Position numbers and translations under genes: made by a program | Source: Pseudomonadota bacterium | GTDB taxonomy: Bacteria; Pseudomonadota; Alphaproteobacteria; Kiloniellales; J153 | Assembly: GCA_022572105.1 (NCBI GenBank) | Contig: JACZWN010000002.1 | Span: forward strand, 1 to 49,113 | Length of the DNA stretch: 49,113 bases | Direction: 5' to 3' | Notes under the pieces: model-generated | Told to the model about the DNA's origin: nothing | Databases searched by the model: none | What the model saw: only the letters and a program-made list of their open reading frames with translations | Shown here: piece after piece, positions 1 to 49,113 of the stretch | Numbering within the stretch: the first letter of the stretch is position 1 | Layout of the letters: every line of letters starts with the position of its first letter

Positions 1-931
1 ACACCCCTCCGGTCAGCCCCACCTGGCACAACGGGCAGTGCCCGCGTCCCTTGGAAGCATTGATAATGCGTCTGTTGGCCAAGAACCCGTCGGAACGGCC
101 CGAGTCGGCCACCGACGTGCTCTCGGCACTGGACGCCATCGACCTTGCCACCAGCGTGGAACAACCTGCGGCGTCGTTGACGAAGCCCACTCCTTAGACA
201 GCCTGGCCGGAGGAGTGTTCGTGGGCCGGCAGCGGGAGATGGGGGAGCTGAAGGCCTGCCTGGAAGACGCATTGTCGGGAAAGGGCAGGCTGGTAACTTT
301 GGTGGGCGAGCCTGGGATAGGCAAGACCCGTATGGCTCAAGAACTTGCCTCCACCGCAGAGGAACTTGGTGGCCAAGTCTTGTGGGGGCGGTGCCATGAA
401 GGGCAAGGCAGGCCACCCTATTGGCCCTGGATCCAGCTCATCCGCTCGTACGTTCGAAACTGTGACACAGAGAGGCTCGCCGCCGAACTGGGCTCCGGCG
501 CCGCAATCATTGCCGAAGTTGTCCCCGAAATTGGGGAGAAAATCTCAAACCTGCCGCCACTGCCTGATCTCGAACCTGAGCAAGCGCGGTTTCGGCTGTT
601 CGACTCCGTCACCGCTTTCCTGAAACGTGCCGCCAACGCGAGGCCCTCGGTTCTCATACTGGAAGACCTTCAATGGGCTGATACCCCCTCTCTTTTGATG
701 CTGGAGTTTTTGAGCGCGGAGCTTTTGGATACGCCGCTCCTCCTGCTGGGGACTTACCGGGATGTGGAACTTCCCCGTAACAATCCGCTTTCCCACACCC
801 TGGGGGAGCTGGCCCGCCAGCAATATTTCAGAGAGTTCCTGCTACAAGGTCTGTCGCGCGAGGACGTGACCCGGTTCATGACCGGCGCGGCGGGTGTCGT
901 TCCAGTGCGGCCCACGGAATTCTGCCTGTGA
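1..931 (+). pseudogene. Remnant of a Ser/Thr protein kinase + AAA_16/STAND-type ATPase gene: 5'-partial at the window edge, frameshifted near 170-200, truncated at 931
   Basis: Frame 3 (3..197) reads PRPLEALIMRLLAKNPSERPESATDVLSALDAID, the C-terminal end of a Hanks-type kinase domain, then TAG at 195-197. Frame 2 continues FVGRQREMGELKACLEDALSGKGRLVTLVGEPGIGKTRMAQEL (Walker A) ... VLILEDLQWAD (Walker B). It stops at 931, where such proteins normally continue into long helical/TPR regions. Confidence 0.6.
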
Positions 932-992
932 GTTCCATTAATTCCGAATCCGGACATCGGAAAATGTATCCGAGTTCTCGCGTTCGGCGCGA

Positions 993-3900
993 TCACTGTT
1001 TAGCGAATTCCAAGAGATAACGCTCGCGGTCTGCCTTGCCATGGTTTTTCACCAGCTTAAATCCTGGGAACAGGTCTTCAAGCATGGCAATGAGGTCGTC
1101 GACGTGGTCGTATTGCCAGGCGGACGTTACCTTCCAGATCCCATCTTCCGGCTTTGCCCCGTTCTCTCTGAGCCGGCACTCGATGAGGATACGTTGGCAT
1201 ATCCCGGCAATGCGTTCGGCGTTGCGGGCAACGTTCCGCGTGTGATGAAGAACCGAAAACAGGATGACCGTGTCGAACTCTCCCGGGATCTCGCCCTTGT
1301 CGAGGTCGACGCATTGGTAGCGAATATCCTTGCCTAGGATGTTCGCGACGAACCGCGCGCCGTAGATGATGCTTTGATCTAGATCGATCCCCGTTACGCG
1401 GCAGTTGCGATCGTGAAGGTACATCGAGACAAGGCCCGCATTGCAGCCGACGTCCAGAATGCGCTCGCCCGGAGCGAACGCGACGGTATCGAGCAGCGAT
1501 CGCCTGTCACCGATGTCGCGTTCTCCATCGGAGTGGATCGACTCTTTCTGCAGCGTGTGATAGATGCCGCAAGCGGCGAGCGTGGTTTGCTGTCGGGAGT
1601 AAATTGTTGTTGCCCCGATATTGAACGAGCGATTGCGAAAATATTTCATGAAATTATTATTAACACTAAGGCTGGGGAAATATTGTAGAAATGACGAAAA
1701 ATCGTATTTTTCTTTTGCCCTTTCATCACACCACTTAAGAAAAGAGATATTGTCCATATTAATTACATCGTCATCAAGAAATTCCGCTTGGTCATAGTCG
1801 ATGAAATAGCAAATTCCAGCTTTCTCATCGACCCGCAGATTGTCGGGTTTAAGATCGCCATGGTACACACCAAGGTTTTTCTGTTCGATGAGCGACAGTA
1901 TCATGTCGGCCGGATTGAGACTGGTTCCCAAGGGCAAGTACTCTTCCACGATGAAGGGAAAGGTATCGTTGGGAACGGATCTCAAAAACGCCCTTTGCTC
2001 CTCACCGAGGCAAGGCAGCAAGTCTTCCGCGCCGATCGTCCCATAGAGGTGGACCTTCGGGGCGCTGACGCATCCGCGCTCGTTGAGACGCGCCATGATG
2101 TTCGCCTCTTGCTCGAGAGAGTTCGACTTGTTCGGATTATGTATCAATTCAATCTTGGCGAAATATTTTCCTTGCTGGCACACGCCGATTAGCACCTTTC
2201 CGCCCGAGTGAAATTTCAGGTTCTGGATTTCGATGCCTGGCCCCAGGCTAAGACTTGTCTTTTCGGGTGAAGGGGCCGGGCGATTTTCAATTTTTTGTAA
2301 GAAGTCGCTGAGCTGAATGCGCCCTTCATTGTCCCCCGGCCGCAATTCCAAGGAACGAGCGCACCAGGGCCGCCACATGTCGCGGTAAGCGGCCTCCATG
2401 TCGTGGGCAAAGGCCTTTGCGTCGCACAGCGGCGAATTCCGCATGCGGGTCCGCAGGCTTTCCCTGAGCGCCAAGAGCCGATCGAGATCACCGGCCAAGT
2501 CAACGGCGGTCCTTATGTAGGCCTCTTGCGTTGCCGCGGCGAGCTCCGGCATTCCCATCGAGGTCAACAGGCCAAGGCCGACCCGGGCGGCATGGCGATC
2601 TCCGCTTAACGTGATCATGGGCACGCCCATCCACAGCGCCTCGCAGGTCGTCGTCGTGCCGTTGTACGGAAACGGATCCAGCCCAATGTCGACTCCGGCG
2701 TAGGCAGCGAGATGTCCGGAAACCGATGGAATATCAGGAACCAACTCAATACATTCGATGTCGACACCATGCGCGACGAACATCTCCTTATATCGTTTCC
2801 GCAGCTCGTGCTGAGCAAACAGTCGGCTCTTGAGGAGGATTCGGGAGCCCGGCGTATGGTGGAGGATGGTGGCCCAGACCTCCACCACGTCCGGAGTCAC
2901 CTTCGCCAAGTTATTGAACGATCCGAAAGTAATGTAACCATTTGCCGCCGCCGGTAGGTCCGCGATCTCCGGCGCGTCGGCGGGTGGGACGTAACAAAGA
3001 AAACTTTTCGGCAGACGCACCAGTTTTTCCGAGTGCACCGCATCGGCGGTCCCCTCCGGGTCCACGATGGCGTCGGTCAGCCGGTAATCCATTGCCGTCA
3101 ATCCGGTCGTATTGGGGTAGCCAAGCCATGTCGCTTGCACCGGCGCCGGCCGTTGGGCGAACGTGAGAAGGCGGTTTGAAGACGTGTGCCCAGCAAGATC
3201 GATCAGAATGTCGATCCCGTCCTCGCGGATATGCTCGGCCAAGGCCTCGTCGCTCGTGCCAAATGTCCAGCGCCAGCCATCAGCGAGCGCTCGTAAACGG
3301 GTGGTCACCTCGTCGGGCCGGGCGACTTCGGCGTAGCAGAAAACTTCCACCGCATTCCGGTCGTGAGCGGCGAGCAAGGATTCGATGAAATAACTTACCG
3401 AGTGGCACCGGAAGTCGGGCGAGACATAGCCGATGCGCAGCCGCCGCTCAGGATCGGGAGTATTGGCGTGCGGCCGGGCGCGGATCGCGTGCGGCAGCGC
3501 GTGAATTTCATCCCAATGCCTGCTTTCGGCAAGGATGCTCTCCGCCGTGAAACGGGAGTGGAAGTTCATGGTGAAAATCAAGTTGCTGTGCGCCTCGGAG
3601 AAGCTGGGCTTGAGCGTCAAGGCGTTCCTGTAGGCCTCGATGGCTTCGTCTAGCCTGCCCATGTCTTTTAAGACCATGCCCAGGTTATTGTGAGCGCTCA
3701 CGTCGTTGGGGTCGAGGCGCAGCGCATGGTGGCAGTGGGCCAGAGCCTCGTCGGAATTGCCGCCACGAAGCAAGGCGGCGCCCAGGTTACTGTGTGCGGT
3801 CGTGTAGTCCGGCTTGATCTCGATCGCGCGGCGGCAGGCGGCGATGGCGTCGTCCAGTTCGCCGAATTCCTGCAACATCGCGCCCAGACTGTTGTGGGCC

Positions 3901-4430
3901 TCGGCGAAGTTCGGGTTGATTTCGGTGGCGCGGCGGTAGGCGGCCATGGCGCCGGCGGTATCGCTCGATTTCTGCAACAGGATGCCGAGGTTGTAATGCG
4001 GCTCGGCGTAGCCGGGCTTGACCCCTATGGCGCGGCGATAGGCGGCCGCCGCTTCGTCCAATCTGTCCGCCGCCTTGAGCGCGTTGCCCAGGTTGTTGTG
4101 CGCTTCGGCATAGCTGGGTTCGAGCCTGACCGCGGCCTGCAGGAGCTTGACGGCCTCCCCGATATGGCCCAACTCGCAGTTGGCCACGCCGCCAAGGTTC
4201 AATGCATCGAACTGATCGGGCCGGACCGCGAGGATCTTGCGGTAGAGTTGCAAGGCTTCGTGAGGATGGCCGGCCTTATGAAGCTTGACCGCTTCTTGCA
4301 GCGTGGCGTTGGCCGGTGCCGCGGCGCCGTTGCCCCTGCGCCCCTTTTTCGCCAAGCGCGCCGCCTGGCGGCGCTGCTGCCGGTTCGGTTTCGCGCCGGC
4401 CCTGGGGGAGGCGTTCGTAACCATCGTCAT
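993..4430 (-). CDS. 1145-aa multidomain protein: TPR repeats + GT41 (SPINDLY/OGT-like) glycosyltransferase + protein-kinase-like domain + SAM-dependent methyltransferase; candidate flagellin/flagellar glycan modification enzyme
   Basis: Single uninterrupted ORF with ATG at 4430, 48 nt downstream of fliW on the same strand. Domain motifs are listed in the four sub-features below. Confidence 0.85.
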   Translation of the reverse strand: MTMVTNASPRAGAKPNRQQRRQAARLAKKGRRGNGAAAPANATLQEAVKLHKAGHPHEALQLYRKILAVRPDQFDALNLGGVANCELGHIGEAVKLLQAAVRLEPSYAEAHNNLGNALKAADRLDEAAAAYRRAIGVKPGYAEPHYNLGILLQKSSDTAGAMAAYRRATEINPNFAEAHNSLGAMLQEFGELDDAIAACRRAIEIKPDYTTAHSNLGAALLRGGNSDEALAHCHHALRLDPNDVSAHNNLGMVLKDMGRLDEAIEAYRNALTLKPSFSEAHSNLIFTMNFHSRFTAESILAESRHWDEIHALPHAIRARPHANTPDPERRLRIGYVSPDFRCHSVSYFIESLLAAHDRNAVEVFCYAEVARPDEVTTRLRALADGWRWTFGTSDEALAEHIREDGIDILIDLAGHTSSNRLLTFAQRPAPVQATWLGYPNTTGLTAMDYRLTDAIVDPEGTADAVHSEKLVRLPKSFLCYVPPADAPEIADLPAAANGYITFGSFNNLAKVTPDVVEVWATILHHTPGSRILLKSRLFAQHELRKRYKEMFVAHGVDIECIELVPDIPSVSGHLAAYAGVDIGLDPFPYNGTTTTCEALWMGVPMITLSGDRHAARVGLGLLTSMGMPELAAATQEAYIRTAVDLAGDLDRLLALRESLRTRMRNSPLCDAKAFAHDMEAAYRDMWRPWCARSLELRPGDNEGRIQLSDFLQKIENRPAPSPEKTSLSLGPGIEIQNLKFHSGGKVLIGVCQQGKYFAKIELIHNPNKSNSLEQEANIMARLNERGCVSAPKVHLYGTIGAEDLLPCLGEEQRAFLRSVPNDTFPFIVEEYLPLGTSLNPADMILSLIEQKNLGVYHGDLKPDNLRVDEKAGICYFIDYDQAEFLDDDVINMDNISFLKWCDERAKEKYDFSSFLQYFPSLSVNNNFMKYFRNRSFNIGATTIYSRQQTTLAACGIYHTLQKESIHSDGERDIGDRRSLLDTVAFAPGERILDVGCNAGLVSMYLHDRNCRVTGIDLDQSIIYGARFVANILGKDIRYQCVDLDKGEIPGEFDTVILFSVLHHTRNVARNAERIAGICQRILIECRLRENGAKPEDGIWKVTSAWQYDHVDDLIAMLEDLFPGFKLVKNHGKADRERYLLEFAKQ
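996..1508 (-). other. Class I SAM-dependent methyltransferase module (aa ~975-1145)
   Basis: Motif I ILDVGCNAGLVSMYL, then acidic CRVTGIDLD, then FDTVILFSVLHH (motif post-I/II pattern). Confidence 0.75.
1641..2228 (-). other. Protein-kinase-like (eukaryotic-like / Kdo-WaaP-like) module (aa ~735-930)
   Basis: Catalytic-loop-like GVYHGDLKPDNLRV followed by ICYFIDYDQA (DFG-equivalent). It lies in a marked low-GC stretch. Confidence 0.6.
2361..3458 (-). other. GT41/SPINDLY-like glycosyltransferase module (aa ~325-690)
   Basis: RIGYVSPDFRCHSVSYFIESLL, IDILIDLAGHTSSNRL, ATWLGYPNTTGL..MDYRLTD, ITFGSFNNLAKVTP, DIGLDPFPYNGTTTTCEALWMGVPMITL. This is the motif order typical of bacterial TPR-OGT (Glyco_transf_41) proteins, recognised from memory rather than by a search. 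Confidence 0.75.
3576..4307 (-). other. TPR repeat module (aa ~42-285) of the fusion protein
   Basis: About seven 34-aa repeats with recurring AEAHNNLGNAL / A..AYRRAI...P signatures (SYAEAHNNLG, YAEPHYNLG, FAEAHNSLG, YTTAHSNLG, DVSAHNNLG, FSEAHSNL). Confidence 0.85.
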
Positions 4431-4478
4431 GGATCGAGATCCGATTACCGCGTCAAGAGTCCGGAGACGCCGCCGCGC

Positions 4479-4994
4479 TCACAGCGCGCCGTTCCAATTG
4501 TCGAGCGGCTGGCGCAGGGGATAGCGGTCGTTCGGCAGGACGTATTGGCGCGCCCGTCGCGCCTCGGGGTCGAACAGGATAGGCGCGCGGATATTGGCCC
4601 ACATGTCGATGCCCTCGCCGTCGTCCTTCGGCCGAATCGTGCACAGGAACATGACGTGGATCTCGTCCCGAACGAACCCGGTGGCGGTGCAGGCCTGATC
4701 GAGATCCGCCGCCTCGATGGGGGCCTCGTCGCTCGATATGGGCATGACGACGAAGGAGATCGGCGGCTCGCCGAGCGACTGCAGCAGCTTGAAGGCCTCG
4801 GGCACCGGCGCCGGCAGGTTGGCGAGGCCGAACAGCTGCTGATCGGCGAAGCCGATCAGGCCGTGCGGCATCACGACGGTCTGGGCCGGCGTGAACTCGT
4901 AGGTGCCGAACCTGGTCTCGACGATGACGGTTTCCGAGGGCAGCGCCGTCGGTCGGTCCGGCAACGCGAGAGCGCCGTCTGGGTTGAGCATCAT
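4479..4994 (-). CDS. fliW: Flagellar assembly factor FliW (CsrA antagonist)
   Basis: 171 aa. ETRFGTYEFTPAQTVVMPHGLIGFADQQLFGLANLP...FKLLQSLGEPPISFVVMP matches the FliW family pattern. Sits directly downstream of flgL. Confidence 0.85.
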   Translation of the reverse strand: MMLNPDGALALPDRPTALPSETVIVETRFGTYEFTPAQTVVMPHGLIGFADQQLFGLANLPAPVPEAFKLLQSLGEPPISFVVMPISSDEAPIEAADLDQACTATGFVRDEIHVMFLCTIRPKDDGEGIDMWANIRAPILFDPEARRARQYVLPNDRYPLRQPLDNWNGAL

Positions 4995-5063
4995 CGGGGG
5001 ATCCTCCTTATCCTTCGTCTTTGCCGCCGGCTGGACCGGGTGATATCGTCATAAGCGCCGCGC

Positions 5064-6674
5064 CTAGCGCAGGAAGTTTGCGAGCGAGAGTTGACTGAGG
5101 CGCGCGGTGAGCATGTACGAAGCCTCGAGGAAGGTCTGGTCGATGCTCAGACGCGCCACGGCCGCGGCGATGTCCACGTTCTCGATCTGTCCGATCGACT
5201 CGGTGGTGAAGACGGTAAAATCCTGATGCCGCGTCTTCATCTGCTCCAACGCCAGGAGATCGGAACCGATCTTGGAGCGGATGTCGGGTATCTCGTCCAT
5301 CGCCGCGATGACGATGCCGAGCGCCGATTCGAGCGTGGCGCGATCGATGCTGCCGGGCGCGACGTTCGCGTTGCGCACCATGTACAGGCTGCGGACCAGC
5401 TTCTCGATCCCGGGCTCGTTGGCCTTGATGCCGAATTCGATGGTCGCGTTGAGGTCGATTCGGACGTAGAGCTTGGCGCTGTCGCCCTTGTAGAAGCCGG
5501 GATTGGCCGTGTCGTATCCGGGATCGCCGGGCCGCGCCTCCTTGACGTTGACCGAACCATCGCTCGCCGCGACGTTCTCGAGGAAGTCGTCGAGCCGGAT
5601 CTCGGTATCGGGATCGGCGATGGCCGCGTCGTTGAGGCCGGTGGTGACGCCGACGCTGAGCACAACGGTCGCGCCGGTGGTCGCGTTCGTGAGCGTGACT
5701 GGAACGGTGGCGATGGTGCTCAAGTCCACGCCGGTCGCGACGAAGTTGCCGTCGCTGGAGTTGAGCGTCAGCGTGGCGCTGGCGGCCGTGCCCGAGGTTT
5801 CGATCCTGTTCAGGTTGATCTTGCTGATATCGCCGCTGGTCGAGGTCACGGTGATCGCGCCGAACGCGCCCACGCCCGCGCCGTCGACGTTGCCGACGAT
5901 GGTGTCGGTCACGATCGAGGTCCCCAGGTTGAAGTTCTCGTCGACCGTGACCACGACGCGCTTGGTGCCGACGGTGAAGGTGATGTCGGTGGTCTGGCCC
6001 GCGGCGGGCGCGGCGTTCAGGACGAAGGTGTCGGAGGCGCCGCCGTTCAGGTTGGTCACCGTAAAGGTCTTGGTCCCGCTGTCGTATGTGAGCTGGAAGG
6101 CGTCGCCCGTGGTCCCCGAATCGACCCGAACCCGGCTGATGCCGGTAAATCCGGTAAGGCCGGTGGTGGAGGTCGTCGCCGCGCCCTTGAATTCGGCGGC
6201 ATCGACCAGCGGTACGGTCGGGCTGAGCAGGACCGATACATCGATCGGCGGGATATCGATCCGGGATCCGCTGAACAGGAAGCGGTTGTCCTGCTTGATG
6301 TTGAGGGCGCCGGCCAGCTCCTGGAGCATGTCCTCGGCGCGCTGGTTGAGCGTGAGCAGCGAGGCATTGTCCACGTTGAGGGCGGTGATTAGCAGATCCC
6401 GGAACCGCGACGCCACGTCGAACATGCCGGCGATACTGCTCTCCATCAATTGCAGCCGGCCTTCGGTCACCTCGATGTTCCTGACGAAGCCTTCCACTTC
6501 GGTGACCGCGTTCTCCAGGTTCACCAAGCGGCGCGCATCGATCGCGACGCCGGCGTAGCCGCGGCTGACCTTGCCGCTCGAGATTTGCATCTGGGTCTCG
6601 AACAGGCGGCTCTGGGCGTCCAGCGTCTGTGACAGGTTCAGCTTGTGAGCGGCTAAGGTGGAGAAGCGGATCAT
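5064..6674 (-). CDS. flgL: Flagellar hook-associated protein 3 FlgL (flagellin-family termini, enlarged central region)
   Basis: Start moved to the ATG at 6674 (MIRFSTLAAHKLNLSQTLDAQSRLFETQMQISSGKVSRGYAG), 10 nt after the flgK stop. The tracked 651-aa ORF has an Arg/Ser-rich N-terminus that overlaps flgK out of frame. C-terminus IDQTFLEASYMLTARLSQLSLANFLR. Confidence 0.8.
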   Translation of the reverse strand: MIRFSTLAAHKLNLSQTLDAQSRLFETQMQISSGKVSRGYAGVAIDARRLVNLENAVTEVEGFVRNIEVTEGRLQLMESSIAGMFDVASRFRDLLITALNVDNASLLTLNQRAEDMLQELAGALNIKQDNRFLFSGSRIDIPPIDVSVLLSPTVPLVDAAEFKGAATTSTTGLTGFTGISRVRVDSGTTGDAFQLTYDSGTKTFTVTNLNGGASDTFVLNAAPAAGQTTDITFTVGTKRVVVTVDENFNLGTSIVTDTIVGNVDGAGVGAFGAITVTSTSGDISKINLNRIETSGTAASATLTLNSSDGNFVATGVDLSTIATVPVTLTNATTGATVVLSVGVTTGLNDAAIADPDTEIRLDDFLENVAASDGSVNVKEARPGDPGYDTANPGFYKGDSAKLYVRIDLNATIEFGIKANEPGIEKLVRSLYMVRNANVAPGSIDRATLESALGIVIAAMDEIPDIRSKIGSDLLALEQMKTRHQDFTVFTTESIGQIENVDIAAAVARLSIDQTFLEASYMLTARLSQLSLANFLR

Positions 6675-6684
6675 GGCATCGCTC

Positions 6685-8487
6685 CTAGGCGCCGAGTTGG
6701 AGCAATATGTCGAAGAGGTCGTCGACGACCTGGATGACCCGCGCCGTCGCCGCGTAGGCGTTTTCGTAAAGCACCATGTTGCGGAGCTCCTCGTCGATGT
6801 TGACGCCGCTGATCGAGTCGTTGCGGAACGACAGCTCCTCGAACAAGGTTTGCTTGAACAACGCCGTTTTCTCCGCGCTCGCCGCGGAAATGGCGGTCGT
6901 GGAGAGAATCTCGGAGGCGTAACTGGCGAGGGTGGTGGCGGTAAACGGCAGCCCGCCGATCGCCGCGAACTGCAGATCCTCGAGAAATTTGTCGGCCAAC
7001 GACTGGATGATCGAGGCATCGCCGAGCGCGACCGCCAGTTCGCCGGCCTTGGGCGCCGGCGCGGTGGTCGAAATCAGAGCGCCGCGCGCGAGCCGCGCGG
7101 GATCGCTTACGATGTCGCTGCGGACCTGGATCAAGGCGGCGAGGTTCGAGATCGAATCGCCCTGCACCCGGCTCGGCGTCACGAACAAATCGTTCAGCCC
7201 GAAATAGTTGGAAAAACCGCTATAGGTCGTCGTGCCGTCGGTATGGGTTACCGTCTGGCTGGCGAGATCGACGATCGCGATGCCGTTGGTCGACTTGTCG
7301 GCCGCGATCGAGAGCGGACCACCGGTACTGGTGGAGGCGGTTGCGAACCCACTCAGGTTGGTGTCGATCAACGTCTCGATCTGCTTGACCGTGTAGGTCC
7401 CGGCCGCGAGGTCGTAGTGGGCGACGAAGTTGCCGCTAGCGTCGACCACCGCGATGCGCACCGCGGCGCTGAACGTGATCGTGTCCGAGGCCGGCAGCGC
7501 GAAGCTCCGCGTGCCGGTCAACGTGTTTGGAGGGGGTCGGCTGGTCCCGGCATTATGCAACGCGTTCATCTGGTCGCGCAGCATCTGGGTGAGCATGTCG
7601 ATCTGCGCCTGTAGGTTGGGCAGGATCGTGTCGCGCGCCTGGATTATGCCGCCGAGCTCGCCCGATTTGATGCCCGCCGTGATGTCGTTGGGGCCCGACA
7701 TGATCGGGCCGATCCCGCCGCCCGCATAGGTGATATCGGGTGTCAATGCGCCGGCCGGCGTGTGGCTGAGCGGGTGGGCGACCTTGTCGGCCAGGACACG
7801 GCCGTCCGGCAGCGTGACCACGATCTCGCCGCTCGTGCGCTTGAAGAAGCGGATATCGATCAGCTCCGAAATATTGGCGAGGGCCCGGTCTCGAAGGTCC
7901 TCCAGATTGGCTGTTGACTCGCCGAGCGCTTGACTGCTTTGGATGCTCGCATTGAGGTCGGCGATCTTTTCGAGCTCCGTATTGATCAGTTTGATTTTCG
8001 CGGTGATGTCTCGATCCGCGTCGAAGCGGAGCGTCTGGATATGCTGGGACATCTCGTTGAGCTGCCTGGCCAGGGCCACGGCGGCGGATACCACCTCGTT
8101 GCGGTGCGCCGAGCTGTCGGGCGAGATCGCTAGTCCCTGCATCGCAGTCGCCAGATCCGCGATCGTGGCGCCGAGCGCGGCGTCGTTTGTCAGCGTTCCG
8201 AACTGGTTCATAATCCGTTCGTAGTAGAAATTCTGCGCCCGGGCGTCGCCGAGCGTGCTGAGCGTTGTCCGTAGATCGGCCAGCAATCGCTCGTCCACCA
8301 CGCGATTGAGATCGCCGAGTTCCACGCCCCTGCCTTCCCCTGCCACGGTGACGGAGGTGGGTTGGGCGATCTTGCGCGTATACCCTTCGACGTTGGCGTT
8401 GGTGACGTTGTTCGCGATGACCTGAATCATGGCCTCGTTGGCCTGGAGGCCACTCAGGGCATTCTGTAGGGCGATCGAGAGCGACAT
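6685..8487 (-). CDS. flgK: Flagellar hook-associated protein 1 FlgK
   Basis: 600 aa. MSLSIALQNALSGLQANEAMIQVIANNVTNANVEGYTRK N-terminus and EELRNMVLYENAYAATARVIQVVDDLFDILL C-terminus are canonical FlgK. Confidence 0.92.
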   Translation of the reverse strand: MSLSIALQNALSGLQANEAMIQVIANNVTNANVEGYTRKIAQPTSVTVAGEGRGVELGDLNRVVDERLLADLRTTLSTLGDARAQNFYYERIMNQFGTLTNDAALGATIADLATAMQGLAISPDSSAHRNEVVSAAVALARQLNEMSQHIQTLRFDADRDITAKIKLINTELEKIADLNASIQSSQALGESTANLEDLRDRALANISELIDIRFFKRTSGEIVVTLPDGRVLADKVAHPLSHTPAGALTPDITYAGGGIGPIMSGPNDITAGIKSGELGGIIQARDTILPNLQAQIDMLTQMLRDQMNALHNAGTSRPPPNTLTGTRSFALPASDTITFSAAVRIAVVDASGNFVAHYDLAAGTYTVKQIETLIDTNLSGFATASTSTGGPLSIAADKSTNGIAIVDLASQTVTHTDGTTTYSGFSNYFGLNDLFVTPSRVQGDSISNLAALIQVRSDIVSDPARLARGALISTTAPAPKAGELAVALGDASIIQSLADKFLEDLQFAAIGGLPFTATTLASYASEILSTTAISAASAEKTALFKQTLFEELSFRNDSISGVNIDEELRNMVLYENAYAATARVIQVVDDLFDILLQLGA

Positions 8488-8512
8488 GGGTGAGGACTCC
8501 GCTGCCTAGCGC

Positions 8513-8956
8513 TTAAAAGCGCTCGTCGATGGCGACGGACACCGGCTGTCCGGAGGCGGACTTCGATGCCGCCGCGGCGTAGCCGCCGGCCGAATAGCCC
8601 GTGTTCTCGCGGCGCTTCCGGTCGATCTCGTGGGCGATCGCCTCGAGCACGCGCTGGGAGGTGTCCCTGGTGGCGCGTAGCGCGCGTTCGTTGGCGGCCA
8701 GCGTCGATTGGAACTTGCCGATCACCGCCTCGAACTCGGCCCTCAGGGCCGGTTGCACGGCCTCGAGAATTTCCGGCTGGCCGGCGAACGACTTGATCTG
8801 GGCCTCGTAGGCGGCGCTCAGGGCGATCTTGTCCTGCTGCAGCGCCTCGATCTCGGCGGGCTGCATCGCGCGCAGCACCTCGATCTCGCGCTCGAGCACG
8901 CCGATCAGGCGGCTCGTGATCTTGAGTAGATCGGTGATCTCATTCGGGGCGTTCAT
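8513..8956 (-). CDS. FlgN-like flagellar export chaperone (helical, 147 aa)
   Basis: Position immediately upstream of flgK, helical heptad-rich sequence, and ATGA overlap with the upstream rod-binding gene. The assignment rests on synteny and composition only. Confidence 0.45.
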   Translation of the reverse strand: MNAPNEITDLLKITSRLIGVLEREIEVLRAMQPAEIEALQQDKIALSAAYEAQIKSFAGQPEILEAVQPALRAEFEAVIGKFQSTLAANERALRATRDTSQRVLEAIAHEIDRKRRENTGYSAGGYAAAASKSASGQPVSVAIDERF

Positions 8957-9294
8957 TCTTGATTTACCTCTTGGAGCCTGAGGATCTCCCGCTGCACGGC
9001 GTCGGCTATGCCGATGCCGCCCGAGCGGGCGATCGCCTTGCCGTATTCCTCGACCAGTATCGAGCGATAGATGTCCTCGCCGGGGCCGCCACCGAACAAC
9101 TCGTCGGTCTCCAGGCCCTCGAACATCGGGGCCAGCATCTGGGAGATGAAAACGGCCTCGAACTCCTCGGCCGCACGCCGGACCTGGTCGTCCGCCAAGG
9201 GCCCCCGGAGCCGAGCGGCCGCCCGCTCGGCCTGGCCGGCGCGGGCGGTGTTCGCGATCTGGGAAAGGTCGATGATCGGCGTATCTAGGCCCAT
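8953..9294 (-). CDS. flgJ: Rod-binding protein (single-domain FlgJ, no muramidase domain)
   Basis: 113 aa. AAEEFEAVFISQMLAPMFEGL...GGGPGEDIYRSILVEEYGKAIA is the FlgJ N-terminal rod-binding motif. The start overlaps the flgI stop by 1 nt (TGATG). The tracked 564-aa ORF is chimeric. Confidence 0.8.
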   Translation of the reverse strand: MGLDTPIIDLSQIANTARAGQAERAAARLRGPLADDQVRRAAEEFEAVFISQMLAPMFEGLETDELFGGGPGEDIYRSILVEEYGKAIARSGGIGIADAVQREILRLQEVNQE

Positions 9295-10481
9295 CACATC
9301 ACCTCGATTTCCGCCTGCAAGGCGCCGGCCGCTTTGACCGCCTGCAGGATGGTGATCATGTCGCGCGGCCCGATCCCGAGCGCGTTCAGCCCGTTGACCA
9401 TCTCCTGCAGGCTGACCCCCTCGGGCAGGACCGCGAGCCGGCGCTGCGCATCCTCCTCGACCTCGATCGAGGTGCGCGGTACCGTCTCGGTCGTGCCGGT
9501 AGTGGAAAAGGGCGAGGGTTGACTGACCTGCGCCGTCTCCGTGATCCGGATCGTGAGATTGCCTTGCGCGATCGCCACGGTGCTGATGCGCACGTTCTCG
9601 CCCATGACGATCACGCCCGAGCGTTCGTTGATGACCACCCGGGCTACCTGATCGACCTTGACGCGCAGCTGCTCGATGTCGGTGAGCAGGGCTACGGTGT
9701 CGCCCTTGTAGCGCTCCGGGACCTTGAGCAACACCGTGCCGGGGTCGGTCGAGCGCGCCGCCGGGATCCCTAGAAAGGTATTGACCTTCTCGGCCAGGCG
9801 CCGGGCCGTGGTCAGGTCCGGGTTGCGCAGGCTGATCTTGACCGTCTTCAACTCGGCCATATCGAACGCGATCTCGCGCTCCACGATCGCGCCGTTGGGG
9901 ATGCGGCCACTGGTCGGGACGCCCCTGGTCACGCTTTGACCGTCGCCCTCGGCGCTGAAGCCGGCGACCGCGATGGATCCCTGGGCCACCGCGTAGACCT
10001 CGCCGTCGGCGGCGAGCAGCGGGCTGACCAGGAGGGTGCCGCCGAGCAGGCTGTTGGCGTTGCCGAGCGCCGAAACGCTGATGTCGATGCGGGTTCCTTG
10101 GCGGGCGAAGGCCGGCAGGTTCGCGGTCACCATGACCGCGGCGACGTTGTCGGTATCCAGGTCGTCGTCGCGCGCGTTGATGCCCAGGCGCTGCAACATG
10201 CCGATCAGGCTCTCCCGTGTGAAAGGCGCGCTCTTCAGGTCGTCGCCGGTGCCGTTGAGGCCGACCACCAGGCCGTAACCGACCAGCAGGTTGTCGCGCA
10301 TGCCCTCGAAGCTCGCGATGTCCTTGATCCGGGACTGGGCTTGGCCGGCGGCCGGCCAGGCGACGGCCAGCAGCAGCACAAGGGGTGCCAGGCGCCGAAG
10401 CGCGCCGGCGATCCGGCCGGGAAAAGCGTCGGCAAAGGCGCCAAGGAAGGCAAAAGTTGGGTTCAGCGCTCGCGCCATCAT
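9294..10481 (-). CDS. flgI: Flagellar P-ring protein FlgI
   Basis: RIKDIASFEGMRDNLLVGYGLVVGLNGTGD follows the signal peptide LVLLLAVAWPAAGQAQS. Start chosen at the ATG at 10481 (AGGA 4 nt upstream), downstream of the predicted sigma-54 promoter. Longer in-frame starts at 10505 and 10682 are less likely. Confidence 0.85.
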   Translation of the reverse strand: MMARALNPTFAFLGAFADAFPGRIAGALRRLAPLVLLLAVAWPAAGQAQSRIKDIASFEGMRDNLLVGYGLVVGLNGTGDDLKSAPFTRESLIGMLQRLGINARDDDLDTDNVAAVMVTANLPAFARQGTRIDISVSALGNANSLLGGTLLVSPLLAADGEVYAVAQGSIAVAGFSAEGDGQSVTRGVPTSGRIPNGAIVEREIAFDMAELKTVKISLRNPDLTTARRLAEKVNTFLGIPAARSTDPGTVLLKVPERYKGDTVALLTDIEQLRVKVDQVARVVINERSGVIVMGENVRISTVAIAQGNLTIRITETAQVSQPSPFSTTGTTETVPRTSIEVEEDAQRRLAVLPEGVSLQEMVNGLNALGIGPRDMITILQAVKAAGALQAEIEVM

Positions 10482-10519
10482 CCAATCCTGGTTCACACAC
10501 AACATTCCAGCCCCTGCTA

Positions 10520-10535
10520 TGCGAAACCCGTGCCA
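10520..10535 (-). promoter_or_regulatory. Candidate sigma-54 (-24/-12) promoter for flgI
   Basis: The minus strand reads TGGCACGGGTTTCGCA, against consensus TGGCACG-N4-TTGCW. GG and GC are correctly spaced, and the site is ~40 nt upstream of the flgI ATG. Confidence 0.55.
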
Positions 10536-10672
10536 ACTCGGGTGAGTCCTCAACGCGTTGTATTTGCTGGATAAAACGACGATCCGGCGAGCTGGGGCGG
10601 GGTGGCGGCCTTGCCCGGGGCAATTCCGAACCAGCGGCAGGCGGCAATTTTTGCCGTCCGCGAACCCGAGGT

Positions 10673-10688
10673 TTAACCGCAAATTAAC
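10673..10688 (+). promoter_or_regulatory. Perfect CtrA-type box TTAA-N7-TTAAC upstream of fliX
   Basis: TTAACCGCAAATTAAC, 50 nt upstream of the fliX ATG at 10738, in the divergent flgI/fliX spacer. Confidence 0.55.
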
Positions 10689-10737
10689 GGCGCGGGTTCA
10701 GTTTTAGGTGAGGAGCGGGAGATTCCACGGATCGAAA

Positions 10738-11157
10738 ATGAAAATCGATCGGCATTCCACAATTGGGACGCCGCCTAGCAGGCGCAACGAGCGACGCGGC
10801 TCGACCAAGTCGAATGCCTTCGCGCGGGCTCTGTCCACCGACAGCGAGGCCCCGCCGGTCTCGACCGTCAGCGGCGGCGCGGCGCTCGGTCCGGTCGACG
10901 CCTTGCTGGCGCTGCAGGAGGTATCGGAGGATCCGGGCGGCCGGAACCGCGGCCGCCGCCGCGGCGAGGAGCTCCTGGACAGCCTCGACGAACTGCACTA
11001 CGGACTGCTGGCCGGCAGCCTGTCGCTGGGCGCCATCGAGCGACTGGCGGCCATGGTGGCCGCCAAGCGCGGCCAGGTGGACGACCCCCGGCTGGCCAGG
11101 GTTCTGGACGAGATCGAGGTCAGGGCCGCCGTCGAGCTGGCGAAGCTGGGCCGCTGA
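10738..11157 (+). CDS. fliX: Flagellar assembly regulator FliX
   Basis: VDALLALQEV...RRRGEELLDSLDELHYGLLAGSL...DDPRLARVLDEIEVRAAVELAKLGR matches the FliX family. Divergent from flgI, as in Caulobacter. The tracked start at 10708 is GTG and lies too close to the CtrA box, so the ATG at 10738 is preferred. Confidence 0.8.
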   Translation: MKIDRHSTIGTPPSRRNERRGSTKSNAFARALSTDSEAPPVSTVSGGAALGPVDALLALQEVSEDPGGRNRGRRRGEELLDSLDELHYGLLAGSLSLGAIERLAAMVAAKRGQVDDPRLARVLDEIEVRAAVELAKLGR

Positions 11158-11302
11158 GGCACGAATTTCAGCGGCTTCTTCCCTTTTCCCCTTTAGATTC
11201 AATCAAATGTGAATACGTCTGGGTGCGTTCTTCGCTTGTCCGGCGGGGCAAAATTCATATACTCCGCGGCGAAAAAAACGCTGTGCAGCGAATAGGGCGA
11301 GA

Positions 11303-11743
11303 ATGAACAAGAAGAGGAAGAGGACGCGTAAGGTGGCGGTACCCAACGGTTACCAGCCCGCGGAGGGCGAAAAATTCATGAACCCGGTCATGCGGGAATA
11401 CTTCCGGCAGAAGCTGCTGCATTGGAAGGGCGAACTCGTTCGCGAGTCGACCGAAACGATCCAGCATCTGCAAGAGGAGTTCCTTCACGAGGCGGACATA
11501 GCGGATCGAGCCTCGGCCGAGACCGACCGTTCCCTGGAACTGCGAACCCGGGATCGGGAGCGCAAACTGATCTCCAAGATCGACGCCGCGCTCAGCCGCA
11601 TCGAGGAAGGCTCCTACGGCTATTGTGACGAGACCATGGAGCCCATCAGCCTTCAGCGCCTCGAGGCGAGACCCATCGCCACGCTCTCCATCGAGGCACA
11701 GGAGCGCCACGAGCTGATGGAGCGGACCCATCGGAACGCGTAA
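11303..11743 (+). CDS. dksA: RNA polymerase-binding transcription factor DksA (single-Cys variant)
   Basis: 146 aa. ADIADRASAETDRSLELRTRDRERKLISKIDAALSRIEEGSYGYCDETMEPISLQRLEARPIATLSIEAQERHE. Confidence 0.9.
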   Translation: MNKKRKRTRKVAVPNGYQPAEGEKFMNPVMREYFRQKLLHWKGELVRESTETIQHLQEEFLHEADIADRASAETDRSLELRTRDRERKLISKIDAALSRIEEGSYGYCDETMEPISLQRLEARPIATLSIEAQERHELMERTHRNA

Positions 11744-11831
11744 CCACAGACTGTGTTTTCCGTGAAAAATCAATTGGTTGTACTTAGAATTTCGATCCCT
11801 TCATAAGGTTTCGCTCAGGACATGGCGAGGG

Positions 11832-11858
11832 GGCCGGGCTGGACGGCCCGGCCTTTTT
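11832..11858 (+). terminator. Rho-independent terminator after dksA
   Basis: GGCCGGGC-TGGACG-GCCCGGCC stem-loop followed by TTTTT. Confidence 0.75.
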
Positions 11859-11984
11859 CACATCGCGCTCGAGATCGGGGTGACGGGGTCGAGCCCGGAT
11901 GCCTGGCCCCTTGCACGCCGCGTTAACGACCCGCGCGCCGACCCTGTCATGCTTGCCGGCTGCATCGCACACAAAAGGCAAATA

Positions 11985-12165
11985 CAAGGTGAGCTTATAA
12001 AGATAAAAGTTTATCTAAACGAGTGTATATAAAATTCAAGTCAATTATAAGGTAAATATAGAACAAGTAATATCTAAGAATATTAACAAGTTTTTAACAC
12101 TCTTAGGCAATACTCTATTTAGAGAGACAGTAAGTCCTCTGTTAATCATTCGTCGATTTCGATTG
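11985..12165. promoter_or_regulatory. Extreme AT-rich island (~20-25% GC by hand count) upstream of the RTX gene
   Basis: Hand counts give 12/60 GC for 12001-12060 and 15/60 for 12061-12120, against >60% in the flanks. Contains the 7-bp inverted repeat AGATAAA-AG-TTTATCT (12001..12016) and a CtrA-type box. Confidence 0.6.
12083..12098 (+). promoter_or_regulatory. Perfect CtrA-type box TTAA-N7-TTAAC
   Basis: TTAACAAGTTTTTAAC, 78 nt upstream of the RTX-gene ATG at 12176. A chance match is more likely here because the context is AT-rich. Confidence 0.4.
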
Positions 12166-12175
12166 GACGGTCGCC

Positions 12176-13681
12176 ATGGTCGAGGTTTCGGAAAGCGAAC
12201 TGGGCACCGCTCTGGAGCCGCCGGTCGACGCCCCCGGGGGCTCCGCCAGCGAAGACGCAGCGGTTTTCGCCCGCGTGGCTCGGCCGGAACCCGGCGAGAC
12301 GTTGGTGGTGCCGGCGGAAGCCGGCCTGCTGCTGGTGGTCGAGTTCAATCCCGCCAACGCCGGGTTCGCCGTCGAGGGCGACGATTTCGTGCTGACCCTC
12401 GAGGACGGCGCCCGGGTCGTGTTCGAGGGCTTGGTCTCGGCCGCCCAGGGCGAGGACGCGCCCACGGTTCGGATCGCCGGCATCGATATCGGGGCCGATG
12501 TCCTGATCGATCAGGCCCTGGCTGTTGCCGGCGCCGACGAGCCCATCGAGACCGCGGCCGGCGAGGATGGCGAGGACGAGGGTGTCGCCGGCGGCGGCGG
12601 ATCGGAGTATGTCGACTCATTCGGCGACCTGATCGCCGGCCTGATCGCGCAGGGCGTCATCGGCGAGACCGAACTGGGCTTCGGGCTGATCGGAAGCGGC
12701 GGCACGGAGCTTCCGGTCGACGCGGAGTTTCTGTTCGAGGGCTTTCTCCCAAGCGGCGGCGGCTTCTCGACCCTCGATTTCGGCTCGCCCGGCGTGCTGT
12801 CGCCGGTGGATTCGGGGCCGAGCGAATCCGGCGGCGCCCTGGCCCCGCTCGTCGTTGACCCTATCAACATCATCACCAACGAGGCGACCGGGAACCTGCA
12901 GATCCCGGACGAGCTGATCCTCTATCTGGCCGCGGACGATCAGGACGTTAGCCTGAGCATGGCCGGGCCAGCCTACGACGGCGGGGTCGATAACGCCTAC
13001 ATCTGGGCCGCCGGCACCCTGGCGCTTAGCGGTTCCGATCCCGCCAACACCTGGGCCAACCACGTCAACGATCACGTCAACTACCATATCGGCAACGGCA
13101 ACCCGACCTACGAGGGCAGCTTCACCTACGAGGTTGCCAACGGGCAAGGCGCCACGGGTTACGGCGCGATCCACGTCGAGAACTTCGAGACCGCCCAGTC
13201 GCGCGGCTACTGGGCGCTGACGGGGACCGACGACGACGAGGTGCTGCTCGGTCTCGACGGTCGCAACCAGATCGACGGCGGCGGCGGCAACGACATCATC
13301 CACGGCGGCCACGATAACAGCGGCGACATCCTGATCGGCGGCGCCGGCGACGACGTGATCTTCGGGGGCTCGGGCAACGACGACCTGCGAGGCGGCACGG
13401 GCGACGACACCTTCCTGATGAGCGCCGGCTTCGGCCGCGACGACGTGGACGGCGGCGACGGCACGGACATCATCTCGCTCGACAGCGTCCTGACGTCCGC
13501 CGACCTGGGCGACACGAACGACCTAAGCGCATGGCTTACCGCCGACCAGGGCTACACTCACGTTACCGCCGACAACACGATCACCTTCAGCGCCTCCGCC
13601 AGCGGCACCATCGACCTGGGCGGCGGCAACGAGATCACCTTCCTGAACATCGAGCAGATCGTCTACACGGATATTATTTGA
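12176..13681 (+). CDS. RTX-type calcium-binding repeat protein (probable T1SS substrate)
   Basis: 501 aa, acidic, no Cys. GGxGxD nonapeptide run: IDGGGGNDIIHGGHDNSGDILIGGAGDDVIFGGSGNDDLRGGTGDDTF. No N-terminal signal peptide. C-terminus ...ITFLNIEQIVYTDII. Confidence 0.8.
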   Translation: MVEVSESELGTALEPPVDAPGGSASEDAAVFARVARPEPGETLVVPAEAGLLLVVEFNPANAGFAVEGDDFVLTLEDGARVVFEGLVSAAQGEDAPTVRIAGIDIGADVLIDQALAVAGADEPIETAAGEDGEDEGVAGGGGSEYVDSFGDLIAGLIAQGVIGETELGFGLIGSGGTELPVDAEFLFEGFLPSGGGFSTLDFGSPGVLSPVDSGPSESGGALAPLVVDPINIITNEATGNLQIPDELILYLAADDQDVSLSMAGPAYDGGVDNAYIWAAGTLALSGSDPANTWANHVNDHVNYHIGNGNPTYEGSFTYEVANGQGATGYGAIHVENFETAQSRGYWALTGTDDDEVLLGLDGRNQIDGGGGNDIIHGGHDNSGDILIGGAGDDVIFGGSGNDDLRGGTGDDTFLMSAGFGRDDVDGGDGTDIISLDSVLTSADLGDTNDLSAWLTADQGYTHVTADNTITFSASASGTIDLGGGNEITFLNIEQIVYTDII

Positions 13682-13701
13682 CCGGGGTTCAATCGACGGT
13701 C

Positions 13702-13744
13702 AGCGGCCCGGAACCCCGCCCATGGGGTCCCGGGCCGCTTTTTC
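13702..13744 (+). terminator. Rho-independent terminator after the RTX gene
   Basis: AGCGGCCCGG ... CCGGGCCGCT long stem (with inner ACCCC/GGGGT pairing) followed by TTTTT. Confidence 0.7.
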
Positions 13745-13810
13745 GTGGCGCCGGTTTTGTTGTCCGGCCGCCGGTCCCGAGGCGGGATCGGTCGGTGTGC
13801 AGGACCCCGT

Positions 13811-14656
13811 CTAGAAGGGCCAGATGATGTCGTAGATCTGCTGGCCGTAACGCGGCTGTTGCACGTCGCTGATTTGGCCGCGGCCGCCATAGACGATGCG
13901 CGCCTCGGCGATCTGGTCGTAATTGATCGTGTTGGTCGAGGTGATGTCCTCGGGTCGGATCAGGCCGGCGACCTGCAGTTCGCGGACCTCGAAGTTGACC
14001 CGGATCTCCTGGCGCCCGGCGATCACCAGGTTGCCGTTAGGCAGCACCTGGGTGACCAGCGCCGCGATCCGCAGGTTGATCGTTTCACCGCGGTTCACGC
14101 TGCCGGCGCCCTCAGTTTTGGAGGAGCTGTCGAGGTTGATCAGGCTGGTGGGGCTGATCGCGCTCGGCAAAACCTGGGCCAGGCTCGCCTCGAAGCCGAG
14201 GATCGAGGCTGCCGAGGCGTCCTCGCCGGCAGTCCGGCTGCGTTTCGTGGAATTGGAGATCGATGCGTCGTCCTCGATCTCGATGACGACGGTCAGGATA
14301 TCGCCGACCTCGCTGGCGCGCTGATCCTTGAGGAAGGCGCGCGAGCCCGGCCGCCACAGCGAGTTGGGCTTGCGCTCCACGACCAGGGGCGGGGGCATGG
14401 GCATGGCGATCGGCTGGTTGCCGTGCAGGACCGCCGGGTTCTGGATCGCGGTGAGCGGCGGCGCCTCGCCGACCTGCGACAGGCGGGTCAGCGCGTTGCA
14501 GGCGCCCAGCGTGAGCGCCAGAACCGCGATCGTCGCGGTCTTGGTCAGACGTGTCTTGGTCAGACGTGTCTTGGTTAGACGCGTCTTGGTCGGGCGGGTC
14601 CGGCCGGGCGCCGCGGCCGCCGGCCCGGTCGGAAGGGCTGTGTCGAGCTGGTTCAT
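13811..14656 (-). CDS. flgH: Flagellar L-ring lipoprotein FlgH
   Basis: Lipobox LALTLGAC, then LWRPGSRAFLKDQRASEVGDILTVVI ... LVIAGRQEIRVNFEVRELQVAGLIRPEDI ... YGGRGQI. Confidence 0.92.
   Translation of the reverse strand: MNQLDTALPTGPAAAAPGRTRPTKTRLTKTRLTKTRLTKTATIAVLALTLGACNALTRLSQVGEAPPLTAIQNPAVLHGNQPIAMPMPPPLVVERKPNSLWRPGSRAFLKDQRASEVGDILTVVIEIEDDASISNSTKRSRTAGEDASAASILGFEASLAQVLPSAISPTSLINLDSSSKTEGAGSVNRGETINLRIAALVTQVLPNGNLVIAGRQEIRVNFEVRELQVAGLIRPEDITSTNTINYDQIAEARIVYGGRGQISDVQQPRYGQQIYDIIWPF
14538..14592. repeat. 15-bp tandem repeat (~3.6 copies) inside the flgH signal-peptide n-region
   Basis: GTCTTGGTCAGACGT x2, then GTCTTGGTTAGACGC, then a partial copy. Encodes TKTRL-TKTRL-TKTRL-TKT. 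Confidence 0.95.
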
Positions 14657-14667
14657 CTATGCCACTC

Positions 14668-15627
14668 CTATTCGGCGGCGCTCAGCCCGCCCGGGATCAC
14701 CTCGACGGCACCCGAATTGGTCACGCTGGCGCTGATTATTTTGCTGGTTTGCGTGTTCATGACCCGAATCACGTTGCCCATGGCGCCCGGCTCCATGGCC
14801 CGGCCCTGGACGGTCAGGATCATGCGCGCCGTCTGCAGCCTGATGGTCACCAAGCTGTTCCTGGGGACCAGAATGGGCTCGCGCAGGTCGTTGCTGAGCA
14901 CCGCTTCACCGGCGCGGATCGGCCGGCGCGGGCTCTTGCCCACGAGGTTGGCCACGTCGCGCACCGCGTTTCGGGCGATTCGGTCGGCGCGCAGGCTGAG
15001 CCATTCGATGTCGCGCTCGTGGATCACGTCGCCGGGTACCATGCGCCGGCGCAGCGCCGGAACCTCGATCATCTCGATGGCGCGTCCGGTCAACGTTGCC
15101 CGTGCCAGCGGTGTCCCTTCCGCTGGCGCGACGAGGTGGGCCGTAAAACGGCCGGTCTCCGGGTTGTGCGAGAGGCCGGTGACCAGGAGCGTCGGCGCTA
15201 CATCGGACGGCAGGTACAGCCGCATGGCGGGATTGTCGAGCACCAGCGAAATCCGCCCCCCAACGCCGCGCTGCCTAAGCGCATCGAGCGCCGCGCCCTC
15301 GAGCTGCCGGGTCTCGATCACGACGCTGGCGCGTTCGATGACCGCCCCGTCGAGCCGCGAGCTCGGGCGCCAGGGCACGCCGTAGGCCTGGGCCACGGCG
15401 GCGAGCCAGCGCGCATCGACCGGGACGCGCTTGCCGGGGGCCGGCGCGCGCGCGACCGGGATCGCATCCTTCTCGCCCAAACCCTCGAAGAGATCGCCAA
15501 GGTGTAAAACCGGCCCTTCGACGACGACCTTGGTCTTCAGGAGCACCAGCCCTTGGGGCTGCGACCCGGCCGCGGCACTCGAGACGACGAGCAGGGTCAA
15601 TACGAAGGCAGCGAACAAACGGCGCAT
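14668..15627 (-). CDS. flgA: Flagellar P-ring assembly chaperone FlgA
   Basis: Signal peptide MRRLFAAFVLTLLVVSSAAA. SAF-like C-terminal part: VPRNSLVTIRLQTARMILTVQGRAMEPGAMGNVIRVMNTQTSKIISASV. Lies between flgG and flgH. Confidence 0.85.
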   Translation of the reverse strand: MRRLFAAFVLTLLVVSSAAAGSQPQGLVLLKTKVVVEGPVLHLGDLFEGLGEKDAIPVARAPAPGKRVPVDARWLAAVAQAYGVPWRPSSRLDGAVIERASVVIETRQLEGAALDALRQRGVGGRISLVLDNPAMRLYLPSDVAPTLLVTGLSHNPETGRFTAHLVAPAEGTPLARATLTGRAIEMIEVPALRRRMVPGDVIHERDIEWLSLRADRIARNAVRDVANLVGKSPRRPIRAGEAVLSNDLREPILVPRNSLVTIRLQTARMILTVQGRAMEPGAMGNVIRVMNTQTSKIISASVTNSGAVEVIPGGLSAAE

Positions 15628-15643
15628 GGCGCACCCTCCCTAA

Positions 15644-16429
15644 TCAGCGGAGCTGGACGACGCTCGAGAGCATCTCGTCGGCGGCCTGAATCACCCGCGA
15701 GTTCATCTCGTAGGCCCGCTGGGCGGTAATCAGGTTGGTGATCTCGGCGACCACGTTGACGTTGGAGGTCTCGAGCGCGCCCTGCTGGATTTTGCCGAAA
15801 CCGGGCGCACCAGGGGTTCCGATGGTGGCCAGACCGGAGGCCGTGGTCTCGAGGAACAGGTTGTCGCCGAGCGCCTGCAGGCCCGCTTCGTTCGGGAAGT
15901 TGGCGAGCTGGAGCTGCCCGACGTTTAGCGGCGCGGTCTGGCCCTCGATCGTGGCGAAGACCTGGCCCTGGGCGTTGATGGTGATGTCGACGGCATTGCT
16001 CGGGATCGTAACTCCCGGCTTTACCACATAGCCATTGGCGGTCACCAGGTCGCCGGCCGGGCTGAGCCCAAAGGCGCCGCTGCGCGTATAACCGGTCTGT
16101 GTACCGGGCAATTCCACCACGAATAAACCCTTGCCGTTGATCGCCACGTCCAGGTTGTTGTCGGTGATGACCAGGGCGCCCTGCTCGGTGATGCGGTAGA
16201 CCGCCGCCGGCTTGACGCCGAGACCGATCTGAATGCCCGAGGGCACCACGGTGCCGGTATCCGAGGAATTGGTGCCGGCGCGCAGCAGGTCCTGGTAGAG
16301 CAGGTCGTGGAACTCCGCCCGCTGACGCTTGAAACCGGTGGTGTTGATGTTGGCGATGTTGTTGGCGATCACCTCGACGTTGAGTTGTTGGGCCAACATT
16401 CCCGTCGCGGCGATACTGAGCGAACGCAT
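15644..16429 (-). CDS. flgG: Flagellar distal rod protein FlgG
   Basis: MRSLSIAATGMLAQQLNVEVIANNIANINTTGFKRQRAEF ... VNVVAEITNLITAQRAYEMNSRVIQAADEMLS. Confidence 0.93.
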   Translation of the reverse strand: MRSLSIAATGMLAQQLNVEVIANNIANINTTGFKRQRAEFHDLLYQDLLRAGTNSSDTGTVVPSGIQIGLGVKPAAVYRITEQGALVITDNNLDVAINGKGLFVVELPGTQTGYTRSGAFGLSPAGDLVTANGYVVKPGVTIPSNAVDITINAQGQVFATIEGQTAPLNVGQLQLANFPNEAGLQALGDNLFLETTASGLATIGTPGAPGFGKIQQGALETSNVNVVAEITNLITAQRAYEMNSRVIQAADEMLSSVVQLR

Positions 16430-16474
16430 TGCGGTAATCCTTTCCTCTTCTTGTCCCTTACGCCTTCCAAATCC

Positions 16475-17200
16475 CTACGCTGGGGCCGTCAGGGCCTCGA
16501 TGGCATCGAGAATTCGCTGGTGCTCCGTGTCGGCCAGCTTGGCCGCGGCCTGATAGGCGCGAACCGTGTCGATCATCCGGGTCATTTCGACCACACCCTT
16601 GACGTTGGAGCTCTCGACCATGCCCTGAAGAATCTCGGAGTCGTTCGTGGGTTGGGGCGTCTGGTCCTTGGCGTCGTACAGGCCGCTGCCCACTTTGCTC
16701 AGCGCCTGCGGGTCATCGAATCGGACGAGCTTGATCCGACCGATCTCGTTGGTGTCGGCGGAAATGGTTCCATCGCGCGTGATGGTGATGGTGCTGGCGG
16801 CCAGCGGGATCGCGATCGGCGCGCCGCCGCTGTTGAGCACCGGATGGCCTTCCGTGGTCACGATCTTGCCGAGCGCGTCGAGCTGAAAGACGCCGTGGCG
16901 CGTGTAGCGCGGACCGTCCGGCGTGTCGACCACGAAATAGCCGTCGCCGTGGATGGCCATGTCGAGCGAGCTGTTGGTTCCCACAAACGGCCCTTCGCTG
17001 AGGTCACGCACGAAGCCGACGTCGTGGACGATGCTGAGGAAATCGCCGGTGAGCGGATCCGTCTCGATGATCTCGGTGAAGATCAAGTTCTCGGCCTTGA
17101 ACCCGGCGGTCTGGAGGTTGGCCAGATTCGTCGCGATCACGTCCATCTGGCGGTCGAGCACCGATTGACGGGCCAAGGCGATGATAAGAGAGTTTTCCAT
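16475..17200 (-). CDS. flgF: Flagellar proximal rod protein FlgF
   Basis: Start at the ATG at 17200: MENSLIIALARQSVLDRQMDVIATNLANLQTAGFK. C-terminus VKGVVEMTRMIDTVRAYQAAAKL. The 52 extra codons of the tracked ORF run through the promoter/repeat region. Confidence 0.88.
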   Translation of the reverse strand: MENSLIIALARQSVLDRQMDVIATNLANLQTAGFKAENLIFTEIIETDPLTGDFLSIVHDVGFVRDLSEGPFVGTNSSLDMAIHGDGYFVVDTPDGPRYTRHGVFQLDALGKIVTTEGHPVLNSGGAPIAIPLAASTITITRDGTISADTNEIGRIKLVRFDDPQALSKVGSGLYDAKDQTPQPTNDSEILQGMVESSNVKGVVEMTRMIDTVRAYQAAAKLADTEHQRILDAIEALTAPA

Positions 17201-17231
17201 AGACTGTCCGCGTGATGTTGCGCTGTTCCGT

Positions 17232-17264
17232 GTCTCGATCGCGTCTCGATCGCGTCTCGATCGT
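17232..17264. repeat. 11-bp tandem repeat x3 in the flgF leader / flgF-fliL divergent spacer
   Basis: GTCTCGATCGC GTCTCGATCGC GTCTCGATCGT. Confidence 0.95.
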
Positions 17265-17301
17265 CTCTCGGGTCGCCGGCAATGAGCGGCGCGATGTCTC
17301 T

Positions 17302-17317
17302 TGCATGACTCGTGCCA
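17302..17317 (-). promoter_or_regulatory. Candidate sigma-54 (-24/-12) promoter for flgFGAH
   Basis: The minus strand reads TGGCACGAGTCATGCA, against consensus TGGCACG-N4-TTGCW. About 100 nt upstream of the flgF ATG. The spacer contains a GANTC site (GAGTC). Confidence 0.6.
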
Positions 17318-17452
17318 CCTGGAAAGTCGTTGAAAAGCAAATGCTTGGGACGCCACCTCGCCTTGGTCAGGGGAATGCGGTGGGGAATTTTGGGCAGAGC
17401 TTGCCGGGCAGTTCTTGCCGTCGGCCGCGGCGCGCCGTCCGCACGCCGGACT

Positions 17453-17468
17453 TCAACCAGTTCTTAAC
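17453..17468 (+). promoter_or_regulatory. One-mismatch CtrA-type box upstream of fliL
   Basis: TCAACCAGTTCTTAAC (TCAA-N7-TTAAC), 60 nt upstream of the fliL ATG. Confidence 0.35.
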
Positions 17469-17527
17469 CAGGCTCGCTTAGGATGGTTCTCAGATAAGCC
17501 TTTGTAAAACTAACGAGTCCCACGGGG

Positions 17528-18073
17528 ATGGCTGATCAAACCAAAATCCAGGATCCGCATGTCGAGGACGACGGCGAAGGGGTGGACGGCGAAGCGCCGG
17601 TGCGCGCCCGTCGGTTACCGGGCAAGAAGCTGGTTCTCTTCATCGCGCTCCCGATGCTGCTCATCGGCCTGGCGGGGGCGGGCGTCTATTTCTCGGGGCT
17701 TGCCGATTCGCTGATCGGCGCGGAAGAGAACGAAGGCGAGCTGCTGACCGAGGAGGAAGAGGAAGGCCCCTCCGTCTATTACGAAATTCCCGACATGCTG
17801 GTGAATCTGAACAGCAGTGGCCGCAAGACCGGTTATCTCAAGATTTCGGTCAGCGTGGAGGTCGGTTCCAAGGCGGACGCCGAGAAAATCGAAGCGGTGC
17901 TGCCGCGCATCGTCGACAGCTTCCAGGTCTACCTGCGCGAGCTGCGGGTCGAGGATCTGAGCGGTTCGGCCGGACTCCAGCGCCTGAGGGAGGAATTGCT
18001 CATGCGCGTGAGCAACGCGGCCGCGCCGATCGCTGTAAGGGACATCCTGTTCCGCGAAATGCTTATCCAATGA
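17528..18073 (+). CDS. fliL: Flagellar basal-body-associated protein FliL
   Basis: 181 aa, single TM (LVLFIALPMLLIGLAGAGVYF), then YYEIPDMLVNLNSSGRKTGYLKISVSVEV ... LREELLMRVSN. Confidence 0.88.
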   Translation: MADQTKIQDPHVEDDGEGVDGEAPVRARRLPGKKLVLFIALPMLLIGLAGAGVYFSGLADSLIGAEENEGELLTEEEEEGPSVYYEIPDMLVNLNSSGRKTGYLKISVSVEVGSKADAEKIEAVLPRIVDSFQVYLRELRVEDLSGSAGLQRLREELLMRVSNAAAPIAVRDILFREMLIQ

Positions 18074-18080
18074 CGAACGA

Positions 18081-19187
18081 ATGATGGCGGAAGAACCGGA
18101 AAACCAGGAATCGGAGGACGAAGGCGACCAGGAAACCATGCTTGCCGAATGGGAGGCCATGGCGGACGAGGGCGACGAAACGGAGGGCGAGACAGACGCC
18201 GCAAGCCTGGGCTCGACCCGTGTCCTCGATCAGGACGAAATCGACAGTTTGCTCGGCGTCGACGATGATGGCAGCGGCGACGGGGACAAGTCGGGCATTC
18301 AGGCGATCCTCAATTCCGCGCTCGTATCCTACGAGCGCTTGCCGATGCTCGAGGTCGTATTCGACCGCCTGGTCCGCATGATGTCCACGTCCTTGCGCAA
18401 CTTCACTTCGGACAACGTCGAGGTGAGTCTGGACAACATCAGCTCGGCGCGGTTCGGAGACTACCTGAATTCGATCCCGCTGCCGGCCATGCTCGCGGTC
18501 TTCAAGGCGGAGGAATGGGACAACTTCGGCCTCATGACGGTGGACAGCGCGCTCATTTACTCGATCGTCGACGTGCTGCTCGGCGGCCGGCGCGGGACCG
18601 CTGCCATGCGCATCGAGGGGCGGCCCTATACCACGATCGAGCGCAACCTGGTCCAACGCATGGTGCATGTGGTCCTGGGCGATCTCTCGGCCGCCTTCGA
18701 CCCGCTTTCGCCGACCACCTTCCGTTTCGAACGCCTGGAGACCAACCCGCGCTTCGCCGCCATCGCGCGCGGCGCGAACGCCACGGTGGTGGTCACGTTG
18801 CGCGTCGACATGGAGGACCGCGGCGGGCGCATCGAGTTGCTCATTCCCTACGCGACGCTGGAGCCGGTGCGCGAGCTGCTGCTTCAAATGTTCATGGGCG
18901 AGAAGTTCGGTCGCGACTCGATCTGGGAAGGCCATCTGACGGCCGAGCTGTGGCAGACCGAGATCGGGCTGGAGGCGGTCCTCGACCAGGTCGAGCTGAA
19001 CCTGCGCGACGTTCTGAACTGGACCGAGGGCAGCCACCTCGAGTTGAACTCCACGCCCTCGTCCAAGGTCATCATGCGGTGCGGCGAGATTCCCATGTTC
19101 ACGGGCTTCATGGGCCGCAAGGGGGGGCACATCGCGGTCCGGATCGCGGACAAGGTGATTCGTGAGTCGGGCTCCGACAGCGAGTGA
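18081..19187 (+). CDS. fliM: Flagellar motor switch protein FliM
   Basis: 368 aa. Acidic N-terminus with LDQDEIDSLLG, then the FliM middle and C-terminal domains (RFGDYLNSIPLPAMLAVFKAEEWDNFGLMTVD ... IMRCGEIPMFTGFMGRKGGHIAVRI). Confidence 0.9.
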   Translation: MMAEEPENQESEDEGDQETMLAEWEAMADEGDETEGETDAASLGSTRVLDQDEIDSLLGVDDDGSGDGDKSGIQAILNSALVSYERLPMLEVVFDRLVRMMSTSLRNFTSDNVEVSLDNISSARFGDYLNSIPLPAMLAVFKAEEWDNFGLMTVDSALIYSIVDVLLGGRRGTAAMRIEGRPYTTIERNLVQRMVHVVLGDLSAAFDPLSPTTFRFERLETNPRFAAIARGANATVVVTLRVDMEDRGGRIELLIPYATLEPVRELLLQMFMGEKFGRDSIWEGHLTAELWQTEIGLEAVLDQVELNLRDVLNWTEGSHLELNSTPSSKVIMRCGEIPMFTGFMGRKGGHIAVRIADKVIRESGSDSE

Positions 19188-19771
19188 GCCTGACCATGGA
19201 CATCTCGCTCATCCTCGACGCCATCGTCGCGGTTCTCTTGATAACGACCATCGGCTTCGCGGTGGTCTTGAACCGGAGGCTCGGCGTGCTGCGCAACGCG
19301 AAGTCCGAGATCGAGGCGCTGATTGCCCAATTCGCCGAATCCACCGACAAGGCGGGCAGCGGCATCGAATTGCTGAAGGACGAGACCAAGCGCTCGGGCG
19401 AGGCGCTGCAGGGTAAGCTGGATGCCGCCCGCGCCTTGGTTGACGACTTGGCCTTTCTCCTCGAAAGGGGGAGCAGCCTGGCCGACCGTCTGGACGGTGC
19501 TGTCGGCGCGGCGCGGGCAAAAATCGCGACCGGTGGCGCGTCCAAGCGCGCTCAAGGCGCGCGGCACCCGGGGCGGCAGAGTTCGGTTACACCGGTCGGC
19601 GCCGATGGCAAGCCGGGAGATAACGCAAACACATCGGCCGGTGCTGACAGCGGGCCGGGCGACACCGCAAGCAGCGGCGCTCTTCCCGATAGGCCCGGGC
19701 CGGACTCCGGCGCGCGGGACCTGTCCGCGCAGGAGTCGGATTTGCTGAAAGCCCTGCAAGGGATGCGGTGA
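19184..19771 (+). CDS. Bitopic membrane / coiled-coil / Pro-Gly-rich protein, PflI-like by architecture and synteny (uncertain)
   Basis: N-terminal TM ILDAIVAVLLITTIGFAVVL, a helical middle and a low-complexity C-terminus. The tracked start is GTG and overlaps the fliM stop. An alternative ATG lies at 19196. Confidence 0.55.
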   Translation: MSLTMDISLILDAIVAVLLITTIGFAVVLNRRLGVLRNAKSEIEALIAQFAESTDKAGSGIELLKDETKRSGEALQGKLDAARALVDDLAFLLERGSSLADRLDGAVGAARAKIATGGASKRAQGARHPGRQSSVTPVGADGKPGDNANTSAGADSGPGDTASSGALPDRPGPDSGARDLSAQESDLLKALQGMR

Positions 19772-19801
19772 TCGCTGCGCGGCGGGAGGAAATATTTTAC
19801 C

Positions 19802-20532
19802 ATGCGTTTACGTCTATTGCCGGTTCTCATCATCACCGCCTTGATCGCGCTGACCGTTCGGGTCGGCGATCTTTGGCAGGGATTGGGCTCCATGGCCCAG
19901 GCCCAGACGGCGTCGCAGGCCGAGACCAAGGCCGCCAAGACCACGGCCGCCAGACCACGGCCGCCAAGACCACGGCCACCAAGACCACAGCTACTGGGCA
20001 AGCCAAGCGCGGCGCGCGAACGCCCATACGGCGGCCAAAGGACGGAGAGACCGTTTATTCCAACGCCCCCACGCCCGCCGAGGTCGACTCCCTTCGGGTC
20101 CTGGATATGCCGGCGGACCCCTTCTCGATGACCGACGAGGAGATCGACCTTCTCCAGGCCTTGGCCGAACGGCGCCGGGAACTAGATCTGCGCGCCCGTC
20201 GGCTGGAGCAGCGCGAGATCTTGCTGCGGGCGGTCGAGCAGCGCATCGAGGAGAAAGCGGGCGGACTGAGGGTGCTGCTGAAGCAGCAGGAGGAGCAGAC
20301 CGACGATCAGTACAAGAGTCTGGTGAAGATTTACGAAAGCATGAAGCCCAAGGATGCCGCGCGGATCTTCGAGGAAATGGATCTGGCGGTCCTGATGCCG
20401 GTGGTCGAGCGGATGAAGGAACGCAAGACCGCGCCGATCCTGGCCAAGATGAATCCGGTCAAGGCGACGGCCATAATCACCCAGCTCGCCCAGCGCCGTA
20501 AAGCGCCGACCGAAAACGCCGAAAAGCAATAA
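19802..20532 (+). CDS. motE: MotE-like protein (MgtE_N-type C-terminal domain) interrupted by an apparent 1-nt frameshift near 19952
   Basis: Frame 2 from the ATG at 19802 gives the membrane anchor MRLRLLPVLIITALIALTVRVGDLW. Frame 1 carries the conserved part: FSMTDEEIDLLQALAERRRELDLRARRLEQRE...YESMKPKDAARIFEEMDLAVLMPVVERMKERKTAPILAKMNP. The frames meet in a 15-bp repeat array with one 14-nt unit. The tracked ORF 19768..20532 has an implausible N-terminus. Confidence 0.7.
19919..19992. repeat. Degenerate 15-bp tandem repeat array (5 units) with one 14-nt unit
   Basis: GCCGAGACCAAGGCC / GCCAAGACCACGGCC / GCC-AGACCACGGCC (14 nt, 19949..19962) / GCCAAGACCACGGCC / ACCAAGACCACAGCT. Confidence 0.95.
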
Positions 20533-20565
20533 CGGACGGCGAAGCGGCCCGAAGTCCCTACATTA

Positions 20566-20581
20566 TTTACGCAGTCTTAAC
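20566..20581 (+). promoter_or_regulatory. CtrA-like box TTTA-N7-TTAAC upstream of cheY
   Basis: TTTACGCAGTCTTAAC, 80 nt upstream of the cheY ATG. Near-identical to the site at 28973..28988. Confidence 0.4.
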
Positions 20582-20660
20582 CGAGCTTTGGTAGGCTTCG
20601 CCTCGGATTTCTTGGAAGAGGGGTATTTGGCTGCGGCTGCCCCGAAGAGAGGAGTAGGCA

Positions 20661-21050
20661 ATGGCTGGCGTCAACAAGAACATGCCGATTCTCATCGTGG
20701 ATGACTACAAAACCATGCTGAGAATCATCCGCAATCTGCTCAAGCAGCTCGGCTTCAACAACGTGGACGAGGCCATTGACGGCAGCTCGGCCCTGCAGAA
20801 GCTTCGCGACAAGGACTGCGGCCTGATCATCTCCGACTGGAACATGGAGCCGATGAGTGGCCTTCAGTTGCTCAAGGAGGTTCGGAAAGACGTCAAGCTC
20901 AAGGAGCTTCCGTTCATCATGATCACGGCCGAGAGCAAGAGCGAGAACGTGATCGCCGCCAAGGAAGCCGGCGTCAGCAACTACATCGTCAAGCCGTTCA
21001 ATGCCGCGACCCTGAAGGGCAAGCTGAACACGGTTCTCGGCAGTTTCTAA
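20661..21050 (+). CDS. cheY: Chemotaxis response regulator CheY
   Basis: 129 aa. ILIVDDYKTMLRIIRNLL ... LIISDWNMEPMSGLQLLKEVR ... FIMITAES ... AGVSNYIVKPFNAATL. Confidence 0.92.
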   Translation: MAGVNKNMPILIVDDYKTMLRIIRNLLKQLGFNNVDEAIDGSSALQKLRDKDCGLIISDWNMEPMSGLQLLKEVRKDVKLKELPFIMITAESKSENVIAAKEAGVSNYIVKPFNAATLKGKLNTVLGSF

Positions 21051-21062
21051 GGGGCCCCGCTC

Positions 21063-21725
21063 ATGGCGCTGCCGACCCTCAACCAGGAAATTGAGCAGCA
21101 GCTCCACGACCTGTCCCGGACCGGATCCTGCATCGACCCCAAGGACATCCTCGAGGTCGTCGAGAGCATCATGGTCTCGATCTCGGGCGACCACGCGAGC
21201 CTGAACCACCGCCTGCATGCCGACATCGAGGCGCTGGCCAACTACATCAACGCCGCCAAGGCCGAGATCTCGGATATCAAGGCCGACAAGATCAACAGGG
21301 AATTCCTGCCCGAGGCCAGCGACCAGTTGATCGCCATCGTCGGAGCCACCGAGCAGGCCACCAACGACATCTTCGAAGCGGTCGAGTTAATCGAGGAATT
21401 GACGGAAAAGATGACCGCGGAAACGGCCGAGCGGGTGACCGAGGCGGTCACGCGCGTCTATGAGGCCTGCAGTTTTCAGGACATCACCGGTCAGCGCGTT
21501 TCCAAGGTGGTCACGGCGTTGCAAAACGTCGAGACCAAGGTCCATGCGCTGCTCCAGGCCTTTGGCGAGGAGAGCGGGGCCGAAGGGCGCGCGGCTGCGC
21601 CCGACACCGGTGTCGACGGCGCGACCCCGGCGTCCTCGGACGAACATCTGATGACCGGCCCGCAGATGCCGGGTGAGGGCAACAGCCAGGACGACATCGA
21701 CGCCCTTCTGGCCAACTTCGATTGA
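21063..21725 (+). CDS. cheZ: CheY-P phosphatase CheZ
   Basis: Catalytic helix motif ACSFQDITGQRVSKV (compare FQDLTGQ) and a C-terminal CheY-binding-like peptide SQDDIDALLANFD. Immediately downstream of cheY. Confidence 0.8.
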   Translation: MALPTLNQEIEQQLHDLSRTGSCIDPKDILEVVESIMVSISGDHASLNHRLHADIEALANYINAAKAEISDIKADKINREFLPEASDQLIAIVGATEQATNDIFEAVELIEELTEKMTAETAERVTEAVTRVYEACSFQDITGQRVSKVVTALQNVETKVHALLQAFGEESGAEGRAAAPDTGVDGATPASSDEHLMTGPQMPGEGNSQDDIDALLANFD

Positions 21726-21731
21726 TCCATC

Positions 21732-22427
21732 ATGACCGCTGCGGTACCCACCGGCCGCGACCGCGAGGCCAGCAGCAACATCGTGCCGCTGCTCAGCCTG
21801 ATGCTCATCCTGCTCGCCTTTTTCATCCTGTTGAACAGCCTGTCGGAGTTCGAGGCGGACAAAACCCAAGCCGTCATCGAAAGCGTCAACCGGGCCTTCA
21901 ACGGCAAGATCGAATCGGGGGACCGGACTCCGGCCTACAGCGCCACGCTCGGCGCGCTGCCCGAGGCCGAGGCCAAGATGCGGGAGGTCGGCAGCCTGTT
22001 CGAGGCGATCGTTCCCTCCGCGCGGGTCAAGCGGATCCGGCGCGCCAAGGCGGTTCGCGTGGAGCTGCCCGCGGCCTCCTTTTTCCGACCGGCGGGGGTA
22101 CGGCTGCGTCCGGGCGGTGAATTCCTGATCCAGCGCCTCGCGCGATTGCTCGCGCGTGATCCCCGCGGCGGCCCGAGTTACGACCTGGAGGTCCTGCTCG
22201 GCGTCGGCGCGCCGCCCGCCGGCGGCGCCGGGCCGGTGACGCCCGATCCCCGCTCCCTCGAAGTTCGCCGCGCCGCGCTGCTGGCCCAGCGCCTCGTCGA
22301 AGAGGGCCTGCGCCCTCCAATGCTTTCGATCGGCCTGTTGCCCAGGCAACCGGGGACGCTACGCTTCGTCGTGCGCGTGCGCCGGGATCCGGCCACCTCC
22401 GGGCGCCGCGCTACGGGGGCGGAGTAG
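21732..22427 (+). CDS. MotB-like / OmpA-like protein 1 (conserved TM Asp replaced)
   Basis: TM IVPLLSLMLILLAFFILLNS plus a degenerate OmpA_C-like part VRVELPAASFFRPAGVRLRPGGEFLIQRLARLL. Aligning on AFF puts Ser where MotB has the essential Asp. Confidence 0.65.
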   Translation: MTAAVPTGRDREASSNIVPLLSLMLILLAFFILLNSLSEFEADKTQAVIESVNRAFNGKIESGDRTPAYSATLGALPEAEAKMREVGSLFEAIVPSARVKRIRRAKAVRVELPAASFFRPAGVRLRPGGEFLIQRLARLLARDPRGGPSYDLEVLLGVGAPPAGGAGPVTPDPRSLEVRRAALLAQRLVEEGLRPPMLSIGLLPRQPGTLRFVVRVRRDPATSGRRATGAE

Positions 22428-22432
22428 GGGCC

Positions 22433-23206
22433 ATGGCCGGCCCGCGCCCCGCCAGCCACAGCGACGGTCCCAAAACCGGGGCCGCGTCGTCTTTCCTTCC
22501 CCGGCTCGCGAAACCAGGCTGGGTCGGCTCGGCGAACCAGGCCTGGATGATCACATTCACCGACCTCGTCGCGCTGATGCTGGCGTTCTTCGTGCTGCTC
22601 TTCGCCATGTCGCAGGTCGAGCAGAAAAAATGGCAGGGACTCGTCGATTCGCTGAACGCCGATCTCAACGCCCTCAAGTCGGTCGAGCGCGTCAAGCCGG
22701 CGCTCGATTATCACCCGGAGGACGAAGCGGTCCTCCCCGGCGCCGACCTGGACTATCTGGCGTCCGTGTTGCGCCAGCAAATCGCGGCGCACGCCTTGTT
22801 GGCGCGCGGCACGATCCGACGACTGCCGGACCGCCTGGTCGTCTCCCTGCCGGCCGATCTGCTATTCCGGGCTAATGCCACCACCCTCGCACCCGGGGCC
22901 AGGGACGCGGGCTTCGCGCTCGGCGGGGTGCTGCGCAACCTGAACAACCGGATCGAGGTGGCGGCCCGCGTACGACACAGCGACCGGGCGCACGGGCGGC
23001 GCTCCGACTGGCAACTGGCGCTGGCCCGCGCCGCGCTCTTCACCGGCATGTTGACGCGCGCCGGTTACCGAGGTCCGATCGTAGCGCGCGGCATTGTGGA
23101 GAGCCGCGCCGGGGGGCAGGCGCCCGCGTCGAGCGCGGAGCCTGGCGGGCTCCAGGGCGATCGCCTCGATATCGTGATTCACGAATTTGCCCGGGAGTCG
23201 CAATGA
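22433..23206 (+). CDS. MotB-like / OmpA-like protein 2 (TM Asp conserved)
   Basis: WMITFTDLVALMLAFFVLLFAMS (compare E. coli ADFMTAMMAFFLVMW), then LVVSLPADLLFRANATTLAPGARDAGFALGGVL...SDWQLALARAALFTGMLTRAGY. Confidence 0.7.
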   Translation: MAGPRPASHSDGPKTGAASSFLPRLAKPGWVGSANQAWMITFTDLVALMLAFFVLLFAMSQVEQKKWQGLVDSLNADLNALKSVERVKPALDYHPEDEAVLPGADLDYLASVLRQQIAAHALLARGTIRRLPDRLVVSLPADLLFRANATTLAPGARDAGFALGGVLRNLNNRIEVAARVRHSDRAHGRRSDWQLALARAALFTGMLTRAGYRGPIVARGIVESRAGGQAPASSAEPGGLQGDRLDIVIHEFARESQ

Positions 23207-26200
23207 TGCCCGGGTCGCGCCTGCTTTACCTCGTCCTTGCCGTGCTGGTCGCCGCCGGCGCCCCGGCCGTCGGCGTCTGGGCCGCCGAGCGGGTCGCGGT
23301 GCGGGTCGGCGAGCATCCGGGGTTCAGCCGGATCGTGTTCGACTGGAGCCGGCCCGTGGGCGCGCGCGTCGAGCGGCAAGGGGGGCAAGGGGGATACGTC
23401 GTTCTGCGCTTCGACCGCGTGGGCGAGCTCGACCTCGCGCGCTTCCGGGCCGATCCGCCGCCCGAGGTTTCGCGCATCGCGGCCAGGCCCGAGGGCGACG
23501 GGCTGGTCGTGACCCTGACCGTCGTCCCCGGCGCCAAGACCCGGCTGTTCGAGAGCGAAGGCAAGACCGTCCTCGACGTTCTCAAGCCGGGCACGCTCGA
23601 TGATGCACGGGCCACCACGCCCGAAGACTGGCGCCGCCGCCGAGCGGCCGGGCGGTCCGAGGCGAAGTCGACGCCGGCCCCGGTGCCCGAGCGCCGGCCG
23701 AGCCCGCCCAAGGCCGGGGACGCCGCCGCGGCGCAGGCCGCCAAGGTCGGCGATCCGAAGGCGCGCGCCGGGACGCCGCCCGCGCGCGGCGCCCCAATCT
23801 CGCTTCTACCCCCGGCCACGTCCGAGTCCGAGCCGAAATCCGCCGACCGGTCCGCCGCCCCGGAGAAGGCCCCCGGGAAGGTCTCGGAGAAGGTCTCGGA
23901 AAAGGCCGGGAAAAATGCACCCGGATCGCAGGACGCAAAGGCCAAGACCGTTGCCCCGGCCGCGCCGGCCGAGACCAAAACCAAGGCCGAGACCAAAACC
24001 AAGGTCGGGCCCAAGGCCAAACCCGGTCGGGCGGCCTCGGCCTCGTCGGACAAGCAGCCCCGGGGCACGGTCTCTGCAACGGGCCTGGCGGCCGCCGGGG
24101 TTCCCTCCATGCCAAGCGGCGAAGCGTCCGGCGCGAGTCCGGTGCTGGTCTCCAGCGGCTCCGCGCCGGTCCTGATCGAAACCTCCCCGATGCCCGGCAG
24201 GTCCTTGTCGCGCGGCATCCCGCGGGCGCTGCGCTTCGATTGGCCGGAGGTCACCGCGGCCGCTGCCTTCCGGCGCGGCGGCAAGCTCTGGCTCGTCTTC
24301 GACCGTCCGCCGACCGGCGATCTGGCGGGCGACATCAGTCGGATGGCGCCGGAGCTCGAACCGGTCGAGCAGTTCGAAGTGGCGGGTGCGACGGTCATCC
24401 GCTTTGCCGCACCGGCCATGCTGACCGCCAATCTGCGCCGCGAGAAGGCGGCCTGGATCGTCGATTTGCAGCCTGGGGTTCCCGACGGCGGGACGGAGAT
24501 CGAAGTGCTGGTCGAGGGAAGCGCGGCGCGCGCCCGGGTTGTGTACCGGGTCGAAACGCCCGGACGCATGGTCTCGTTCATCGACCCGGACCTGGGCGAT
24601 CGCTTGATCGTCGTGCCGGTGCCCACCGCCCAACTGGGGCTCCGTGTGACCCGGGAGTTCCCTCAGTTCCGAGTGCTCGCGAGCCATCAGGGCCTGGTTT
24701 TCCAGCCGCTTTCCGAGAGCCTCCAGGTCGAGGTGACGGCGAAGGCCGTGGTGCTGCGCGACCGCGAAGGGTTGATCGTTTCGCGCGGTTCGAGTCTGGC
24801 GCTTTTGAAGTCCAACGTGGCGGCGCCGCGCCGGGGCCCGAGGCTGTTCGATCTCGATGCCTGGCGGCGCGGCGGCGCGGAGCGGTTCCGGGTCAACAAG
24901 CATATGCTGCAAGGGGCGCTCGCCCGGGCGGAGCCCGCGCACGCCGACGCGGCCCGCTTCGAGCTCGCGCGGTTCTACTTCGCCCACGGCCTGGCTTCCG
25001 AGGCGCTTGGCATGTTGCGTCTGGCTGGGCAGACGGATCCGCGCATGGCGTTGGATCCGCGGCTGCGCCTCGTCGAGGGCGCGAGTGAATTTTTGACCGA
25101 CGATCTCGCGGGCGCGGCCGAGGTGCTCTTCGATCCGTCGCTCGCGGGCGAGTGGGAGGCCGATCTATGGCGCGCCGCGCTGGCCGCCGCCCGCCTCGAT
25201 TGGGGTCTCGCCGCGACCGGCTTCGCGCAGACCGAGGCGTTGATCGCGGCCTATCCGCATGCCGTGCGGGTCCGCTTGCGGCTGCTCGCCGCCGAGGCGG
25301 GGCTCGCGGTGGGCGACCATGAGGGCGCCGAGCGCTACCTCGAGGCGGTGCGCCGGGACGATCCGAGCCACACCGAGGAGGCGCAGGTCGCGTTCCTGGT
25401 GGCGCGCCGCCTGCATCTCGATGGCGATACCGAGACCGCGGCCGCGCTGTGGCGAAGAGTGGCGGCGGGCAAGCACGCGTCGTCGCGGATTCGGGCCCGT
25501 CTCGCCTTGCTCGATCTGGCGCTGGAAGACGGCTCGACCACCACCGAACAAGCGATCGAAGAGTTGGAGCGCCTGCGCTTCGCCTGGCGCGGCGACCGCT
25601 TCGAGTTCGCGCTCTTGCAGCGCCTGGGCGATCTCTACGTCCTGCGCGGGGACTACCGAAAGGGGCTGCGCCTGTTGCGCCGCGCGGCCTCGCATACCCA
25701 GAATTCCGAAGTTTCCCGGGCGGCGGCAAGCCGCATGCGCGTGATTTTCACCAATCTCTTCAGCGGCCAGGCGGACGCCAAGCTGCCGCCGTTGAAGGCG
25801 CTCGCGTTGTTCGAGGAGTTCAAGGAGTTGACGCCGCCGGGGCCGAAAGGGGACGAGGTGATCCTCCGCCTCGTGGACCGGTTGGTCGCGGTCGATCTGC
25901 TCGACCGCGCGGCCGGCATCCTCGAATCGCAGGTCGAATACCGGCTTCGGGGAACCGCCAAGGCCCGGGTCGCGGCGCGCCTGGCGTTGGTCCGCCTGTT
26001 GAACCAGGAGCCCGCCAAGGCCGTGGCGGTCCTGAAAGCCAGCGCGCTGCCGGATCTCCCCGACGGCCTGGTCGGTGAGCGCCGCATCCTGCGGACCCGC
26101 GCGCTGCTGCAACTGGACCGGGCGGACGAGGCTCTGGTTTCGCTCGGCACAGACGACAGCGTCGAGGCGCTACGCCTGCGCGCCCAGATCCTTTCGCACC

Positions 26201-26544
26201 AGGAGAACTGGCCGGCCGCGGTGCTCGCGCTCGAGCGCCTGGTGCCGGCGACCCCGCCGTCCGAGCGTCCGTTGCGCGAAGCCGAAAGCGACGCCGTGCT
26301 CGACCTGGCGGTGGCGCTGACCATGGCCGGCGAGCGTGACAAGATCCTGGCGCTGGGGCGGACCTACGAGGACGGCATGTCGCGTGGGCCGAACAAGCAT
26401 GCCTTCGCCCTGCTGGTCGGCGATCTGGAGCCGAACCGGGTCAAGTCGGCCGCCGAGGAATTGGCTCAGGTCGATCAGGTCGAGGCGTTCCTGGCCAGCT
26501 ACCGCAAGCGCACCGGAGCGAGCGGCCAAGCCACTACTCAATAA
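23203..26544 (+). CDS. 1113-aa secreted protein: signal peptide, beta-rich AMIN-like N-module, Pro/Ala/Lys low-complexity linker, large helical TPR-like C-terminal region; function unknown
   Basis: The start overlaps the MotB-like 2 stop (ATGATG/TGA). Signal peptide LLYLVLAVLVAAGAPAVGVWA. FSRIVFDWSRPV...VVLRFDRV...LVVTLTVVPG. Linker with KVSEKVSEK and ETKTKAETKTK repeats. C-terminal ~600 aa are helical with TPR-like A/L/R periodicity. Confidence 0.7.
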   Translation: MMPGSRLLYLVLAVLVAAGAPAVGVWAAERVAVRVGEHPGFSRIVFDWSRPVGARVERQGGQGGYVVLRFDRVGELDLARFRADPPPEVSRIAARPEGDGLVVTLTVVPGAKTRLFESEGKTVLDVLKPGTLDDARATTPEDWRRRRAAGRSEAKSTPAPVPERRPSPPKAGDAAAAQAAKVGDPKARAGTPPARGAPISLLPPATSESEPKSADRSAAPEKAPGKVSEKVSEKAGKNAPGSQDAKAKTVAPAAPAETKTKAETKTKVGPKAKPGRAASASSDKQPRGTVSATGLAAAGVPSMPSGEASGASPVLVSSGSAPVLIETSPMPGRSLSRGIPRALRFDWPEVTAAAAFRRGGKLWLVFDRPPTGDLAGDISRMAPELEPVEQFEVAGATVIRFAAPAMLTANLRREKAAWIVDLQPGVPDGGTEIEVLVEGSAARARVVYRVETPGRMVSFIDPDLGDRLIVVPVPTAQLGLRVTREFPQFRVLASHQGLVFQPLSESLQVEVTAKAVVLRDREGLIVSRGSSLALLKSNVAAPRRGPRLFDLDAWRRGGAERFRVNKHMLQGALARAEPAHADAARFELARFYFAHGLASEALGMLRLAGQTDPRMALDPRLRLVEGASEFLTDDLAGAAEVLFDPSLAGEWEADLWRAALAAARLDWGLAATGFAQTEALIAAYPHAVRVRLRLLAAEAGLAVGDHEGAERYLEAVRRDDPSHTEEAQVAFLVARRLHLDGDTETAAALWRRVAAGKHASSRIRARLALLDLALEDGSTTTEQAIEELERLRFAWRGDRFEFALLQRLGDLYVLRGDYRKGLRLLRRAASHTQNSEVSRAAASRMRVIFTNLFSGQADAKLPPLKALALFEEFKELTPPGPKGDEVILRLVDRLVAVDLLDRAAGILESQVEYRLRGTAKARVAARLALVRLLNQEPAKAVAVLKASALPDLPDGLVGERRILRTRALLQLDRADEALVSLGTDDSVEALRLRAQILSHQENWPAAVLALERLVPATPPSERPLREAESDAVLDLAVALTMAGERDKILALGRTYEDGMSRGPNKHAFALLVGDLEPNRVKSAAEELAQVDQVEAFLASYRKRTGASGQATTQ

Positions 26545-26550
26545 CGCATC

Positions 26551-26572
26551 GGGCCGGGCGGCGCGCCGGCCC
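26551..26572. terminator. GC-rich hairpin between convergent genes (possible bidirectional terminator, no clear U-tract)
   Basis: GGGCCGG-GCGGCGCG-CCGGCCC, between the 1113-aa gene (+) and fliP (-). Confidence 0.3.
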
Positions 26573-26655
26573 ACTCCAGTGCGCTTTCTTGCTTTGGCGT
26601 TGCGACCGGCGGGTCGGCGCCGGGCTGGTGCGATTCCACGTTAGTGGAACTTGCT

Positions 26656-27405
26656 CTAGATCCCGTAGCTTTGCACCAGGGAGCCGGCGACCAGGTACCA
26701 GCCGTCGACCAGGACGAAGAAGATCAGCTTGAAGGGCAGGGAGATCATGATGGGGGGCAGCATCAGCATGCCCATCGACATGAGCACCGAGGCCACCACC
26801 ATGTCGATGATGATGAATGGCAGGAACAGCAGGAAGCCGATCTCGAAGGCCCGGCGCAACTCGGAGATCATGAACGCCGGAATGAGCGAGCGCATCGGCG
26901 TCTCTTCGGGCGTGGCGATCGGTCCGGTCTCGGCCATGTCCAGGAACAGCTTGAGGTCCTGCTCGCGGACGTGGTCGAGCATGAACTCGCGGACTGGTTC
27001 GGTCGCCTTTTCCAGGGCCTCCATCTCGGTGATGTCCTCGGCGACCATGGGCTGGATCGCCTGGTCATAGATTCGTTCCAGCGTCGGCATCATGATGAAG
27101 GCGGTCAGGAACAGGGCCAGGCTGATGAGCACCGAGTTGGGCGGCGTCTGCTGGATGCCGAGCGCACTGCGCAGAAACGACAGCACCACCACGATGCGGG
27201 TGAAAGAGGTGAGCATGACCAGGATCGACGGCGCCAGGCTCAGGATCGTAAGTAGCACGACCAGTTGGATGAGCCGGTTGGCGGTCGAGCCGCTGGTCTC
27301 GTCGCCCAGGTCGAACTGAAGCATCTGCGCGAGCGCTGGCTCGGGCACCAAGGCCACGGCCAGGAGGGCGAGAACGCCCAAGACGAGCGCGCTTGGCCGC
27401 ATCAT
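26656..27405 (-). CDS. fliP: Flagellar export apparatus protein FliP
   Basis: Start at the ATG at 27405 (MMRPSALVLGVLALLAVALVP). SLAPSILVMLTSFTRIVVVLSFLRSALGIQQTPPN ... FLLFLPFIIIDMVVASVLMSMGMLMLPP. The tracked 373-aa ORF is N-terminally over-extended across fliO. Confidence 0.92.
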   Translation of the reverse strand: MMRPSALVLGVLALLAVALVPEPALAQMLQFDLGDETSGSTANRLIQLVVLLTILSLAPSILVMLTSFTRIVVVLSFLRSALGIQQTPPNSVLISLALFLTAFIMMPTLERIYDQAIQPMVAEDITEMEALEKATEPVREFMLDHVREQDLKLFLDMAETGPIATPEETPMRSLIPAFMISELRRAFEIGFLLFLPFIIIDMVVASVLMSMGMLMLPPIMISLPFKLIFFVLVDGWYLVAGSLVQSYGI

Positions 27406-27773
27406 GAGGTCTGCCTCTTCGCCTCGGGCATCTCCACCTCGGGCATCTTCCCAGCGGGCGTTTCCGCTTGTGGCACGGCGGCGCGCGCCGGAGAGGCGGC
27501 GTCCCGCGGCGCCTGGATGGCGCTTTCCAGGAGCAGGTCCTGGTTCGGTCCGAGCAGCACCAGGTGCTCGCAGCCGTCGCGACGCAGCAGCACGAGCTTG
27601 CGCCGGGAATCGAGCACCCTGACCTCGACCACGGACAGCCGGGGTGACTTGCCCCTGTTCGGGGTCAGTTGGCCGCCGAACCCGAAGCGCCGCGCCGCCC
27701 AGGCGAGGCCGCCGATGAGCGCGAGCACCAGGACCAAGGCGAGCATGAAGCGGATGTAGACGTCGAAATCCAT
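27402..27773 (-). CDS. fliO: Flagellar export protein FliO
   Basis: 123 aa. Single TM FMLALVLVLALIGGLAWAARRF, then LSVVEVRVLDSRRKLVLLRRDGCEHLVLLG. ATGA overlap with fliP. Confidence 0.8.
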   Translation of the reverse strand: MDFDVYIRFMLALVLVLALIGGLAWAARRFGFGGQLTPNRGKSPRLSVVEVRVLDSRRKLVLLRRDGCEHLVLLGPNQDLLLESAIQAPRDAASPARAAVPQAETPAGKMPEVEMPEAKRQTS

Positions 27774-27809
27774 ACACGCTCCATCAGGCGTGAGGGCACT
27801 TTACGGGCC

Positions 27810-28136
27810 TCACTTTTCGGGTTCCGCATTCTTCGAATAGGCGCTGTGCGCGAGCCGCCGCCCGGCGGCGTTGCCTATCTGGCTCTTCAACTCTTCCATC
27901 TTCGCCTCGATCGACCGGCCGAGCCGTCCGAAATCGTCGATGATCGCGACCAACCGGGGTTGCACGTAGCGGCCATCTTCGGCGGGAAGCCCCTCGATCC
28001 GGCAGCAGAGGTCCTCGATGTCGCCCTCCAACGAAGACAGATCGAGGAGCGAGTCCGCCGCCAGCTCGGCCTGGGCGCGGGCGATAATTCCGCCAAGCGC
28101 CTGCAGCTCGACGATAATCTCGGCGCTCGGGGTCAT
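27810..28136 (-). CDS. Hypothetical helical protein, flagellar-operon associated
   Basis: 108 aa with no recognisable motif. High third-position GC. ATGA overlap with the upstream FlhB-C-like gene. 36 nt upstream of fliO. Confidence 0.55.
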   Translation of the reverse strand: MTPSAEIIVELQALGGIIARAQAELAADSLLDLSSLEGDIEDLCCRIEGLPAEDGRYVQPRLVAIIDDFGRLGRSIEAKMEELKSQIGNAAGRRLAHSAYSKNAEPEK

Positions 28137-28471
28137 GCTCCGGGATCCGATACGGCCGTGGCTTGGACCCGGTAGACGTAGGACAGGATCTCGGCCACGG
28201 CGGCGAGCGCTTGCAGCGGAATTTCGCTGTCGATCTCCATGGTCGCCAGGATCTCGGCCAAGTCGGCGTCGCTACGCACCCGGATCCCGCGGTCGAAGGC
28301 GATCTGCAGAATCTGCTCGGCGAGCGCGCCGCGCCCCTTGGCGACCACGCGCGGCGCCCCCGACCGGCCCGGGTGGTTGTCGATGGCGACCGCCAGCGGT
28401 CTCTGGTCGGGTGTGTCCCGCTCGGACCTCGGCGTGTCGAAATAAACGGATTCGTCCACCACGGCGATCAA
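28133..28471 (-). CDS. Stand-alone FlhB C-terminal-domain-like protein (EscU/YscU/HrcU family fragment type)
   Basis: APRVVAKGRGALAEQILQIAFDRGIRVRSDADLAEILATMEIDSEIPLQALAAVAEILSYVYR matches the FlhB-C / YlqH-like pattern. The tracked start is TTG, and nearby GTG starts are possible. Confidence 0.7.
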   Translation of the reverse strand: MIAVVDESVYFDTPRSERDTPDQRPLAVAIDNHPGRSGAPRVVAKGRGALAEQILQIAFDRGIRVRSDADLAEILATMEIDSEIPLQALAAVAEILSYVYRVQATAVSDPGA

Positions 28472-28588
28472 GCGTCCTCGTGCGATGGGTCAAAGGCGAG
28501 GCTTGGGCGCACGCGAGATGCACGCCGGTGGCGCCCGTCGATCCATCCTGGCGCAACATGCTTAACGAAAGGTTTAGGGTGGCGCCGA

Positions 28589-28608
28589 GCGGGTCGTAGC
28601 CGACCCGC
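28589..28608 (-). other. 8-bp GC stem / tetraloop hairpin 5 nt after the csrA stop
   Basis: GCGGGTCG-TAGC-CGACCCGC. No U-tract, so a possible intra-operon RNA structure rather than a full terminator. Confidence 0.3.
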
Positions 28609-28612
28609 AGGC

Positions 28613-28879
28613 CTAATCCGATGGTTTCGAGTCGCCCTTGAATGGCCCGCGGCCGGGCTGACCACGGTTCTTCATGGCCTGGGCGAGTGTCTCGCCGCCC
28701 GCGGCCGCGGCCCGGTTCTCGGCCTGAATCCGCTCGAAAATCTCGCGCCGCAGCACGGTCGCATCGGTCGGAAACGTGAAGCCTAGCTTGATCGACTTGC
28801 CCCGGATATCGATGACGGTCACCTCGATATTATCGTTAATGATGACCGACTCGCCGATTTTGCGTGTCAGATAGAGCAT
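28613..28879 (-). CDS. csrA: Carbon storage regulator CsrA (flagellar, FliW-partnered type with C-terminal extension)
   Basis: Start at the ATG at 28879 with AGGAGG 8 nt upstream: MLYLTRKIGESVIINDNIEVTVIDIRGKSIKLGFTFPTDATVLRREIFERI. 88 aa with a tail of about 35 aa. Confidence 0.9.
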   Translation of the reverse strand: MLYLTRKIGESVIINDNIEVTVIDIRGKSIKLGFTFPTDATVLRREIFERIQAENRAAAAGGETLAQAMKNRGQPGRGPFKGDSKPSD

Positions 28880-28972
28880 GCCGGCTCCCTCCTGTGCCGG
28901 GTCCCCCAAGCGCGCCGGAAAGCGCGCCGCAACCCCCTAACTAAACAGCATTCGAGGAGAAATAAAACCGAT

Positions 28973-28988
28973 TTTACGCAATGTTAAC
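28973..28988 (+). promoter_or_regulatory. CtrA-like box TTTA-N7-TTAAC in the divergent csrA / flgB spacer
   Basis: TTTACGCAATGTTAAC, 70 nt upstream of the flgB ATG (29058) and ~95 nt from the csrA ATG. Locally AT-rich. Confidence 0.4.
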
Positions 28989-29057
28989 GCAACGAGCCCG
29001 ATAATGACCGTCCCGAGGGCCTCCGGCCCGAGCGGCCGCCACGTCACCGGGAGAGGC

Positions 29058-29462
29058 ATGGAAGGAAAATTCAACATTTTCGCGGTTTTGGGCAAGCGCT
29101 TGGACTGGCTGAGCCAGCGCCAGCGGGTGCTTGCCGAGAACGTCGCCAATGCCGACACGCCGAACTACGTACCGCGCGACCTCGACGAGGCGGAGTTTGG
29201 GCGGATCTTGCGCAGCCAGCTGTCCCCCGTCGATCCCAAGATGACCCACGCGGCGCACCTGCGGGGCACGGCGCAACGCGGCGGTCCGGCGAACAGCGTG
29301 CGTCAAAAGGACCCCTACGAGACCTCGCCGTCGGGCAATGCGGTGATTCTCGAGGAGCAGTTGATCAAGGTCACCAAGACCCAGTCGGACTATCAGACCA
29401 TCGTCAACCTGTACCGCAAGCAGATGGACATGGTCCGGACCGCACTCGGGCGCGGCGGCTGA
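29058..29462 (+). CDS. flgB: Flagellar proximal rod protein FlgB
   Basis: LDWLSQRQRVLAENVANADTPNYVPRDL ... NAVILEEQLIKVTKTQSDYQTIVNLYRKQMDMV. The ATG at 29058 (GGGAGAGG upstream) is preferred over the tracked ATG at 29004. Confidence 0.85.
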   Translation: MEGKFNIFAVLGKRLDWLSQRQRVLAENVANADTPNYVPRDLDEAEFGRILRSQLSPVDPKMTHAAHLRGTAQRGGPANSVRQKDPYETSPSGNAVILEEQLIKVTKTQSDYQTIVNLYRKQMDMVRTALGRGG

Positions 29463-29479
29463 TGATGCCGGCGCTTAAT

Positions 29480-29766
29480 ACCAAAGGTCCTTGATAATGA
29501 CCCATAGAGACGGCTTCCCAAGGTTTTCGGCCAGGAGCGCGTGGCGTAGCGATGCGGGACATCGCAAGCCATGCGCCCCGTCCACAAGAATTGGGCCGTC
29601 CGAAAGCCTTGGGAAACCACCGTTCCGGTCGGGCAGGCGAACCGCCGGAGGGCGTCGGAAAGCCTTGACGATGTCCCGCATCGCCCGCGGCTTCCCTCCT
29701 ACCCGCCCGTTGGCCCGACGGATCGCCGGCCCGATCTCTATGGGTCATTATCAAGGACCTTTGGTA
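29480..29766. mobile_element. MITE-like non-autonomous element (~287 bp) inserted between flgB and flgC
   Basis: Perfect 33-bp terminal inverted repeats: ATACCAAAGGTCCTTGATAATGACCCATAGAGA (29479..29511) and its reverse complement (29735..29767). Flanking TA/TAA duplication. Further internal inverted repeats (GCGATGCGGGACATCGC / CGATGTCCCGCATCGC). No credible ORF. Confidence 0.8.
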
Positions 29767-29781
29767 TAAGGAGGAGGCTGG

Positions 29782-30192
29782 ATGGCGGATCTGAGCAAAT
29801 CCATGAACATCTCGGCGGCCGGCATGAAGGCGCAGGGCACGCGCTTGCGCATCATTTCCGAGAACATCGCCAACGCCGGCTCGACGGCGCTCACGCCGAA
29901 CGGCGAGCCCTACCGGCGCAAGCTGGTGACCTTCGGCACCACGCTCAACCGCGAGCTCGGCACGGAGCTGATCGACGTGCAGAAGGTTTCGCGCGACCCG
30001 TCCGATTTCGGCCTGCGCTACCAGCCCGGCCATCCGGCCGCCGATGCGAGCGGATACGTGAAGACCGCGAACGTCAACACGCTGATCGAGATGACCGACA
30101 TGCGCGAAGCCCAACGCAGCTACGAGGCCAACCTCCGCGTGATGCAGGCGGCGCGCGCCATGCTGCAGCGGACCATCGATCTGCTGCGCTAA
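29782..30192 (+). CDS. flgC: Flagellar proximal rod protein FlgC
   Basis: MNISAAGMKAQGTRLRIISENIANAGST ... VNTLIEMTDMREAQRSYEANLRVMQAARAML. AAGGAGGAGG RBS. Confidence 0.93.
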   Translation: MADLSKSMNISAAGMKAQGTRLRIISENIANAGSTALTPNGEPYRRKLVTFGTTLNRELGTELIDVQKVSRDPSDFGLRYQPGHPAADASGYVKTANVNTLIEMTDMREAQRSYEANLRVMQAARAMLQRTIDLLR

Positions 30193-30293
30193 TACCAAGA
30201 AGCGCCGAGTTTTCCAGCGGCCGCCAGGAAGGCGGCCGCCAATTCGCCAGGAAGGCCGAGGGCAGGGGCGTGTTTCGCCCCGGGAGATTTGCC

Positions 30294-30605
30294 ATGGCCA
30301 TCAATTTCACCGACGCCGTCAAGGCGTACGAGAAGATCGCGCGGCACGACGCGATTCCGGGCCCCGGCGGCCCGCAAATCAAGGGCGGCGCGGATTTCTC
30401 CGATGTCCTGCGCGAAGCTACCGAAGGCGCCATGGGGGCCCTGCGCGAGGGCGAGCGCCAGACCCTGAAGGCAGCGGCCGGAACCGCCGACTTGAACGAC
30501 GTGGTGATGGCGGTGGGCAAAGCCGAAATGACGCTGCAAACCGTGGTCGCGCTGCGCGACCGCGTGATCCAGGCCTACCAGGAAATTATCCGGATGCCGA
30601 TCTAG
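30294..30605 (+). CDS. fliE: Flagellar hook-basal body protein FliE
   Basis: 103 aa. FSDVLREATEGAMGALREGERQTLKAAAGTADLNDVVMAVGKAEMTLQTVVALRDRVIQAYQEIIRMPI. Confidence 0.88.
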   Translation: MAINFTDAVKAYEKIARHDAIPGPGGPQIKGGADFSDVLREATEGAMGALREGERQTLKAAAGTADLNDVVMAVGKAEMTLQTVVALRDRVIQAYQEIIRMPI

Positions 30606-30674
30606 GCGCGTGTCGGCGCCGGCGAGCCGTGCGACGGCCGTAAGAGCACCCGAAAAAAAGGGTTTAAGGGGCCA

Positions 30675-30941
30675 ATGAACTCCGCCGACGTCATGGAGGT
30701 CTCGCGTGAAGCCGTCGTGGTCATGCTCAAGATCGGCTCGCCGGTCCTGCTGCTCGCCCTCACCGTCGGCCTCGTCATTTCGTTGTTTCAGGCGCTCACC
30801 CAGATGCAGGAAATGACCCTGACCTTCGTACCGAAAGCCCTCGTCATCGTCGTGTCGCTGATGGTTTTCCTGCCCTTCATGCTCGGGGTTCTCGTCACCT
30901 TCACCGAGGGCCTGATGGACCGGATCGTCGCGTTGGGCTAG
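30675..30941 (+). CDS. fliQ: Flagellar export apparatus protein FliQ
   Basis: 88 aa, two TM. GSPVLLLALTVGLVISLFQALTQMQEMTLTFVPK. Confidence 0.92.
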   Translation: MNSADVMEVSREAVVVMLKIGSPVLLLALTVGLVISLFQALTQMQEMTLTFVPKALVIVVSLMVFLPFMLGVLVTFTEGLMDRIVALG

Positions 30942-30947
30942 CCGGCC

Positions 30948-31709
30948 ATGCTCGAAGAGCTTCTGCCCGCCGGAATCTTCACGATTTTGCTGGTCTTCGT
31001 GCGCGTCGGCGCGGCCATGATGATTCTGCCGGGCTATGGGGAGCCGTACGTTTCTCCGCGTCTGCGCCTGCTGCTCGCGCTGATGATCTCCATGGTCGTG
31101 GCTCCGGTTCTGTCGGGGACCCTGCCGGCGATGCCCGAGAGCGCCGCCATGCTGGTCCTGGTCATACTGGGCGAGGTCCTGATCGGGGTCTTCCTGGGGA
31201 CGCTCTCGCGCCTGTTCCTGGCCGCGCTGACCACGGCGGGCATGCTGATCGCCTACATGAGCACCATGGCGAACGCGCTGACCCTCGACCCGATCGCCGC
31301 GCAGCAGGGCTCGATCGCGGGATCGTTCTTGTCCGTCGTCGCGTTGCTCACGATCGTCACCCTCGACCTGCATCACCTGATGCTGATGGCCGTGATCGAC
31401 AGCTACCAGCTGTTCATCCCGGGCCAGGTGCCACCGGTCAGCGATTTTTCCGATCTGATGGCGCGCACGGTCTCCAAGACCTTTCTGCTGTCGTTTCAGA
31501 TCGCCGCGCCTTTCGTGGTCGTGGGGCTCATATTCTTCCTGGGCGTGGGCCTGCTTGGCCGGCTGATGCCGCAGATGCAGGTCTTCTTCGTCGCGATGCC
31601 GCTGCAGATCGCCGTCGGCATTGCCGTCCTGTTCATCGCGCTACCCATGATGTTGCGCTGGTTTATCGGCAGCTTCCAGGACACCCTGCTGCCGTTCGTC
31701 TCGATTTAG
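30948..31709 (+). CDS. fliR: Flagellar export apparatus protein FliR
   Basis: 253 aa polytopic. FTILLVFVRVGAAMMILPGYGEPYVSPRLRLLLALMIS. Lies between fliQ and flhB. Confidence 0.9.
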   Translation: MLEELLPAGIFTILLVFVRVGAAMMILPGYGEPYVSPRLRLLLALMISMVVAPVLSGTLPAMPESAAMLVLVILGEVLIGVFLGTLSRLFLAALTTAGMLIAYMSTMANALTLDPIAAQQGSIAGSFLSVVALLTIVTLDLHHLMLMAVIDSYQLFIPGQVPPVSDFSDLMARTVSKTFLLSFQIAAPFVVVGLIFFLGVGLLGRLMPQMQVFFVAMPLQIAVGIAVLFIALPMMLRWFIGSFQDTLLPFVSI

Positions 31710-31761
31710 AAGCGGGTAATGGAGCGCCCGGCGGGGGATTGCCGCGGCGGTCGGATGGGCC

Positions 31762-32859
31762 ATGGCCGAAAACACTCAAGACGATTCACAAAAAACAGAG
31801 GAACCGACACAGCGGCGGCTCGAGCAGGCGCGCGAGAAGGGCCAGGTCGCGAAGTCCCAGGAGGTCACCCATTGGTTCATGATCCTGGCGGCCGCGCTCT
31901 TCATCGGCGTTTTCGGCGAATCGTTCGCCAAGGGGATCGTGAGCAGCCTGTACCGTTTCGTGGAGCAGCCCCATAGCATCCGGCTCGACGGCGGGCAGCT
32001 GCGCGATGTCCTGATCGAGACCATGGGCCAGCTCGGGCTGGCGGTGCTGGCGCCGGTGATCGTGGTGATGTTGGCGGCCTTCATAGCCGGCTTCATTCAG
32101 AACGGCTTGGTGTTCTCGACCGAAACGATCACGCCCAAGCTGGAGAAACTGTCGCTGATCAAGGGCCTGAAGCGCCTGTTCTCGAGCCGTTCGCTGGTGG
32201 AATTCGCCAAGGGCGTGAGCAAGATCGCCATCGTCGGTGCGGTCGTGGTGCTGCTCCTGTGGCCGGAGCGCGAGATCATGTTCAACGTCACCTCGTTGGG
32301 CGTCGCGCAATTCATGGGGGTGCTGCAGAGCCTGGCGGTCCGCGTACTTGTCGGCGTCCTTGCGGTCATGACGGTGATCGCGATCCTCGACTTTCTCTAT
32401 CAGAAGCAAAAGCACCTAAAAGAGCTTCGCATGTCGAAGCAGGATCTCAAGGAGGAGTACAAGCAGACCGAGGGCGATCCGATGATCAAGGCGCGCCTGC
32501 GCCAGATCCGTACGGAACGGGCGCGCCGGCGCATGATGGCCGCCGTGCCCGATGCCGACGTGGTGATCACGAACCCGACCCACTACGCGGTTGCCCTCAA
32601 GTACGAACACGAGAAGATGGAGGCGCCGGTGCTGGTCGCCAAGGGCATCGATTCGATTGCCTTCCGCATGCGCGAGGTCGCCGAGGAGCACGATGTTCCC
32701 GTCGTTGAAAATCCACCGCTTTGCCGGGCGCTCTACGACGGCGTCGATCTGGATCAGGCGGTCCCGGCCGAGCATTACAAGGCGGTCGCCGAGATCATCG
32801 GCTACATCATGCGCCTCAAGGGCAAGCTGTCGGGGCGCCGTGGGACCGCACGCCGATGA
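31762..32859 (+). CDS. flhB: Flagellar export switch protein FlhB
   Basis: SQKTEEPTQRRLEQAREKGQVAKSQEV ... MSKQDLKEEYKQTEGDPMIKARLRQIR ... VVITNPTHYAVALKY (NPTH autocleavage site). Confidence 0.93.
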   Translation: MAENTQDDSQKTEEPTQRRLEQAREKGQVAKSQEVTHWFMILAAALFIGVFGESFAKGIVSSLYRFVEQPHSIRLDGGQLRDVLIETMGQLGLAVLAPVIVVMLAAFIAGFIQNGLVFSTETITPKLEKLSLIKGLKRLFSSRSLVEFAKGVSKIAIVGAVVVLLLWPEREIMFNVTSLGVAQFMGVLQSLAVRVLVGVLAVMTVIAILDFLYQKQKHLKELRMSKQDLKEEYKQTEGDPMIKARLRQIRTERARRRMMAAVPDADVVITNPTHYAVALKYEHEKMEAPVLVAKGIDSIAFRMREVAEEHDVPVVENPPLCRALYDGVDLDQAVPAEHYKAVAEIIGYIMRLKGKLSGRRGTARR

Positions 32860-35528
32860 CCGCAGGCGCCTTGCCGCGCACCTTGCCGGGTGCGGGGCGG
32901 GTGTGGTTAAAGTGCCGGCGCGGATTCGCTTCCCCGGGGGGTCACGTCATGACGCGCGCGGCGCGCTTGCTGGTCGGCTTCGCAGTGCTGCTCTTCGGAA
33001 CGCCGGATCTGGCCGCCCAGACAGGCGGCGAGGCGGCGTCATCGGCATCCGCGCCGATCGATTGGCTCGAGGCGGTATTTTTCGCCGCCCTGGCGATCAC
33101 CGCGGTCGCGATTGCCGCCGCCTTGGTCGCGGTGCGCCGGCTTCGGCGCGCCAACGCCCTGCAGAACGACATCTTCGGCGCGGTGCCGCAGCCGCGACAG
33201 GTCGTCGATTCGCAAGGCGGAACGATTCTCGCCAACAAGGCGTTCTACGATTTCTTCGGCGGCGTCGAGAAACCGACCCCCGAGCTTCTCGCCGCGGAGG
33301 TGGCGGGTGACGACGAGGCGCGCGATCAGCTCGACCGCTTGGCCGCCAACGCGCGCAACGGTATCCCGGGTTACGCGGAATTGCCGGTGCGCGCACGCGG
33401 CGGGTCGGAAAACGCCGGGGCGAACGGCGGCGGCGGCCAGTCTGAATGGCGCTACGTGGCGGCCTATCCGGTCGCCGGGCGCCCGGGCACGGTGCTCTGG
33501 ATGGTCGACGACATCACCATGCGCCGGCAGCTGGAGCAAGTCGTTCGCGAGGAGCAGGAGCGTTTCGTCGATCTACTGGAGCGCGCGCCGATCGGGTTCT
33601 ACTCGGTCGACGGCGACGGCAAGTTCCTGTTCGCCAATCAGACGCTCTGCGACTGGCTGAACCTGTCGCACGAGGACCTCGAAAGCGGCGCGATTCACCT
33701 GCACGACGTGATCGCCGAGGCCTTGCCCGAGGGAACGCCGCCCTACGATCCCTTCGGCCGCGGCGGCGACGTCCTGCGCGGCGAGATCGCGCTCAAGGGC
33801 CTGGACGGTGTCCGATTCCAGGCTTCGATCAGCCAGGATGTCGTTCCGGGCGCGGACGGTCGAGGATTGCGCACCCGCTCGGTCGTGCGTCACCTGTCGC
33901 GCGAACGGGCCATGGCCGAGGCGCTCGAGCGCTCCGTCCAACGCTTCGAGCGGTTTTTCCTCGAAGCACCGGTCGGTATCGCGTTGCTCGATTCGAGCGG
34001 CCGGCTGACCGAATGCAATCGCGCTTTCAGCGCCCTAATCGGCACGCAGACCGAGGGCCTGACCGGAGTTTCGCTCTTCGACTTGGTCAACGAAAAGGAT
34101 CGCGAGGCGGTCCGCGCGATGCTCGCCCCAAGGGATGAGGACGAAGCTGACGGAAGCCAGACACCGCTCGAGGTCCGTTTCGGAGGCGCGGGCGATACCG
34201 TCTGCTCGATGTTCGTGACGGGTATCGCGGATCGGGTCGGAGAGGCCAGCGGCTTTATCACCCACTTCATCGACACTACGGAACAGAAGAACCTGGAGCT
34301 CCAGTTCTCCCAATCGCAAAAGATGCAGGCGGTCGGCCAACTGGCCGGTGGCATCGCGCACGATTTCAACAACCTGCTGACCGCGATGATCGGCTTCTCC
34401 GACCTGTTGCTGCTGCGCCACCGCCCGGGCGACCAGTCCTTCGCCGACATCATGCAGATCAAGCAGAACGCGAACCGCGCGGCGAACCTGGTGCGCCAGC
34501 TGCTCGCCTTCTCTCGCCAGCAGACCCTGCAGCCGCGCATGCTCAACCTAACCGACATTCTGACCGAACTGTCGCACCTGTTGCGGCGCTTGATCGGCGA
34601 GAATATCGAGCTGGACATGATCCACGGCCGGGATCTGGATTTGGTGAAGGCGGACCAAGGTCAGTTGGAGCAGGTCATCATCAACCTGGCGGTCAACGCG
34701 CGCGACGCCATGACTGAAGGCGGCAAGCTGACGATCCGGACCTCCAACGAGACAGTCCGGCGCGAACGCAAATACAAGGCCGAGGTCATGCCGCCGGGCG
34801 ACTACGTCATGGTCGAGGTCGAGGACGACGGCTGCGGCATCGAGCGCGAGATCCTGGACCGGATCTTCGATCCCTTCTTCTCGACCAAGGACGTGGGTCA
34901 GGGGACCGGTCTCGGACTGTCCACGGTCTACGGCATCGTCAAGCAGACCGACGGGTTCGTTTTCGTCGACAGCGAGGTCGGCCGGGGCACGAGGTTCTCC
35001 ATCTACCTGCCGCAATACGCCGAGACGGCCGCCGGCGCCGCGGTCGTGGACGATTCCGAGGCGAAGGAGACCCGGGACCTGACCGGCATGGGCACGATCC
35101 TGCTGGTCGAGGACGAGGATGCGGTGCGCTCGTTCAGCGCCAGGGTGCTGACGAACAAGGGATACAAGGTATTCGAGGCGGACTCGGGCGAATCGGCGCT
35201 GGCAGTCCTCAAGGATCACCTTGGTTCGGTCGACCTGCTGATCACGGACGTGGTCATGCCCCGCCTGGACGGGCCCAGCCTGGTGCGCCAGGTGCGCGAA
35301 GATCAGCCCGACCTGAAGGTCATTTTCATCTCCGGCTATACCGAGGACGCCTTCCGCAAGCGCCTGGGCCAGGACAGGGGCATCCATTTTCTGCCCAAGC
35401 CGTTCAGCCTCAAGCAGTTGGCCGCCAAGGTGAAGGAGGTCTTGGGCGAAGACGACACGGCGACCCGGACCGAGTCTTCGACGCCGTCGCGAAGCGCCGC
35501 GGGAATCGGCCGCTCGGCGGAACTCTAG
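32856..35528 (+). CDS. cckA: CckA-like hybrid sensor histidine kinase / response regulator (2 TM, PAS domains, HisKA, HATPase_c, REC)
   Basis: H-box region [68 protein letters not shown] resembles CckA as I recall it. NLAVNARDAM, GTGLGLSTVYGIV. REC: ILLVEDEDAVR...DLLITDVVMPRLDG...KPFSLKQL. The ATG at 32856 overlaps the flhB stop (ATGA). An alternative ATG at 32949 sits directly before a signal-anchor-like MTRAARLLVGFAVLLF. Confidence 0.6.
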   Translation: MTAGALPRTLPGAGRVWLKCRRGFASPGGHVMTRAARLLVGFAVLLFGTPDLAAQTGGEAASSASAPIDWLEAVFFAALAITAVAIAAALVAVRRLRRANALQNDIFGAVPQPRQVVDSQGGTILANKAFYDFFGGVEKPTPELLAAEVAGDDEARDQLDRLAANARNGIPGYAELPVRARGGSENAGANGGGGQSEWRYVAAYPVAGRPGTVLWMVDDITMRRQLEQVVREEQERFVDLLERAPIGFYSVDGDGKFLFANQTLCDWLNLSHEDLESGAIHLHDVIAEALPEGTPPYDPFGRGGDVLRGEIALKGLDGVRFQASISQDVVPGADGRGLRTRSVVRHLSRERAMAEALERSVQRFERFFLEAPVGIALLDSSGRLTECNRAFSALIGTQTEGLTGVSLFDLVNEKDREAVRAMLAPRDEDEADGSQTPLEVRFGGAGDTVCSMFVTGIADRVGEASGFITHFIDTTEQKNLELQFSQSQKMQAVGQLAGGIAHDFNNLLTAMIGFSDLLLLRHRPGDQSFADIMQIKQNANRAANLVRQLLAFSRQQTLQPRMLNLTDILTELSHLLRRLIGENIELDMIHGRDLDLVKADQGQLEQVIINLAVNARDAMTEGGKLTIRTSNETVRRERKYKAEVMPPGDYVMVEVEDDGCGIEREILDRIFDPFFSTKDVGQGTGLGLSTVYGIVKQTDGFVFVDSEVGRGTRFSIYLPQYAETAAGAAVVDDSEAKETRDLTGMGTILLVEDEDAVRSFSARVLTNKGYKVFEADSGESALAVLKDHLGSVDLLITDVVMPRLDGPSLVRQVREDQPDLKVIFISGYTEDAFRKRLGQDRGIHFLPKPFSLKQLAAKVKEVLGEDDTATRTESSTPSRSAAGIGRSAEL

Positions 35529-35572
35529 AGCATTTTCGGTTTAGGCGGAATCAGCCCGCACCCCCGCCTGGC

Positions 35573-38500
35573 TCAGGTTCGGGGTCGGGTCGGCCGCTCG
35601 GCGGGCAGCCACAGGCAGACCCGCGTGCCGGATGTTCCGGCGCGGTCGATCTCGATGCCGCCGCCGTGCTGCTCCATGATCCGCTTGACCACGGGCAGAC
35701 CGAGACCCACGCCGAATCCCTTGGTGCTGAACAACGGCTCGAAGATCCTGGGCAGGACATCCGCCGGGATGCCCGGGCCGCGGTCCTCGAAGATCACCTC
35801 GACCCGTCCGTTCTTCCTTTGCGTCTTCACCGACAGGACGGCGTTATCGGCATCGGTGGCCTCTCGGCCGACCTCTCCGGTCATGGCCTGACAGGCGTTG
35901 TCGAAGACGTTGATGATCGCGCGGCGGAAACGATCGCGGTCGAACGGCACCGTCGTGCCCGCCAGGCCGAAGTCCCGGCGCAGCGTGATTTCGGCGGGCA
36001 GGGCCTGCTCCTTCAGTGTCAAGTCCAGCCAGGCATCGATGGGCGTGGGCTCCGGCTCGAGCCCCGAGATGCGGGTGAAGTCGAGCAGCTCGTCGATGAT
36101 ACGGTCGCAGCGGATGACGCTGCGGTCGATGCGCTCCAGCGCGCGCTGGACGCGTGGCGTGATCTCGTTCAAGCCGTCGCGCACGATGAAGTTGGAGGTC
36201 CGGATCACGCCCAGGGGATTGCGCAGCTCGTGACTGACCGTGGCCGTCAACTGGCCGAGCGTCGCCAGGCGCTCCTGGCGCAGGAGATCCGCCTGCGCCG
36301 CGCGCAACTCGGCGGTGCGCTCCTCGACCCGCCGCTCGAGCTCATCGTGGGCCATCCTTCTTTCGGTTACGTCCACGGCCATGGAGATAACGAAACGCCG
36401 TCCATCGGGGAGCCGCCCGAGGGGTGCGGTGCGGAAGTCCCATATCCGTCGTTCGCCCCGAGCCGTGGTGACGGAAGCCTCGTGTTCGAATGGCTCCTCG
36501 ATTTCGCAAAGCCGACGGATACGGTCTCGCACACGCTCTTTGTTGGCGTCGTAAGCCTTCTCGGTCCAGTCGTGAATGGTCGGTATGTCGGCATGGGAAT
36601 AGCCGGACAACTCGGACCATCTCTTGCTGATCATCAATACCTCGCCACCCTCGGCGTGCATCATGATCGGGATCGGCGCGTCGAGCACGGACCGCTGCAA
36701 GCGTTCCTCGCTCCGGTGCAGCGCCTCTTGCGCCCGCTTGCGCTCGGTAACATCTGTGGCGATTGCGCCAAGGCCCGAAATGTTCCCGTCGGAATCTCGG
36801 ATCGGAAACTTGATCATATGCAGGGTGTGAACGCCGTCCTCGAAGAGCACGTCGTCCTCCTGCTCTATCGTCCGCCCGCTTTGCAATACCGCCAGGTCAT
36901 GCGCCCTCGTAGACGTGACGAAATTCTCTTGGTGATGGATGTCTCCGGGCAGCTTGCCGCGAACCTCTTCGTCTTTGACGCCCCACAGCTCCTCGTACCG
37001 CCGATTGATGCGGACATAACGTCCCTCCCTGTCCTTAAGGTAAATTTCGACCGGCGCGCTGTCCATGATCGCCCGGAATTGGGCCTCGCGCTCGTAGAGC
37101 GCGACTTGCGCCTGTTTCTGCTCGGTGATGTCGATCATAATCCCGCGCAACGCCTTGGGCCCGTGCTCGTCCGAGACGACGGTAACGACATCGCGCATCC
37201 AGACGACATCTCCGTCCGCCGTCAGCATCCGATATTCGACGTCGTGGTCCTCACCACGGGCGCTGGTCGCTTGGCGGAAGGCGACCGCTTCATCACGGTC
37301 GTCCGGATGGATGGCGTTCGGCCAGAACCCGGCGCCATACCAATCGTCCAATGCGTACCCCAGGAGGGAGACCGCCTGGGGGCCAACGTAGGTGAACCGC
37401 CAAGTGCTCAGGTCCGCCTCCCAGGGAATCACGTTCGTCGTTTCCACCAAGCGTTTGTAACGTTCCTCGCTTTCCCGCAGCGCCTGTTCCGCGAGCTTGC
37501 GCTCGGCGATTTCCATTTTCAATTGCTCGTTGGCTTCCCGGAGCTCCGCGGTCCTTTGCGCGACCCGCTGCTCCAACTCGTCGCGCGCCTGGCGTAGTGC
37601 CTCCTCTGCCCGCACCCGGGCGGTCACGTCGGTGGTGGCGCCGCGGAAACCCAGGAATTCGCCCTTGTTGTCGAAGACCGGCCGTCCGCTGACCTGAAAG
37701 GACCTGATCGAGCCGTCGTCGACCGGCCGCTGGCAAATGAGGCCGCGGAACGGCCGGCGTTCCTCGAGGGCATCCATGTACGCGTTCCAGTCGGAGTCCT
37801 CGTGGTTGACCGTCGGCAGGTCCCGGACGTGAACCCCTATGACACTCGACGGCTCGACTCCGGCCACCTCCCGAATGCGATCCGATATATAGGTGACCCG
37901 CAGGTCGTGCCCGATCTCCCAGAACCAGTCGGAGGCCGATTCCGCCAAGTCGCGGAACCGCGCCTCGCTCTCGCGCAAGGCCGCCACCGCGGAGCGCAGC
38001 TCGACGGTGCGCTCCTGGACGCGGCGTTCCAACTGACTGTTCAATTTGGTAACGAAGCGATAGCGCCATCCCGCCATGGCTATCAGGGAAAGGGCGAAGA
38101 GGACGCCCATCGCCAAGGCCGCCCTAATTGGGGTCCAGAAGGGCGAGGGCTCGCCGAACCAGGCCACGTAGATCCTGCGGTAGTCCGGCGAGGCGACGAA
38201 CTCGCCGACCGCAAGGTCCAGAAGCGCCAGCAGCTCGACATTGTCCTTGCGCACCGCCATGGCGGATTTGATCTCAATCAACGGATCGCCGACAACCCTT
38301 ACTCGGTCGGCGACCTGGGCTTCCTTGGCCAATTTCCAGACCATCGGCTCGGGGTAAGCGAGGCCGTCCACATGGCCGGCAAGGAGGGCGAAGAGCGCGG
38401 CGGTCACATCGGGAAATACCTTCAACAGAATTTCGTCGTGCCGCTCCAGGAGTTGCTGCGCGGCATTAGACGCGACCACGGCGACGGTGCGTCCGGCGAA

Positions 38501-38944
38501 GTCGGCCATACCACCAACGTCTCGAGTATTGTTGCGGATAAAGAATGAGATGCGCAGCGTCTGCACTGGAGCGGTAAACGCGAAGACTCGTTTGCGTGAC
38601 TCCGTGATTCCCAGACCGGGAATAACGTCGACACGGCCTTCCTTGAGCGCTTCTTGGGTCGCCTTTCCTGTCTTGAAAATGGCATACTTGACCGTAATCC
38701 CGGCCCGCTCCGCGACTTCGTTCATGACCTCGACGGCGAAGCCGCCGGGGCGTCCGTTTTCATCCAACTCGTAGTACGGGGGGAATGAGTTCAGAATCCC
38801 GACGGTCACCGCGCGCGGTTCCGGCGGCGCGCTCCTCGCCGGGTTCGCCAACGCACAGAATATGAACGGCAAGAGACAACAAAACAGCAACGGCCCGGCG
38901 CGTACCCTGGCCGTCCCGAGCCTCCGGTGGCGCGTTCTTTCCAT
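35573..38944 (-). CDS. Sensor histidine kinase with periplasmic solute-binding (SBP_bac_3-like) domain, multiple PAS domains, HisKA and HATPase_c
   Basis: Start at the ATG at 38944 (alternative 38980). VTVGILNSFPPYYELDENGRPGGFAVEVMNEVAERAGI (SBP), repeated PAS cores, H-box LGQLTATVSHELRNPLG, G-boxes DRGPGIP / GFGVGLGLPVV. Confidence 0.8.
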   Translation of the reverse strand: MERTRHRRLGTARVRAGPLLFCCLLPFIFCALANPARSAPPEPRAVTVGILNSFPPYYELDENGRPGGFAVEVMNEVAERAGITVKYAIFKTGKATQEALKEGRVDVIPGLGITESRKRVFAFTAPVQTLRISFFIRNNTRDVGGMADFAGRTVAVVASNAAQQLLERHDEILLKVFPDVTAALFALLAGHVDGLAYPEPMVWKLAKEAQVADRVRVVGDPLIEIKSAMAVRKDNVELLALLDLAVGEFVASPDYRRIYVAWFGEPSPFWTPIRAALAMGVLFALSLIAMAGWRYRFVTKLNSQLERRVQERTVELRSAVAALRESEARFRDLAESASDWFWEIGHDLRVTYISDRIREVAGVEPSSVIGVHVRDLPTVNHEDSDWNAYMDALEERRPFRGLICQRPVDDGSIRSFQVSGRPVFDNKGEFLGFRGATTDVTARVRAEEALRQARDELEQRVAQRTAELREANEQLKMEIAERKLAEQALRESEERYKRLVETTNVIPWEADLSTWRFTYVGPQAVSLLGYALDDWYGAGFWPNAIHPDDRDEAVAFRQATSARGEDHDVEYRMLTADGDVVWMRDVVTVVSDEHGPKALRGIMIDITEQKQAQVALYEREAQFRAIMDSAPVEIYLKDREGRYVRINRRYEELWGVKDEEVRGKLPGDIHHQENFVTSTRAHDLAVLQSGRTIEQEDDVLFEDGVHTLHMIKFPIRDSDGNISGLGAIATDVTERKRAQEALHRSEERLQRSVLDAPIPIMMHAEGGEVLMISKRWSELSGYSHADIPTIHDWTEKAYDANKERVRDRIRRLCEIEEPFEHEASVTTARGERRIWDFRTAPLGRLPDGRRFVISMAVDVTERRMAHDELERRVEERTAELRAAQADLLRQERLATLGQLTATVSHELRNPLGVIRTSNFIVRDGLNEITPRVQRALERIDRSVIRCDRIIDELLDFTRISGLEPEPTPIDAWLDLTLKEQALPAEITLRRDFGLAGTTVPFDRDRFRRAIINVFDNACQAMTGEVGREATDADNAVLSVKTQRKNGRVEVIFEDRGPGIPADVLPRIFEPLFSTKGFGVGLGLPVVKRIMEQHGGGIEIDRAGTSGTRVCLWLPAERPTRPRT

Positions 38945-39214
38945 CGCGATCACGAATCGGTGCCGGGCAGGGCGGTGCATGCGGCCCGCGAGCCGAACGT
39001 TGGCTCGGCTTGGACGCCGCTTGAGGCGGCGATACCTGTGCTCGTCGCCGACGCCGACAAACACGGCCTCGGGCGGCTTCGGGCGCCCGTGGATATTGTC
39101 GAACCCGTGATTTTTCCGTCCCCCGGTGGACCGGTCTGCCGTTGGGTGAAATCGCACATGGCTTGCAAATGTCGCCGCGATTTCTACCGGAGGGCCATTT
39201 AGGGCCCGGCGTGG

Positions 39215-39230
39215 TTAACAAAATGTTAAC
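39215..39230. promoter_or_regulatory. Perfect, palindromic CtrA-type box TTAA-N7-TTAAC
   Basis: TTAACAAAATGTTAAC within GGTTAAC-AAAAT-GTTAACC. 30 nt past the CoA-transferase stop and ~270 nt upstream of the SBP-PAS kinase start. It could equally be a small hairpin. Confidence 0.35.
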
Positions 39231-39259
39231 CGAGCCGCACCAACCCGCGCGATCTGGTA

Positions 39260-41191
39260 TTAATCCTGGTCCAGGTGCTTGCGCGCCTCGCGCCTGCTCT
39301 CGAAGACGTGGGAGGAGACGCTGCGCTTCTCGAGCTCCTTGCCGAGCTTCAGGCGCATGAACCCGCTCGTCGTGTAGCGCGACACCTTGATGTAGTACTT
39401 CTTCTCCACGTAACGGACGAGGTCCATGTACTTGTCGATCACCGCGTCGTCGGCCGCGAAGGAATCGTAGTTGACGATGGAGTAGACGCGTTTTCCCAGC
39501 GGCTCCAGCAGGCCGTCGACGGCCTCTTTGATCCTCCTCAGGTCCTCTTCGTCGCGTACCCGCATGCCGGCGAAGTTCATGAACACGGTGTTGGTCCCGG
39601 GGTCGTAGCTGAGCCGGTCCTCGATGTGAATGTCCAGCATGCGTTCGCGCAGGCCGAGCGGCTCCGGCTTGAACAAGCCTGCCTCCATGAGCTTGGGCGC
39701 GTCGACGATCGGCCGGAACGACATTTGCGCCAGGATGTCCCGCTCGACGTCGATGCCGGGCGCGACCTCGACCAGTTCCAGCCCCTCGGTCCGAAGAGCG
39801 AATACGCAGCGCTCGGTGACGTAGTAGACCTCCTTGCCCAGATCGGCCGCGCGCGGGCCGCTGAAGGTGATTTGCTCGACCGTCTCGACGAACTTCCTGT
39901 GCTTGCCCTCTTTGGCGATCGCGATCGCGCCGTCGCCGACCTCCGTTTCCAAGCCTCCGGAGGTAAAGGTGCCGACGAAGATCACCTTCCGGCTGTTCTG
40001 ACTGATGTTGATGAAGCCACCGCAGCCGGTGACGCGGTTGCCGAAGCGGCTCGCGTTGACGTTGCCGAGGCGGTCGCATTCGGCGAACCCGAGGTAGGCC
40101 GAATCCAGACCGCCGCCGTCGATGAAGTCGAACTGGCTCGGGTGCTCGATGACCGCGCTGAAGTTGACCGAGGCGCCGAAATCGAGCCCGCCCAGCGGCA
40201 CGCCGCCGATCACGCCGGGATCGACGGTCAGCGTAATCAGGTCCTGGATCTTCTCCTCGTTGGCGACCGCGCCGATCCTATCGGGCAGGCCGATGCCCAG
40301 GTTGACGACGCTGTTGGGCAGGAGTTCCAAGGCGGCGCGGCGGGCGATCACCTTCTTCTCGTCGAGCGGAACCGGCGGCAGGGCCTCGAGCGGCACCCGG
40401 ACCTCGCCGGACAGCGCCGGGTTGTACTGGGTGCCGTAGTTCTGCATGTGATGTTCCGGGCTCGCCACCACCACGGAGTCGACGAAGATGCCGGGGATCC
40501 TGACCCGGCGCGCATCCAGCGATCCGCTCTGGGCGATCCGCTCGACCTGGCACAGCACCATTCCGCCGGAGTTCCTCGCGGCAAGCGCGAGCGCCAGGTT
40601 CTCGAGCCGCAGCGACTCCTTTTCCATGGTGATGTTGCCGTCGGGGTCGGCGGTCGTGCCGCGGATGAACGCGACGTTGATGGGGAAGGCCTTGAAGAAC
40701 AGGGTCTCCTCGCCGCCGAGGATGACCAGCTCCACGATGTCGTCCACGGCTGCCGCGTTGACCTTGCCGCCTTCGATCCGGGGGTCGATGAAGGTCCCCA
40801 GACCGACCTTCGAGAGGGTGCCTGGCTTGCCCGCCGCGATGTCCCGGTAGAGGTGGGTGATCACGCCCTCAGGCAGATTGTAGGCCTCGATCCTGTTCTC
40901 GACGGCCAGGCGCTCGATGCGCGGGACCAGGCCGTAATGGCCGCCGACGACGCGTTTCAGCAGGCCCTCGTGACCGAGATGGTTGAGCCCACGGTCCTTG
41001 CCGTCGCCCTGCCCGCCGGCATAGACCAGGGTGAGGTTCCCGGGCGTCCCGGTCTCGAGAAAGCGCCGTTCCAGCGCGATCAGGAGCGCCTCCGGCGTCC
41101 CGTTGCCGCCGTAACCGACCGTCGCCAGCACGTCGCCCTGCCGAATCAGCGCGATCGCGTCTTCGACGGGAATGACCTTTTTGAACGCCAT
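39260..41191 (-). CDS. Family I acyl-CoA:acetate/3-ketoacid (propionate) CoA-transferase, fused type
   Basis: Start at the ATG at 41191: MAFKKVIPVEDAIALIRQGDVLATVGYGGNGTPEAL. VGLGTFIDPR. GGFINISQNSRKVIFVGTFTSGG. 643 aa. Confidence 0.8.
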   Translation of the reverse strand: MAFKKVIPVEDAIALIRQGDVLATVGYGGNGTPEALLIALERRFLETGTPGNLTLVYAGGQGDGKDRGLNHLGHEGLLKRVVGGHYGLVPRIERLAVENRIEAYNLPEGVITHLYRDIAAGKPGTLSKVGLGTFIDPRIEGGKVNAAAVDDIVELVILGGEETLFFKAFPINVAFIRGTTADPDGNITMEKESLRLENLALALAARNSGGMVLCQVERIAQSGSLDARRVRIPGIFVDSVVVASPEHHMQNYGTQYNPALSGEVRVPLEALPPVPLDEKKVIARRAALELLPNSVVNLGIGLPDRIGAVANEEKIQDLITLTVDPGVIGGVPLGGLDFGASVNFSAVIEHPSQFDFIDGGGLDSAYLGFAECDRLGNVNASRFGNRVTGCGGFINISQNSRKVIFVGTFTSGGLETEVGDGAIAIAKEGKHRKFVETVEQITFSGPRAADLGKEVYYVTERCVFALRTEGLELVEVAPGIDVERDILAQMSFRPIVDAPKLMEAGLFKPEPLGLRERMLDIHIEDRLSYDPGTNTVFMNFAGMRVRDEEDLRRIKEAVDGLLEPLGKRVYSIVNYDSFAADDAVIDKYMDLVRYVEKKYYIKVSRYTTSGFMRLKLGKELEKRSVSSHVFESRREARKHLDQD

Positions 41192-41340
41192 GGGCGGTCC
41201 CCGTTCAGCCGAGCCTTCTCGATCGGCTCGGCCCATTGTAGCCCGGCCGCAGGATTTTTCGATGCCGGAAGATCGGCGCCTCGGCGCCCCGGCGCTTCAA
41301 GATTCGCGGGGTCTTTTACCGAGATGATCGAGACGCGCTG

Positions 41341-44300
41341 TCATTCGCGGTCGAGCTCTTCACGCACCCAGTGGGCGAGCTCGACCTTGCGGAACGGTTT
41401 GCTCAACAAGGGAATGTCTTCGCCGAGCTTACCTTGATGCGCGAGCGCCTCGGCGGGATAGCCCGACATGAAGAGGACCTTGAGGCCGGGCCAGCGGCGC
41501 TTGGCCTCGTCGGCGAAGTCCGGGCCGCTCTTGCCGCCCGGCAGGGCGACGTCGGTCAGCAGGAGGTCGATGCCCGAACGCTCGGCCCCCGAACGCTCCG
41601 CCCCCGATCGCTCCGCCATGGTCTTGGCCGCCGCCTCGGCGTCGCAAGCGGCCAAGACCGAGTAGCCGAGGTCCTCGAGCATGGCGACGGCGAGCTCGCG
41701 CACGTCGAGCGCGTCCTCGAGCACGAGGACGGTCTCGCCTCGCGCCCGCGGTGGCTCCGCCGCCCACGATTCCGGCGCGGCCCGCGGCGCCTCGCTCTCG
41801 GCCCGCGGCAGGTAGAGCCGCACCGTCGTGCCCCGGTCCGCCTCGCTCTCGATCGAGACGAAGCCGCCCGATTGCTGGGCGAAGCCGTAGACCATACTGA
41901 GGCCCAGGCCGCTGCCCGCGCCCACGTCCTTGGTGGTGAAGAAGGGCTCGAAGGCGCGCTCCAGAATTCCCGGGCTCATGCCCGCGCCGGTGTCGGTCAC
42001 GGTCAGCACGACGTAGTCGCCGGCCCTGGCCTCGAGGCCGGGCCGGGGCTCGTCGAGGGTCGCGTTGGTCGTCCGGATCGATAGATTCCCGCCGTCGGGC
42101 ATGGCGTCGCGTGCGTTGAGCGCCAGGTTGAGCAGGGCGTTTTCGATCTGTCCCGGGTCGGCAAGCACCGGCCACAGGTCCGGCACGTTACGGACCGTGA
42201 GCTCGATCGTCTCTCCGAGCGTCCGGGCGAGCAGCTCCGACATGCCCGCGACGAGGTCGCTCAGGTCAGTGGCCCGGGGACGCAGCGGCTGGCGCCGCGA
42301 GAAGGCGAGCAGGCGCCCGGTCAACTCGGCTCCGCGCGCGGCCGCGTGCGTCACCGCCCGGACATGCCGGTCGTCCCCGCCCAGCCGATCGGCCAGGTAC
42401 TCCATGTTGCCCAGGATGACCGCCAGGAGGTTGTTGAAATCGTGTGCCACGCCGCCCGTGAGCTGGCCCAGCGCCTCCATCTTTTGCACCTGGCGGAGTC
42501 GTTCCTCGGCCTGCTTCACTTCCGTGATATCGTTGGTAAGGCTACAGATACCGATGATCCCACCACTCTCATCCTTGAGTGGAAACTTTGCGCTCAGAGA
42601 GTAGCGAATCGAGCCATTTGTTTCTTCGACGATCTCCTGTTGTAGTGATTGGCCGGTTTCCATGACCTTCCGGTCCGCCGCCATAAATTTCGCGGCAATA
42701 TGGTCGGGCGGGAAGTCCGCCGTGACGCCACCGATGAAATCGCTCCTTTCCAAATTCAGGGTTTCCGCGACGTTGCGGCTAATAGCCAGAATGTGTCCGT
42801 CGGTATCCCTGATGACGATTTCTATGGGAGCATTCTCGAGGATCGCGCTTAGCCATGCCTCTCTTGTTCGGATCGTTTCCTCGGCCTGCCGTCGCTCGGA
42901 GATGTCCTGAATGGTCCCGTGCTCTCGCACCACGGTTCCGTTCTCGTCGAACACGGCCGCCGCGATCTCCTGGACGTAGCGTTGTTCCCCCGCCGGGGTG
43001 ATCAGGCGGTATTCGGCTTCGAAGCCGATGCCTTTTCTCAAGGCTTTGAACAGACCCCCGACTCTGTCCCGGTCCTTGGCGTGAACGAAGGAGCATTCGC
43101 CCTCCAACGCGGAGGCGCGCGCCATATAGTCCTTGACCGAGACTCCGTGTATCTGGGCATTCTCCTCGGAACAATAGATGCACCGGTCCTCGACCGCGTC
43201 CCAAACCCAATGTCCCAGGCCCGCCAGTTTTGTGGCCTGCCTGAGCCGTGATTCGTTTCGCGCCAGCGCGTCCACGGCATTCTTGCGCTCGGTGATGTCC
43301 TCCATTGTGATCAAGGCGCGCGCCCAATCGTCTCGGTAGTTGGGGGGTATGACCGCCCGTATGCGCGTTGTGATCGGCGTCCCGTCACAGGCGATCTCCT
43401 CGGACTCGTATTCGAAATTTGATGCGCCGGCATGGAAGGCCGAGATCATTTCGCCGTAACCCTTCAGTTCGTCCGGGTCGGCGGTCTCTTGCATCATGGC
43501 CGCTCGCAGCTCTTCCTTGCTCTTGGCCCGATACAGTCTTACGGCCGCCTGCGTGATGCCAAAGCGGTCGGCCAATTCATAGGCCTTGCCGAGTTCGTCC
43601 GGATTGTCACGGAAAAAGCCCGGGATATCAGAGATGCCTCGCTCGGATAGCTCATCCAGATATACCTTCACCTGACGCCAGTTTTCCTCCAGCATCGGCA
43701 GCGGGGATTCTTCGAACAGCTCCCGGTAACGCTGCTCGCTTTTCCTGAGCGCATCTTCTGCCCGCTTGCGCTCGGTGATGTCCTGAACCAAACCGAAATA
43801 GCCCTGCACCTTTCCGGTTTCCGAGACGTCAGGGATATAGGTAATCTCGACATCGCGCGGTGTCTTGTCGGGATAAACGATCGTCTCCGCGAACGTTATA
43901 CTCACCCCCGAAAGCGCATTGGCGATCCTGGGTTTCAATTTCGCGCAAGCACTTTCGCCAAGAATTTCCTCGACCGACTGGCCAAGAATCTCCTCGGCTG
44001 GAAGCGCGTACCACGTGCGGGCGGCCTTGTTCGCGAACCGGAAGCGTCCCTCCGAATCCATGTATGTGATCAAGACAGGCAGGTTGTCGGTAATCAGGCG
44101 AAGCTGATCTCGGCTGTCGCGCAGCGCCTCCTCCGCGCGCTTGCGTTTAGTGATGTCCTGCGTCGTTCCAAAATGCCCCAGGTATCGACCGGACTCGTCG
44201 AACTCCGGTCTGCCGATTTCATATTGATGCCGTACTTCGCCGCGGGAAGGCAGGAGCCGGTATTCGATTTCGTAAGGCACGTGTTCCTTGTAGGCCCGGT

Positions 44301-44838
44301 CCCAGGCTCGAGCCAAGCGCTCTCGGTCGTCGGGGTGGATGGCCTGAAGGAGCTGTTCCTCGGAAGGCCAAACATTGCTCGCGGGCCGGCCCCGGGAATC
44401 GCGCACATCTCCATGGATGGGAAGGTACTGTGTCAGCCTGGCCTCGGCTGTCCAGTTCCACGCCCTAATCCTGGCTGACTGAAACGCCTGTGCCAGGCGG
44501 GATACGTCTGTGCGATATGAGGCCTCCTGCCGATCCCGTTCAGCCAGGAGCCGCTCGAGTTCTTGGACACGCCGCCGATAGGATTCCAACGCCTCAAGGG
44601 GATCGGCCGTCGTCGCCCCGGCGGCCTTGCTGCCGCGCGCCTCCGCGGCGACTCCCTCCAAGAGTTCGAGGTCTTCCACGGGTACCAGTACCGCAAGCGG
44701 CCGGCCGCGGCGCTCGATGGTGATCCGCTCCTTGCCGTAGGCGGCCCGGCTCAGGATCTCGGCGAAGTTGTTCCGGGCCCAAGAGGCGCTCGCCGTGGCG
44801 CTTGTGGTGGCGCTCGTGGTTGGCATCGTCCGGGGCAT
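41341..44838 (-). CDS. Hybrid sensor kinase with an N-terminal Phd/YefM antitoxin-like domain, multiple PAS domains, HisKA, HATPase_c and REC
   Basis: N-terminus [42 protein letters not shown] (Phd/YefM pattern). H-box [59 protein letters not shown]...[12 protein letters not shown]...KPF. AAGGAGGAG RBS before the ATG at 44838. No internal ATG for the first ~250 codons. Confidence 0.8.
41573..41617. repeat. 15-bp tandem repeat x3 inside the receiver domain coding region
   Basis: CCCGAACGCTCGGCC / CCCGAACGCTCCGCC / CCCGATCGCTCCGCC. Encodes [15 protein letters not shown] immediately N-terminal to IDLLLTD. Confidence 0.95.
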
Positions 44839-44859
44839 GGTCCGGGCTCCTCCTTGAAA

Positions 44860-44874
44860 CGTACAAATTGTACG
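44860..44874. promoter_or_regulatory. Inverted repeat CGTACAA-A-TTGTACG just upstream of the Phd-kinase RBS (candidate operator)
   Basis: 7-bp perfect arms. A second palindrome TCGTA-GCT-TACGA follows at 44877..44889. Confidence 0.35.
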
Positions 44875-45313
44875 ATTCGTAGCTTACGACCTGGGCGCGA
44901 CCGTCTTAAGTCTTTTTTGACGATCCTTAATGTTCGGTCAACGGGCCCTAGAAAGTGGTGAAAAAATCGTAGAATCTCACGTTTTCGGGTTGGGGTGACC
45001 ACGGCCCCTGGGGCGACCACGGGTTGGCGGCATCACCGGCCCGACGACCCGGGGGCGGGTCGCTCTGGTGGAATCAACCGAGGTGGCCCGCGTCACGCGC
45101 GCTGTGAGGACGCCGGCGGCCGGCAGCGTGGTTTTCACTCCTCGAGGGCCGTGCGGATGGCGGTGGGGGGCGGCGTGCCATTCGCGTCTCGTATAAAGCC
45201 GCTCGGGCAACCCGCCCAAACCGATCCGCCGATGGATGAGGCGCGCGCCTCGGATGCCCGCGCCCCCGCGGACACTTTGTTTTCTTTTTGTGCAAATTCC
45301 TCTTGGCAGGTGA

Positions 45314-45328
45314 GAACAAAACAGGTAC
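45314..45328 (+). promoter_or_regulatory. Possible alphaproteobacterial LexA (SOS) box upstream of recA
   Basis: GAACAAAACAGGTAC against the GAAC-N7-GAAC direct-repeat consensus (one mismatch), 55 nt upstream of the recA ATG. Confidence 0.35.
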
Positions 45329-45382
45329 ATTCGTGCCTACATTGCAGTCGGGACACCCCTGTGGGATAAGGAAGGGCAGGTC

Positions 45383-46480
<1,098 letters not shown>

Positions 46481-46922
46481 ACAACCCCGTTTGCGGTCGA
46501 ATCCCGGCCCCTTTTTCGGAGCTCGACGCGCGCGGCCACCCGGTCGCGCCGTCGGTCGTGCCACAGGGGGGGCCACGGCGGCGCCCGGTGGCTCACTCCA
46601 GCAGCTCGTACACCGGTCCGCCGATGCGGAAGCGGGCCGGGAAGTCGACCGATTTCGCGTCGATCAGGGCGGACTGGCCGAGCGACAGGTTGTGCGCTTC
46701 GTGGGGCGGCCGGGTGGCGGTGCGGACCGGATCGAGCCAAACAGGAAAACGCTCAAGCGCAACGAGCGCCACGGTGCCAAGCCGGGAGCGCCGCTGGACA
46801 GGTTCCGGGCCGCGCGCTACAACCCCCCGCCCGAAACGGCGCCAAGGCGAGGGAACGAATTGCGCAATAGTTTGGAATCGTTCCAACTTGTGCGCGGGGC
46901 CAGGAACTTCTAAATACAGGCC

Positions 46923-49113
<2,191 letters not shown>

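What the first reader, a model, noticed from the sequence alone, without database searches (positions are those of the whole stretch)
993..4430. Four enzymatic/scaffold modules fused in one ORF at the tail of the flgK-flgL-fliW string: TPR + GT41-like GT + kinase-like + SAM-methyltransferase
A single 1145-aa ORF starts 48 nt after fliW. It ends a co-directional gene string, flgI to fliW, with gaps of no more than 69 nt. TPR plus glycosyltransferase is the architecture of known flagellin glycosyltransferases (FlmG-type). A kinase paired with a SAM methyltransferase is the architecture of WbdD-type glycan chain terminators, which cap a polymer with methyl-phosphate. I know of no described protein with all four modules in one polypeptide, or with this combination encoded in a flagellar operon. 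Hypothesis: one enzyme recognises flagellin or hook-associated proteins through its TPRs, glycosylates them, and phosphorylates and/or methylates the glycan.
Basis: partly seen in the sequence, partly recalled or inferred. Interest (0 to 1): 0.8.

Follow-up and report, generated by a model that had tools for sequence, protein, structure and literature searches.

The report
Flagellin glycosyltransferase fused to kinase-methyltransferase module
A real 1145-residue gene at the end of a flagellar operon joins a SPINDLY-type protein glycosyltransferase to a small, uncharacterised kinase-plus-methyltransferase module; the same combination recurs next to flagellin genes in unrelated bacteria, so it is probably a one-protein machine that glycosylates flagellin and then decorates the sugar.

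Summary
Window 993-4430 (minus strand) is one intact 1145-aa ORF, 48 nt after fliW, with four supported parts:
- 7.5 TPRs.
- A GT41 catalytic domain. It matches plant SPINDLY at E 2e-164 and keeps all five SPY active-site residues.
- A truncated eukaryotic-type protein-kinase fold. Its K, E, D, N and D catalytic residues are conserved in the family.
- A class I SAM methyltransferase.

The kinase+MT half is a rare, unnamed family (191 clusters among 1.84 billion representatives), not a WbdD orthologue. Its domain order is reversed, it has no coiled coil, and the similarity to WbdD is generic.

The four-module architecture is not unique. It recurs in Planctomycetota next to flagellin and fliS, in a sialic-acid-like sugar operon, and in permuted order. 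Split versions also exist, with TPR-GT41 and TPR-kinase-MT as neighbouring genes. GT41+MT fusions in flagellin islands were described in 2016.

A 99%-identical contig places flagellin, flaG, fliD and fliS directly downstream.

Most likely function: O-glycosylation of flagellin, then phosphorylation and/or methylation of the sugar. The chemistry is untested.

Verdict: a new variant of a known kind, of moderate interest.

The parts
993..4430 (-). Whole ORF: 1145 aa plus stop codon. TPR, GT41, kinase-like and methyltransferase modules in one polypeptide.
   Evidence: ORF list and translation. Same ORF at 99.4% amino-acid identity in L006.
4311..4430 (-). Basic N-terminal tail, aa 1-40, rich in R/K/Q/A. 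No Pfam match covers all of it (a BTAD stretch begins at aa 28).
   Evidence: Translation. Pfam: the TPR array starts at aa 41; the best BTAD stretch, aa 28-134, overlaps the end of the tail.
3555..4310 (-). TPR array, aa 41-292. Seven 34-residue repeats in register plus a capping half-repeat, with an Asn ladder. Presumed acceptor-protein docking surface.
   Evidence: Pfam TPR_1/2/11 and related families, E 1e-31 to 1e-48. Register shown. Role of the TPR and Asn ladder in SPY taken from PMC9715652.
2331..3554 (-). GT41 (SPINDLY/OGT-type, GT-B) catalytic domain, aa 293-700. H343, S344, K510, Y589 and T593 correspond to SPY H495, S496, K665, Y744 and T748.
   Evidence: Pfam PF13844, E 4.6e-60. 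Near-gapless alignment to SPY residues 435-847, E 3e-114. Residue positions.
2199..2330 (-). Linker, aa 701-744. Low GC3 (0.57) and the least conserved stretch against the relatives (dN 0.10-0.15).
1506..2198 (-). Truncated eukaryotic-type protein-kinase-like domain plus a conserved helical 'bridge', aa 745-975. Catalytic set: K759, E775, D859 (HGD), N864, D878/D880 (IDYDQ). Family-invariant motifs in the bridge: QxTT (947-950), YH (957-958) and GxR (969-971).
   Evidence: Family alignment invariants. Profile against PDB gives CK2, E 1.4e-5. AF2 pLDDT 92.5 and Foldseek kinase hits. dN/dS 0.11-0.17.
996..1505 (-). Class I SAM-dependent methyltransferase, aa 976-1145. Motif I is LDVGCNAGL (992-1000). 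Acidic residues D1016/D1018 and D1042/D1044; FSVLHHT at 1058-1064.
   Evidence: Pfam Methyltransf_11/12/25/23. PDB sequence hits include 3bkw and the WbdD methyltransferase domain, E 2e-5 to 6e-5. Foldseek. dN/dS 0.17.
4479..4994 (-). fliW, the flagellin-binding assembly factor, immediately upstream and co-directional.
   Evidence: Pfam FliW, E 3.5e-15.
5064..8487 (-). flgK (6685-8487) and flgL (5064-6674), the hook-filament junction genes upstream in the same string.
   Evidence: Pfam. Gene calls in the near-identical contig L063.

Best explanation
**What it is**
The ORF is a functional cytoplasmic enzyme of an uncultured alphaproteobacterium. It modifies flagellin, or less likely another exported flagellar axial protein, before export.

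**How it most likely works**
1. The TPR superhelix docks the acceptor protein (inferred from SPY, OGT and FlmG).
2. The SPINDLY-type GT41 domain transfers a monosaccharide from a nucleotide sugar to Ser/Thr of flagellin's Ser/Thr-rich central domain. Catalytic competence is shown by conserved residues. The acceptor and the donor are inferred; the donor is unknown.
3. The C-terminal unit is an ATP-dependent eukaryotic-type kinase-like domain rigidly packed against a class I SAM methyltransferase. It decorates the newly attached sugar with phosphate and methyl. The result is either a methyl-phosphate cap, as WbdD makes, or separate phospho and O-methyl groups (inferred).

**Origin**
The fusion arose from neighbouring TPR-GT41 and TPR-kinase-MT genes, with loss of the second TPR array. 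The same coupling has evolved more than once.
For: **The gene is real and constrained**
- It is an intact ORF in two assemblies.
- dN/dS against relatives about 91% identical in DNA is 0.11-0.12 (kinase), 0.13-0.17 (bridge), 0.17 (MT) and 0.34 (GT41).

**Active sites are kept**
- SPY residues H495, S496, K665, Y744 and T748 are all conserved (residue roles from PMC9715652).
- In 25 family members at 40-73% identity, the kinase K, E, D and metal-binding D and the SAM motifs are invariant. The catalytic-loop Asn is kept in at least 90%.

**The two-domain C-terminal unit models confidently**
- pLDDT 92.6, pTM 0.91.

**Flagellin link**
- L006 (99% identical): fliW, this gene, a 516-aa flagellin (27% Ser/Thr in its central domain), flaG, fliD, fliS.
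- L021 (Phycisphaerae): fliK, flagellin, fliS, then a 1028-aa TPR-GT41-kinase-MT gene. L130, L132, L139 and L140 carry the same gene set within the locus.
- P0247 sits beside fliK and che genes.
- L012, L095 and L096: a stand-alone kinase-MT gene lies between flagellin and fliK/flgE, with ManC, Gmd, a HAD hydrolase, a GT30-like transferase and a sulfotransferase.

**Coupling to GT41**
- A GT41 homologue lies within 10 kb in 8 of 20 family loci, against 0 of 30 control methyltransferase loci from the same scan (Fisher p = 2e-4).
- Split form: TPR-GT41 directly upstream of TPR-kinase-MT in L002 and L009.
- Only one in-frame stop codon separates the two genes in L067 and L090.
- A permuted fusion, kinase-MT-TPR-GT41, exists in P0230.

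**Glycan rather than protein target**
- The module is also fused to GT2 arrays without TPR (L026, P0249).
- It lies in a NeuB/sulfotransferase/ABC-transporter cluster in a Pelagibacteraceae genome (L024).
- It lies beside sugar-nucleotide dehydratase-like genes in 24 of 80 metagenome loci.

**Analogy to WbdD**
- WbdD appears both in the sequence search of the C-terminal half (through its methyltransferase part) and in the fold search with the kinase half.
- Phospho- and methyl-bearing flagellin glycans are known in C. difficile and P. aeruginosa (PMC4441256, PMC11833859).
Against: - No biochemical data exist for any member of the kinase-MT family, and no curated family names it.
- The best kinase fold matches are protein kinases (FIKK13, GSK3, CK2, CK1; TM 0.36-0.45), so the fold does not say 'sugar kinase'.
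- No sugar-nucleotide biosynthesis genes and no flagellin gene lie in the 49-kb window itself. At window position 876 the sequence diverges from L006, and an AAA_16 ORF replaces the flagellin block.
- Several related clusters (L002-L005, P0230) show no flagellar genes within 8-10 kb.
- Two close relatives carry in-frame stops.
- TPR dN/dS is 0.68, and window versus L006 gives 7 non-synonymous against 2 synonymous changes.
- The genomic-context tests used tblastn with a few query proteins, not a full annotation.
Confidence: 0.55

Rival explanations
1. The kinase-like domain is a true protein kinase and the methyltransferase a protein methyltransferase. The enzyme would put three independent marks (sugar, phosphate, methyl) directly on flagellin residues, not on the glycan.
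For: - The nearest sequence and fold matches of the kinase half are Ser/Thr protein kinases: CK2 at E 1.4e-5, and FIKK13, GSK3, CK1 and PknG.
- Many family members carry their own TPR array (P0122, P0126-P0130, L009), which is a protein-docking device.
Against: - The domain stops soon after the DFG-equivalent motif. Only 150-180 columns align for most hits, and the model shows no region that aligns with a protein-kinase C-lobe.
- The module is also fused to TPR-less GT2 arrays, and it sits in polysaccharide-type clusters, including one in a Pelagibacteraceae genome.
- The methyltransferase resembles small-molecule and sugar O-methyltransferases (EvdMO1, UbiG, WbdD), not SET-type lysine methyltransferases.
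- WbdD shows that an ePK fold can phosphorylate a sugar (PMC3482155).
Confidence: 0.15
2. The kinase-MT unit acts before transfer. It would make or tailor the donor, for example by phosphorylating and methylating a free sugar or other small molecule that is later activated and handed to the GT41 domain.
For: - Pfam's only kinase hit is the small-molecule phosphotransferase family APH.
- Stand-alone members sit inside sugar-nucleotide operons: ManC, Gmd and HAD in L012, and a NeuB/CMP-transferase operon ahead of P0218.
- In C. difficile and P. aeruginosa the methyl group is thought to be added to a CDP-linked precursor (PMC11833859).
Against: - No nucleotidyltransferase is fused to the module, and no sugar-activation genes were found in the window.
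- Repeated fusion to TPR arrays, and to the C-terminus of the transferase, fits action on the protein-bound product better.
Confidence: 0.15
3. The acceptor is not flagellin. The enzyme would be a general SPY/OGT-like regulator of cytoplasmic proteins, or would modify another surface protein, and its place after fliW would be incidental.
For: - TPR-enzyme clusters holding the module in marine contigs L002-L005 and in the P0230 locus show no flagellar genes in the flanks that were read.
- Bacterial GT41 enzymes with non-flagellar targets are known: a pilin in Synechococcus (PMC9306852) and multiple proteins in Yersinia (PMC11329713).
Against: - The gene ends a tightly spaced flagellar string, and in L006 it abuts flagellin.
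- The same architecture is adjacent to flagellin and fliS in a different phylum.
- Flagellar genes lie near 4 of 20 family loci against 0 of 30 controls (p = 0.02).
Confidence: 0.15
4. The long ORF is an assembly artefact or a decaying pseudogene, and the four-module protein is not made.
For: - L007 has in-frame TGA codons at residues 657 and 715. L008 has an in-frame TAA at residue 899.
- GC3 varies from 0.84 (TPR) to 0.49 (bridge) within the ORF.
Against: - Two assemblies give the identical 1145-aa reading frame.
- The C-terminal half has dN/dS of 0.11-0.17.
- Each stop in the relatives sits where a T is inserted and a base is lost within a few nucleotides, at A/T-rich spots. That is compatible with sequencing error.
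- Independent fusions of the same modules exist in other lineages.
Confidence: 0.03

Closest known systems
Arabidopsis SPINDLY (SPY) and bacterial SPY/OGT-like GT41 enzymes (7y4i, 8dtf; Thermobaculum OGT 5djs)
   Same: - An N-terminal TPR superhelix with an Asn ladder, joined directly to a GT41 GT-B catalytic domain.
- E 2e-164 to SPY.
- SPY residues H495, S496, K665, Y744 and T748 are all conserved.
- No OGT-type intervening domain.
   Different: - Carries about 445 extra C-terminal residues (linker, kinase-like domain and methyltransferase).
- Only 7.5 TPRs.
- Bacterial and flagellar context.
- The donor sugar is unknown; SPY uses GDP-fucose and OGT uses UDP-GlcNAc.
FlmG flagellin O-glycosyltransferase of Caulobacter and Brevundimonas (PMC7591256; bioRxiv 10.1101/2022.03.25.485807)
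   Same: - A soluble two-part enzyme: N-terminal TPRs, which bind flagellin in FlmG, plus a C-terminal GT-B transferase.
- Alphaproteobacterial and encoded with flagellar genes.
   Different: - FlmG (596 aa) has no kinase or methyltransferase part.
- FlmG transfers pseudaminic or legionaminic acid. No nonulosonic-acid genes were found in this window.
- Sequence relatedness to FlmG could not be tested here.
WbdD of E. coli O9a (4azs, 4azt, 4azw; PMC3482155)
   Same: - One polypeptide combines a eukaryotic-type kinase fold with a class I SAM methyltransferase.
- WbdD appears both in the sequence search of the C-terminal half (through its methyltransferase part) and in the fold search with the kinase half.
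- It is a precedent for phosphorylating a terminal sugar and methylating the phosphate.
   Different: - Reversed domain order: WbdD is MT, kinase, coiled coil.
- No coiled-coil ruler or membrane-targeting region here.
- The similarity is generic: methyltransferase E about 3e-5, kinase fold rank 29.
- WbdD acts on a polyprenol-linked polymannose in an ABC-transporter O-antigen pathway, not on a glycoprotein.
GT41-AdoMet methyltransferase fusions in enterobacterial flagellin glycosylation islands (De Maayer & Cowan 2016, PMC4875605)
   Same: A SPINDLY-family GT41 transferase carrying a fused SAM methyltransferase domain, encoded next to flagellin genes. Known from comparative genomics only.
   Different: - That paper mentions no kinase-like domain.
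- None of the named members of the kinase-MT family found here is enterobacterial.
- Orthology was not tested.
Phospho- and methyl-bearing flagellin glycans of C. difficile (type A) and P. aeruginosa PAO1 (b-type) (PMC4441256, PMC11833859)
   Same: - Flagellin O-linked monosaccharide further substituted through phosphate, with a SAM-dependent methylation step.
- The transferase and phosphotransferase are fused in PA1091.
   Different: - Different enzymes: a GT2 transferase, a CDP-threonine route and a glycerophosphotransferase-type domain.
- There the methyl group goes on threonine nitrogen.
- No eukaryotic-type kinase is involved.

Membership tests
CAZy GT41 (SPY/OGT-type protein glycosyltransferases) | Match to the GT41 catalytic-domain model above the curated threshold | tested here: met
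   PF13844, 203.8 bits against a cutoff of 25. SPY E 3e-114 over the catalytic domain.
CAZy GT41 (SPY/OGT-type protein glycosyltransferases) | TPR array immediately N-terminal to the catalytic domain | tested here: met
   Seven and a half TPRs at aa 41-292, running straight into the catalytic domain.
CAZy GT41 (SPY/OGT-type protein glycosyltransferases) | Active-site and donor-binding residues (SPY H495, S496, K665, Y744, T748) | tested here: met
   They align to H343, S344, K510, Y589 and T593. Residue list from PMC9715652.
CAZy GT41 (SPY/OGT-type protein glycosyltransferases) | Identity of the nucleotide-sugar donor and O-glycosylation of Ser/Thr | not testable with these tools
   Needs an enzyme assay or glycoproteomics.
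FlmG-type flagellin glycosyltransferases | Two-domain layout, TPR plus GT-B, encoded with flagellar genes | tested here: met
   FlmG layout from PMC7591256.
FlmG-type flagellin glycosylransferases | Sequence homology to FlmG (CCNA_01524) | not tested
FlmG-type flagellin glycosyltransferases | Dependence on a pseudaminic or legionaminic acid pathway | tested here: inconclusive
   No NeuB or CMP-sugar synthetase genes were found among the window ORFs scanned. The window is only 49 kb. The related four-module protein P0218 does follow a NeuB/CTP-transferase operon.
FlmG-type flagellin glycosyltransferases | TPR domain binds flagellin | not testable with these tools
   Needs a two-hybrid or pull-down assay.
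WbdD-type bifunctional kinase-methyltransferase glycan terminators | Eukaryotic-type kinase fold with an intact catalytic set | tested here: met
   K759, E775, D859 and D878 are family-invariant and N864 is kept in at least 90% of members. Supported by the CK2 alignment and by Foldseek.
WbdD-type bifunctional kinase-methyltransferase glycan terminators | Class I SAM methyltransferase in the same polypeptide | tested here: met
   The WbdD methyltransferase domain is among the top PDB sequence hits (E 3e-5).
WbdD-type bifunctional kinase-methyltransferase glycan terminators | Domain order: N-terminal methyltransferase, then kinase | tested here: not met
   Here the kinase (745-975) precedes the methyltransferase (976-1145). 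WbdD has the methyltransferase at 1-210 and the kinase at 211-459 (PMC3482155).
WbdD-type bifunctional kinase-methyltransferase glycan terminators | C-terminal coiled-coil region (trimerisation, molecular ruler, membrane and WbdA recruitment) | tested here: not met
   The protein ends with the methyltransferase fold. The model shows beta strands up to residue 409 of 410.
WbdD-type bifunctional kinase-methyltransferase glycan terminators | Encoded in an ABC-transporter-dependent O-antigen cluster | tested here: not met
   The scanned window ORFs are flagellar, chemotaxis, sensor-kinase, CoA-transferase, RTX, AAA-ATPase or recA genes, or have no match.
WbdD-type bifunctional kinase-methyltransferase glycan terminators | Phosphorylates a terminal sugar hydroxyl and methylates that phosphate | not testable with these tools
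   Needs in vitro assays with 31P-NMR or mass spectrometry.
Enterobacterial flagellin-island GT41-methyltransferase fusions (PMC4875605) | GT41 and an AdoMet methyltransferase domain in one protein at a flagellin locus | tested here: met
Enterobacterial flagellin-island GT41-methyltransferase fusions (PMC4875605) | Orthology, i.e. the same methyltransferase subfamily and no kinase insert | not tested
   No enterobacterial sequence was retrieved. None of the kinase-MT family members that carry an organism name is enterobacterial.

The most novel reading that the evidence does not exclude
The kinase-MT unit may define a new family of glycoprotein-finishing enzymes, independent of WbdD. After a TPR-guided GT41 (or GT2) puts a sugar on flagellin, a minimal eukaryotic-type kinase would phosphorylate that sugar, and the packed methyltransferase would methylate the phosphate. 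That would be the first methyl-phosphate-capped protein O-glycan, made start to finish by one polypeptide. The recurrent fusion, splitting and permutation with GT41 across Alphaproteobacteria and Planctomycetota would mark a conserved three-step pathway.
Probability: 0.25. Interest if true: 0.7.

Novelty: new variant of a known kind. Interest (0 to 1): 0.55.

Why it matters
- **A targeting question that can be tested.** Flagellin glycosylation shapes motility, filament assembly, phage recognition and immune evasion. How glycan-tailoring steps are directed to a protein-bound sugar is poorly understood.
- **An unnamed enzyme family with a clear hypothesis.** The finding isolates a small, unnamed enzyme family: a minimal eukaryotic-type kinase packed against a SAM methyltransferase. 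Fusions, neighbouring genes and permuted forms tie it to protein glycosyltransferases in at least two phyla. That yields a direct hypothesis: sugar transfer, then phosphorylation, then methylation.
- **A ready experimental system.** One protein plus the neighbouring flagellin can be reconstituted in E. coli.
- **Annotation.** The C-terminal module can now be labelled. Sources currently call it 'UbiG/2-polyprenyl... methylase' or 'methyltransferase domain-containing protein'.
- **Possible tool.** It may offer an enzyme for installing charged, capped sugars on proteins.

Tried and rejected
1. **Fold search with the whole C-terminal model.** It returned only methyltransferases. The kinase half had to be modelled and searched separately.
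2. **Full-length homologue search.** It suggested, wrongly, that the architecture occurs only in close relatives. The C-terminal searches and contig scans corrected this.
3. **Third word-indexed search, with the kinase profile.** It gave only 30 hits and added little. The exhaustive representative search was the useful one.
4. **Species identification.**
   - The window's species is not among the GTDB representatives; the best match there is 44% identical.
   - 90%-identity cluster members are labelled Proteobacteria, Alphaproteobacteria or Kiloniellaceae MAGs.
5. **More copies of the gene through fliW cluster members.** Those contigs end at the start of the gene.
6. **Aminoglycoside or choline kinase (APH) membership.** Rejected: only the catalytic loop matches Pfam APH, and the profile and the fold both point to protein-kinase-like enzymes.
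7. **SET-type lysine methyltransferase identity.** Rejected: the methyltransferase is a generic class I small-molecule type.
8. **Internal promoter or terminator scan.** Nothing exceeded the shuffled expectation.
9. **The two 172-aa ORFs upstream of flgI.** They are not paralogues.
10. **NCBIfam.** No model reaches its cutoff for either half.

Full report
**1. The observation**

The ORF list shows a single ATG-initiated ORF of 1145 codons on the minus strand at 993..4430.
- It starts 48 nt after the stop of fliW (4479-4994; Pfam FliW).
- It closes a co-directional string: flgI, a rod-binding flgJ-like gene, a flgN-like gene, flgK, flgL and fliW. The largest gap is 69 nt. Gene limits were checked against the near-identical contig L063.
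- The rest of the window is a flagellar and chemotaxis region. It holds flgH, flgA, flgG, flgF, fliL, fliM, motB-like genes, fliP, fliE, flhB and cheZ, followed by sensor kinases and recA.
- The window is a whole 49,113-bp metagenomic contig. Members of the 90%-identity clusters of its flagellar and RecA proteins are labelled Alphaproteobacteria or Kiloniellaceae MAGs. The species is not among the GTDB representatives.

**2. The four modules**

*TPR and GT41*
- Pfam gives TPR families at E 1e-31 to 1e-48 and Glyco_transf_41 at 4.6e-60.
- Seven TPRs lie in exact 34-residue register at aa 41-278, with a capping half-repeat and the usual Asn at position 6.
- The first 735 residues match Arabidopsis SPINDLY at E 2e-164, better than human OGT.
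- The catalytic part aligns almost without gaps to SPY residues 435-847. It keeps H495, S496, K665, Y744 and T748, here H343, S344, K510, Y589 and T593. The roles of these residues are taken from PMC9715652.

*Methyltransferase*
- The methyltransferase is a plain class I enzyme: Pfam E about 1e-9, with motif I LDVGCNAGL.

*Kinase-like part*
- This is the weakest module by Pfam. APH scores 30.4 bits, over the HGDLKPDN loop only.
- A profile of 17 family members hits casein kinase 2 at E 1.4e-5. The beta3 Lys, the alphaC Glu, the catalytic loop and the DFG-equivalent Asp all align.
- AlphaFold models are confident: pLDDT 92.6 and pTM 0.91 for the two-domain unit, and 92.5 for the kinase half.
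- Foldseek places the kinase half among eukaryotic-type protein kinases at probability 1.00. TM-scores are only 0.36-0.45, and for most hits about 150-180 columns align, because the fold is cut short after the metal-binding Asp.

**3. Is the ORF genuine?**
- Contig L006, from another assembly, carries the same 1145-aa frame with 7 amino-acid differences.
- Against two relatives about 91% identical in DNA, dN/dS is 0.11-0.12 in the kinase, 0.13-0.17 in the bridge, 0.17 in the methyltransferase, 0.34 in GT41 and 0.68 in the TPRs. The C-terminal half is therefore the most constrained part.
- Those two relatives do carry in-frame stops, at residues 657 and 715 in L007 and 899 in L008. Each sits where a T is inserted and a base is lost within a few nucleotides, at an A/T-rich spot. 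That looks like sequencing error, but I cannot exclude real inactivation or splitting.
- GC3 falls from 0.84 (TPR) to 0.49-0.63 (linker, kinase, bridge). This fits a chimeric origin.

**4. What the C-terminal half is**
- Searched alone, it finds about 77 strong homologues at 38-90% identity, most covering over 90% of its length.
  - Most are stand-alone proteins of about 410-475 aa.
  - Named examples come from Ca. Pseudothioglobus, Ca. Terasakiella, Ca. Methylopumilus and Parcubacteria.
  - Sources call them 'UbiG-like methylase' or 'methyltransferase domain-containing'.
  - The closest relatives are TPR-kinase-MT proteins (P0122 at 74%; P0126-P0130 at 53-57%).
- An exhaustive HMMER search with the kinase-half profile against 1.84 billion representatives finds only 191 clusters at E <= 1e-3. 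The family is small.
- No NCBIfam model reaches its cutoff.
- Across 25 members, the kinase K, E, D and metal-binding D, a QxTT...YH...GxR bridge and the SAM motifs are invariant. The catalytic-loop Asn is kept in at least 90% of members.
- The kinase-like domain almost never occurs without the methyltransferase.

**5. Context and architecture census**

*Split forms*
- L002 has a 714-aa TPR-GT41 gene directly upstream of a 626-aa TPR-kinase-MT gene, inside a cluster of TPR-glycosyltransferase genes.
- L009 has two GT41 genes followed by a TPR-kinase-MT gene.
- In L067 and L090 a single in-frame stop separates GT41 from kinase-MT.

*Four-module fusions elsewhere*

| Protein or locus | Size | Source and neighbours |
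|---|---|---|
| L021 | 1028 aa | Phycisphaerae; preceded by fliK, flagellin and fliS |
| L130, L139, L140 | 1025, at least 1012, and 1027 aa | Flagellin and fliS in the same locus |
| L025 | 1096 aa | Planctomycetota; follows three more GT41 genes |
| P0218 | 1042 aa | Follows a NeuB / CMP-sugar synthetase / aminotransferase / MT / sulfotransferase / radical-SAM operon |
| P0247 | 982 aa | Beside fliK and che genes |

*Other combinations*
- Permuted order, kinase-MT-TPR-GT41 (P0230).
- Kinase-MT fused to GT2 arrays (L026, P0249, P0257).
- Kinase-MT fused to a sulfatase-type domain (P0235).
- Kinase-MT fused to a capsule-synthesis domain (Thiorhodococcus, L010).

*Phylogeny*
- A neighbour-joining tree of the module puts the window next to TPR-kinase-MT proteins. 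The planctomycete fusions fall in a separate clade, so the GT41 fusion arose at least twice (no bootstrap).

*Statistics*
- GT41 lies within 10 kb in 8 of 20 species-representative family loci, against 0 of 30 control methyltransferase loci from the same scan (p = 2e-4).
- Flagellar genes lie near 4 of 20 family loci against 0 of 30 controls (p = 0.02).
- Among 80 JGI metagenome loci, 14 have flagellar genes, 9 have GT41, 11 have GT2 arrays and 24 have a sugar-nucleotide dehydratase-like gene.
- Stand-alone members also sit in non-flagellar glycan clusters, for example with NeuB, a sulfotransferase and an ABC transporter in a Pelagibacteraceae genome.

**6. The flagellin link for this gene**
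- L006 matches window 5995..876 at 99.1% and then continues into a 516-aa flagellin, flaG, a 1267-aa fliD and two fliS genes.
- The central domain of that flagellin is 27% Ser/Thr.
- In the window, the homology stops at position 876, and a convergent AAA_16 ATPase ORF (38-931) occupies the contig end. This may be an insertion, strain variation or an end-of-contig assembly problem.

**7. Mechanism**
- Shown:
  - a constrained, intact four-domain protein;
  - competent-looking GT41, kinase and SAM sites;
  - recurrent genetic coupling of the kinase-MT unit to TPR-guided glycosyltransferases and to flagellin loci.
- Inferred:
  - the TPRs dock flagellin, as in FlmG (PMC7591256) and SPY (PMC9715652);
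  - GT41 O-glycosylates flagellin in the cytoplasm;
  - the kinase-MT unit then modifies the attached sugar.
- The module travels with glycosyltransferases of different families and lives in polysaccharide clusters as well as flagellar ones. For that reason I favour a glycan target over a protein target.
- TPR-fused versions argue that the substrate is protein-bound rather than a free precursor.
- Whether the product is a methyl-phosphate, as made by WbdD (PMC3482155), or separate phosphate and O-methyl groups is open.
- Phospho- and methyl-containing flagellin glycans exist in C. difficile and P. aeruginosa, but they are made by unrelated enzymes (PMC4441256, PMC11833859).

**8. Comparison with known systems**
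- **GT41.** The N-terminal half is a member on every testable criterion.
- **FlmG.** It works like FlmG, but homology to FlmG was not tested.
- **WbdD.** The C-terminal half works like WbdD but is not a WbdD family member.
  - The domain order is reversed.
  - There is no coiled coil and no O-antigen context.
  - The similarity is generic: the methyltransferase scores E 3e-5, and the kinase fold ranks 29th.
- **Enterobacterial fusions.** GT41 fused to an AdoMet methyltransferase in flagellin glycosylation islands was already noted in Enterobacteriaceae (PMC4875605). That paper mentions no kinase.
- **Literature.** Searches of the held literature found no description of a kinase-methyltransferase unit in flagellar glycosylation.

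**9. Verdict**

Two corrections apply:
- The architecture is recurrent rather than unique.
- The WbdD label is an analogy, not a classification.

The new element is the conserved, uncharacterised kinase-MT module and its repeated marriage to protein glycosyltransferases. I rate it a new variant of a known kind, with interest 0.55.

Noticed in passing
window 1-931 (break at about 876); L006 5117-12586: The 99%-identical contig L006 continues past the gene into flagellin, flaG, fliD and two fliS genes. The window instead diverges at position 876 into a convergent AAA_16/STAND-like ATPase ORF (38-931, + strand) that runs to the contig end. This may be an insertion, strain variation or an end-of-contig mis-join.
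   Followed up: partly
L007 (residues 657 and 715 of the ORF) and L008 (residue 899): Relatives about 91% identical in DNA carry in-frame TGA/TAA codons. Each sits where a T is inserted and a base is lost within a few nucleotides, at an A/T-rich spot. The surrounding codons still show purifying selection.
   Followed up: partly
L067 6103-6105; L090 4710-4712: In two metagenome contigs, a GT41 gene and a kinase-MT gene lie in the same frame, separated by a single stop codon. This is one mutation away from the fused architecture, or a read-through candidate.
   Followed up: partly
window 1500-1950 (aa about 827-977): GC falls to 41-43%, against about 65% for the contig. GC3 is 0.49-0.63 in the linker, kinase and bridge, against 0.84 in the TPR part. 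The mosaic composition suggests the C-terminal module was acquired from a lower-GC source.
   Followed up: partly
P0230 (locus L060, 8001-10946): An alphaproteobacterial MAG protein of 981 aa carries the same four modules in permuted order (kinase, MT, TPR, GT41). Its neighbourhood is not flagellar.
   Followed up: partly
L012 3992-20189 (also L095, L096): In Rhodospirillales MAGs, a stand-alone kinase-MT gene sits inside a flagellar locus. Its neighbours are flagellin, ManC, GDP-mannose 4,6-dehydratase, a HAD hydrolase, a Kdo-transferase-like (GT30) gene, a sulfotransferase, fliK and a 1091-aa flgE. This hints at a 6-deoxyhexose-based, sulfated or phosphorylated flagellar glycan made without GT41.
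   Followed up: partly
window 41341-44838 (-): A 1165-aa hybrid histidine kinase (PAS x3, HisKA, HATPase, receiver) has an N-terminal Phd/YefM antitoxin domain (E 6e-12). This is an unusual fusion.
   Followed up: no
L006 7769-11572; window 5064-6674: The filament cap FliD next to the gene is 1267 aa, and FlgL is 536 aa. Both seem unusually long to me.
   Followed up: no
window 12176-13681 (+): A 501-aa protein with RTX calcium-binding repeats is encoded between the flgI-side and flgH-side flagellar blocks, on the opposite strand.
   Followed up: no
window 23203-26544 (+): A 1113-aa ORF in the most GC-rich stretch (71-73% GC) follows two MotB-plug ORFs. It has only marginal TPR/ANAPC3 hits, and its function is unknown.
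   Followed up: no

Follow-up and report, generated by a model that had tools for sequence, protein, structure and literature searches.

A tandem of two MotB paralogues, one lacking the ion-binding aspartate, in an alphaproteobacterial flagellar motor operon

Two MotB-type genes in a flagellar motor operon

The window (the whole stretch of 49,113 nucleotides analysed here) carries a co-oriented operon of flagellar motor genes in which two tandem genes, referred to below as ORF1 and ORF2, lie between cheY-cheZ and the gene of a large periplasmic protein. The features of the region are as follows.

17528..18073, + strand: fliL, first gene of the co-oriented motor operon (Pfam FliL PF03748, E 2.4e-19)
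18081..19187, + strand: fliM (Pfam FliM PF02154, E 1.3e-64, plus FliMN_C)
19184..19771, + strand: pflI-like gene, between fliL/fliM and motE (Pfam DUF6468, E 2.5e-18)
19768..20532, + strand: motE or FlgY-type gene of the E-ring protein family (Pfam MgtE_N, E 6.8e-6; weak NCBIfam collar_FlbB match, E 2.7e-5)
20661..21050, + strand: cheY (NCBIfam CheY NF007901, 163 bits, below the cut-off of 189; Pfam Response_reg, E 4e-28)
21063..21725, + strand: cheZ (Pfam CheZ PF04344, E 6.4e-16)
21732..22427, + strand: ORF1, 231 aa, an aspartate-less MotB paralogue with a TM helix, a post-TM helix and a degenerate OmpA-like domain
21780..21851, + strand: TM segment of ORF1 (residues 17-40), in which LLSLxLILLAFFILLN is nearly invariant; the Ser22 codon (21795-21797) stands at the Asp position
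22433..23206, + strand: ORF2, 257 aa, a MotB-family B subunit; Asp44 codon at 22562-22564; peptidoglycan motif degenerate in the window's lineage
23203..26544, + strand: candidate MotK/FssB-type periplasmic protein, 1113 aa, with a signal peptide, an AMIN-like beta domain, a low-complexity linker and a TPR region

The two genes are MotB paralogues, as the earlier note on this DNA had proposed for this tandem. Both exceed the gathering cut-off (24 bits) of the Pfam profile MotB_plug (PF13677), ORF1 with 27.2 bits (E 2.9e-6, profile positions 25-58) and ORF2 with 59.9 bits (E 1.7e-16, profile positions 14-56). Scores against the named MotB, MotS and MotD equivalogs of NCBIfam are below cut-off for both proteins, the best being 53 bits for ORF2 (MotS NF005382, cut-off 264) and 22 bits for ORF1. 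In AlphaFold monomer models of ORF1 and ORF2 (mean pLDDT 73.5, periplasmic domains mostly above 90, including residues 77-216 of the ORF1 AF2 model), both proteins begin with a long helix, after which comes an alpha/beta domain. In Foldseek searches the PDB structures that best match the two periplasmic domains are OmpA-like domains (among them 2zvz, 2zov, 3s0h, 3wpw and 9ljm), and they include the periplasmic domains of MotB from Salmonella and Helicobacter, PomB from Vibrio and MotS from Bacillus. The ORF2 family profile further matches MotB-C and PomB-C by sequence, as well as the full-length MotB and PomB proteins of solved stators over the TM helix, the plug and the OmpA-like domain (6ysf, E 7.5e-27).

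Co-orientation of the pair with cheYZ and its translational link to the gene of the 1113-aa protein, likewise pointed out in the earlier note, are evident from the junctions: 6 nt separate cheZ from ORF1, 5 nt separate ORF1 from ORF2 with a GGAG just upstream, and the stop codon of ORF2 overlaps the start of the next gene as ATGA. The 1113-aa product is itself a candidate stator scaffold of the MotK/FssB type, on the grounds of domain content and gene order. Its Pfam matches are TPR_19 and a weak AMIN-like domain; PF24837, the AMIN-like family, is matched by the N-termini of all eight orthologues compared, once above cut-off, so that the AMIN assignment is made up mostly of sub-threshold matches and synteny. 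In the Fla2 system of Cereibacter sphaeroides, MotK is encoded in fliL-pflI-motE-motA-motK, pflI being placed between fliL/fliM and motE; MotK and MotE both bind MotB2 and are both required for rotation, and MotK also binds MotE (PMC10954123). Caulobacter FssB (CC_2058) is required for stator activity, and its loss paralyses the flagellum (PMC7885107). MotE, FlgY and FlbB have been equated as the E-ring protein, and MotK has been likened structurally to the PflA spoke (PMC13023049). We note that a signal-anchor-like N-terminus is present in another frame of the motE region (19802..20131).

The ion-binding and peptidoglycan-binding positions

A serine in ORF1 in place of the aspartate of ORF2 had been read by the earlier note from an alignment on the AFF motif, with a profile alignment suggested as the check. 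In the MotB_plug profile, position 24 corresponds to Asp44 of ORF2, and the ORF1 match starts at position 25 (residue 23), that is one profile position further on; Ser22 is therefore the equivalent residue. Alignment of the two family alignments with hhalign likewise sets S22 against D44 (96% probability, E 3e-9, 188 columns covering the helix and the periplasmic domain), and ORF1 has no conserved Asp. Serine is kept at this position in 75 of 76 close ORF1 homologues. With the ORF1 profile as query, 1.84 billion representative proteins yielded 1105 clusters (50% identity) at E 1e-10 or better, and in the best 144 of these 1105 clusters the Asp position is occupied by S (101), G (20), A (17), P (1) or C (1), and never by D or E. 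The aspartate of ORF2 is kept in all 38 orthologues examined. Loss of the aspartate is thus a trait of the ORF1 family and not of the window alone. It is not universal: the ORF1 clade of the tree described below has S, A, G, T or K (the last in Geminicoccaceae) at this position, and D in two members, L075 and L076. The ORF1 helix of some clades has a lysine that is level, or nearly so, with the ORF2 aspartate. The ORF1 TM helix is otherwise almost invariant, although the mean column identity of the family is 43%. The helix of ORF2, WMITFTDLVALMLAFFVLLFAMS, is of the kind found in PomB, MotS and Bacillus MotB, unlike the helix of E. coli-kind MotB encoded elsewhere in the genome on contig C247, AWKVAYADFVTAMMAFFLLLW.

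The peptidoglycan-binding signature, which the earlier note had described as degenerate in both proteins, is indeed so in the window. No aligned member of the ORF1 family has either the GHxD Asp or the LSxxRA Arg motif. The situation of ORF2 depends on the lineage. Distant orthologues carry a canonical GH(A/T)DP...SNWELSLxRA motif, to whose GH(A/T)D the ARVR of the window's ORF2 is aligned; its close relatives lack a conserved Asp in this loop, and the Arg of LSxxRA is retained in the window's ORF2 and its subclade. Among the 21 ORF2 orthologues with a readable motif scan, 12 keep both peptidoglycan motifs, and the motif is intact in the ORF2 of genome G312 (GHTD...SNWELSLGRA).

Distribution of the pair and the motA genes of its hosts

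A scan with one genome per species yielded 37 loci from Kiloniellaceae, Pelagibius, Rhodovibrionaceae, Limimonas, Rhodospirillaceae and Geminicoccaceae. An ORF1-type helix is encoded in all of them and an ORF2-type helix directly after it in 36, the exception being at a contig end; the order ORF1-ORF2-large TPR gene is seen in 34, and the contigs of the other three end first. No motA was found within 8 kb of the pair in these 37 loci. In an even, class-wide sample of 401 alphaproteobacterial genomes the ORF1 profile matches 123, about 100 of them at E 1e-10 or better. Twenty regions from different families were fetched from this sample: all have the ORF1-ORF2 pair, 19 have it followed by the TPR gene, and in most the pair lies downstream of fliL-fliM-pflI-motE, with cheY-cheZ present or absent. 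Variable synteny had been named beforehand in the earlier note as an outcome that would speak against a role in motility; the order is conserved in both samples wherever the contig is long enough to show it. Exact look-ups identified family members in Azospirillum species, Constrictibacter, Radicibacter daui and Sneathiella limimaris, whose public product names are 'hypothetical protein' or 'MotB', the ORF1 homologues being mostly 'hypothetical protein'. A tblastn search of the plasmid collection found no annotated relatives.

In a phylogenetic tree, ORF1 (SH-aLRT 99), ORF2 (94) and the long E. coli-type MotB proteins (100) form three separate clades, and for ORF1 and for ORF2 alike the window's nearest relatives come from one and the same set of loci. 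The Asp-bearing L076 is sister to all other ORF1 sequences, a position that fits an Asp-bearing ancestor and an early loss of the residue in the ORF1 family. ORF1 is most likely an ancient MotB duplicate. Covariation between the ORF1 and ORF2 helices, assessed by eye over about 56 pairs, was set aside as too confounded by phylogeny.

The absence of motA noted earlier holds for the window and not for the genome, a 91%-complete assembly of 294 contigs with one flagellar gene set. A search of the genome, which the earlier note had suggested, identified two flagellar motA genes outside the window. Contig C247 carries an E. coli-type motA-motB operon whose products score above cut-off (TIGR03818, 384 bits; NF006548, 279 bits, cut-off 277). 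Contig C218 carries fliH-fliN-motA-flbD, in which the motA product is a 280-aa protein of the PomA/MotP type with no motB alongside; its score against NF006527 (239 bits) is below the equivalog cut-off and far above any non-flagellar model. Its MotA_ExbB match (92.8 bits) raised the alternative of an ExbB/TolQ protein, which was ruled out by its PomA/MotP-like NCBIfam assignment and its location between fliN and flbD. Two further orphan MotA_ExbB-like proteins, on contigs C1 and C292, were considered as the missing A subunit and ruled out as well: they are mutual paralogues with weak ZorA-like similarity only, have no flagellar neighbours and occur in no flagellar locus.

Of the 103 sampled genomes with ORF1, 98 also have an orthologue of the C218 motA (E 1e-55 or better); among genomes without a clear ORF1 match only 15 have one, and eight of these 15 show weak ORF1 matches. 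In complete genomes this motA usually lies 20-55 kb from the pair. Co-occurrence is expected anyway of the parts of one flagellar system and is not proof of pairing. Three genomes from different families (G312, G061 and G234) have ORF1 and ORF2 as their sole MotB_plug genes and no E. coli-type MotAB; their sole flagellar motA is an orphan PomA-type gene, which adjoins flbD in G312. E. coli-type motA and a long motB occur in at least 28 of 36 near-complete genomes, adjacent to each other in most; possession of two stator sets is thus the usual condition, and the window's genome shares it. Genome G396, which has ORF1 and ORF2 and no motA, was considered as support for a function independent of MotA; it is uninformative in this respect, its flgF and MotK-like genes being split and its flagellar cluster decaying.

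A possible asymmetric stator and its known relatives

Taken together, the conserved pair suggests an asymmetric stator in these motors. The stator of this alpha-type flagellar gene set would have ORF1 and ORF2 as its B-type (stalk) subunits. ORF2 is probably the working MotB of this stator, with its ion-binding Asp, a TM helix of the MotB/PomB type, a plug-like helix and an OmpA-like domain, and its A-subunit partner would be the product of the orphan PomA/MotP-type motA of fliH-fliN-motA-flbD on contig C218; the operon content of that gene and its co-occurrence with the pair argue for a motA without any other B partner, and we hold this assignment with some confidence. ORF1, in which a small residue has replaced the Asp, appears to be an obligatory partner of ORF2, because its helix is too conserved for that of a plain anchor and because it is always encoded beside ORF2, closely spaced. 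More tentatively, and as the simplest reading, ORF1 may be the second stalk within the MotA pentamer, so that the unit would be MotA5:ORF2:ORF1 with a single Asp. In current 5:2 models of MotA5MotB2, the two identical Asp residues act alternately during rotation of the pentamer. These models use both Asp residues and no precedent for a single-Asp unit was found in the literature, so that ORF1 could sit elsewhere. The periplasmic domain of ORF1 might help to dock the unit on the product of the gene that overlaps the end of ORF2, a MotK-like scaffold which together with MotE would fix the stators around the motor. In the window's lineage, anchoring to the wall would probably be through the AMIN-like domain of the scaffold, because neither OmpA-like domain keeps the peptidoglycan-binding Asp here. 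The E. coli-type motAB on C247 would form a second, independent stator set; its presence here and in so many of the near-complete genomes counts against the proposal, in that this set could be the main stator. The degenerate peptidoglycan motif of ORF2 in the window's lineage and the Asp kept in L075 and L076 also count against it. For the proposal as a whole, with ORF2 as working MotB, a PomA-type MotA, ORF1 as second stalk and docking on a MotK-like protein, we consider the chances to be about even.

The main alternative would have ORF2 act as an ordinary homodimeric MotB for the PomA-type MotA, and ORF1 as a separate accessory protein that forms its own dimers and shares no pentamer with ORF2. 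Such dimers would either serve the MotK-like scaffold as a membrane anchor or adaptor, or compete for MotA as a dummy or regulatory stalk that does not conduct. The B subunits of known 5:2 motors are homodimers; the periplasmic domain of ORF1 has neither peptidoglycan-binding residue and is far diverged from that of ORF2, and the residue at the Asp position varies across clades as if only its uncharged state mattered. For Myxococcus AglQ and AglS it is not known whether they form hetero- or homodimers (PMC9389320). The near-invariant LLAFFILLN of ORF1 and its MotB_plug match suggest, however, that its helix packs in a MotB-like environment, and the strict tandem and tight spacing of the two genes are suggestive of production in equal amounts. 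The lysine found in some ORF1 helices near the level of the ORF2 Asp would moreover be hard to accommodate without an acidic partner. We consider separate homodimers unlikely, although by no means negligible.

The earlier note had suggested a non-conducting complex that resembles or anchors a stator, and it may accordingly be asked whether the pair only anchors or organises stators, independently of MotA, and the E. coli-type MotAB of C247 alone drives rotation. There is no motA in the window and a canonical motAB operon elsewhere, and both peptidoglycan motifs are degenerate in the window's lineage; the tie of the pair to the scaffold gene, moreover, survives as part of the original suggestion. 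For ORF2 that suggestion does not stand: an Asp buried in the membrane of every orthologue examined is unexplained without an ion pathway, the protein matches MotB and PomB, the peptidoglycan motif is canonical in many orthologues, and the orphan PomA-type motA of a core flagellar operon has no other candidate B subunit. Neither would this arrangement suit the three genomes that have no other MotB-family gene and no E. coli-type MotAB, and we regard it as improbable. That the two proteins are ordinary OmpA-family envelope proteins which take no part in motility and whose place in the cluster is a coincidence might be thought from the prevailing 'hypothetical protein' annotation of ORF1 homologues, and is hardly credible given that both exceed the MotB_plug cut-off and that the fliL-fliM-pflI-motE...motK synteny is kept across many alphaproteobacterial families; in G396 the loss of motA from a decaying cluster is accompanied by a broken scaffold gene.

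Returning to the asymmetric stator, a full-text search of the literature found no description of Asp-less or paired MotB proteins or of MotB heterodimers, including in work on the stators of Azospirillum, Rhodospirillum and Magnetospirillum, and the pairing of a MotB with an aspartate-less twin thus seems to be undescribed. The ORF1 family is large, with its approximately 1100 clusters (50% identity, E 1e-10 or better) and its presence in about a quarter of the sampled alphaproteobacterial genomes. Extended to a large group of alphaproteobacteria including Azospirillum, the proposal would be that their polar flagella use an asymmetric stator of the composition PomA-type MotA5:MotB1:MotB'1, with one Asp and with the Asp-less subunit serving for docking to MotK/MotE, a generalization that we put forward with reserve and would on balance rather doubt. 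Were it true, the alternation of two Asp residues in the 5:2 rotary model would not be obligatory; an obligatory Asp-less MotB partner would be either a natural test of that model or a stator adaptor or regulator of a new, built-in kind. ORF1 is carried by culturable genera, Azospirillum among them, which makes the question directly testable. There is also a correction to be made to annotation, in that a 'hypothetical protein' gene and the degenerate 'MotB' alongside it would belong with the orphan motA of another operon.

Among known systems, the closest counterparts of the two proteins are the short B subunits of the MotB/MotS/PomB type, such as Clostridium sporogenes MotB (6ysf), Bacillus subtilis MotB (6ysl) and Vibrio PomB (8zyv). 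ORF2 shares with them a short cytoplasmic tail, a TM helix of the form W..TF.DL..L.L.FF, the Asp, a plug-like helix and an OmpA-like domain; what ORF1 has in common with them is the fold and the match to the TM/plug profile. Unlike these proteins, ORF1 lacks the Asp and both peptidoglycan-binding residues, and ORF2 lacks the GHxD Asp in the window's lineage; neither gene adjoins motA, and the two are always paired and followed by the scaffold gene. The operon logic is that of the C. sphaeroides Fla2 (PMC10954123) and Caulobacter FssB (PMC7885107) systems, in which fliL-pflI-motE is followed by the gene of a large secreted AMIN-like/TPR protein. The slot between motE and motK is occupied by motA in Rhodobacterales, whereas in the present operon cheY-cheZ and the MotB tandem fill it, motA being in the fliN-flbD operon; the Fla2 and FssB papers mention no aspartate-less MotB. 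In the spoke-ring scaffold of Campylobacter and Helicobacter (PflA/PflB/FlgY), the E-ring protein FlgY, equivalent to MotE, and TPR spokes position the stators (PMC12054838, PMC13023049). That scaffold differs in that its rim protein, PflB, is a TPR protein rather than a MotB paralogue, and in that it has no second MotB-like subunit. The gliding machinery of Myxococcus, finally, combines one MotA-like protein, AglR, with two MotB/TolR-like partners, AglQ and AglS, possibly as heterodimers; both of these are, however, described with a conserved TM Asp, and the machine that they drive is not a flagellum (PMC9389320).

Stator and stator-like genes in the genome of the window and in G289

The genome to which the window belongs (GCA_022572105.1) encodes motA genes of two types, one in a motA-motB operon and one an orphan, as well as two further orphans of MotA_ExbB-like character (L-numbers denote loci in their own coordinates).

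Contig C247, L001:557-1423 and 1453-2439: E. coli-type motA-motB operon
C218:5533-6375 (= L005:1378-2220), minus strand: orphan PomA/MotP-type motA, 280 aa
C1:9925-10779 (L007:1459-2313), minus strand: orphan MotA_ExbB-like protein, 284 aa
C292:6874-7617 (L008:1447-2190), minus strand: orphan MotA_ExbB-like protein, 247 aa

The E. coli-type pair passes the NCBIfam equivalog cut-offs, and the genome thus has one set of flagellar genes, served by two stator sets. The PomA/MotP-type motA lies in a fliH-fliN-motA-flbD operon in which no motB adjoins it; the same motA-flbD adjacency is found in the sampled genome G312 (L106). G312 (L099, L100) also has homologues of the two MotA_ExbB-like proteins, which are paralogues of each other, match the family profile in their C-terminal half only and show weak similarity to ZorA. 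None of the neighbours of their genes gave a family hit.

L091 (G289:C1:3617800-3621500) has an E. coli-type motA and, after it, a pair of long motB genes, both of which keep the Asp. This is a MotB duplication of another kind, in a genome that also carries ORF1 and ORF2.

Split or possibly interrupted genes in flagellar clusters

The motE-type ORF of the window (19768-20532) starts with GTG, and shortly 3' of this codon a different frame (19802-20131) opens with a signal-anchor-like N-terminus (MRLRLLPVLIITALIALTV...), on account of which the gene looks like one carrying an internal frameshift or an assembly error.

L103 (G396:C1:158000-176000) is a flagellar cluster in decay, with flgF in two pieces and the MotK-like scaffold gene in three. 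Flagellar motA is absent from genome G396; G121, of the same genus, has an E. coli-type motA beside motB, plus a PomA-type motA.

Residues of the ORF1 transmembrane helix

Two members of the ORF1 clade retain the Asp (GWLLTFSDLVCLMLAFFVLLNAFS), namely L075:8777-9556 (Radicibacter daui) and L076:9017-9700, the latter being sister to all other ORF1 sequences in the tree and adjoined by a short, divergently oriented motA-motB pair. Lys stands exactly at the Asp-equivalent position (LKLMLILLAFF) in the ORF1 orthologues of L032, L035, L042 and L043, from Geminicoccaceae and related MAGs. In many ORF1 proteins of the Kiloniellaceae type, Lys or Asn occurs two residues further on, where ORF1 of the window has Met. 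A buried ORF1 Lys beside the Asp of the partner hints at direct helix-helix contact.

What the first reader, a model, noticed from the sequence alone, without database searches (positions are those of the whole stretch)
23203..26544. Giant secreted AMIN-like / low-complexity / TPR-like protein translationally coupled to the MotB-like pair
The protein has a signal peptide, a beta-rich N-module resembling peptidoglycan-associated AMIN domains (identified by eye), and a Pro/Ala/Lys linker of about 200 aa. The linker has short tandem DNA repeats (12 bp x2 at 23878..23901 and 18 bp x2 at 23971..24006). About 600 aa of helical repeats follow. The start codon overlaps the stop of MotB-like 2. Large periplasmic TPR proteins scaffold stators in other lineages (for example the PflA/PflB-type discs of Campylobacterota), but I know of no equivalent described for this type of cluster. 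It is a candidate novel periplasmic motor scaffold.
Basis: inference. Interest (0 to 1): 0.65.

Follow-up and report, generated by a model that had tools for sequence, protein, structure and literature searches.

The report
FssB/MotK-type flagellar stator scaffold protein
This large exported protein is real and almost certainly part of the flagellar motor, but it is the local copy of a family already described (FssB in Caulobacter, MotK in Cereibacter, resembling PflA in Campylobacter), so it is a good annotation, not a new kind of part.

Summary
ORF 23203..26544 (+) is a real 1113-aa gene whose ATG overlaps the stop of the upstream MotB-like gene (ATGA).

The gene lies in a conserved operon: fliL-fliM-pflI-motE-(cheZ-like)-motB'-motB''-THIS-orfD1-flgB. 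The family is large (3444 representative clusters at E<=1e-30). It was found in 189 of 301 sampled alphaproteobacterial genomes, including 177 of the 186 that have FliM.

It is a full-length sequence homologue (BLASTP 2e-86) of the Caulobacteraceae protein at the position of FssB/CC_2058, whose deletion paralyses the flagellum. It is a profile homologue (hhalign 99%, E 3.5e-18) of the Roseobacteraceae protein at the MotK position. Its best structural match in the PDB is the probable PflA chain of the C. jejuni motor scaffold.

The scaffold reading is supported; the claim that no equivalent is described is out of date. Verdict: new member of a known kind, low interest. The more unusual feature is the neighbouring MotB-like pair, one copy without the channel Asp, which is extra to a canonical MotAB elsewhere in the genome.

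The parts
23203..23283 (+). Signal peptide (residues 1-27), with predicted cleavage after V-W-A
   Evidence: Sequence inspection; helix 6-17 followed by low pLDDT in the model. No signal-peptide predictor was run.
23284..23592 (+). N-terminal AMIN-like beta-sandwich (residues 28-130), containing the motif VRVGEHPGFSRIVFDW
   Evidence: pLDDT above 90. Foldseek matches PilQ 3jc8_Qa (E 3.6e-5), AmiC 4bin (rmsd 3.1 A) and the PilQ B2 domain 4aqz. Family profile versus PilQ 4av2, E 0.005. PF24837 AMIN-like is precomputed on many homologues. 36% identical to the N-domain of the Phenylobacterium FssB-position protein.
23593..24216 (+). Disordered Ala/Pro/Ser/Lys-rich linker (residues 131-338), holding one short helix (140-154) and the 12-bp and 18-bp tandem repeats
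   Evidence: pLDDT below 50 over most of 153-335. Composition. Tandem repeats. This is the least conserved part of the protein (17% identity, 37% gaps).
24217..24837 (+). Two conserved beta modules (residues 339-426 and 427-545) with the motifs LRFDW...AAAFRRG..LWLVFD and DPDLGDRLIVVP.
   Evidence: pLDDT mostly above 90. Near-invariant residues W347, F366, D461, G465, P472 and G497. Aligned to the Phenylobacterium protein within the 2e-86 BLASTP match. Foldseek aligns 507 columns of the N-half model with the PilQ chain of the type IVa pilus model 3jc8 (E 3.6e-5).
24838..26544 (+). TPR-like alpha-solenoid (residues 546-1113) plus the stop codon, with the family signature LERLRFAWRGDRFEF
   Evidence: About 30 helices with pLDDT around 90 or higher. 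Weak Pfam hits to TPR_19 and ANAPC3. The top Foldseek hit of the whole model is 9hmf_K, from the C. jejuni motor scaffold (E 4.6e-11). hhalign against the Roseobacteraceae MotK-position family gives 99% probability, E 3.5e-18, over 441 columns.
22433..23206 (+). MotB-like 2 (257 aa). It keeps the channel Asp (TFTDLVALM) and has only a marginal OmpA-like C-terminal domain. Its stop overlaps the start of the scaffold gene.
   Evidence: MotB_plug E 1.7e-16; OmpA only E 0.08, below the cut-off. Asp at this position in 68 of 68 related loci. Present upstream in 65 of 67 loci.
21732..22427 (+). MotB-like 1 (231 aa), with Ser in place of the channel Asp (PLLSLMLIL)
   Evidence: MotB_plug E 2.9e-6. 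Ser or Gly at the Asp position in 36 of 36 loci where the alignment covers it. Present in 62 of 67 loci.
19768..20532 (+). MotE/FlgY/FlbB-type protein (254 aa, MgtE_N domain), the presumed E-ring partner
   Evidence: PF03448 MgtE_N E 6.8e-6; NCBIfam collar_FlbB E 2.7e-5, below the cut-off. Present upstream in 67 of 67 loci. Its role is taken from PMC13023049 and PMC10954123.
17528..19771 (+). fliL, fliM and a DUF6468 (PflI-like) gene, which open the operon
   Evidence: Pfam and NCBIfam hits. The order is conserved in the related loci.

Best explanation
The gene encodes the FssB/MotK-family periplasmic accessory protein of the alphaproteobacterial flagellar motor, a counterpart of Campylobacter PflA.

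Proposed mechanism, with the status of each step:
- It is exported by Sec (shown only by sequence features).
- Its long TPR solenoid, together with the two conserved beta modules, docks on the MotE ring around the MS-ring and on the periplasmic part of MotB-type stator subunits (inferred from MotK and PflA).
- The N-terminal AMIN-like domain sits on a flexible tether of about 200 residues. It either binds peptidoglycan or clasps a neighbouring TPR arm, as the PflA sandwich and linker clasp PflB (inferred).
- The result is that stator units are recruited, held or switched on. Loss should give assembled but paralysed flagella, as in Caulobacter fssB and Cereibacter motK mutants (inferred).

Shown here: the domain anatomy, the operon context, the near-universal co-occurrence with flagellar genes in Alphaproteobacteria, and homology to the FssB-position and MotK-position proteins.
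For: - Anatomy: AF2 model with mean pLDDT 78.9, and above 90 in all folded parts.
- Fold: the best PDB match of the whole model is chain K of 9HMF, the C. jejuni periplasmic scaffold (E 4.6e-11). Its 773 residues fit mature PflA. The N-terminal half matches PilQ and AmiC AMIN domains.
- Synteny: in 67 related loci with at least 3 kb upstream, motE precedes the gene in 67, fliM in 66 and MotB-like 2 in 65. flgB, fliE, fliR and flhB follow.
- Distribution: 189 of 301 sampled alphaproteobacterial genomes have a match, and 177 of the 186 genomes with FliM.
- Homology to FssB: BLASTP 2e-86 (32% over 778 aa), plus 1e-10 for the AMIN domain, against a 976-aa Phenylobacterium (Caulobacteraceae) protein. 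That protein lies in a fliL-fliM-DUF6468-261 aa-X locus, which is the CC_2062..CC_2058 arrangement.
- Homology to MotK: hhalign 99%, E 3.5e-18, against the Leisingera/Roseobacteraceae protein in a fliL-pflI-motE-motA-X locus, the MotK arrangement.
- Literature: fssB = CC_2058, and its deletion gives a paralysed flagellum (PMC7885107). MotK binds MotE and MotB2 and is essential for rotation (PMC10954123). PflA forms spokes that scaffold stators (PMC12222027; PMC11870540).
Against: - No experiment exists for this protein or its order.
- I could not fetch the FssB and MotK sequences themselves. The link runs through positional orthologues in Phenylobacterium and Leisingera.
- There is no detectable sequence similarity to PflA. 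The family profile did not list 9HMF at E<=1 in the PDB sequence search, and Foldseek TM-scores are low (0.15-0.20) because the long flexible models do not superpose globally.
- Pfam AMIN-like is below its cut-off on this protein, and peptidoglycan binding is untested.
- No PflB-like second TPR or transmembrane partner was seen among the neighbouring genes.
- Whether the family acts as a structural spoke or as a transient stator activator or chaperone is unsettled even for MotK and MotC (PMC13023049).
Confidence: 0.8

Rival explanations
1. The protein is a periplasmic chaperone or activator, not a fixed structural part. It would bind MotB-type proteins or MotE transiently to open the plug or stabilise them, and would not be a stoichiometric ring or spoke in the assembled motor.
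For: MotE was first described as a chaperone for the TPR protein MotC in S. meliloti, and MotE stability depends on MotK (PMC13023049; section headings of PMC10954123). In Caulobacter, MotB plug mutations suppress the related fssA defect (PMC7885107). That fits a role in activating stators.
Against: MotK localises to the flagellated pole. PflA, the best structural match, is a stoichiometric spoke in situ. A 568-aa solenoid, three beta-sandwiches and a wall-binding-type domain is an elaborate build for a transient chaperone.
Confidence: 0.12
2. In lineages that carry the operon-encoded MotB-like pair, the protein is the wall anchor supplied in trans. The two MotB-like proteins have weak or no OmpA-type peptidoglycan-binding signatures, and one lacks the channel Asp. 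They would form the membrane part, and the AMIN domain of this protein would fix them to peptidoglycan. Together they would make a fixed stator-holding module distinct from the canonical MotAB.
For: The genes overlap (ATGA). The pair precedes the gene in 62-65 of 67 loci. OmpA on MotB-like 2 scores only E 0.08, and MotB-like 1 shows no OmpA match. Asp is present in 68 of 68 copies of one paralogue and is Ser or Gly in 36 of 36 of the other. Genomes with the pair still have a canonical MotA and MotB(OmpA) elsewhere and only one MotA_N gene.
Against: Many lineages have the scaffold gene directly after motE with no MotB-like pair: Hyphobacterium, Phenylobacterium, G154 and G014. The scaffold therefore does not need the pair. 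MotB-like 2 still shows remnants of the OmpA motif (HSD...WQLALARA, by eye). Nothing tested here shows that the AMIN domain binds peptidoglycan.
Confidence: 0.15
3. The protein belongs to an unrelated envelope system (type IV pilus PilQ/PilF-like, Tol-Pal/CpoB-like, or a polar landmark such as FimV/HubP) and merely sits next to flagellar genes.
For: The AMIN fold is shared with PilQ and AmiC. There are weak TPR profile hits to CpoB/YbgF and SprE.
Against: Its position inside the fliL...flhB operon is invariant across the 79 related loci. It co-occurs with FliM in 177 of 189 genomes with a match. There is no secretin, amidase or LysM domain. It is homologous to proteins whose deletion paralyses flagella.
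Confidence: 0.02

Closest known systems
FssB (CC_2058 / CCNA_02137) of Caulobacter crescentus (Hershey et al., mBio 2021, PMC7885107)
   Same: Both are Sec-exported TPR proteins encoded directly downstream of fliL-fliM-pflI-motE. The Caulobacteraceae (Phenylobacterium) protein at that position aligns with the window protein over the AMIN domain (36% identity, E 1e-10) and over the beta modules plus the TPR region (32% over 778 aa, E 2e-86). Deleting fssB gives assembled but paralysed flagella.
   Different: The Caulobacteraceae protein is shorter (976 aa in Phenylobacterium) because its linker is much shorter. There the gene follows motE directly; here a cheZ-like gene and two MotB-like genes lie in between, and the last one overlaps the scaffold gene. 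I did not have the CC_2058 sequence itself, so the orthology is inferred from position.
MotK of Cereibacter sphaeroides Fla2 (Velez-Gonzalez et al. 2024, PMC10954123)
   Same: Both have a signal peptide, an N-terminal AMIN-like beta domain, a disordered Pro-rich region and a TPR region, and both genes lie in the fliL-pflI-motE operon. The Roseobacteraceae protein at the MotK position is a profile homologue (hhalign 99%, E 3.5e-18). It shares the GEHxGFxRLV motif of the AMIN domain (HMM E 7.4e-7).
   Different: MotK has 652 aa, with one beta domain reported. The window protein has 1113 aa, with two further conserved beta modules and a longer solenoid. motK follows motA2, whereas this gene follows a MotB-like pair. 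tblastn does not detect the similarity (no plasmid-borne hit); only profiles do.
PflA of Campylobacter jejuni / Helicobacter pylori (proximal-disk spoke; PDB 9HMF; PMC12222027, PMC11870540, PMC12054838)
   Same: Both have a beta-sandwich (AMIN-like), a flexible linker and a long TPR array, are periplasmic, and are associated with the FlgY/MotE ring and with stators. The probable PflA chain 9hmf_K is the top Foldseek hit of the full model among 350,542 PDB chains (E 4.6e-11).
   Different: No sequence similarity is detectable. PflA works with a membrane-anchored TPR partner, PflB, and no such gene was seen near this one. PflA has one beta-sandwich and the window protein has three. In PflA the sandwich and linker bind PflB, not necessarily the cell wall.
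MotC of Sinorhizobium meliloti (Eggenhofer et al. 2004, as reviewed in PMC13023049)
   Same: MotC is a periplasmic TPR-type protein that binds MotE and is needed for rotation. Short TPR-only relatives of the window family exist downstream of motE in Iodidimonas (565 aa) and Futiania (592 aa).
   Different: MotC lacks the AMIN domain and the beta modules and is encoded next to motB, not motE. I did not test its relation to this family.
AMIN domains of PilQ and AmiC (PF11741 / PF24837)
   Same: They share the fold of the N-terminal module (3jc8, 4bin, 4aqz). Tandem AMIN domains separated by low-complexity linkers occur in PilQ, as here.
   Different: There is no secretin or amidase domain here. 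The Pfam score on this protein is below the cut-off (16.6 against 27 bits).

Membership tests
FssB/MotK family (alphaproteobacterial AMIN-TPR flagellar motor proteins) | Sec signal peptide and periplasmic location | tested here: met
   The N-terminus has R6, a 19-residue hydrophobic core and V-W-A|A. This rests on sequence inspection only. No other transmembrane helix appears in the model.
FssB/MotK family (alphaproteobacterial AMIN-TPR flagellar motor proteins) | N-terminal AMIN-like beta-sandwich | tested here: met
   pLDDT above 90 for residues 28-130. Foldseek matches PilQ (E 3.6e-5) and AmiC (rmsd 3.1 A).
FssB/MotK family (alphaproteobacterial AMIN-TPR flagellar motor proteins) | Disordered, Pro-rich linker followed by a TPR region | tested here: met
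   pLDDT below 50 over most of 153-335; the linker 131-338 is 13% Pro and 20% Ala. Helical solenoid at 546-1113.
FssB/MotK family (alphaproteobacterial AMIN-TPR flagellar motor proteins) | Gene in the fliL-(fliM)-pflI-motE operon | tested here: met
   Seen in the window. motE lies upstream in 67 of 67 related loci.
FssB/MotK family (alphaproteobacterial AMIN-TPR flagellar motor proteins) | Sequence homology to the FssB-position protein of Caulobacteraceae | tested here: met
   BLASTP 2e-86 and 1e-10 against Phenylobacterium P0523, with the locus checked. CC_2058 itself was not available.
FssB/MotK family (alphaproteobacterial AMIN-TPR flagellar motor proteins) | Homology to the MotK-position protein of Rhodobacterales | tested here: met
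   hhalign of A1 against A3 gives probability 99%, E 3.5e-18, over 441 columns. The locus order fliL-pflI-motE-motA-X in Leisingera was checked. The C. sphaeroides MotK sequence itself was not available.
FssB/MotK family (alphaproteobacterial AMIN-TPR flagellar motor proteins) | Binds MotE and MotB; deletion gives paralysed flagella; polar localisation | not testable with these tools
   These are experimental properties reported for MotK (PMC10954123) and FssB (PMC7885107).
PflA (Campylobacterota proximal-disk spoke) | Architecture of beta-sandwich, linker and long TPR array | tested here: met
   9hmf_K is the top Foldseek hit (E 4.6e-11, 803 aligned columns). That chain K is PflA is inferred from its 773 residues.
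PflA (Campylobacterota proximal-disk spoke) | Detectable sequence homology to PflA | tested here: not met
   The family profile searched against all PDB chain sequences lists no 9HMF chain at E<=1.
PflA (Campylobacterota proximal-disk spoke) | Partner PflB (a transmembrane-anchored TPR rim protein) encoded in the genome | tested here: inconclusive
   None of the 20 neighbouring ORFs scanned has TPR hits. The rest of the genome was not searched.
AMIN domain (Pfam PF11741 / PF24837) | Score above the Pfam gathering threshold | tested here: not met
   PF24837 scores 16.6 bits against a cut-off of 27. Many homologues do carry precomputed PF24837 hits.
AMIN domain (Pfam PF11741 / PF24837) | Binds peptidoglycan | not testable with these tools
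   This needs a sacculus pull-down with the purified domain.

The most novel reading that the evidence does not exclude
In the many Kiloniellales/Rhodospirillales-type lineages where this gene is translationally coupled to an operon-encoded MotB-like pair, the three proteins may form a fixed periplasmic stator-holding module of their own. One member of the pair keeps the channel Asp and the other never has it. Both are extra to a canonical MotAB, and each genome has only one MotA. The MotB/MotB' pair, possibly a heterodimer, would sit in the membrane. It would be clamped by the TPR arm and tied to the wall through the tethered AMIN domain. That would be an arrangement not described for FssB, MotK or PflA.
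Probability: 0.15. Interest if true: 0.55.

Novelty: new member of a known kind. Interest (0 to 1): 0.2.

Why it matters
The main value is annotation. Thousands of database entries labelled 'hypothetical' or 'tetratricopeptide repeat protein' in alphaproteobacterial flagellar operons can be named as FssB/MotK-family motor proteins. In the class-wide sample the family was found in about 95% of the genomes that have FliM.

The result also supports the recent proposal that an E-ring (MotE/FlgY) with TPR spokes is a common feature of flagellar motors outside the beta- and gammaproteobacteria. It joins FssB-type and MotK-type proteins, which were reported as not similar by BLAST, through sequence profiles. 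Neither point is surprising to a specialist.

The part that could still teach something is the conserved Asp-less MotB paralogue and its Asp-bearing partner next to this gene.

Tried and rejected
- tblastn of the protein against PLSDB plasmids found nothing.
- Searching plasmids with MotE found Roseobacteraceae plasmid flagellar clusters (Marinovum pMaD5, Salipiger, Sulfitobacter). These have fliL-fliM-pflI-motE but no large AMIN/TPR gene next to them, so they gave no MotK sequence.
- The supplement of the MotK paper holds the sequences only as images.
- I could not fetch the MotK and CC_2058 sequences by accession. I used positional orthologues found through whole-genome searches and named by exact look-up.
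- The first class-wide genome search failed on the server and was repeated.
- The 150 best hits of the representative search were all full-length close relatives, so they could not bridge to MotK.
- A spurious high-GC ORF was considered and rejected because of the homologue counts.
- An unrelated envelope system was considered and rejected on synteny and co-occurrence.
- Reading MotB-like 2 as the motor's only MotB was rejected for this genome. A canonical motA-motB pair with a clear OmpA domain lies on another contig.

Full report
**Observation.** ORF 23203..26544 on the + strand encodes 1113 residues. Its ATG overlaps the TGA of the preceding ORF 22433..23206 in the sequence ATGA. That upstream ORF carries a MotB_plug domain (E 1.7e-16). 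They lie in the low-complexity linker and encode KVSEKVSEK and AETKTKAETKTK. The region is 70-72% G+C, so long spurious ORFs are expected on both strands. This frame is nonetheless validated by 168 word-indexed homologues and by 8262 representative proteins at E<=0.001, of which 3444 are at E<=1e-30.

**Anatomy.** An AlphaFold2 model built on a 40-sequence alignment has mean pLDDT 78.9, and above 90 in every folded part. It shows the following regions:
- a signal-peptide helix followed by V-W-A|A (residues 1-27);
- a beta-sandwich (28-130);
- a short helix and then a disordered stretch (131-338), made up of 20% Ala, 13% Pro, 12% Ser and 9% Lys;
- two further beta modules (339-426 and 427-545);
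- a solenoid of about 30 helices (546-1113).

A second model of residues 28-545 matches the type IVa pilus model 3jc8, chain Qa (PilQ), at E 3.6e-5 over 507 columns. It also matches the AmiC AMIN domain 4bin (rmsd 3.1 A) and the PilQ B2 domain 4aqz. The family profile hits PilQ 4av2 at E 0.005. Pfam AMIN-like is below its cut-off on this protein but is precomputed on many homologues. The 'AMIN-like by eye' call is therefore supported at the level of fold. Some relatives carry a second AMIN-like domain at the N-terminus.

**Context.** The window holds a flagellar cluster:
- flgH, flgA and flgG on the minus strand;
- then on the plus strand fliL (17528), fliM (18081), a DUF6468/PflI-like gene (19184), an MgtE_N/FlbB-like MotE gene (19768), a CheZ-like gene (21063), MotB-like 1 (21732), MotB-like 2 (22433) and this gene;
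- then two unknown ORFs (26644 and 27265), followed by flgB, fliE, fliR and flhB.

A scan of species-representative genomes found 483 relatives, and 79 loci were kept. tblastn with the window's proteins shows the same gene order in essentially all of them. Among the 67 loci with at least 3 kb upstream, motE is present in 67, fliM in 66, pflI in 65, MotB-like 2 in 65, MotB-like 1 in 62 and the CheZ-like gene in 55. The organisms named are Kiloniellales (Kiloniella, Pelagibius, Denitrobaculum), Algihabitans, Rhodovibrionaceae, Thalassospiraceae, Stellaceae, Tistlia, Ferruginivarius and Virgifigura.

**Distribution.** In an even sample of 301 alphaproteobacterial genomes, the family profile matched 189 and Pfam FliM matched 186. 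The two sets share 177 genomes. The Fisher test gives 4e-55, but it is not corrected for phylogeny.

**What is known.**
- FssB. fssB = CC_2058 of Caulobacter encodes a Sec-exported TPR protein, and its deletion gives a paralysed flagellum like a motB mutant (PMC7885107).
- MotK. MotK of Cereibacter sphaeroides Fla2 has 652 aa, with a signal peptide, an AMIN-like N-domain, disordered Pro-rich regions and a TPR region. Its operon is fliL2-pflI-motE-motA2-motK. It is essential for rotation and binds MotE and MotB2. The authors proposed CC_2058 as a distant structural homologue (PMC10954123).
- PflA. Cryo-EM work on C. jejuni shows PflA as an AMIN-like sandwich, a linker and 17 TPRs. It forms spokes between the FlgY E-ring and a PflB rim that hold the stators (PMC12222027; PMC11870540). 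That work and a 2026 review group MotC, MotK, CC_2058 and FlcB with PflA, and MotE with FlgY and FlbB (PMC13023049).

**Tests of the link.**
1. Fold. The full model's best hit among 350,542 PDB chains is 9hmf_K, from the C. jejuni periplasmic scaffold (E 4.6e-11, 803 columns). Its 773 residues fit mature PflA; that assignment is my inference. TM-scores are low, as expected for long flexible multidomain models.
2. MotK side. A genome in the sample turned out to be Leisingera (Roseobacteraceae). It has fliL-pflI-motE-motA followed by an 816-aa protein that starts with a signal peptide and the motif TRSGEHKGFTRLV. An alignment of 19 such proteins compared with the window family gives hhalign probability 99%, E 3.5e-18, over 441 columns of the solenoid. 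The family HMM also finds its AMIN domain (E 7.4e-7).
3. FssB side. A Hyphobacterium genome has fliL-fliM-motE followed directly by a family member. A search from that protein reaches proteins of about 975 aa, including one from Phenylobacterium, a member of Caulobacteraceae. Its locus is flgH-flgA-flgG-flgF | fliL-fliM-DUF6468-261 aa-976 aa | fliP, which is the Caulobacter CC_2062..CC_2058 layout. BLASTP of the window protein against it gives 2e-86 (32% over 778 aa, covering both beta modules and the solenoid) and 1e-10 for the AMIN domain.

The window protein is therefore a full-length homologue of the FssB-position protein and a profile-level homologue of the MotK-position protein. I could not obtain the CC_2058 and MotK sequences themselves, so these two links rest on positional orthologues.

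**Mechanism.** The most likely mechanism is the following, with each step marked as shown or inferred.
- Sec export is shown only by sequence features.
- The solenoid and the beta modules bind the MotE ring and the periplasmic part of MotB-type proteins. This is inferred from MotK and PflA.
- The AMIN-like domain on its tether of about 200 residues either binds peptidoglycan, as in AmiC and PilQ, or clasps a neighbouring TPR arm, as in the PflA-PflB contact. This is inferred.
- The outcome is recruitment, fixation or activation of stators, so loss should paralyse an otherwise complete flagellum. This is inferred from fssB and motK mutants.

A chaperone or activator role without a fixed place in the motor cannot be excluded. 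An unrelated envelope role is very unlikely given the synteny and co-occurrence.

**The neighbours.** MotB-like 2 keeps the channel Asp (TFTDLVALM), and this holds in 68 of 68 related loci. MotB-like 1 has Ser or Gly at that position in 36 of 36 loci where the alignment covers it. OmpA on MotB-like 2 is only E 0.08, and MotB-like 1 shows no OmpA match. The window's genome also has a canonical motA-motB pair on another contig, with MotA_N at 1.4e-29 and MotB with OmpA at 4.9e-12. In 12 genomes examined:
- six of the eight with MotB-like genes in the operon show three MotB_plug matches, namely the two operon copies and a separate canonical one;
- in the other two (G264 and G010) only one operon copy and the canonical copy were detected;
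- Hyphobacterium and G154 lack the pair and show a single MotB_plug match;
- Roseiterribacter (G016) and G014 also lack an operon pair but have two and four MotB_plug matches elsewhere in the genome;
- most of the twelve have a single MotA_N match.

The pair is thus an addition to the canonical stator genes, not the motor's only MotB. Many lineages have the scaffold gene without the pair, so the scaffold does not depend on it. Earlier notes of this scan on other genomes reached similar readings of the scaffold and of the Asp-less paralogue. They gave me the name FssB as a lead, which I then checked in the paper and by sequence.

**Verdict.** The scaffold interpretation is supported by homology, while the claim of no described equivalent is out of date. 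This is a new member of a known kind, and the family is very large and near-universal in flagellated Alphaproteobacteria. Interest is low (0.2). The residual novelty lies in the long form of the protein with three beta-sandwiches and in its coupling to the MotB/MotB' pair.

Noticed in passing
window 21732-23206 (+): There are two MotB-like genes with no adjacent motA. One keeps the channel Asp (68 of 68 related loci) and the other has Ser or Gly there (36 of 36). They are extra to a canonical motA-motB(OmpA) pair on another contig of the same genome. Six of the eight examined genomes that have MotB-like genes in the operon show three MotB_plug matches, and most of the twelve examined have one MotA_N match. 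The function of the Asp-less paralogue appears to be undescribed.
   Followed up: partly
window 26644-27255 and 27265-27759 (+): Two ORFs of 203 and 164 aa lie between the scaffold gene and flgB and have no Pfam or NCBIfam match, even at E<=1. The first is found downstream of the scaffold gene in most related loci, including Hyphobacterium and Roseiterribacter. It may be an unnamed flagellar gene.
   Followed up: partly
window 21063-21725 (+): A CheZ-like gene (PF04344, E 6.4e-16) sits inside the flagellar operon between motE and the MotB-like pair. It is present in 55 of 67 related loci.
   Followed up: no
L151 8766-10463 (Iodidimonas sp.) and L152 7997-9775 (Futiania mangrovi): Short forms of the family (565 and 592 aa) consist of a signal peptide and the TPR solenoid only, with no AMIN domain or beta modules. 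They still lie downstream of fliL-fliM-(pflI)-motE. They are reminiscent of MotC-type proteins.
   Followed up: partly
L157 (Marinovum algicola pMaD5), L158 (Salipiger abyssi pPABY5), L159 (Sulfitobacter sp. SK025 plasmid): Plasmid-borne flagellar clusters of Roseobacteraceae have fliL-fliM-pflI-motE but no FssB/MotK-like gene next to motE.
   Followed up: no
window 29571-30605 (+): This 344-aa ORF has a FliE domain only in its last 74 residues. It is probably an over-extended frame in high-GC DNA that overlaps the true flgC and a short fliE.
   Followed up: no
L171 4838-5873 (genome G122): fliM matches in two overlapping pieces in different frames. This could be a frameshift or an assembly error in that genome.
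   Followed up: no

Follow-up and report, generated by a model that had tools for sequence, protein, structure and literature searches.

Results

An Element Lies Between flgB and flgC in a Flagellar Operon

The window, by which we mean the whole stretch of 49,113 nucleotides that was analyzed, carries on its plus strand a flagellar operon in which all six genes, flgB, flgC, fliE, fliQ, fliR, and flhB, are intact as judged from the open reading frame list and Pfam. The first gene, flgB (29058–29462), encodes the flagellar basal-body rod protein, matches the Pfam profile Flg_bb_rod, and is also called in related contigs; gene callers place its start at 29004, and it ends with the tandem stops TGATGA (29460–29465). 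Downstream on the same strand lie flgC (29782–30192), fliE (30294–30605), fliQ (30675–30941), fliR (30948–31709), and flhB (31762–32859), each with full-length Pfam coverage, and the operon is presumably co-transcribed from flgB to flhB across the element described below. Upstream of flgB, on the minus strand, Pfam identifies CsrA, a protein with an FlhB C-terminal domain, and FliP. The second of these is a stand-alone protein of 112 residues (28133–28471, minus strand), encoded between csrA and the fliP-side genes, that matches only the C-terminal part of FlhB (Bac_export_2, profile positions 261–335) and is present besides the full-length flhB at 31762–32859.

The 101-nt spacer between flgC and fliE (30193–30293), whose length is constant in all related contigs, has features of its own. 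The sequence GCCAGGAAGGC is present twice in this spacer, and in the first copy a 9-bp GGCGGCCGC stem displays AGGAA in its loop (fold z = −2.8); Rfam adds a weak, sub-threshold match to the CsrA-sponge RNA RsmW (21.5 bits, E = 0.78). Because csrA (28613–28879, minus strand) belongs to the same flagellar cluster, the spacer looks, as far as its sequence goes, like a candidate CsrA-binding leader controlling fliE.

From stop to start, flgB and flgC are separated by 319 nt (the original prediction gave 320 bp), compared with 28 nt in the empty alleles described in the next section. Between them lies a MITE of 288 bp (29479–29766, TACC…GGTA) that is 62.5% G+C and contains no transposase; the family alignment supports this definition, which corrects the extent first proposed (29480–29766, 287 bp). 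The element is flanked by two copies of TAA, at 29476–29478 and 29767–29769, where empty alleles have a single TAA (GCGCT-TAA-GGAGG), and flanks across the family have the form TNA/TNA. The left terminal inverted repeat (29479–29510, plus strand) is 32 nt long within the element, or 33 nt counting A29478, and the right repeat (29735–29766, minus strand) is its perfect complement. Across the 49-kb window, the 33-nt repeat sequence ATACCAAAGGTCCTTGATAATGACCCATAGAGA is present in exactly two places, 29478–29510 (plus) and 29735–29767 (minus), with no further match in the window at up to three mismatches and none expected from shuffles; it forms by far the strongest inverted repeat of the window and the only strong one. 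The 33-bp repeat had been called perfect, and it is exact, except that its outermost A:T pair belongs to the duplicated TAA, so that the element proper spans 29479–29766 and the repeat inside it is 32 bp. Several internal inverted repeats had also been claimed and were found, at 29512–29530/29600–29618 and 29549–29564/29669–29684; together (29512–29684) they make the branched interior of the predicted fold. Rfam 15 covariance models gave no match over the element at E≤1, and its two 90-residue frames gave no Pfam match.

On the flgC side, the right TAA copy together with the adjoining GGAGGAGG rebuilds the original TAAGGAGGAGG, so that flgC keeps its own strong ribosome-binding site. The Shine-Dalgarno (SD) sequence AAGGAGGAGG (29768–29777) and the start codon (29782–29784), which together occupy 29768–29784 on the plus strand, are both untouched by the insertion, and a gene with its own strong SD would not be expected to depend on coupling to flgB. 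The element ends 1–3 nt upstream of the SD rather than the 12 nt previously given, a figure that instead measures the gap between the right TAA and the ATG.

At the flgC stop codon (30190–30199), the sequence TAATACCAAG consists of TAA followed by the first seven bases of the MITE terminus (TAA-TACCAAAGG). This likeness is probably due to chance, but it may represent a footprint.

The Insertion Is Recent and Polymorphic

We surveyed contigs that encode a FlgC 93–100% identical to that of the window. Eighteen of these, whose FlgC is 93–99% identical, are empty (L042, L043, L047–L049, L051–L056, and L177–L183), with a flgB-flgC gap of 28 nt and, two single-base polymorphisms aside, the very junction GCGCTTAAGGAGGAGGCTGGATG that removal of the element had been predicted to restore. 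The empty junction reads …GGCGGCTGATGATGCCGG(C/T)GCTTAAGGAG(G/A)AGGCTGGATG, and L048, L049, and L180 have GGAGAAGG in the SD. In five further contigs (L041, L044, L045, L046, and L050) the site is filled, with the right end of the element joined to TAAGGAGGAGGCTGGATG, and the net insert is 291 nt, that is, the 288-bp element and one TAA. Counting the window, the filled allele is in the minority at 6 of 24 contigs, a ratio distorted by assembly bias against repeats.

One FlgC protein (P0007) occurs with both alleles, and the filled contig L046 is identical to the empty contigs L048 and L049 over 780 nt of flgC-fliE, which indicates that the insertion is very young. Contig L041 (ERZ27267505), an independent assembly, has the same insertion with a 3-nt internal deletion relative to the window. 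The remaining filled contigs, L044–L046 and L050, have a body of the 261-bp type, and the left flank of L044 (L044 1–60) is foreign and does not encode flgB; the repeat interior of these four assemblies is probably collapsed or chimeric, and hence only their right junction is firm. The insertion between flgB and flgC is recent and unfixed, has a 3-bp TAA target duplication, and is polymorphic in a natural population. A TA duplication of the IS630/mariner type, with CC…GG ends, was also considered; it predicts the empty site GCGCTTAATATAAGGAGG, which is contradicted by all 18 empty sites.

With the element taken as TACC…GGTA, nearly all copies in the family have T-N-A flanks on both sides. The two flanking triplets are identical in 30 of 61 copies (TAA in 11, TTA in 10, TCA in 6, and TGA in 3). 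Where the triplets are mismatched, the same flanks recur in other combinations: tcgggcatggtcTTA flanks the copies in L019, L115, and L155, with matching triplets only in L155, and TCAccccaccaaccc is found in both L011 and L092. One unique flank may thus be joined through the repeat to different partners (L019/L115/L155/L062 and L011/L092), which means that metagenome and MAG contigs are sometimes mis-joined or collapsed across this repeat of 260–290 bp, and the non-identical triplets are largely explained as an effect of assembly.

The Element Belongs to a Dispersed Family

Exact matching of a 20-mer from the repeat against one genome per species yielded 40 loci, distributed over nine MAG records. 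By their labels, most of the carriers belong to Alphaproteobacteria or to unclassified 'Proteobacteria'. The carriers include two MAGs named 'Proteobacteria bacterium' (13–14 loci each), one of Rhodospirillales, three of Kiloniellales/Kiloniellaceae, and, also with copies, one labeled Hyphomicrobiales and one labeled Acidimicrobiia; none is Neisseria. A single Spirosoma match (L010) lies inside a gene and looks like chance. The metagenome scan, also by exact 20-mer match, returned at least 120 loci, and the element is common to more than 160 fetched loci. When the whole window was compared by BLAST with the first 40 loci, only 29449–29773 matched, so the flanks are unrelated. The proposal of a MITE inserted at a TA/TAA duplication is therefore strongly supported: the copies are dispersed and have the same termini, and the window's flanks are not common to those loci. 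Copies elsewhere, which a sequence merely conserved in place would lack, are numerous in MAGs and metagenomes.

Of the 65 complete copies that we recovered, 61 are unique, so the family has at least 61 distinct members. They range from 99 to 462 bp with a mode of 261 bp, occur in both orientations, and fall into two body subfamilies whose common part is only the first ~24 nt of the termini (TACCAAAGGTCCTTGATAATGAC). Some are indel variants or contain nested insertions, and many contigs end inside the element, as expected of an assembly-breaking repeat.

With coding frames called by GC3, the coding-like stretches on either side are co-directional for 33 of 44 copies, which is roughly the background for bacterial gene neighbors, convergent for 6, and divergent for 5. 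In ~17 of the 44, the upstream frame reaching the element has the duplicated triplet as its stop codon. Because the window contains 1451 TNA triplets, this pattern is best read as the result of selection, in which insertions survive only at stop codons or in short spacers. The position of the flgB-flgC copy is typical of the family and not special.

Several individual loci merit description. In L022 (6276–6584), a second-subfamily copy of 303 bp lies between adjacent permease-like genes of an ABC-transporter-like operon (identities taken from a reading of the translations). It entered precisely at the TAA stop of the upstream gene, and TAAGGAG comes directly after it, so that the junction is of the flgB-flgC type. 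In L039 (3468–3535) and in the 462-bp copy of L032, a nested palindromic insert of ~70 nt with an extremely high G+C content (CCCCGGGGGGCCACGGGGGGTGTCCCCCCGGCTCTATAAATGCGGGGGGCGCCCCCGCGACCCCCGG) suggests that the MITE is itself a target for another small repeat family. L039 was also considered as an orthologous insertion, its left flank being 88% similar over 29 nt, yet the gene is a different one and the similarity is a G+C-rich coincidence. Solo termini remain as remnants in L004 (5091–5121), L016 (3467–3499), L026 (7231–7260), and L007 (7580–7612), including a 31-nt mini-palindrome, TACCAAGGGTCATTATCAAGGACCTTTGGTA. The solo terminus in L026 directly precedes a GlmU-like ORF, whose ribosome-binding site and start codon appear to be supplied by the AAAGG-N9-ATG of the repeat. 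Host proteins that read through copies of the element were also sought, and in the cases checked the long read-through ORFs run antisense to real genes.

A Stop-Free Frame and Depletion of TNA

A stop-free frame of 90 codons runs from an ATG inside the left repeat to the right TAA (29497–29769, plus strand), with a mirror frame on the minus strand. Across the family, the frame from the repeat's ATG stays open to the end of the element in 70 of 93 copy-strands (75%), compared with 22% of composition-matched shuffles. Substitutions among 33 copies are distributed 38/28/28 over the three codon positions, with no excess at the third. A hidden gene in the element was rejected on the lack of codon-position bias and of a Pfam match, and the 90-codon frame is probably not a gene. 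TNA triplets are depleted inside the window copy, with 1 observed and 6.6 expected, whereas the observed/expected ratio across the whole window is 0.96. This depletion may explain the open frames, and it could in turn reflect avoidance of self-insertion.

The Target Duplication Points to an IS5-Type Transposase

The original prediction had hoped for an autonomous IS partner, and none was found among 176 fetched loci, plasmids, and viral contigs; the scans drew on fragmented MAGs and retrieved exact 20-mer matches, so that the loci gathered are a lower bound. The lone termini with room for a neighboring gene have only ordinary host genes beside them and no transposase ORF, and no pair of termini 600–3500 bp apart in the fetched loci encloses a plausible IS. 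An all-against-all comparison of L001–L040 revealed no longer shared repeat, and the plasmid and viral collections gave no usable match. Two partner candidates, L120 and L141, were set aside as a degenerate terminus next to a normal copy, or host genes.

A preference for TNA targets and exclusively 3-bp direct repeats characterize the IS1031 group of the IS5 family (PMC12016507), and canonical Harbinger elements of the related PIF/Harbinger superfamily also make 3-bp duplications (PMC12730594). From the 3-bp TNA duplication, which the flanks of the MITE family have in common with the IS5/IS1031 group, we infer that an IS5-superfamily (IS1031-type) DDE transposase acts in trans; on this evidence the enzyme would be an IS1031-like member of the IS5 family. 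The MITE termini, TACC… (TACCAAAGG), are unlike the GAACCTG… end of ISLrh (PMC12016507), the one published end compared. The proposed link to the IS5/IS1031 group is accordingly one of mechanism and not of membership, with neither a transposase gene nor a full-length element with these termini found.

The Predicted RNA Fold Leaves flgC Initiation Accessible

Folded alone, the element reaches a predicted −178.6 kcal/mol, with 80% of its bases paired and an uninterrupted 32-bp terminal stem; in context it reaches −184.3 kcal/mol (z = −10.3), and the terminal duplex alone (32–33 bp) amounts to about −60 kcal/mol. Instead of the single, very long hairpin that had been envisaged, the fold consists of the 32-bp terminal stem closing a branched interior. 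To compare filled and empty transcripts, 29400–29840 was folded with and without the element. The predicted pairing of the flanks is identical in both, the unpaired probability of the flgC SD is 0.74–1.0 in the filled and 0.82–1.0 in the empty transcript, and the values for the AUG are the same, so that occlusion of flgC initiation is not predicted.

No T-run or terminator-like tail follows the stem, no terminator-like site was found in or beside the element, and a consensus scan detected no promoter-like site there. By eye, TGGTATAAG at 29762–29770 resembles an extended −10 motif; a transcript from it would start at or after the flgC SD and its −35 is poor, and we do not credit it. The models thus support neither SD occlusion nor termination. 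Cleavage of the terminal stem by RNase III is plausible given the predicted structure, as a perfect duplex of 32–33 bp exceeds the length that RNase III needs.

Discussion

A Young and Probably Tolerated Passenger

The features by which prokaryotic MITEs are generally recognized were found here as follows: terminal inverted repeats that are perfect over 32–33 nt, with termini kept across 61 copies; small size (99–462 bp) and absence of a transposase gene, with no Pfam match and no coding signature; multiple dispersed copies in unrelated contexts; and a target-site duplication, seen by filled-versus-empty comparison as a doubled TAA that is single in 18 empty sites. The flgB-flgC element is very probably a non-autonomous DNA transposon (MITE) and a recent, polymorphic insertion, most likely tolerated as a near-neutral or mildly deleterious passenger. 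Its family, apparently undescribed, is a multi-copy and abundant MITE family of uncultured alphaproteobacteria, that is, a known kind of element with known behavior.

The following sequence of events would account for the observations. A transposase supplied in trans would have recognized the terminal repeats of ~24–33 nt, and the 288-bp element would have entered the TAA that lies 14–16 nt past the flgB stop codon, doubling that TAA. The insertion would thereby have struck the only harmless spot in the 28-nt intercistronic spacer, with the flgB stops kept. Folding predictions for the polycistronic RNA have the element form a closed domain of its own, which brings the two original flanks next to each other, and the flgC initiation region would remain as accessible as in the empty allele. 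The one strong biochemical consequence predicted by this scheme is that the perfect RNA duplex of 32–33 bp should be a good RNase III substrate, and cleavage would split flgB from the flgC-fliE-fliQR-flhB part of the transcript. Near-neutrality of the insertion seems the natural reading, and the minority status of the filled allele also fits mild counter-selection.

Alternative Explanations

That predicted duplex is also what recommends the view that the element has been domesticated as a regulator, acting as an RNase III site or a pause that uncouples the dosage of flgB from that of flgC-fliE-fliQR-flhB, or as a stabilizing 5′ or 3′ structure after processing. Correia and ERIC elements are known to alter transcript fate (PMC10969869), and the filled allele persists in at least five other assemblies. 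Set against this are an allele that is unfixed and in the minority (18 empty versus 6 filled contigs), an insertion shown to be very young by the 780-nt identity of filled and empty alleles, a position typical of the family's selection-filtered distribution beside stop codons, the lack of any feature that distinguishes the flgB-flgC copy from other copies, and an unchanged accessibility of the SD. We therefore consider a regulatory role unlikely.

The open frame raises a different prospect, in which AAAGG-N9-ATG in the left repeat initiates translation of the 90 codons and the ribosomes melt the hairpin and pass on to flgC, keeping the two genes coupled. The excess of stop-free frames over shuffles (70 of 93 copy-strands versus 22%) would be in line with such a role, as would the window frame, whose stop codon is precisely the duplicated TAA, 12 nt ahead of the flgC ATG. 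However, the perfect terminal stem sequesters both the SD-like motif and the ATG, the 38/28/28 substitutions show no bias, Pfam offers no match, selected peptides on both strands are implausible, and the open frames may be a by-product of TNA depletion, all of which makes translation of the element very improbable.

Because this repeat demonstrably breaks metagenome assemblies or causes mis-joins in them, with many contigs ending inside it, the element might also have been spliced in by the assembler, or the contig might be chimeric at the repeat. Yet the two flanks are flgB and flgC in the synteny of the empty alleles, TAA is cleanly duplicated at the junctions, and the insertion recurs, with an internal difference of 3 nt, in the independent assembly L041; we give an artefact scarcely any credence. 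Finally, the idea that the flgB-flgC junction natively contains a conserved, structured spacer or a riboregulator rather than a mobile insertion, for which the statistically exceptional fold might have spoken, can be dismissed, since the element is missing from 18 near-identical relatives with a 28-nt spacer, which already refutes it, occurs at dozens of unrelated loci, and matches no Rfam family.

Returning to the tolerated passenger, a more speculative extension is that the family as a whole is adapted to life inside operons. Under this proposal, four features could together form a 'stealth' design for gene-dense genomes: targeting of TNA, in very many cases a stop codon or else the TAA within a TAAGGAG junction; a predicted closed fold that brings the flanks back together and does not occlude the ribosome-binding site of the following gene; one frame that is stop-free on both strands; and depletion of the element's own TNA target inside it. 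To these the proposal adds an RNase III-dependent break at the present site. We regard the whole as doubtful; if it were true, the break between flgB and flgC-flhB would make the flagellar stoichiometry of the filled allele differ from that of the empty one.

Our understanding of flagellar regulation is unchanged by these results unless expression data reveal an effect. The filled and empty alleles on near-identical backgrounds nonetheless constitute a natural experiment on a 288-nt hairpin of −180 kcal/mol in an essential flagellar operon. The family also adds to what is recorded for a poorly sampled group of uncultured alphaproteobacteria, and it breaks and mis-joins metagenome assemblies, so contigs and MAGs of these lineages need care wherever copies occur.

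Comparison with Known Elements

Rickettsia palindromic elements (RPE) are palindromic repeats whose frames stay open, so that in-frame insertion may be tolerated (PMC10969869). The MITE family likewise keeps one frame free of stops on both strands; it differs in that the flgB-flgC copy is intergenic, and the cases checked gave no convincing read-through into a host protein. The ERIC/IRU elements of enterobacteria resemble the MITE as intergenic palindromic repeats that are transcribed within operons, and they alter the fate of mRNA, as in Yersinia, where an RNase E site becomes exposed (PMC10969869). ERIC elements differ in their length of ~127 bp, their host range, and their unrelated sequence, and it is orientation and RNase E, not a long perfect duplex, that determine their effect.

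[quoted passage not shown] The repeats of Chunjie measure 21 bp and its direct repeats 9 bp, and its composition is A+T-rich (PMC3184786). The flgB-flgC MITE, in contrast, has 32-bp repeats, a 3-bp TNA duplication, and a G+C content of 62.5%.

The Correia elements (CREE/NEMIS) are alike in being small and non-autonomous, in their long terminal inverted repeats, and in their insertion beside or between genes. They are found in Neisseria, measure ~100–160 bp, duplicate TA, and carry IHF and promoter motifs. The MITE family departs from them in its predominant sizes (261–288 bp), its 3-bp TNA duplication, its G+C richness, and its lack of a promoter-like site. Membership among the Correia elements was rejected on this general description, given the TNA duplication, the exclusion of the TA model, and carriers that include no Neisseria. 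In Neisseria, Correia elements are co-transcribed with their neighbors and their RNA stems are cut by RNase III (PMC10969869), and by analogy they may be the best model for a possible effect of the MITE on its transcript.
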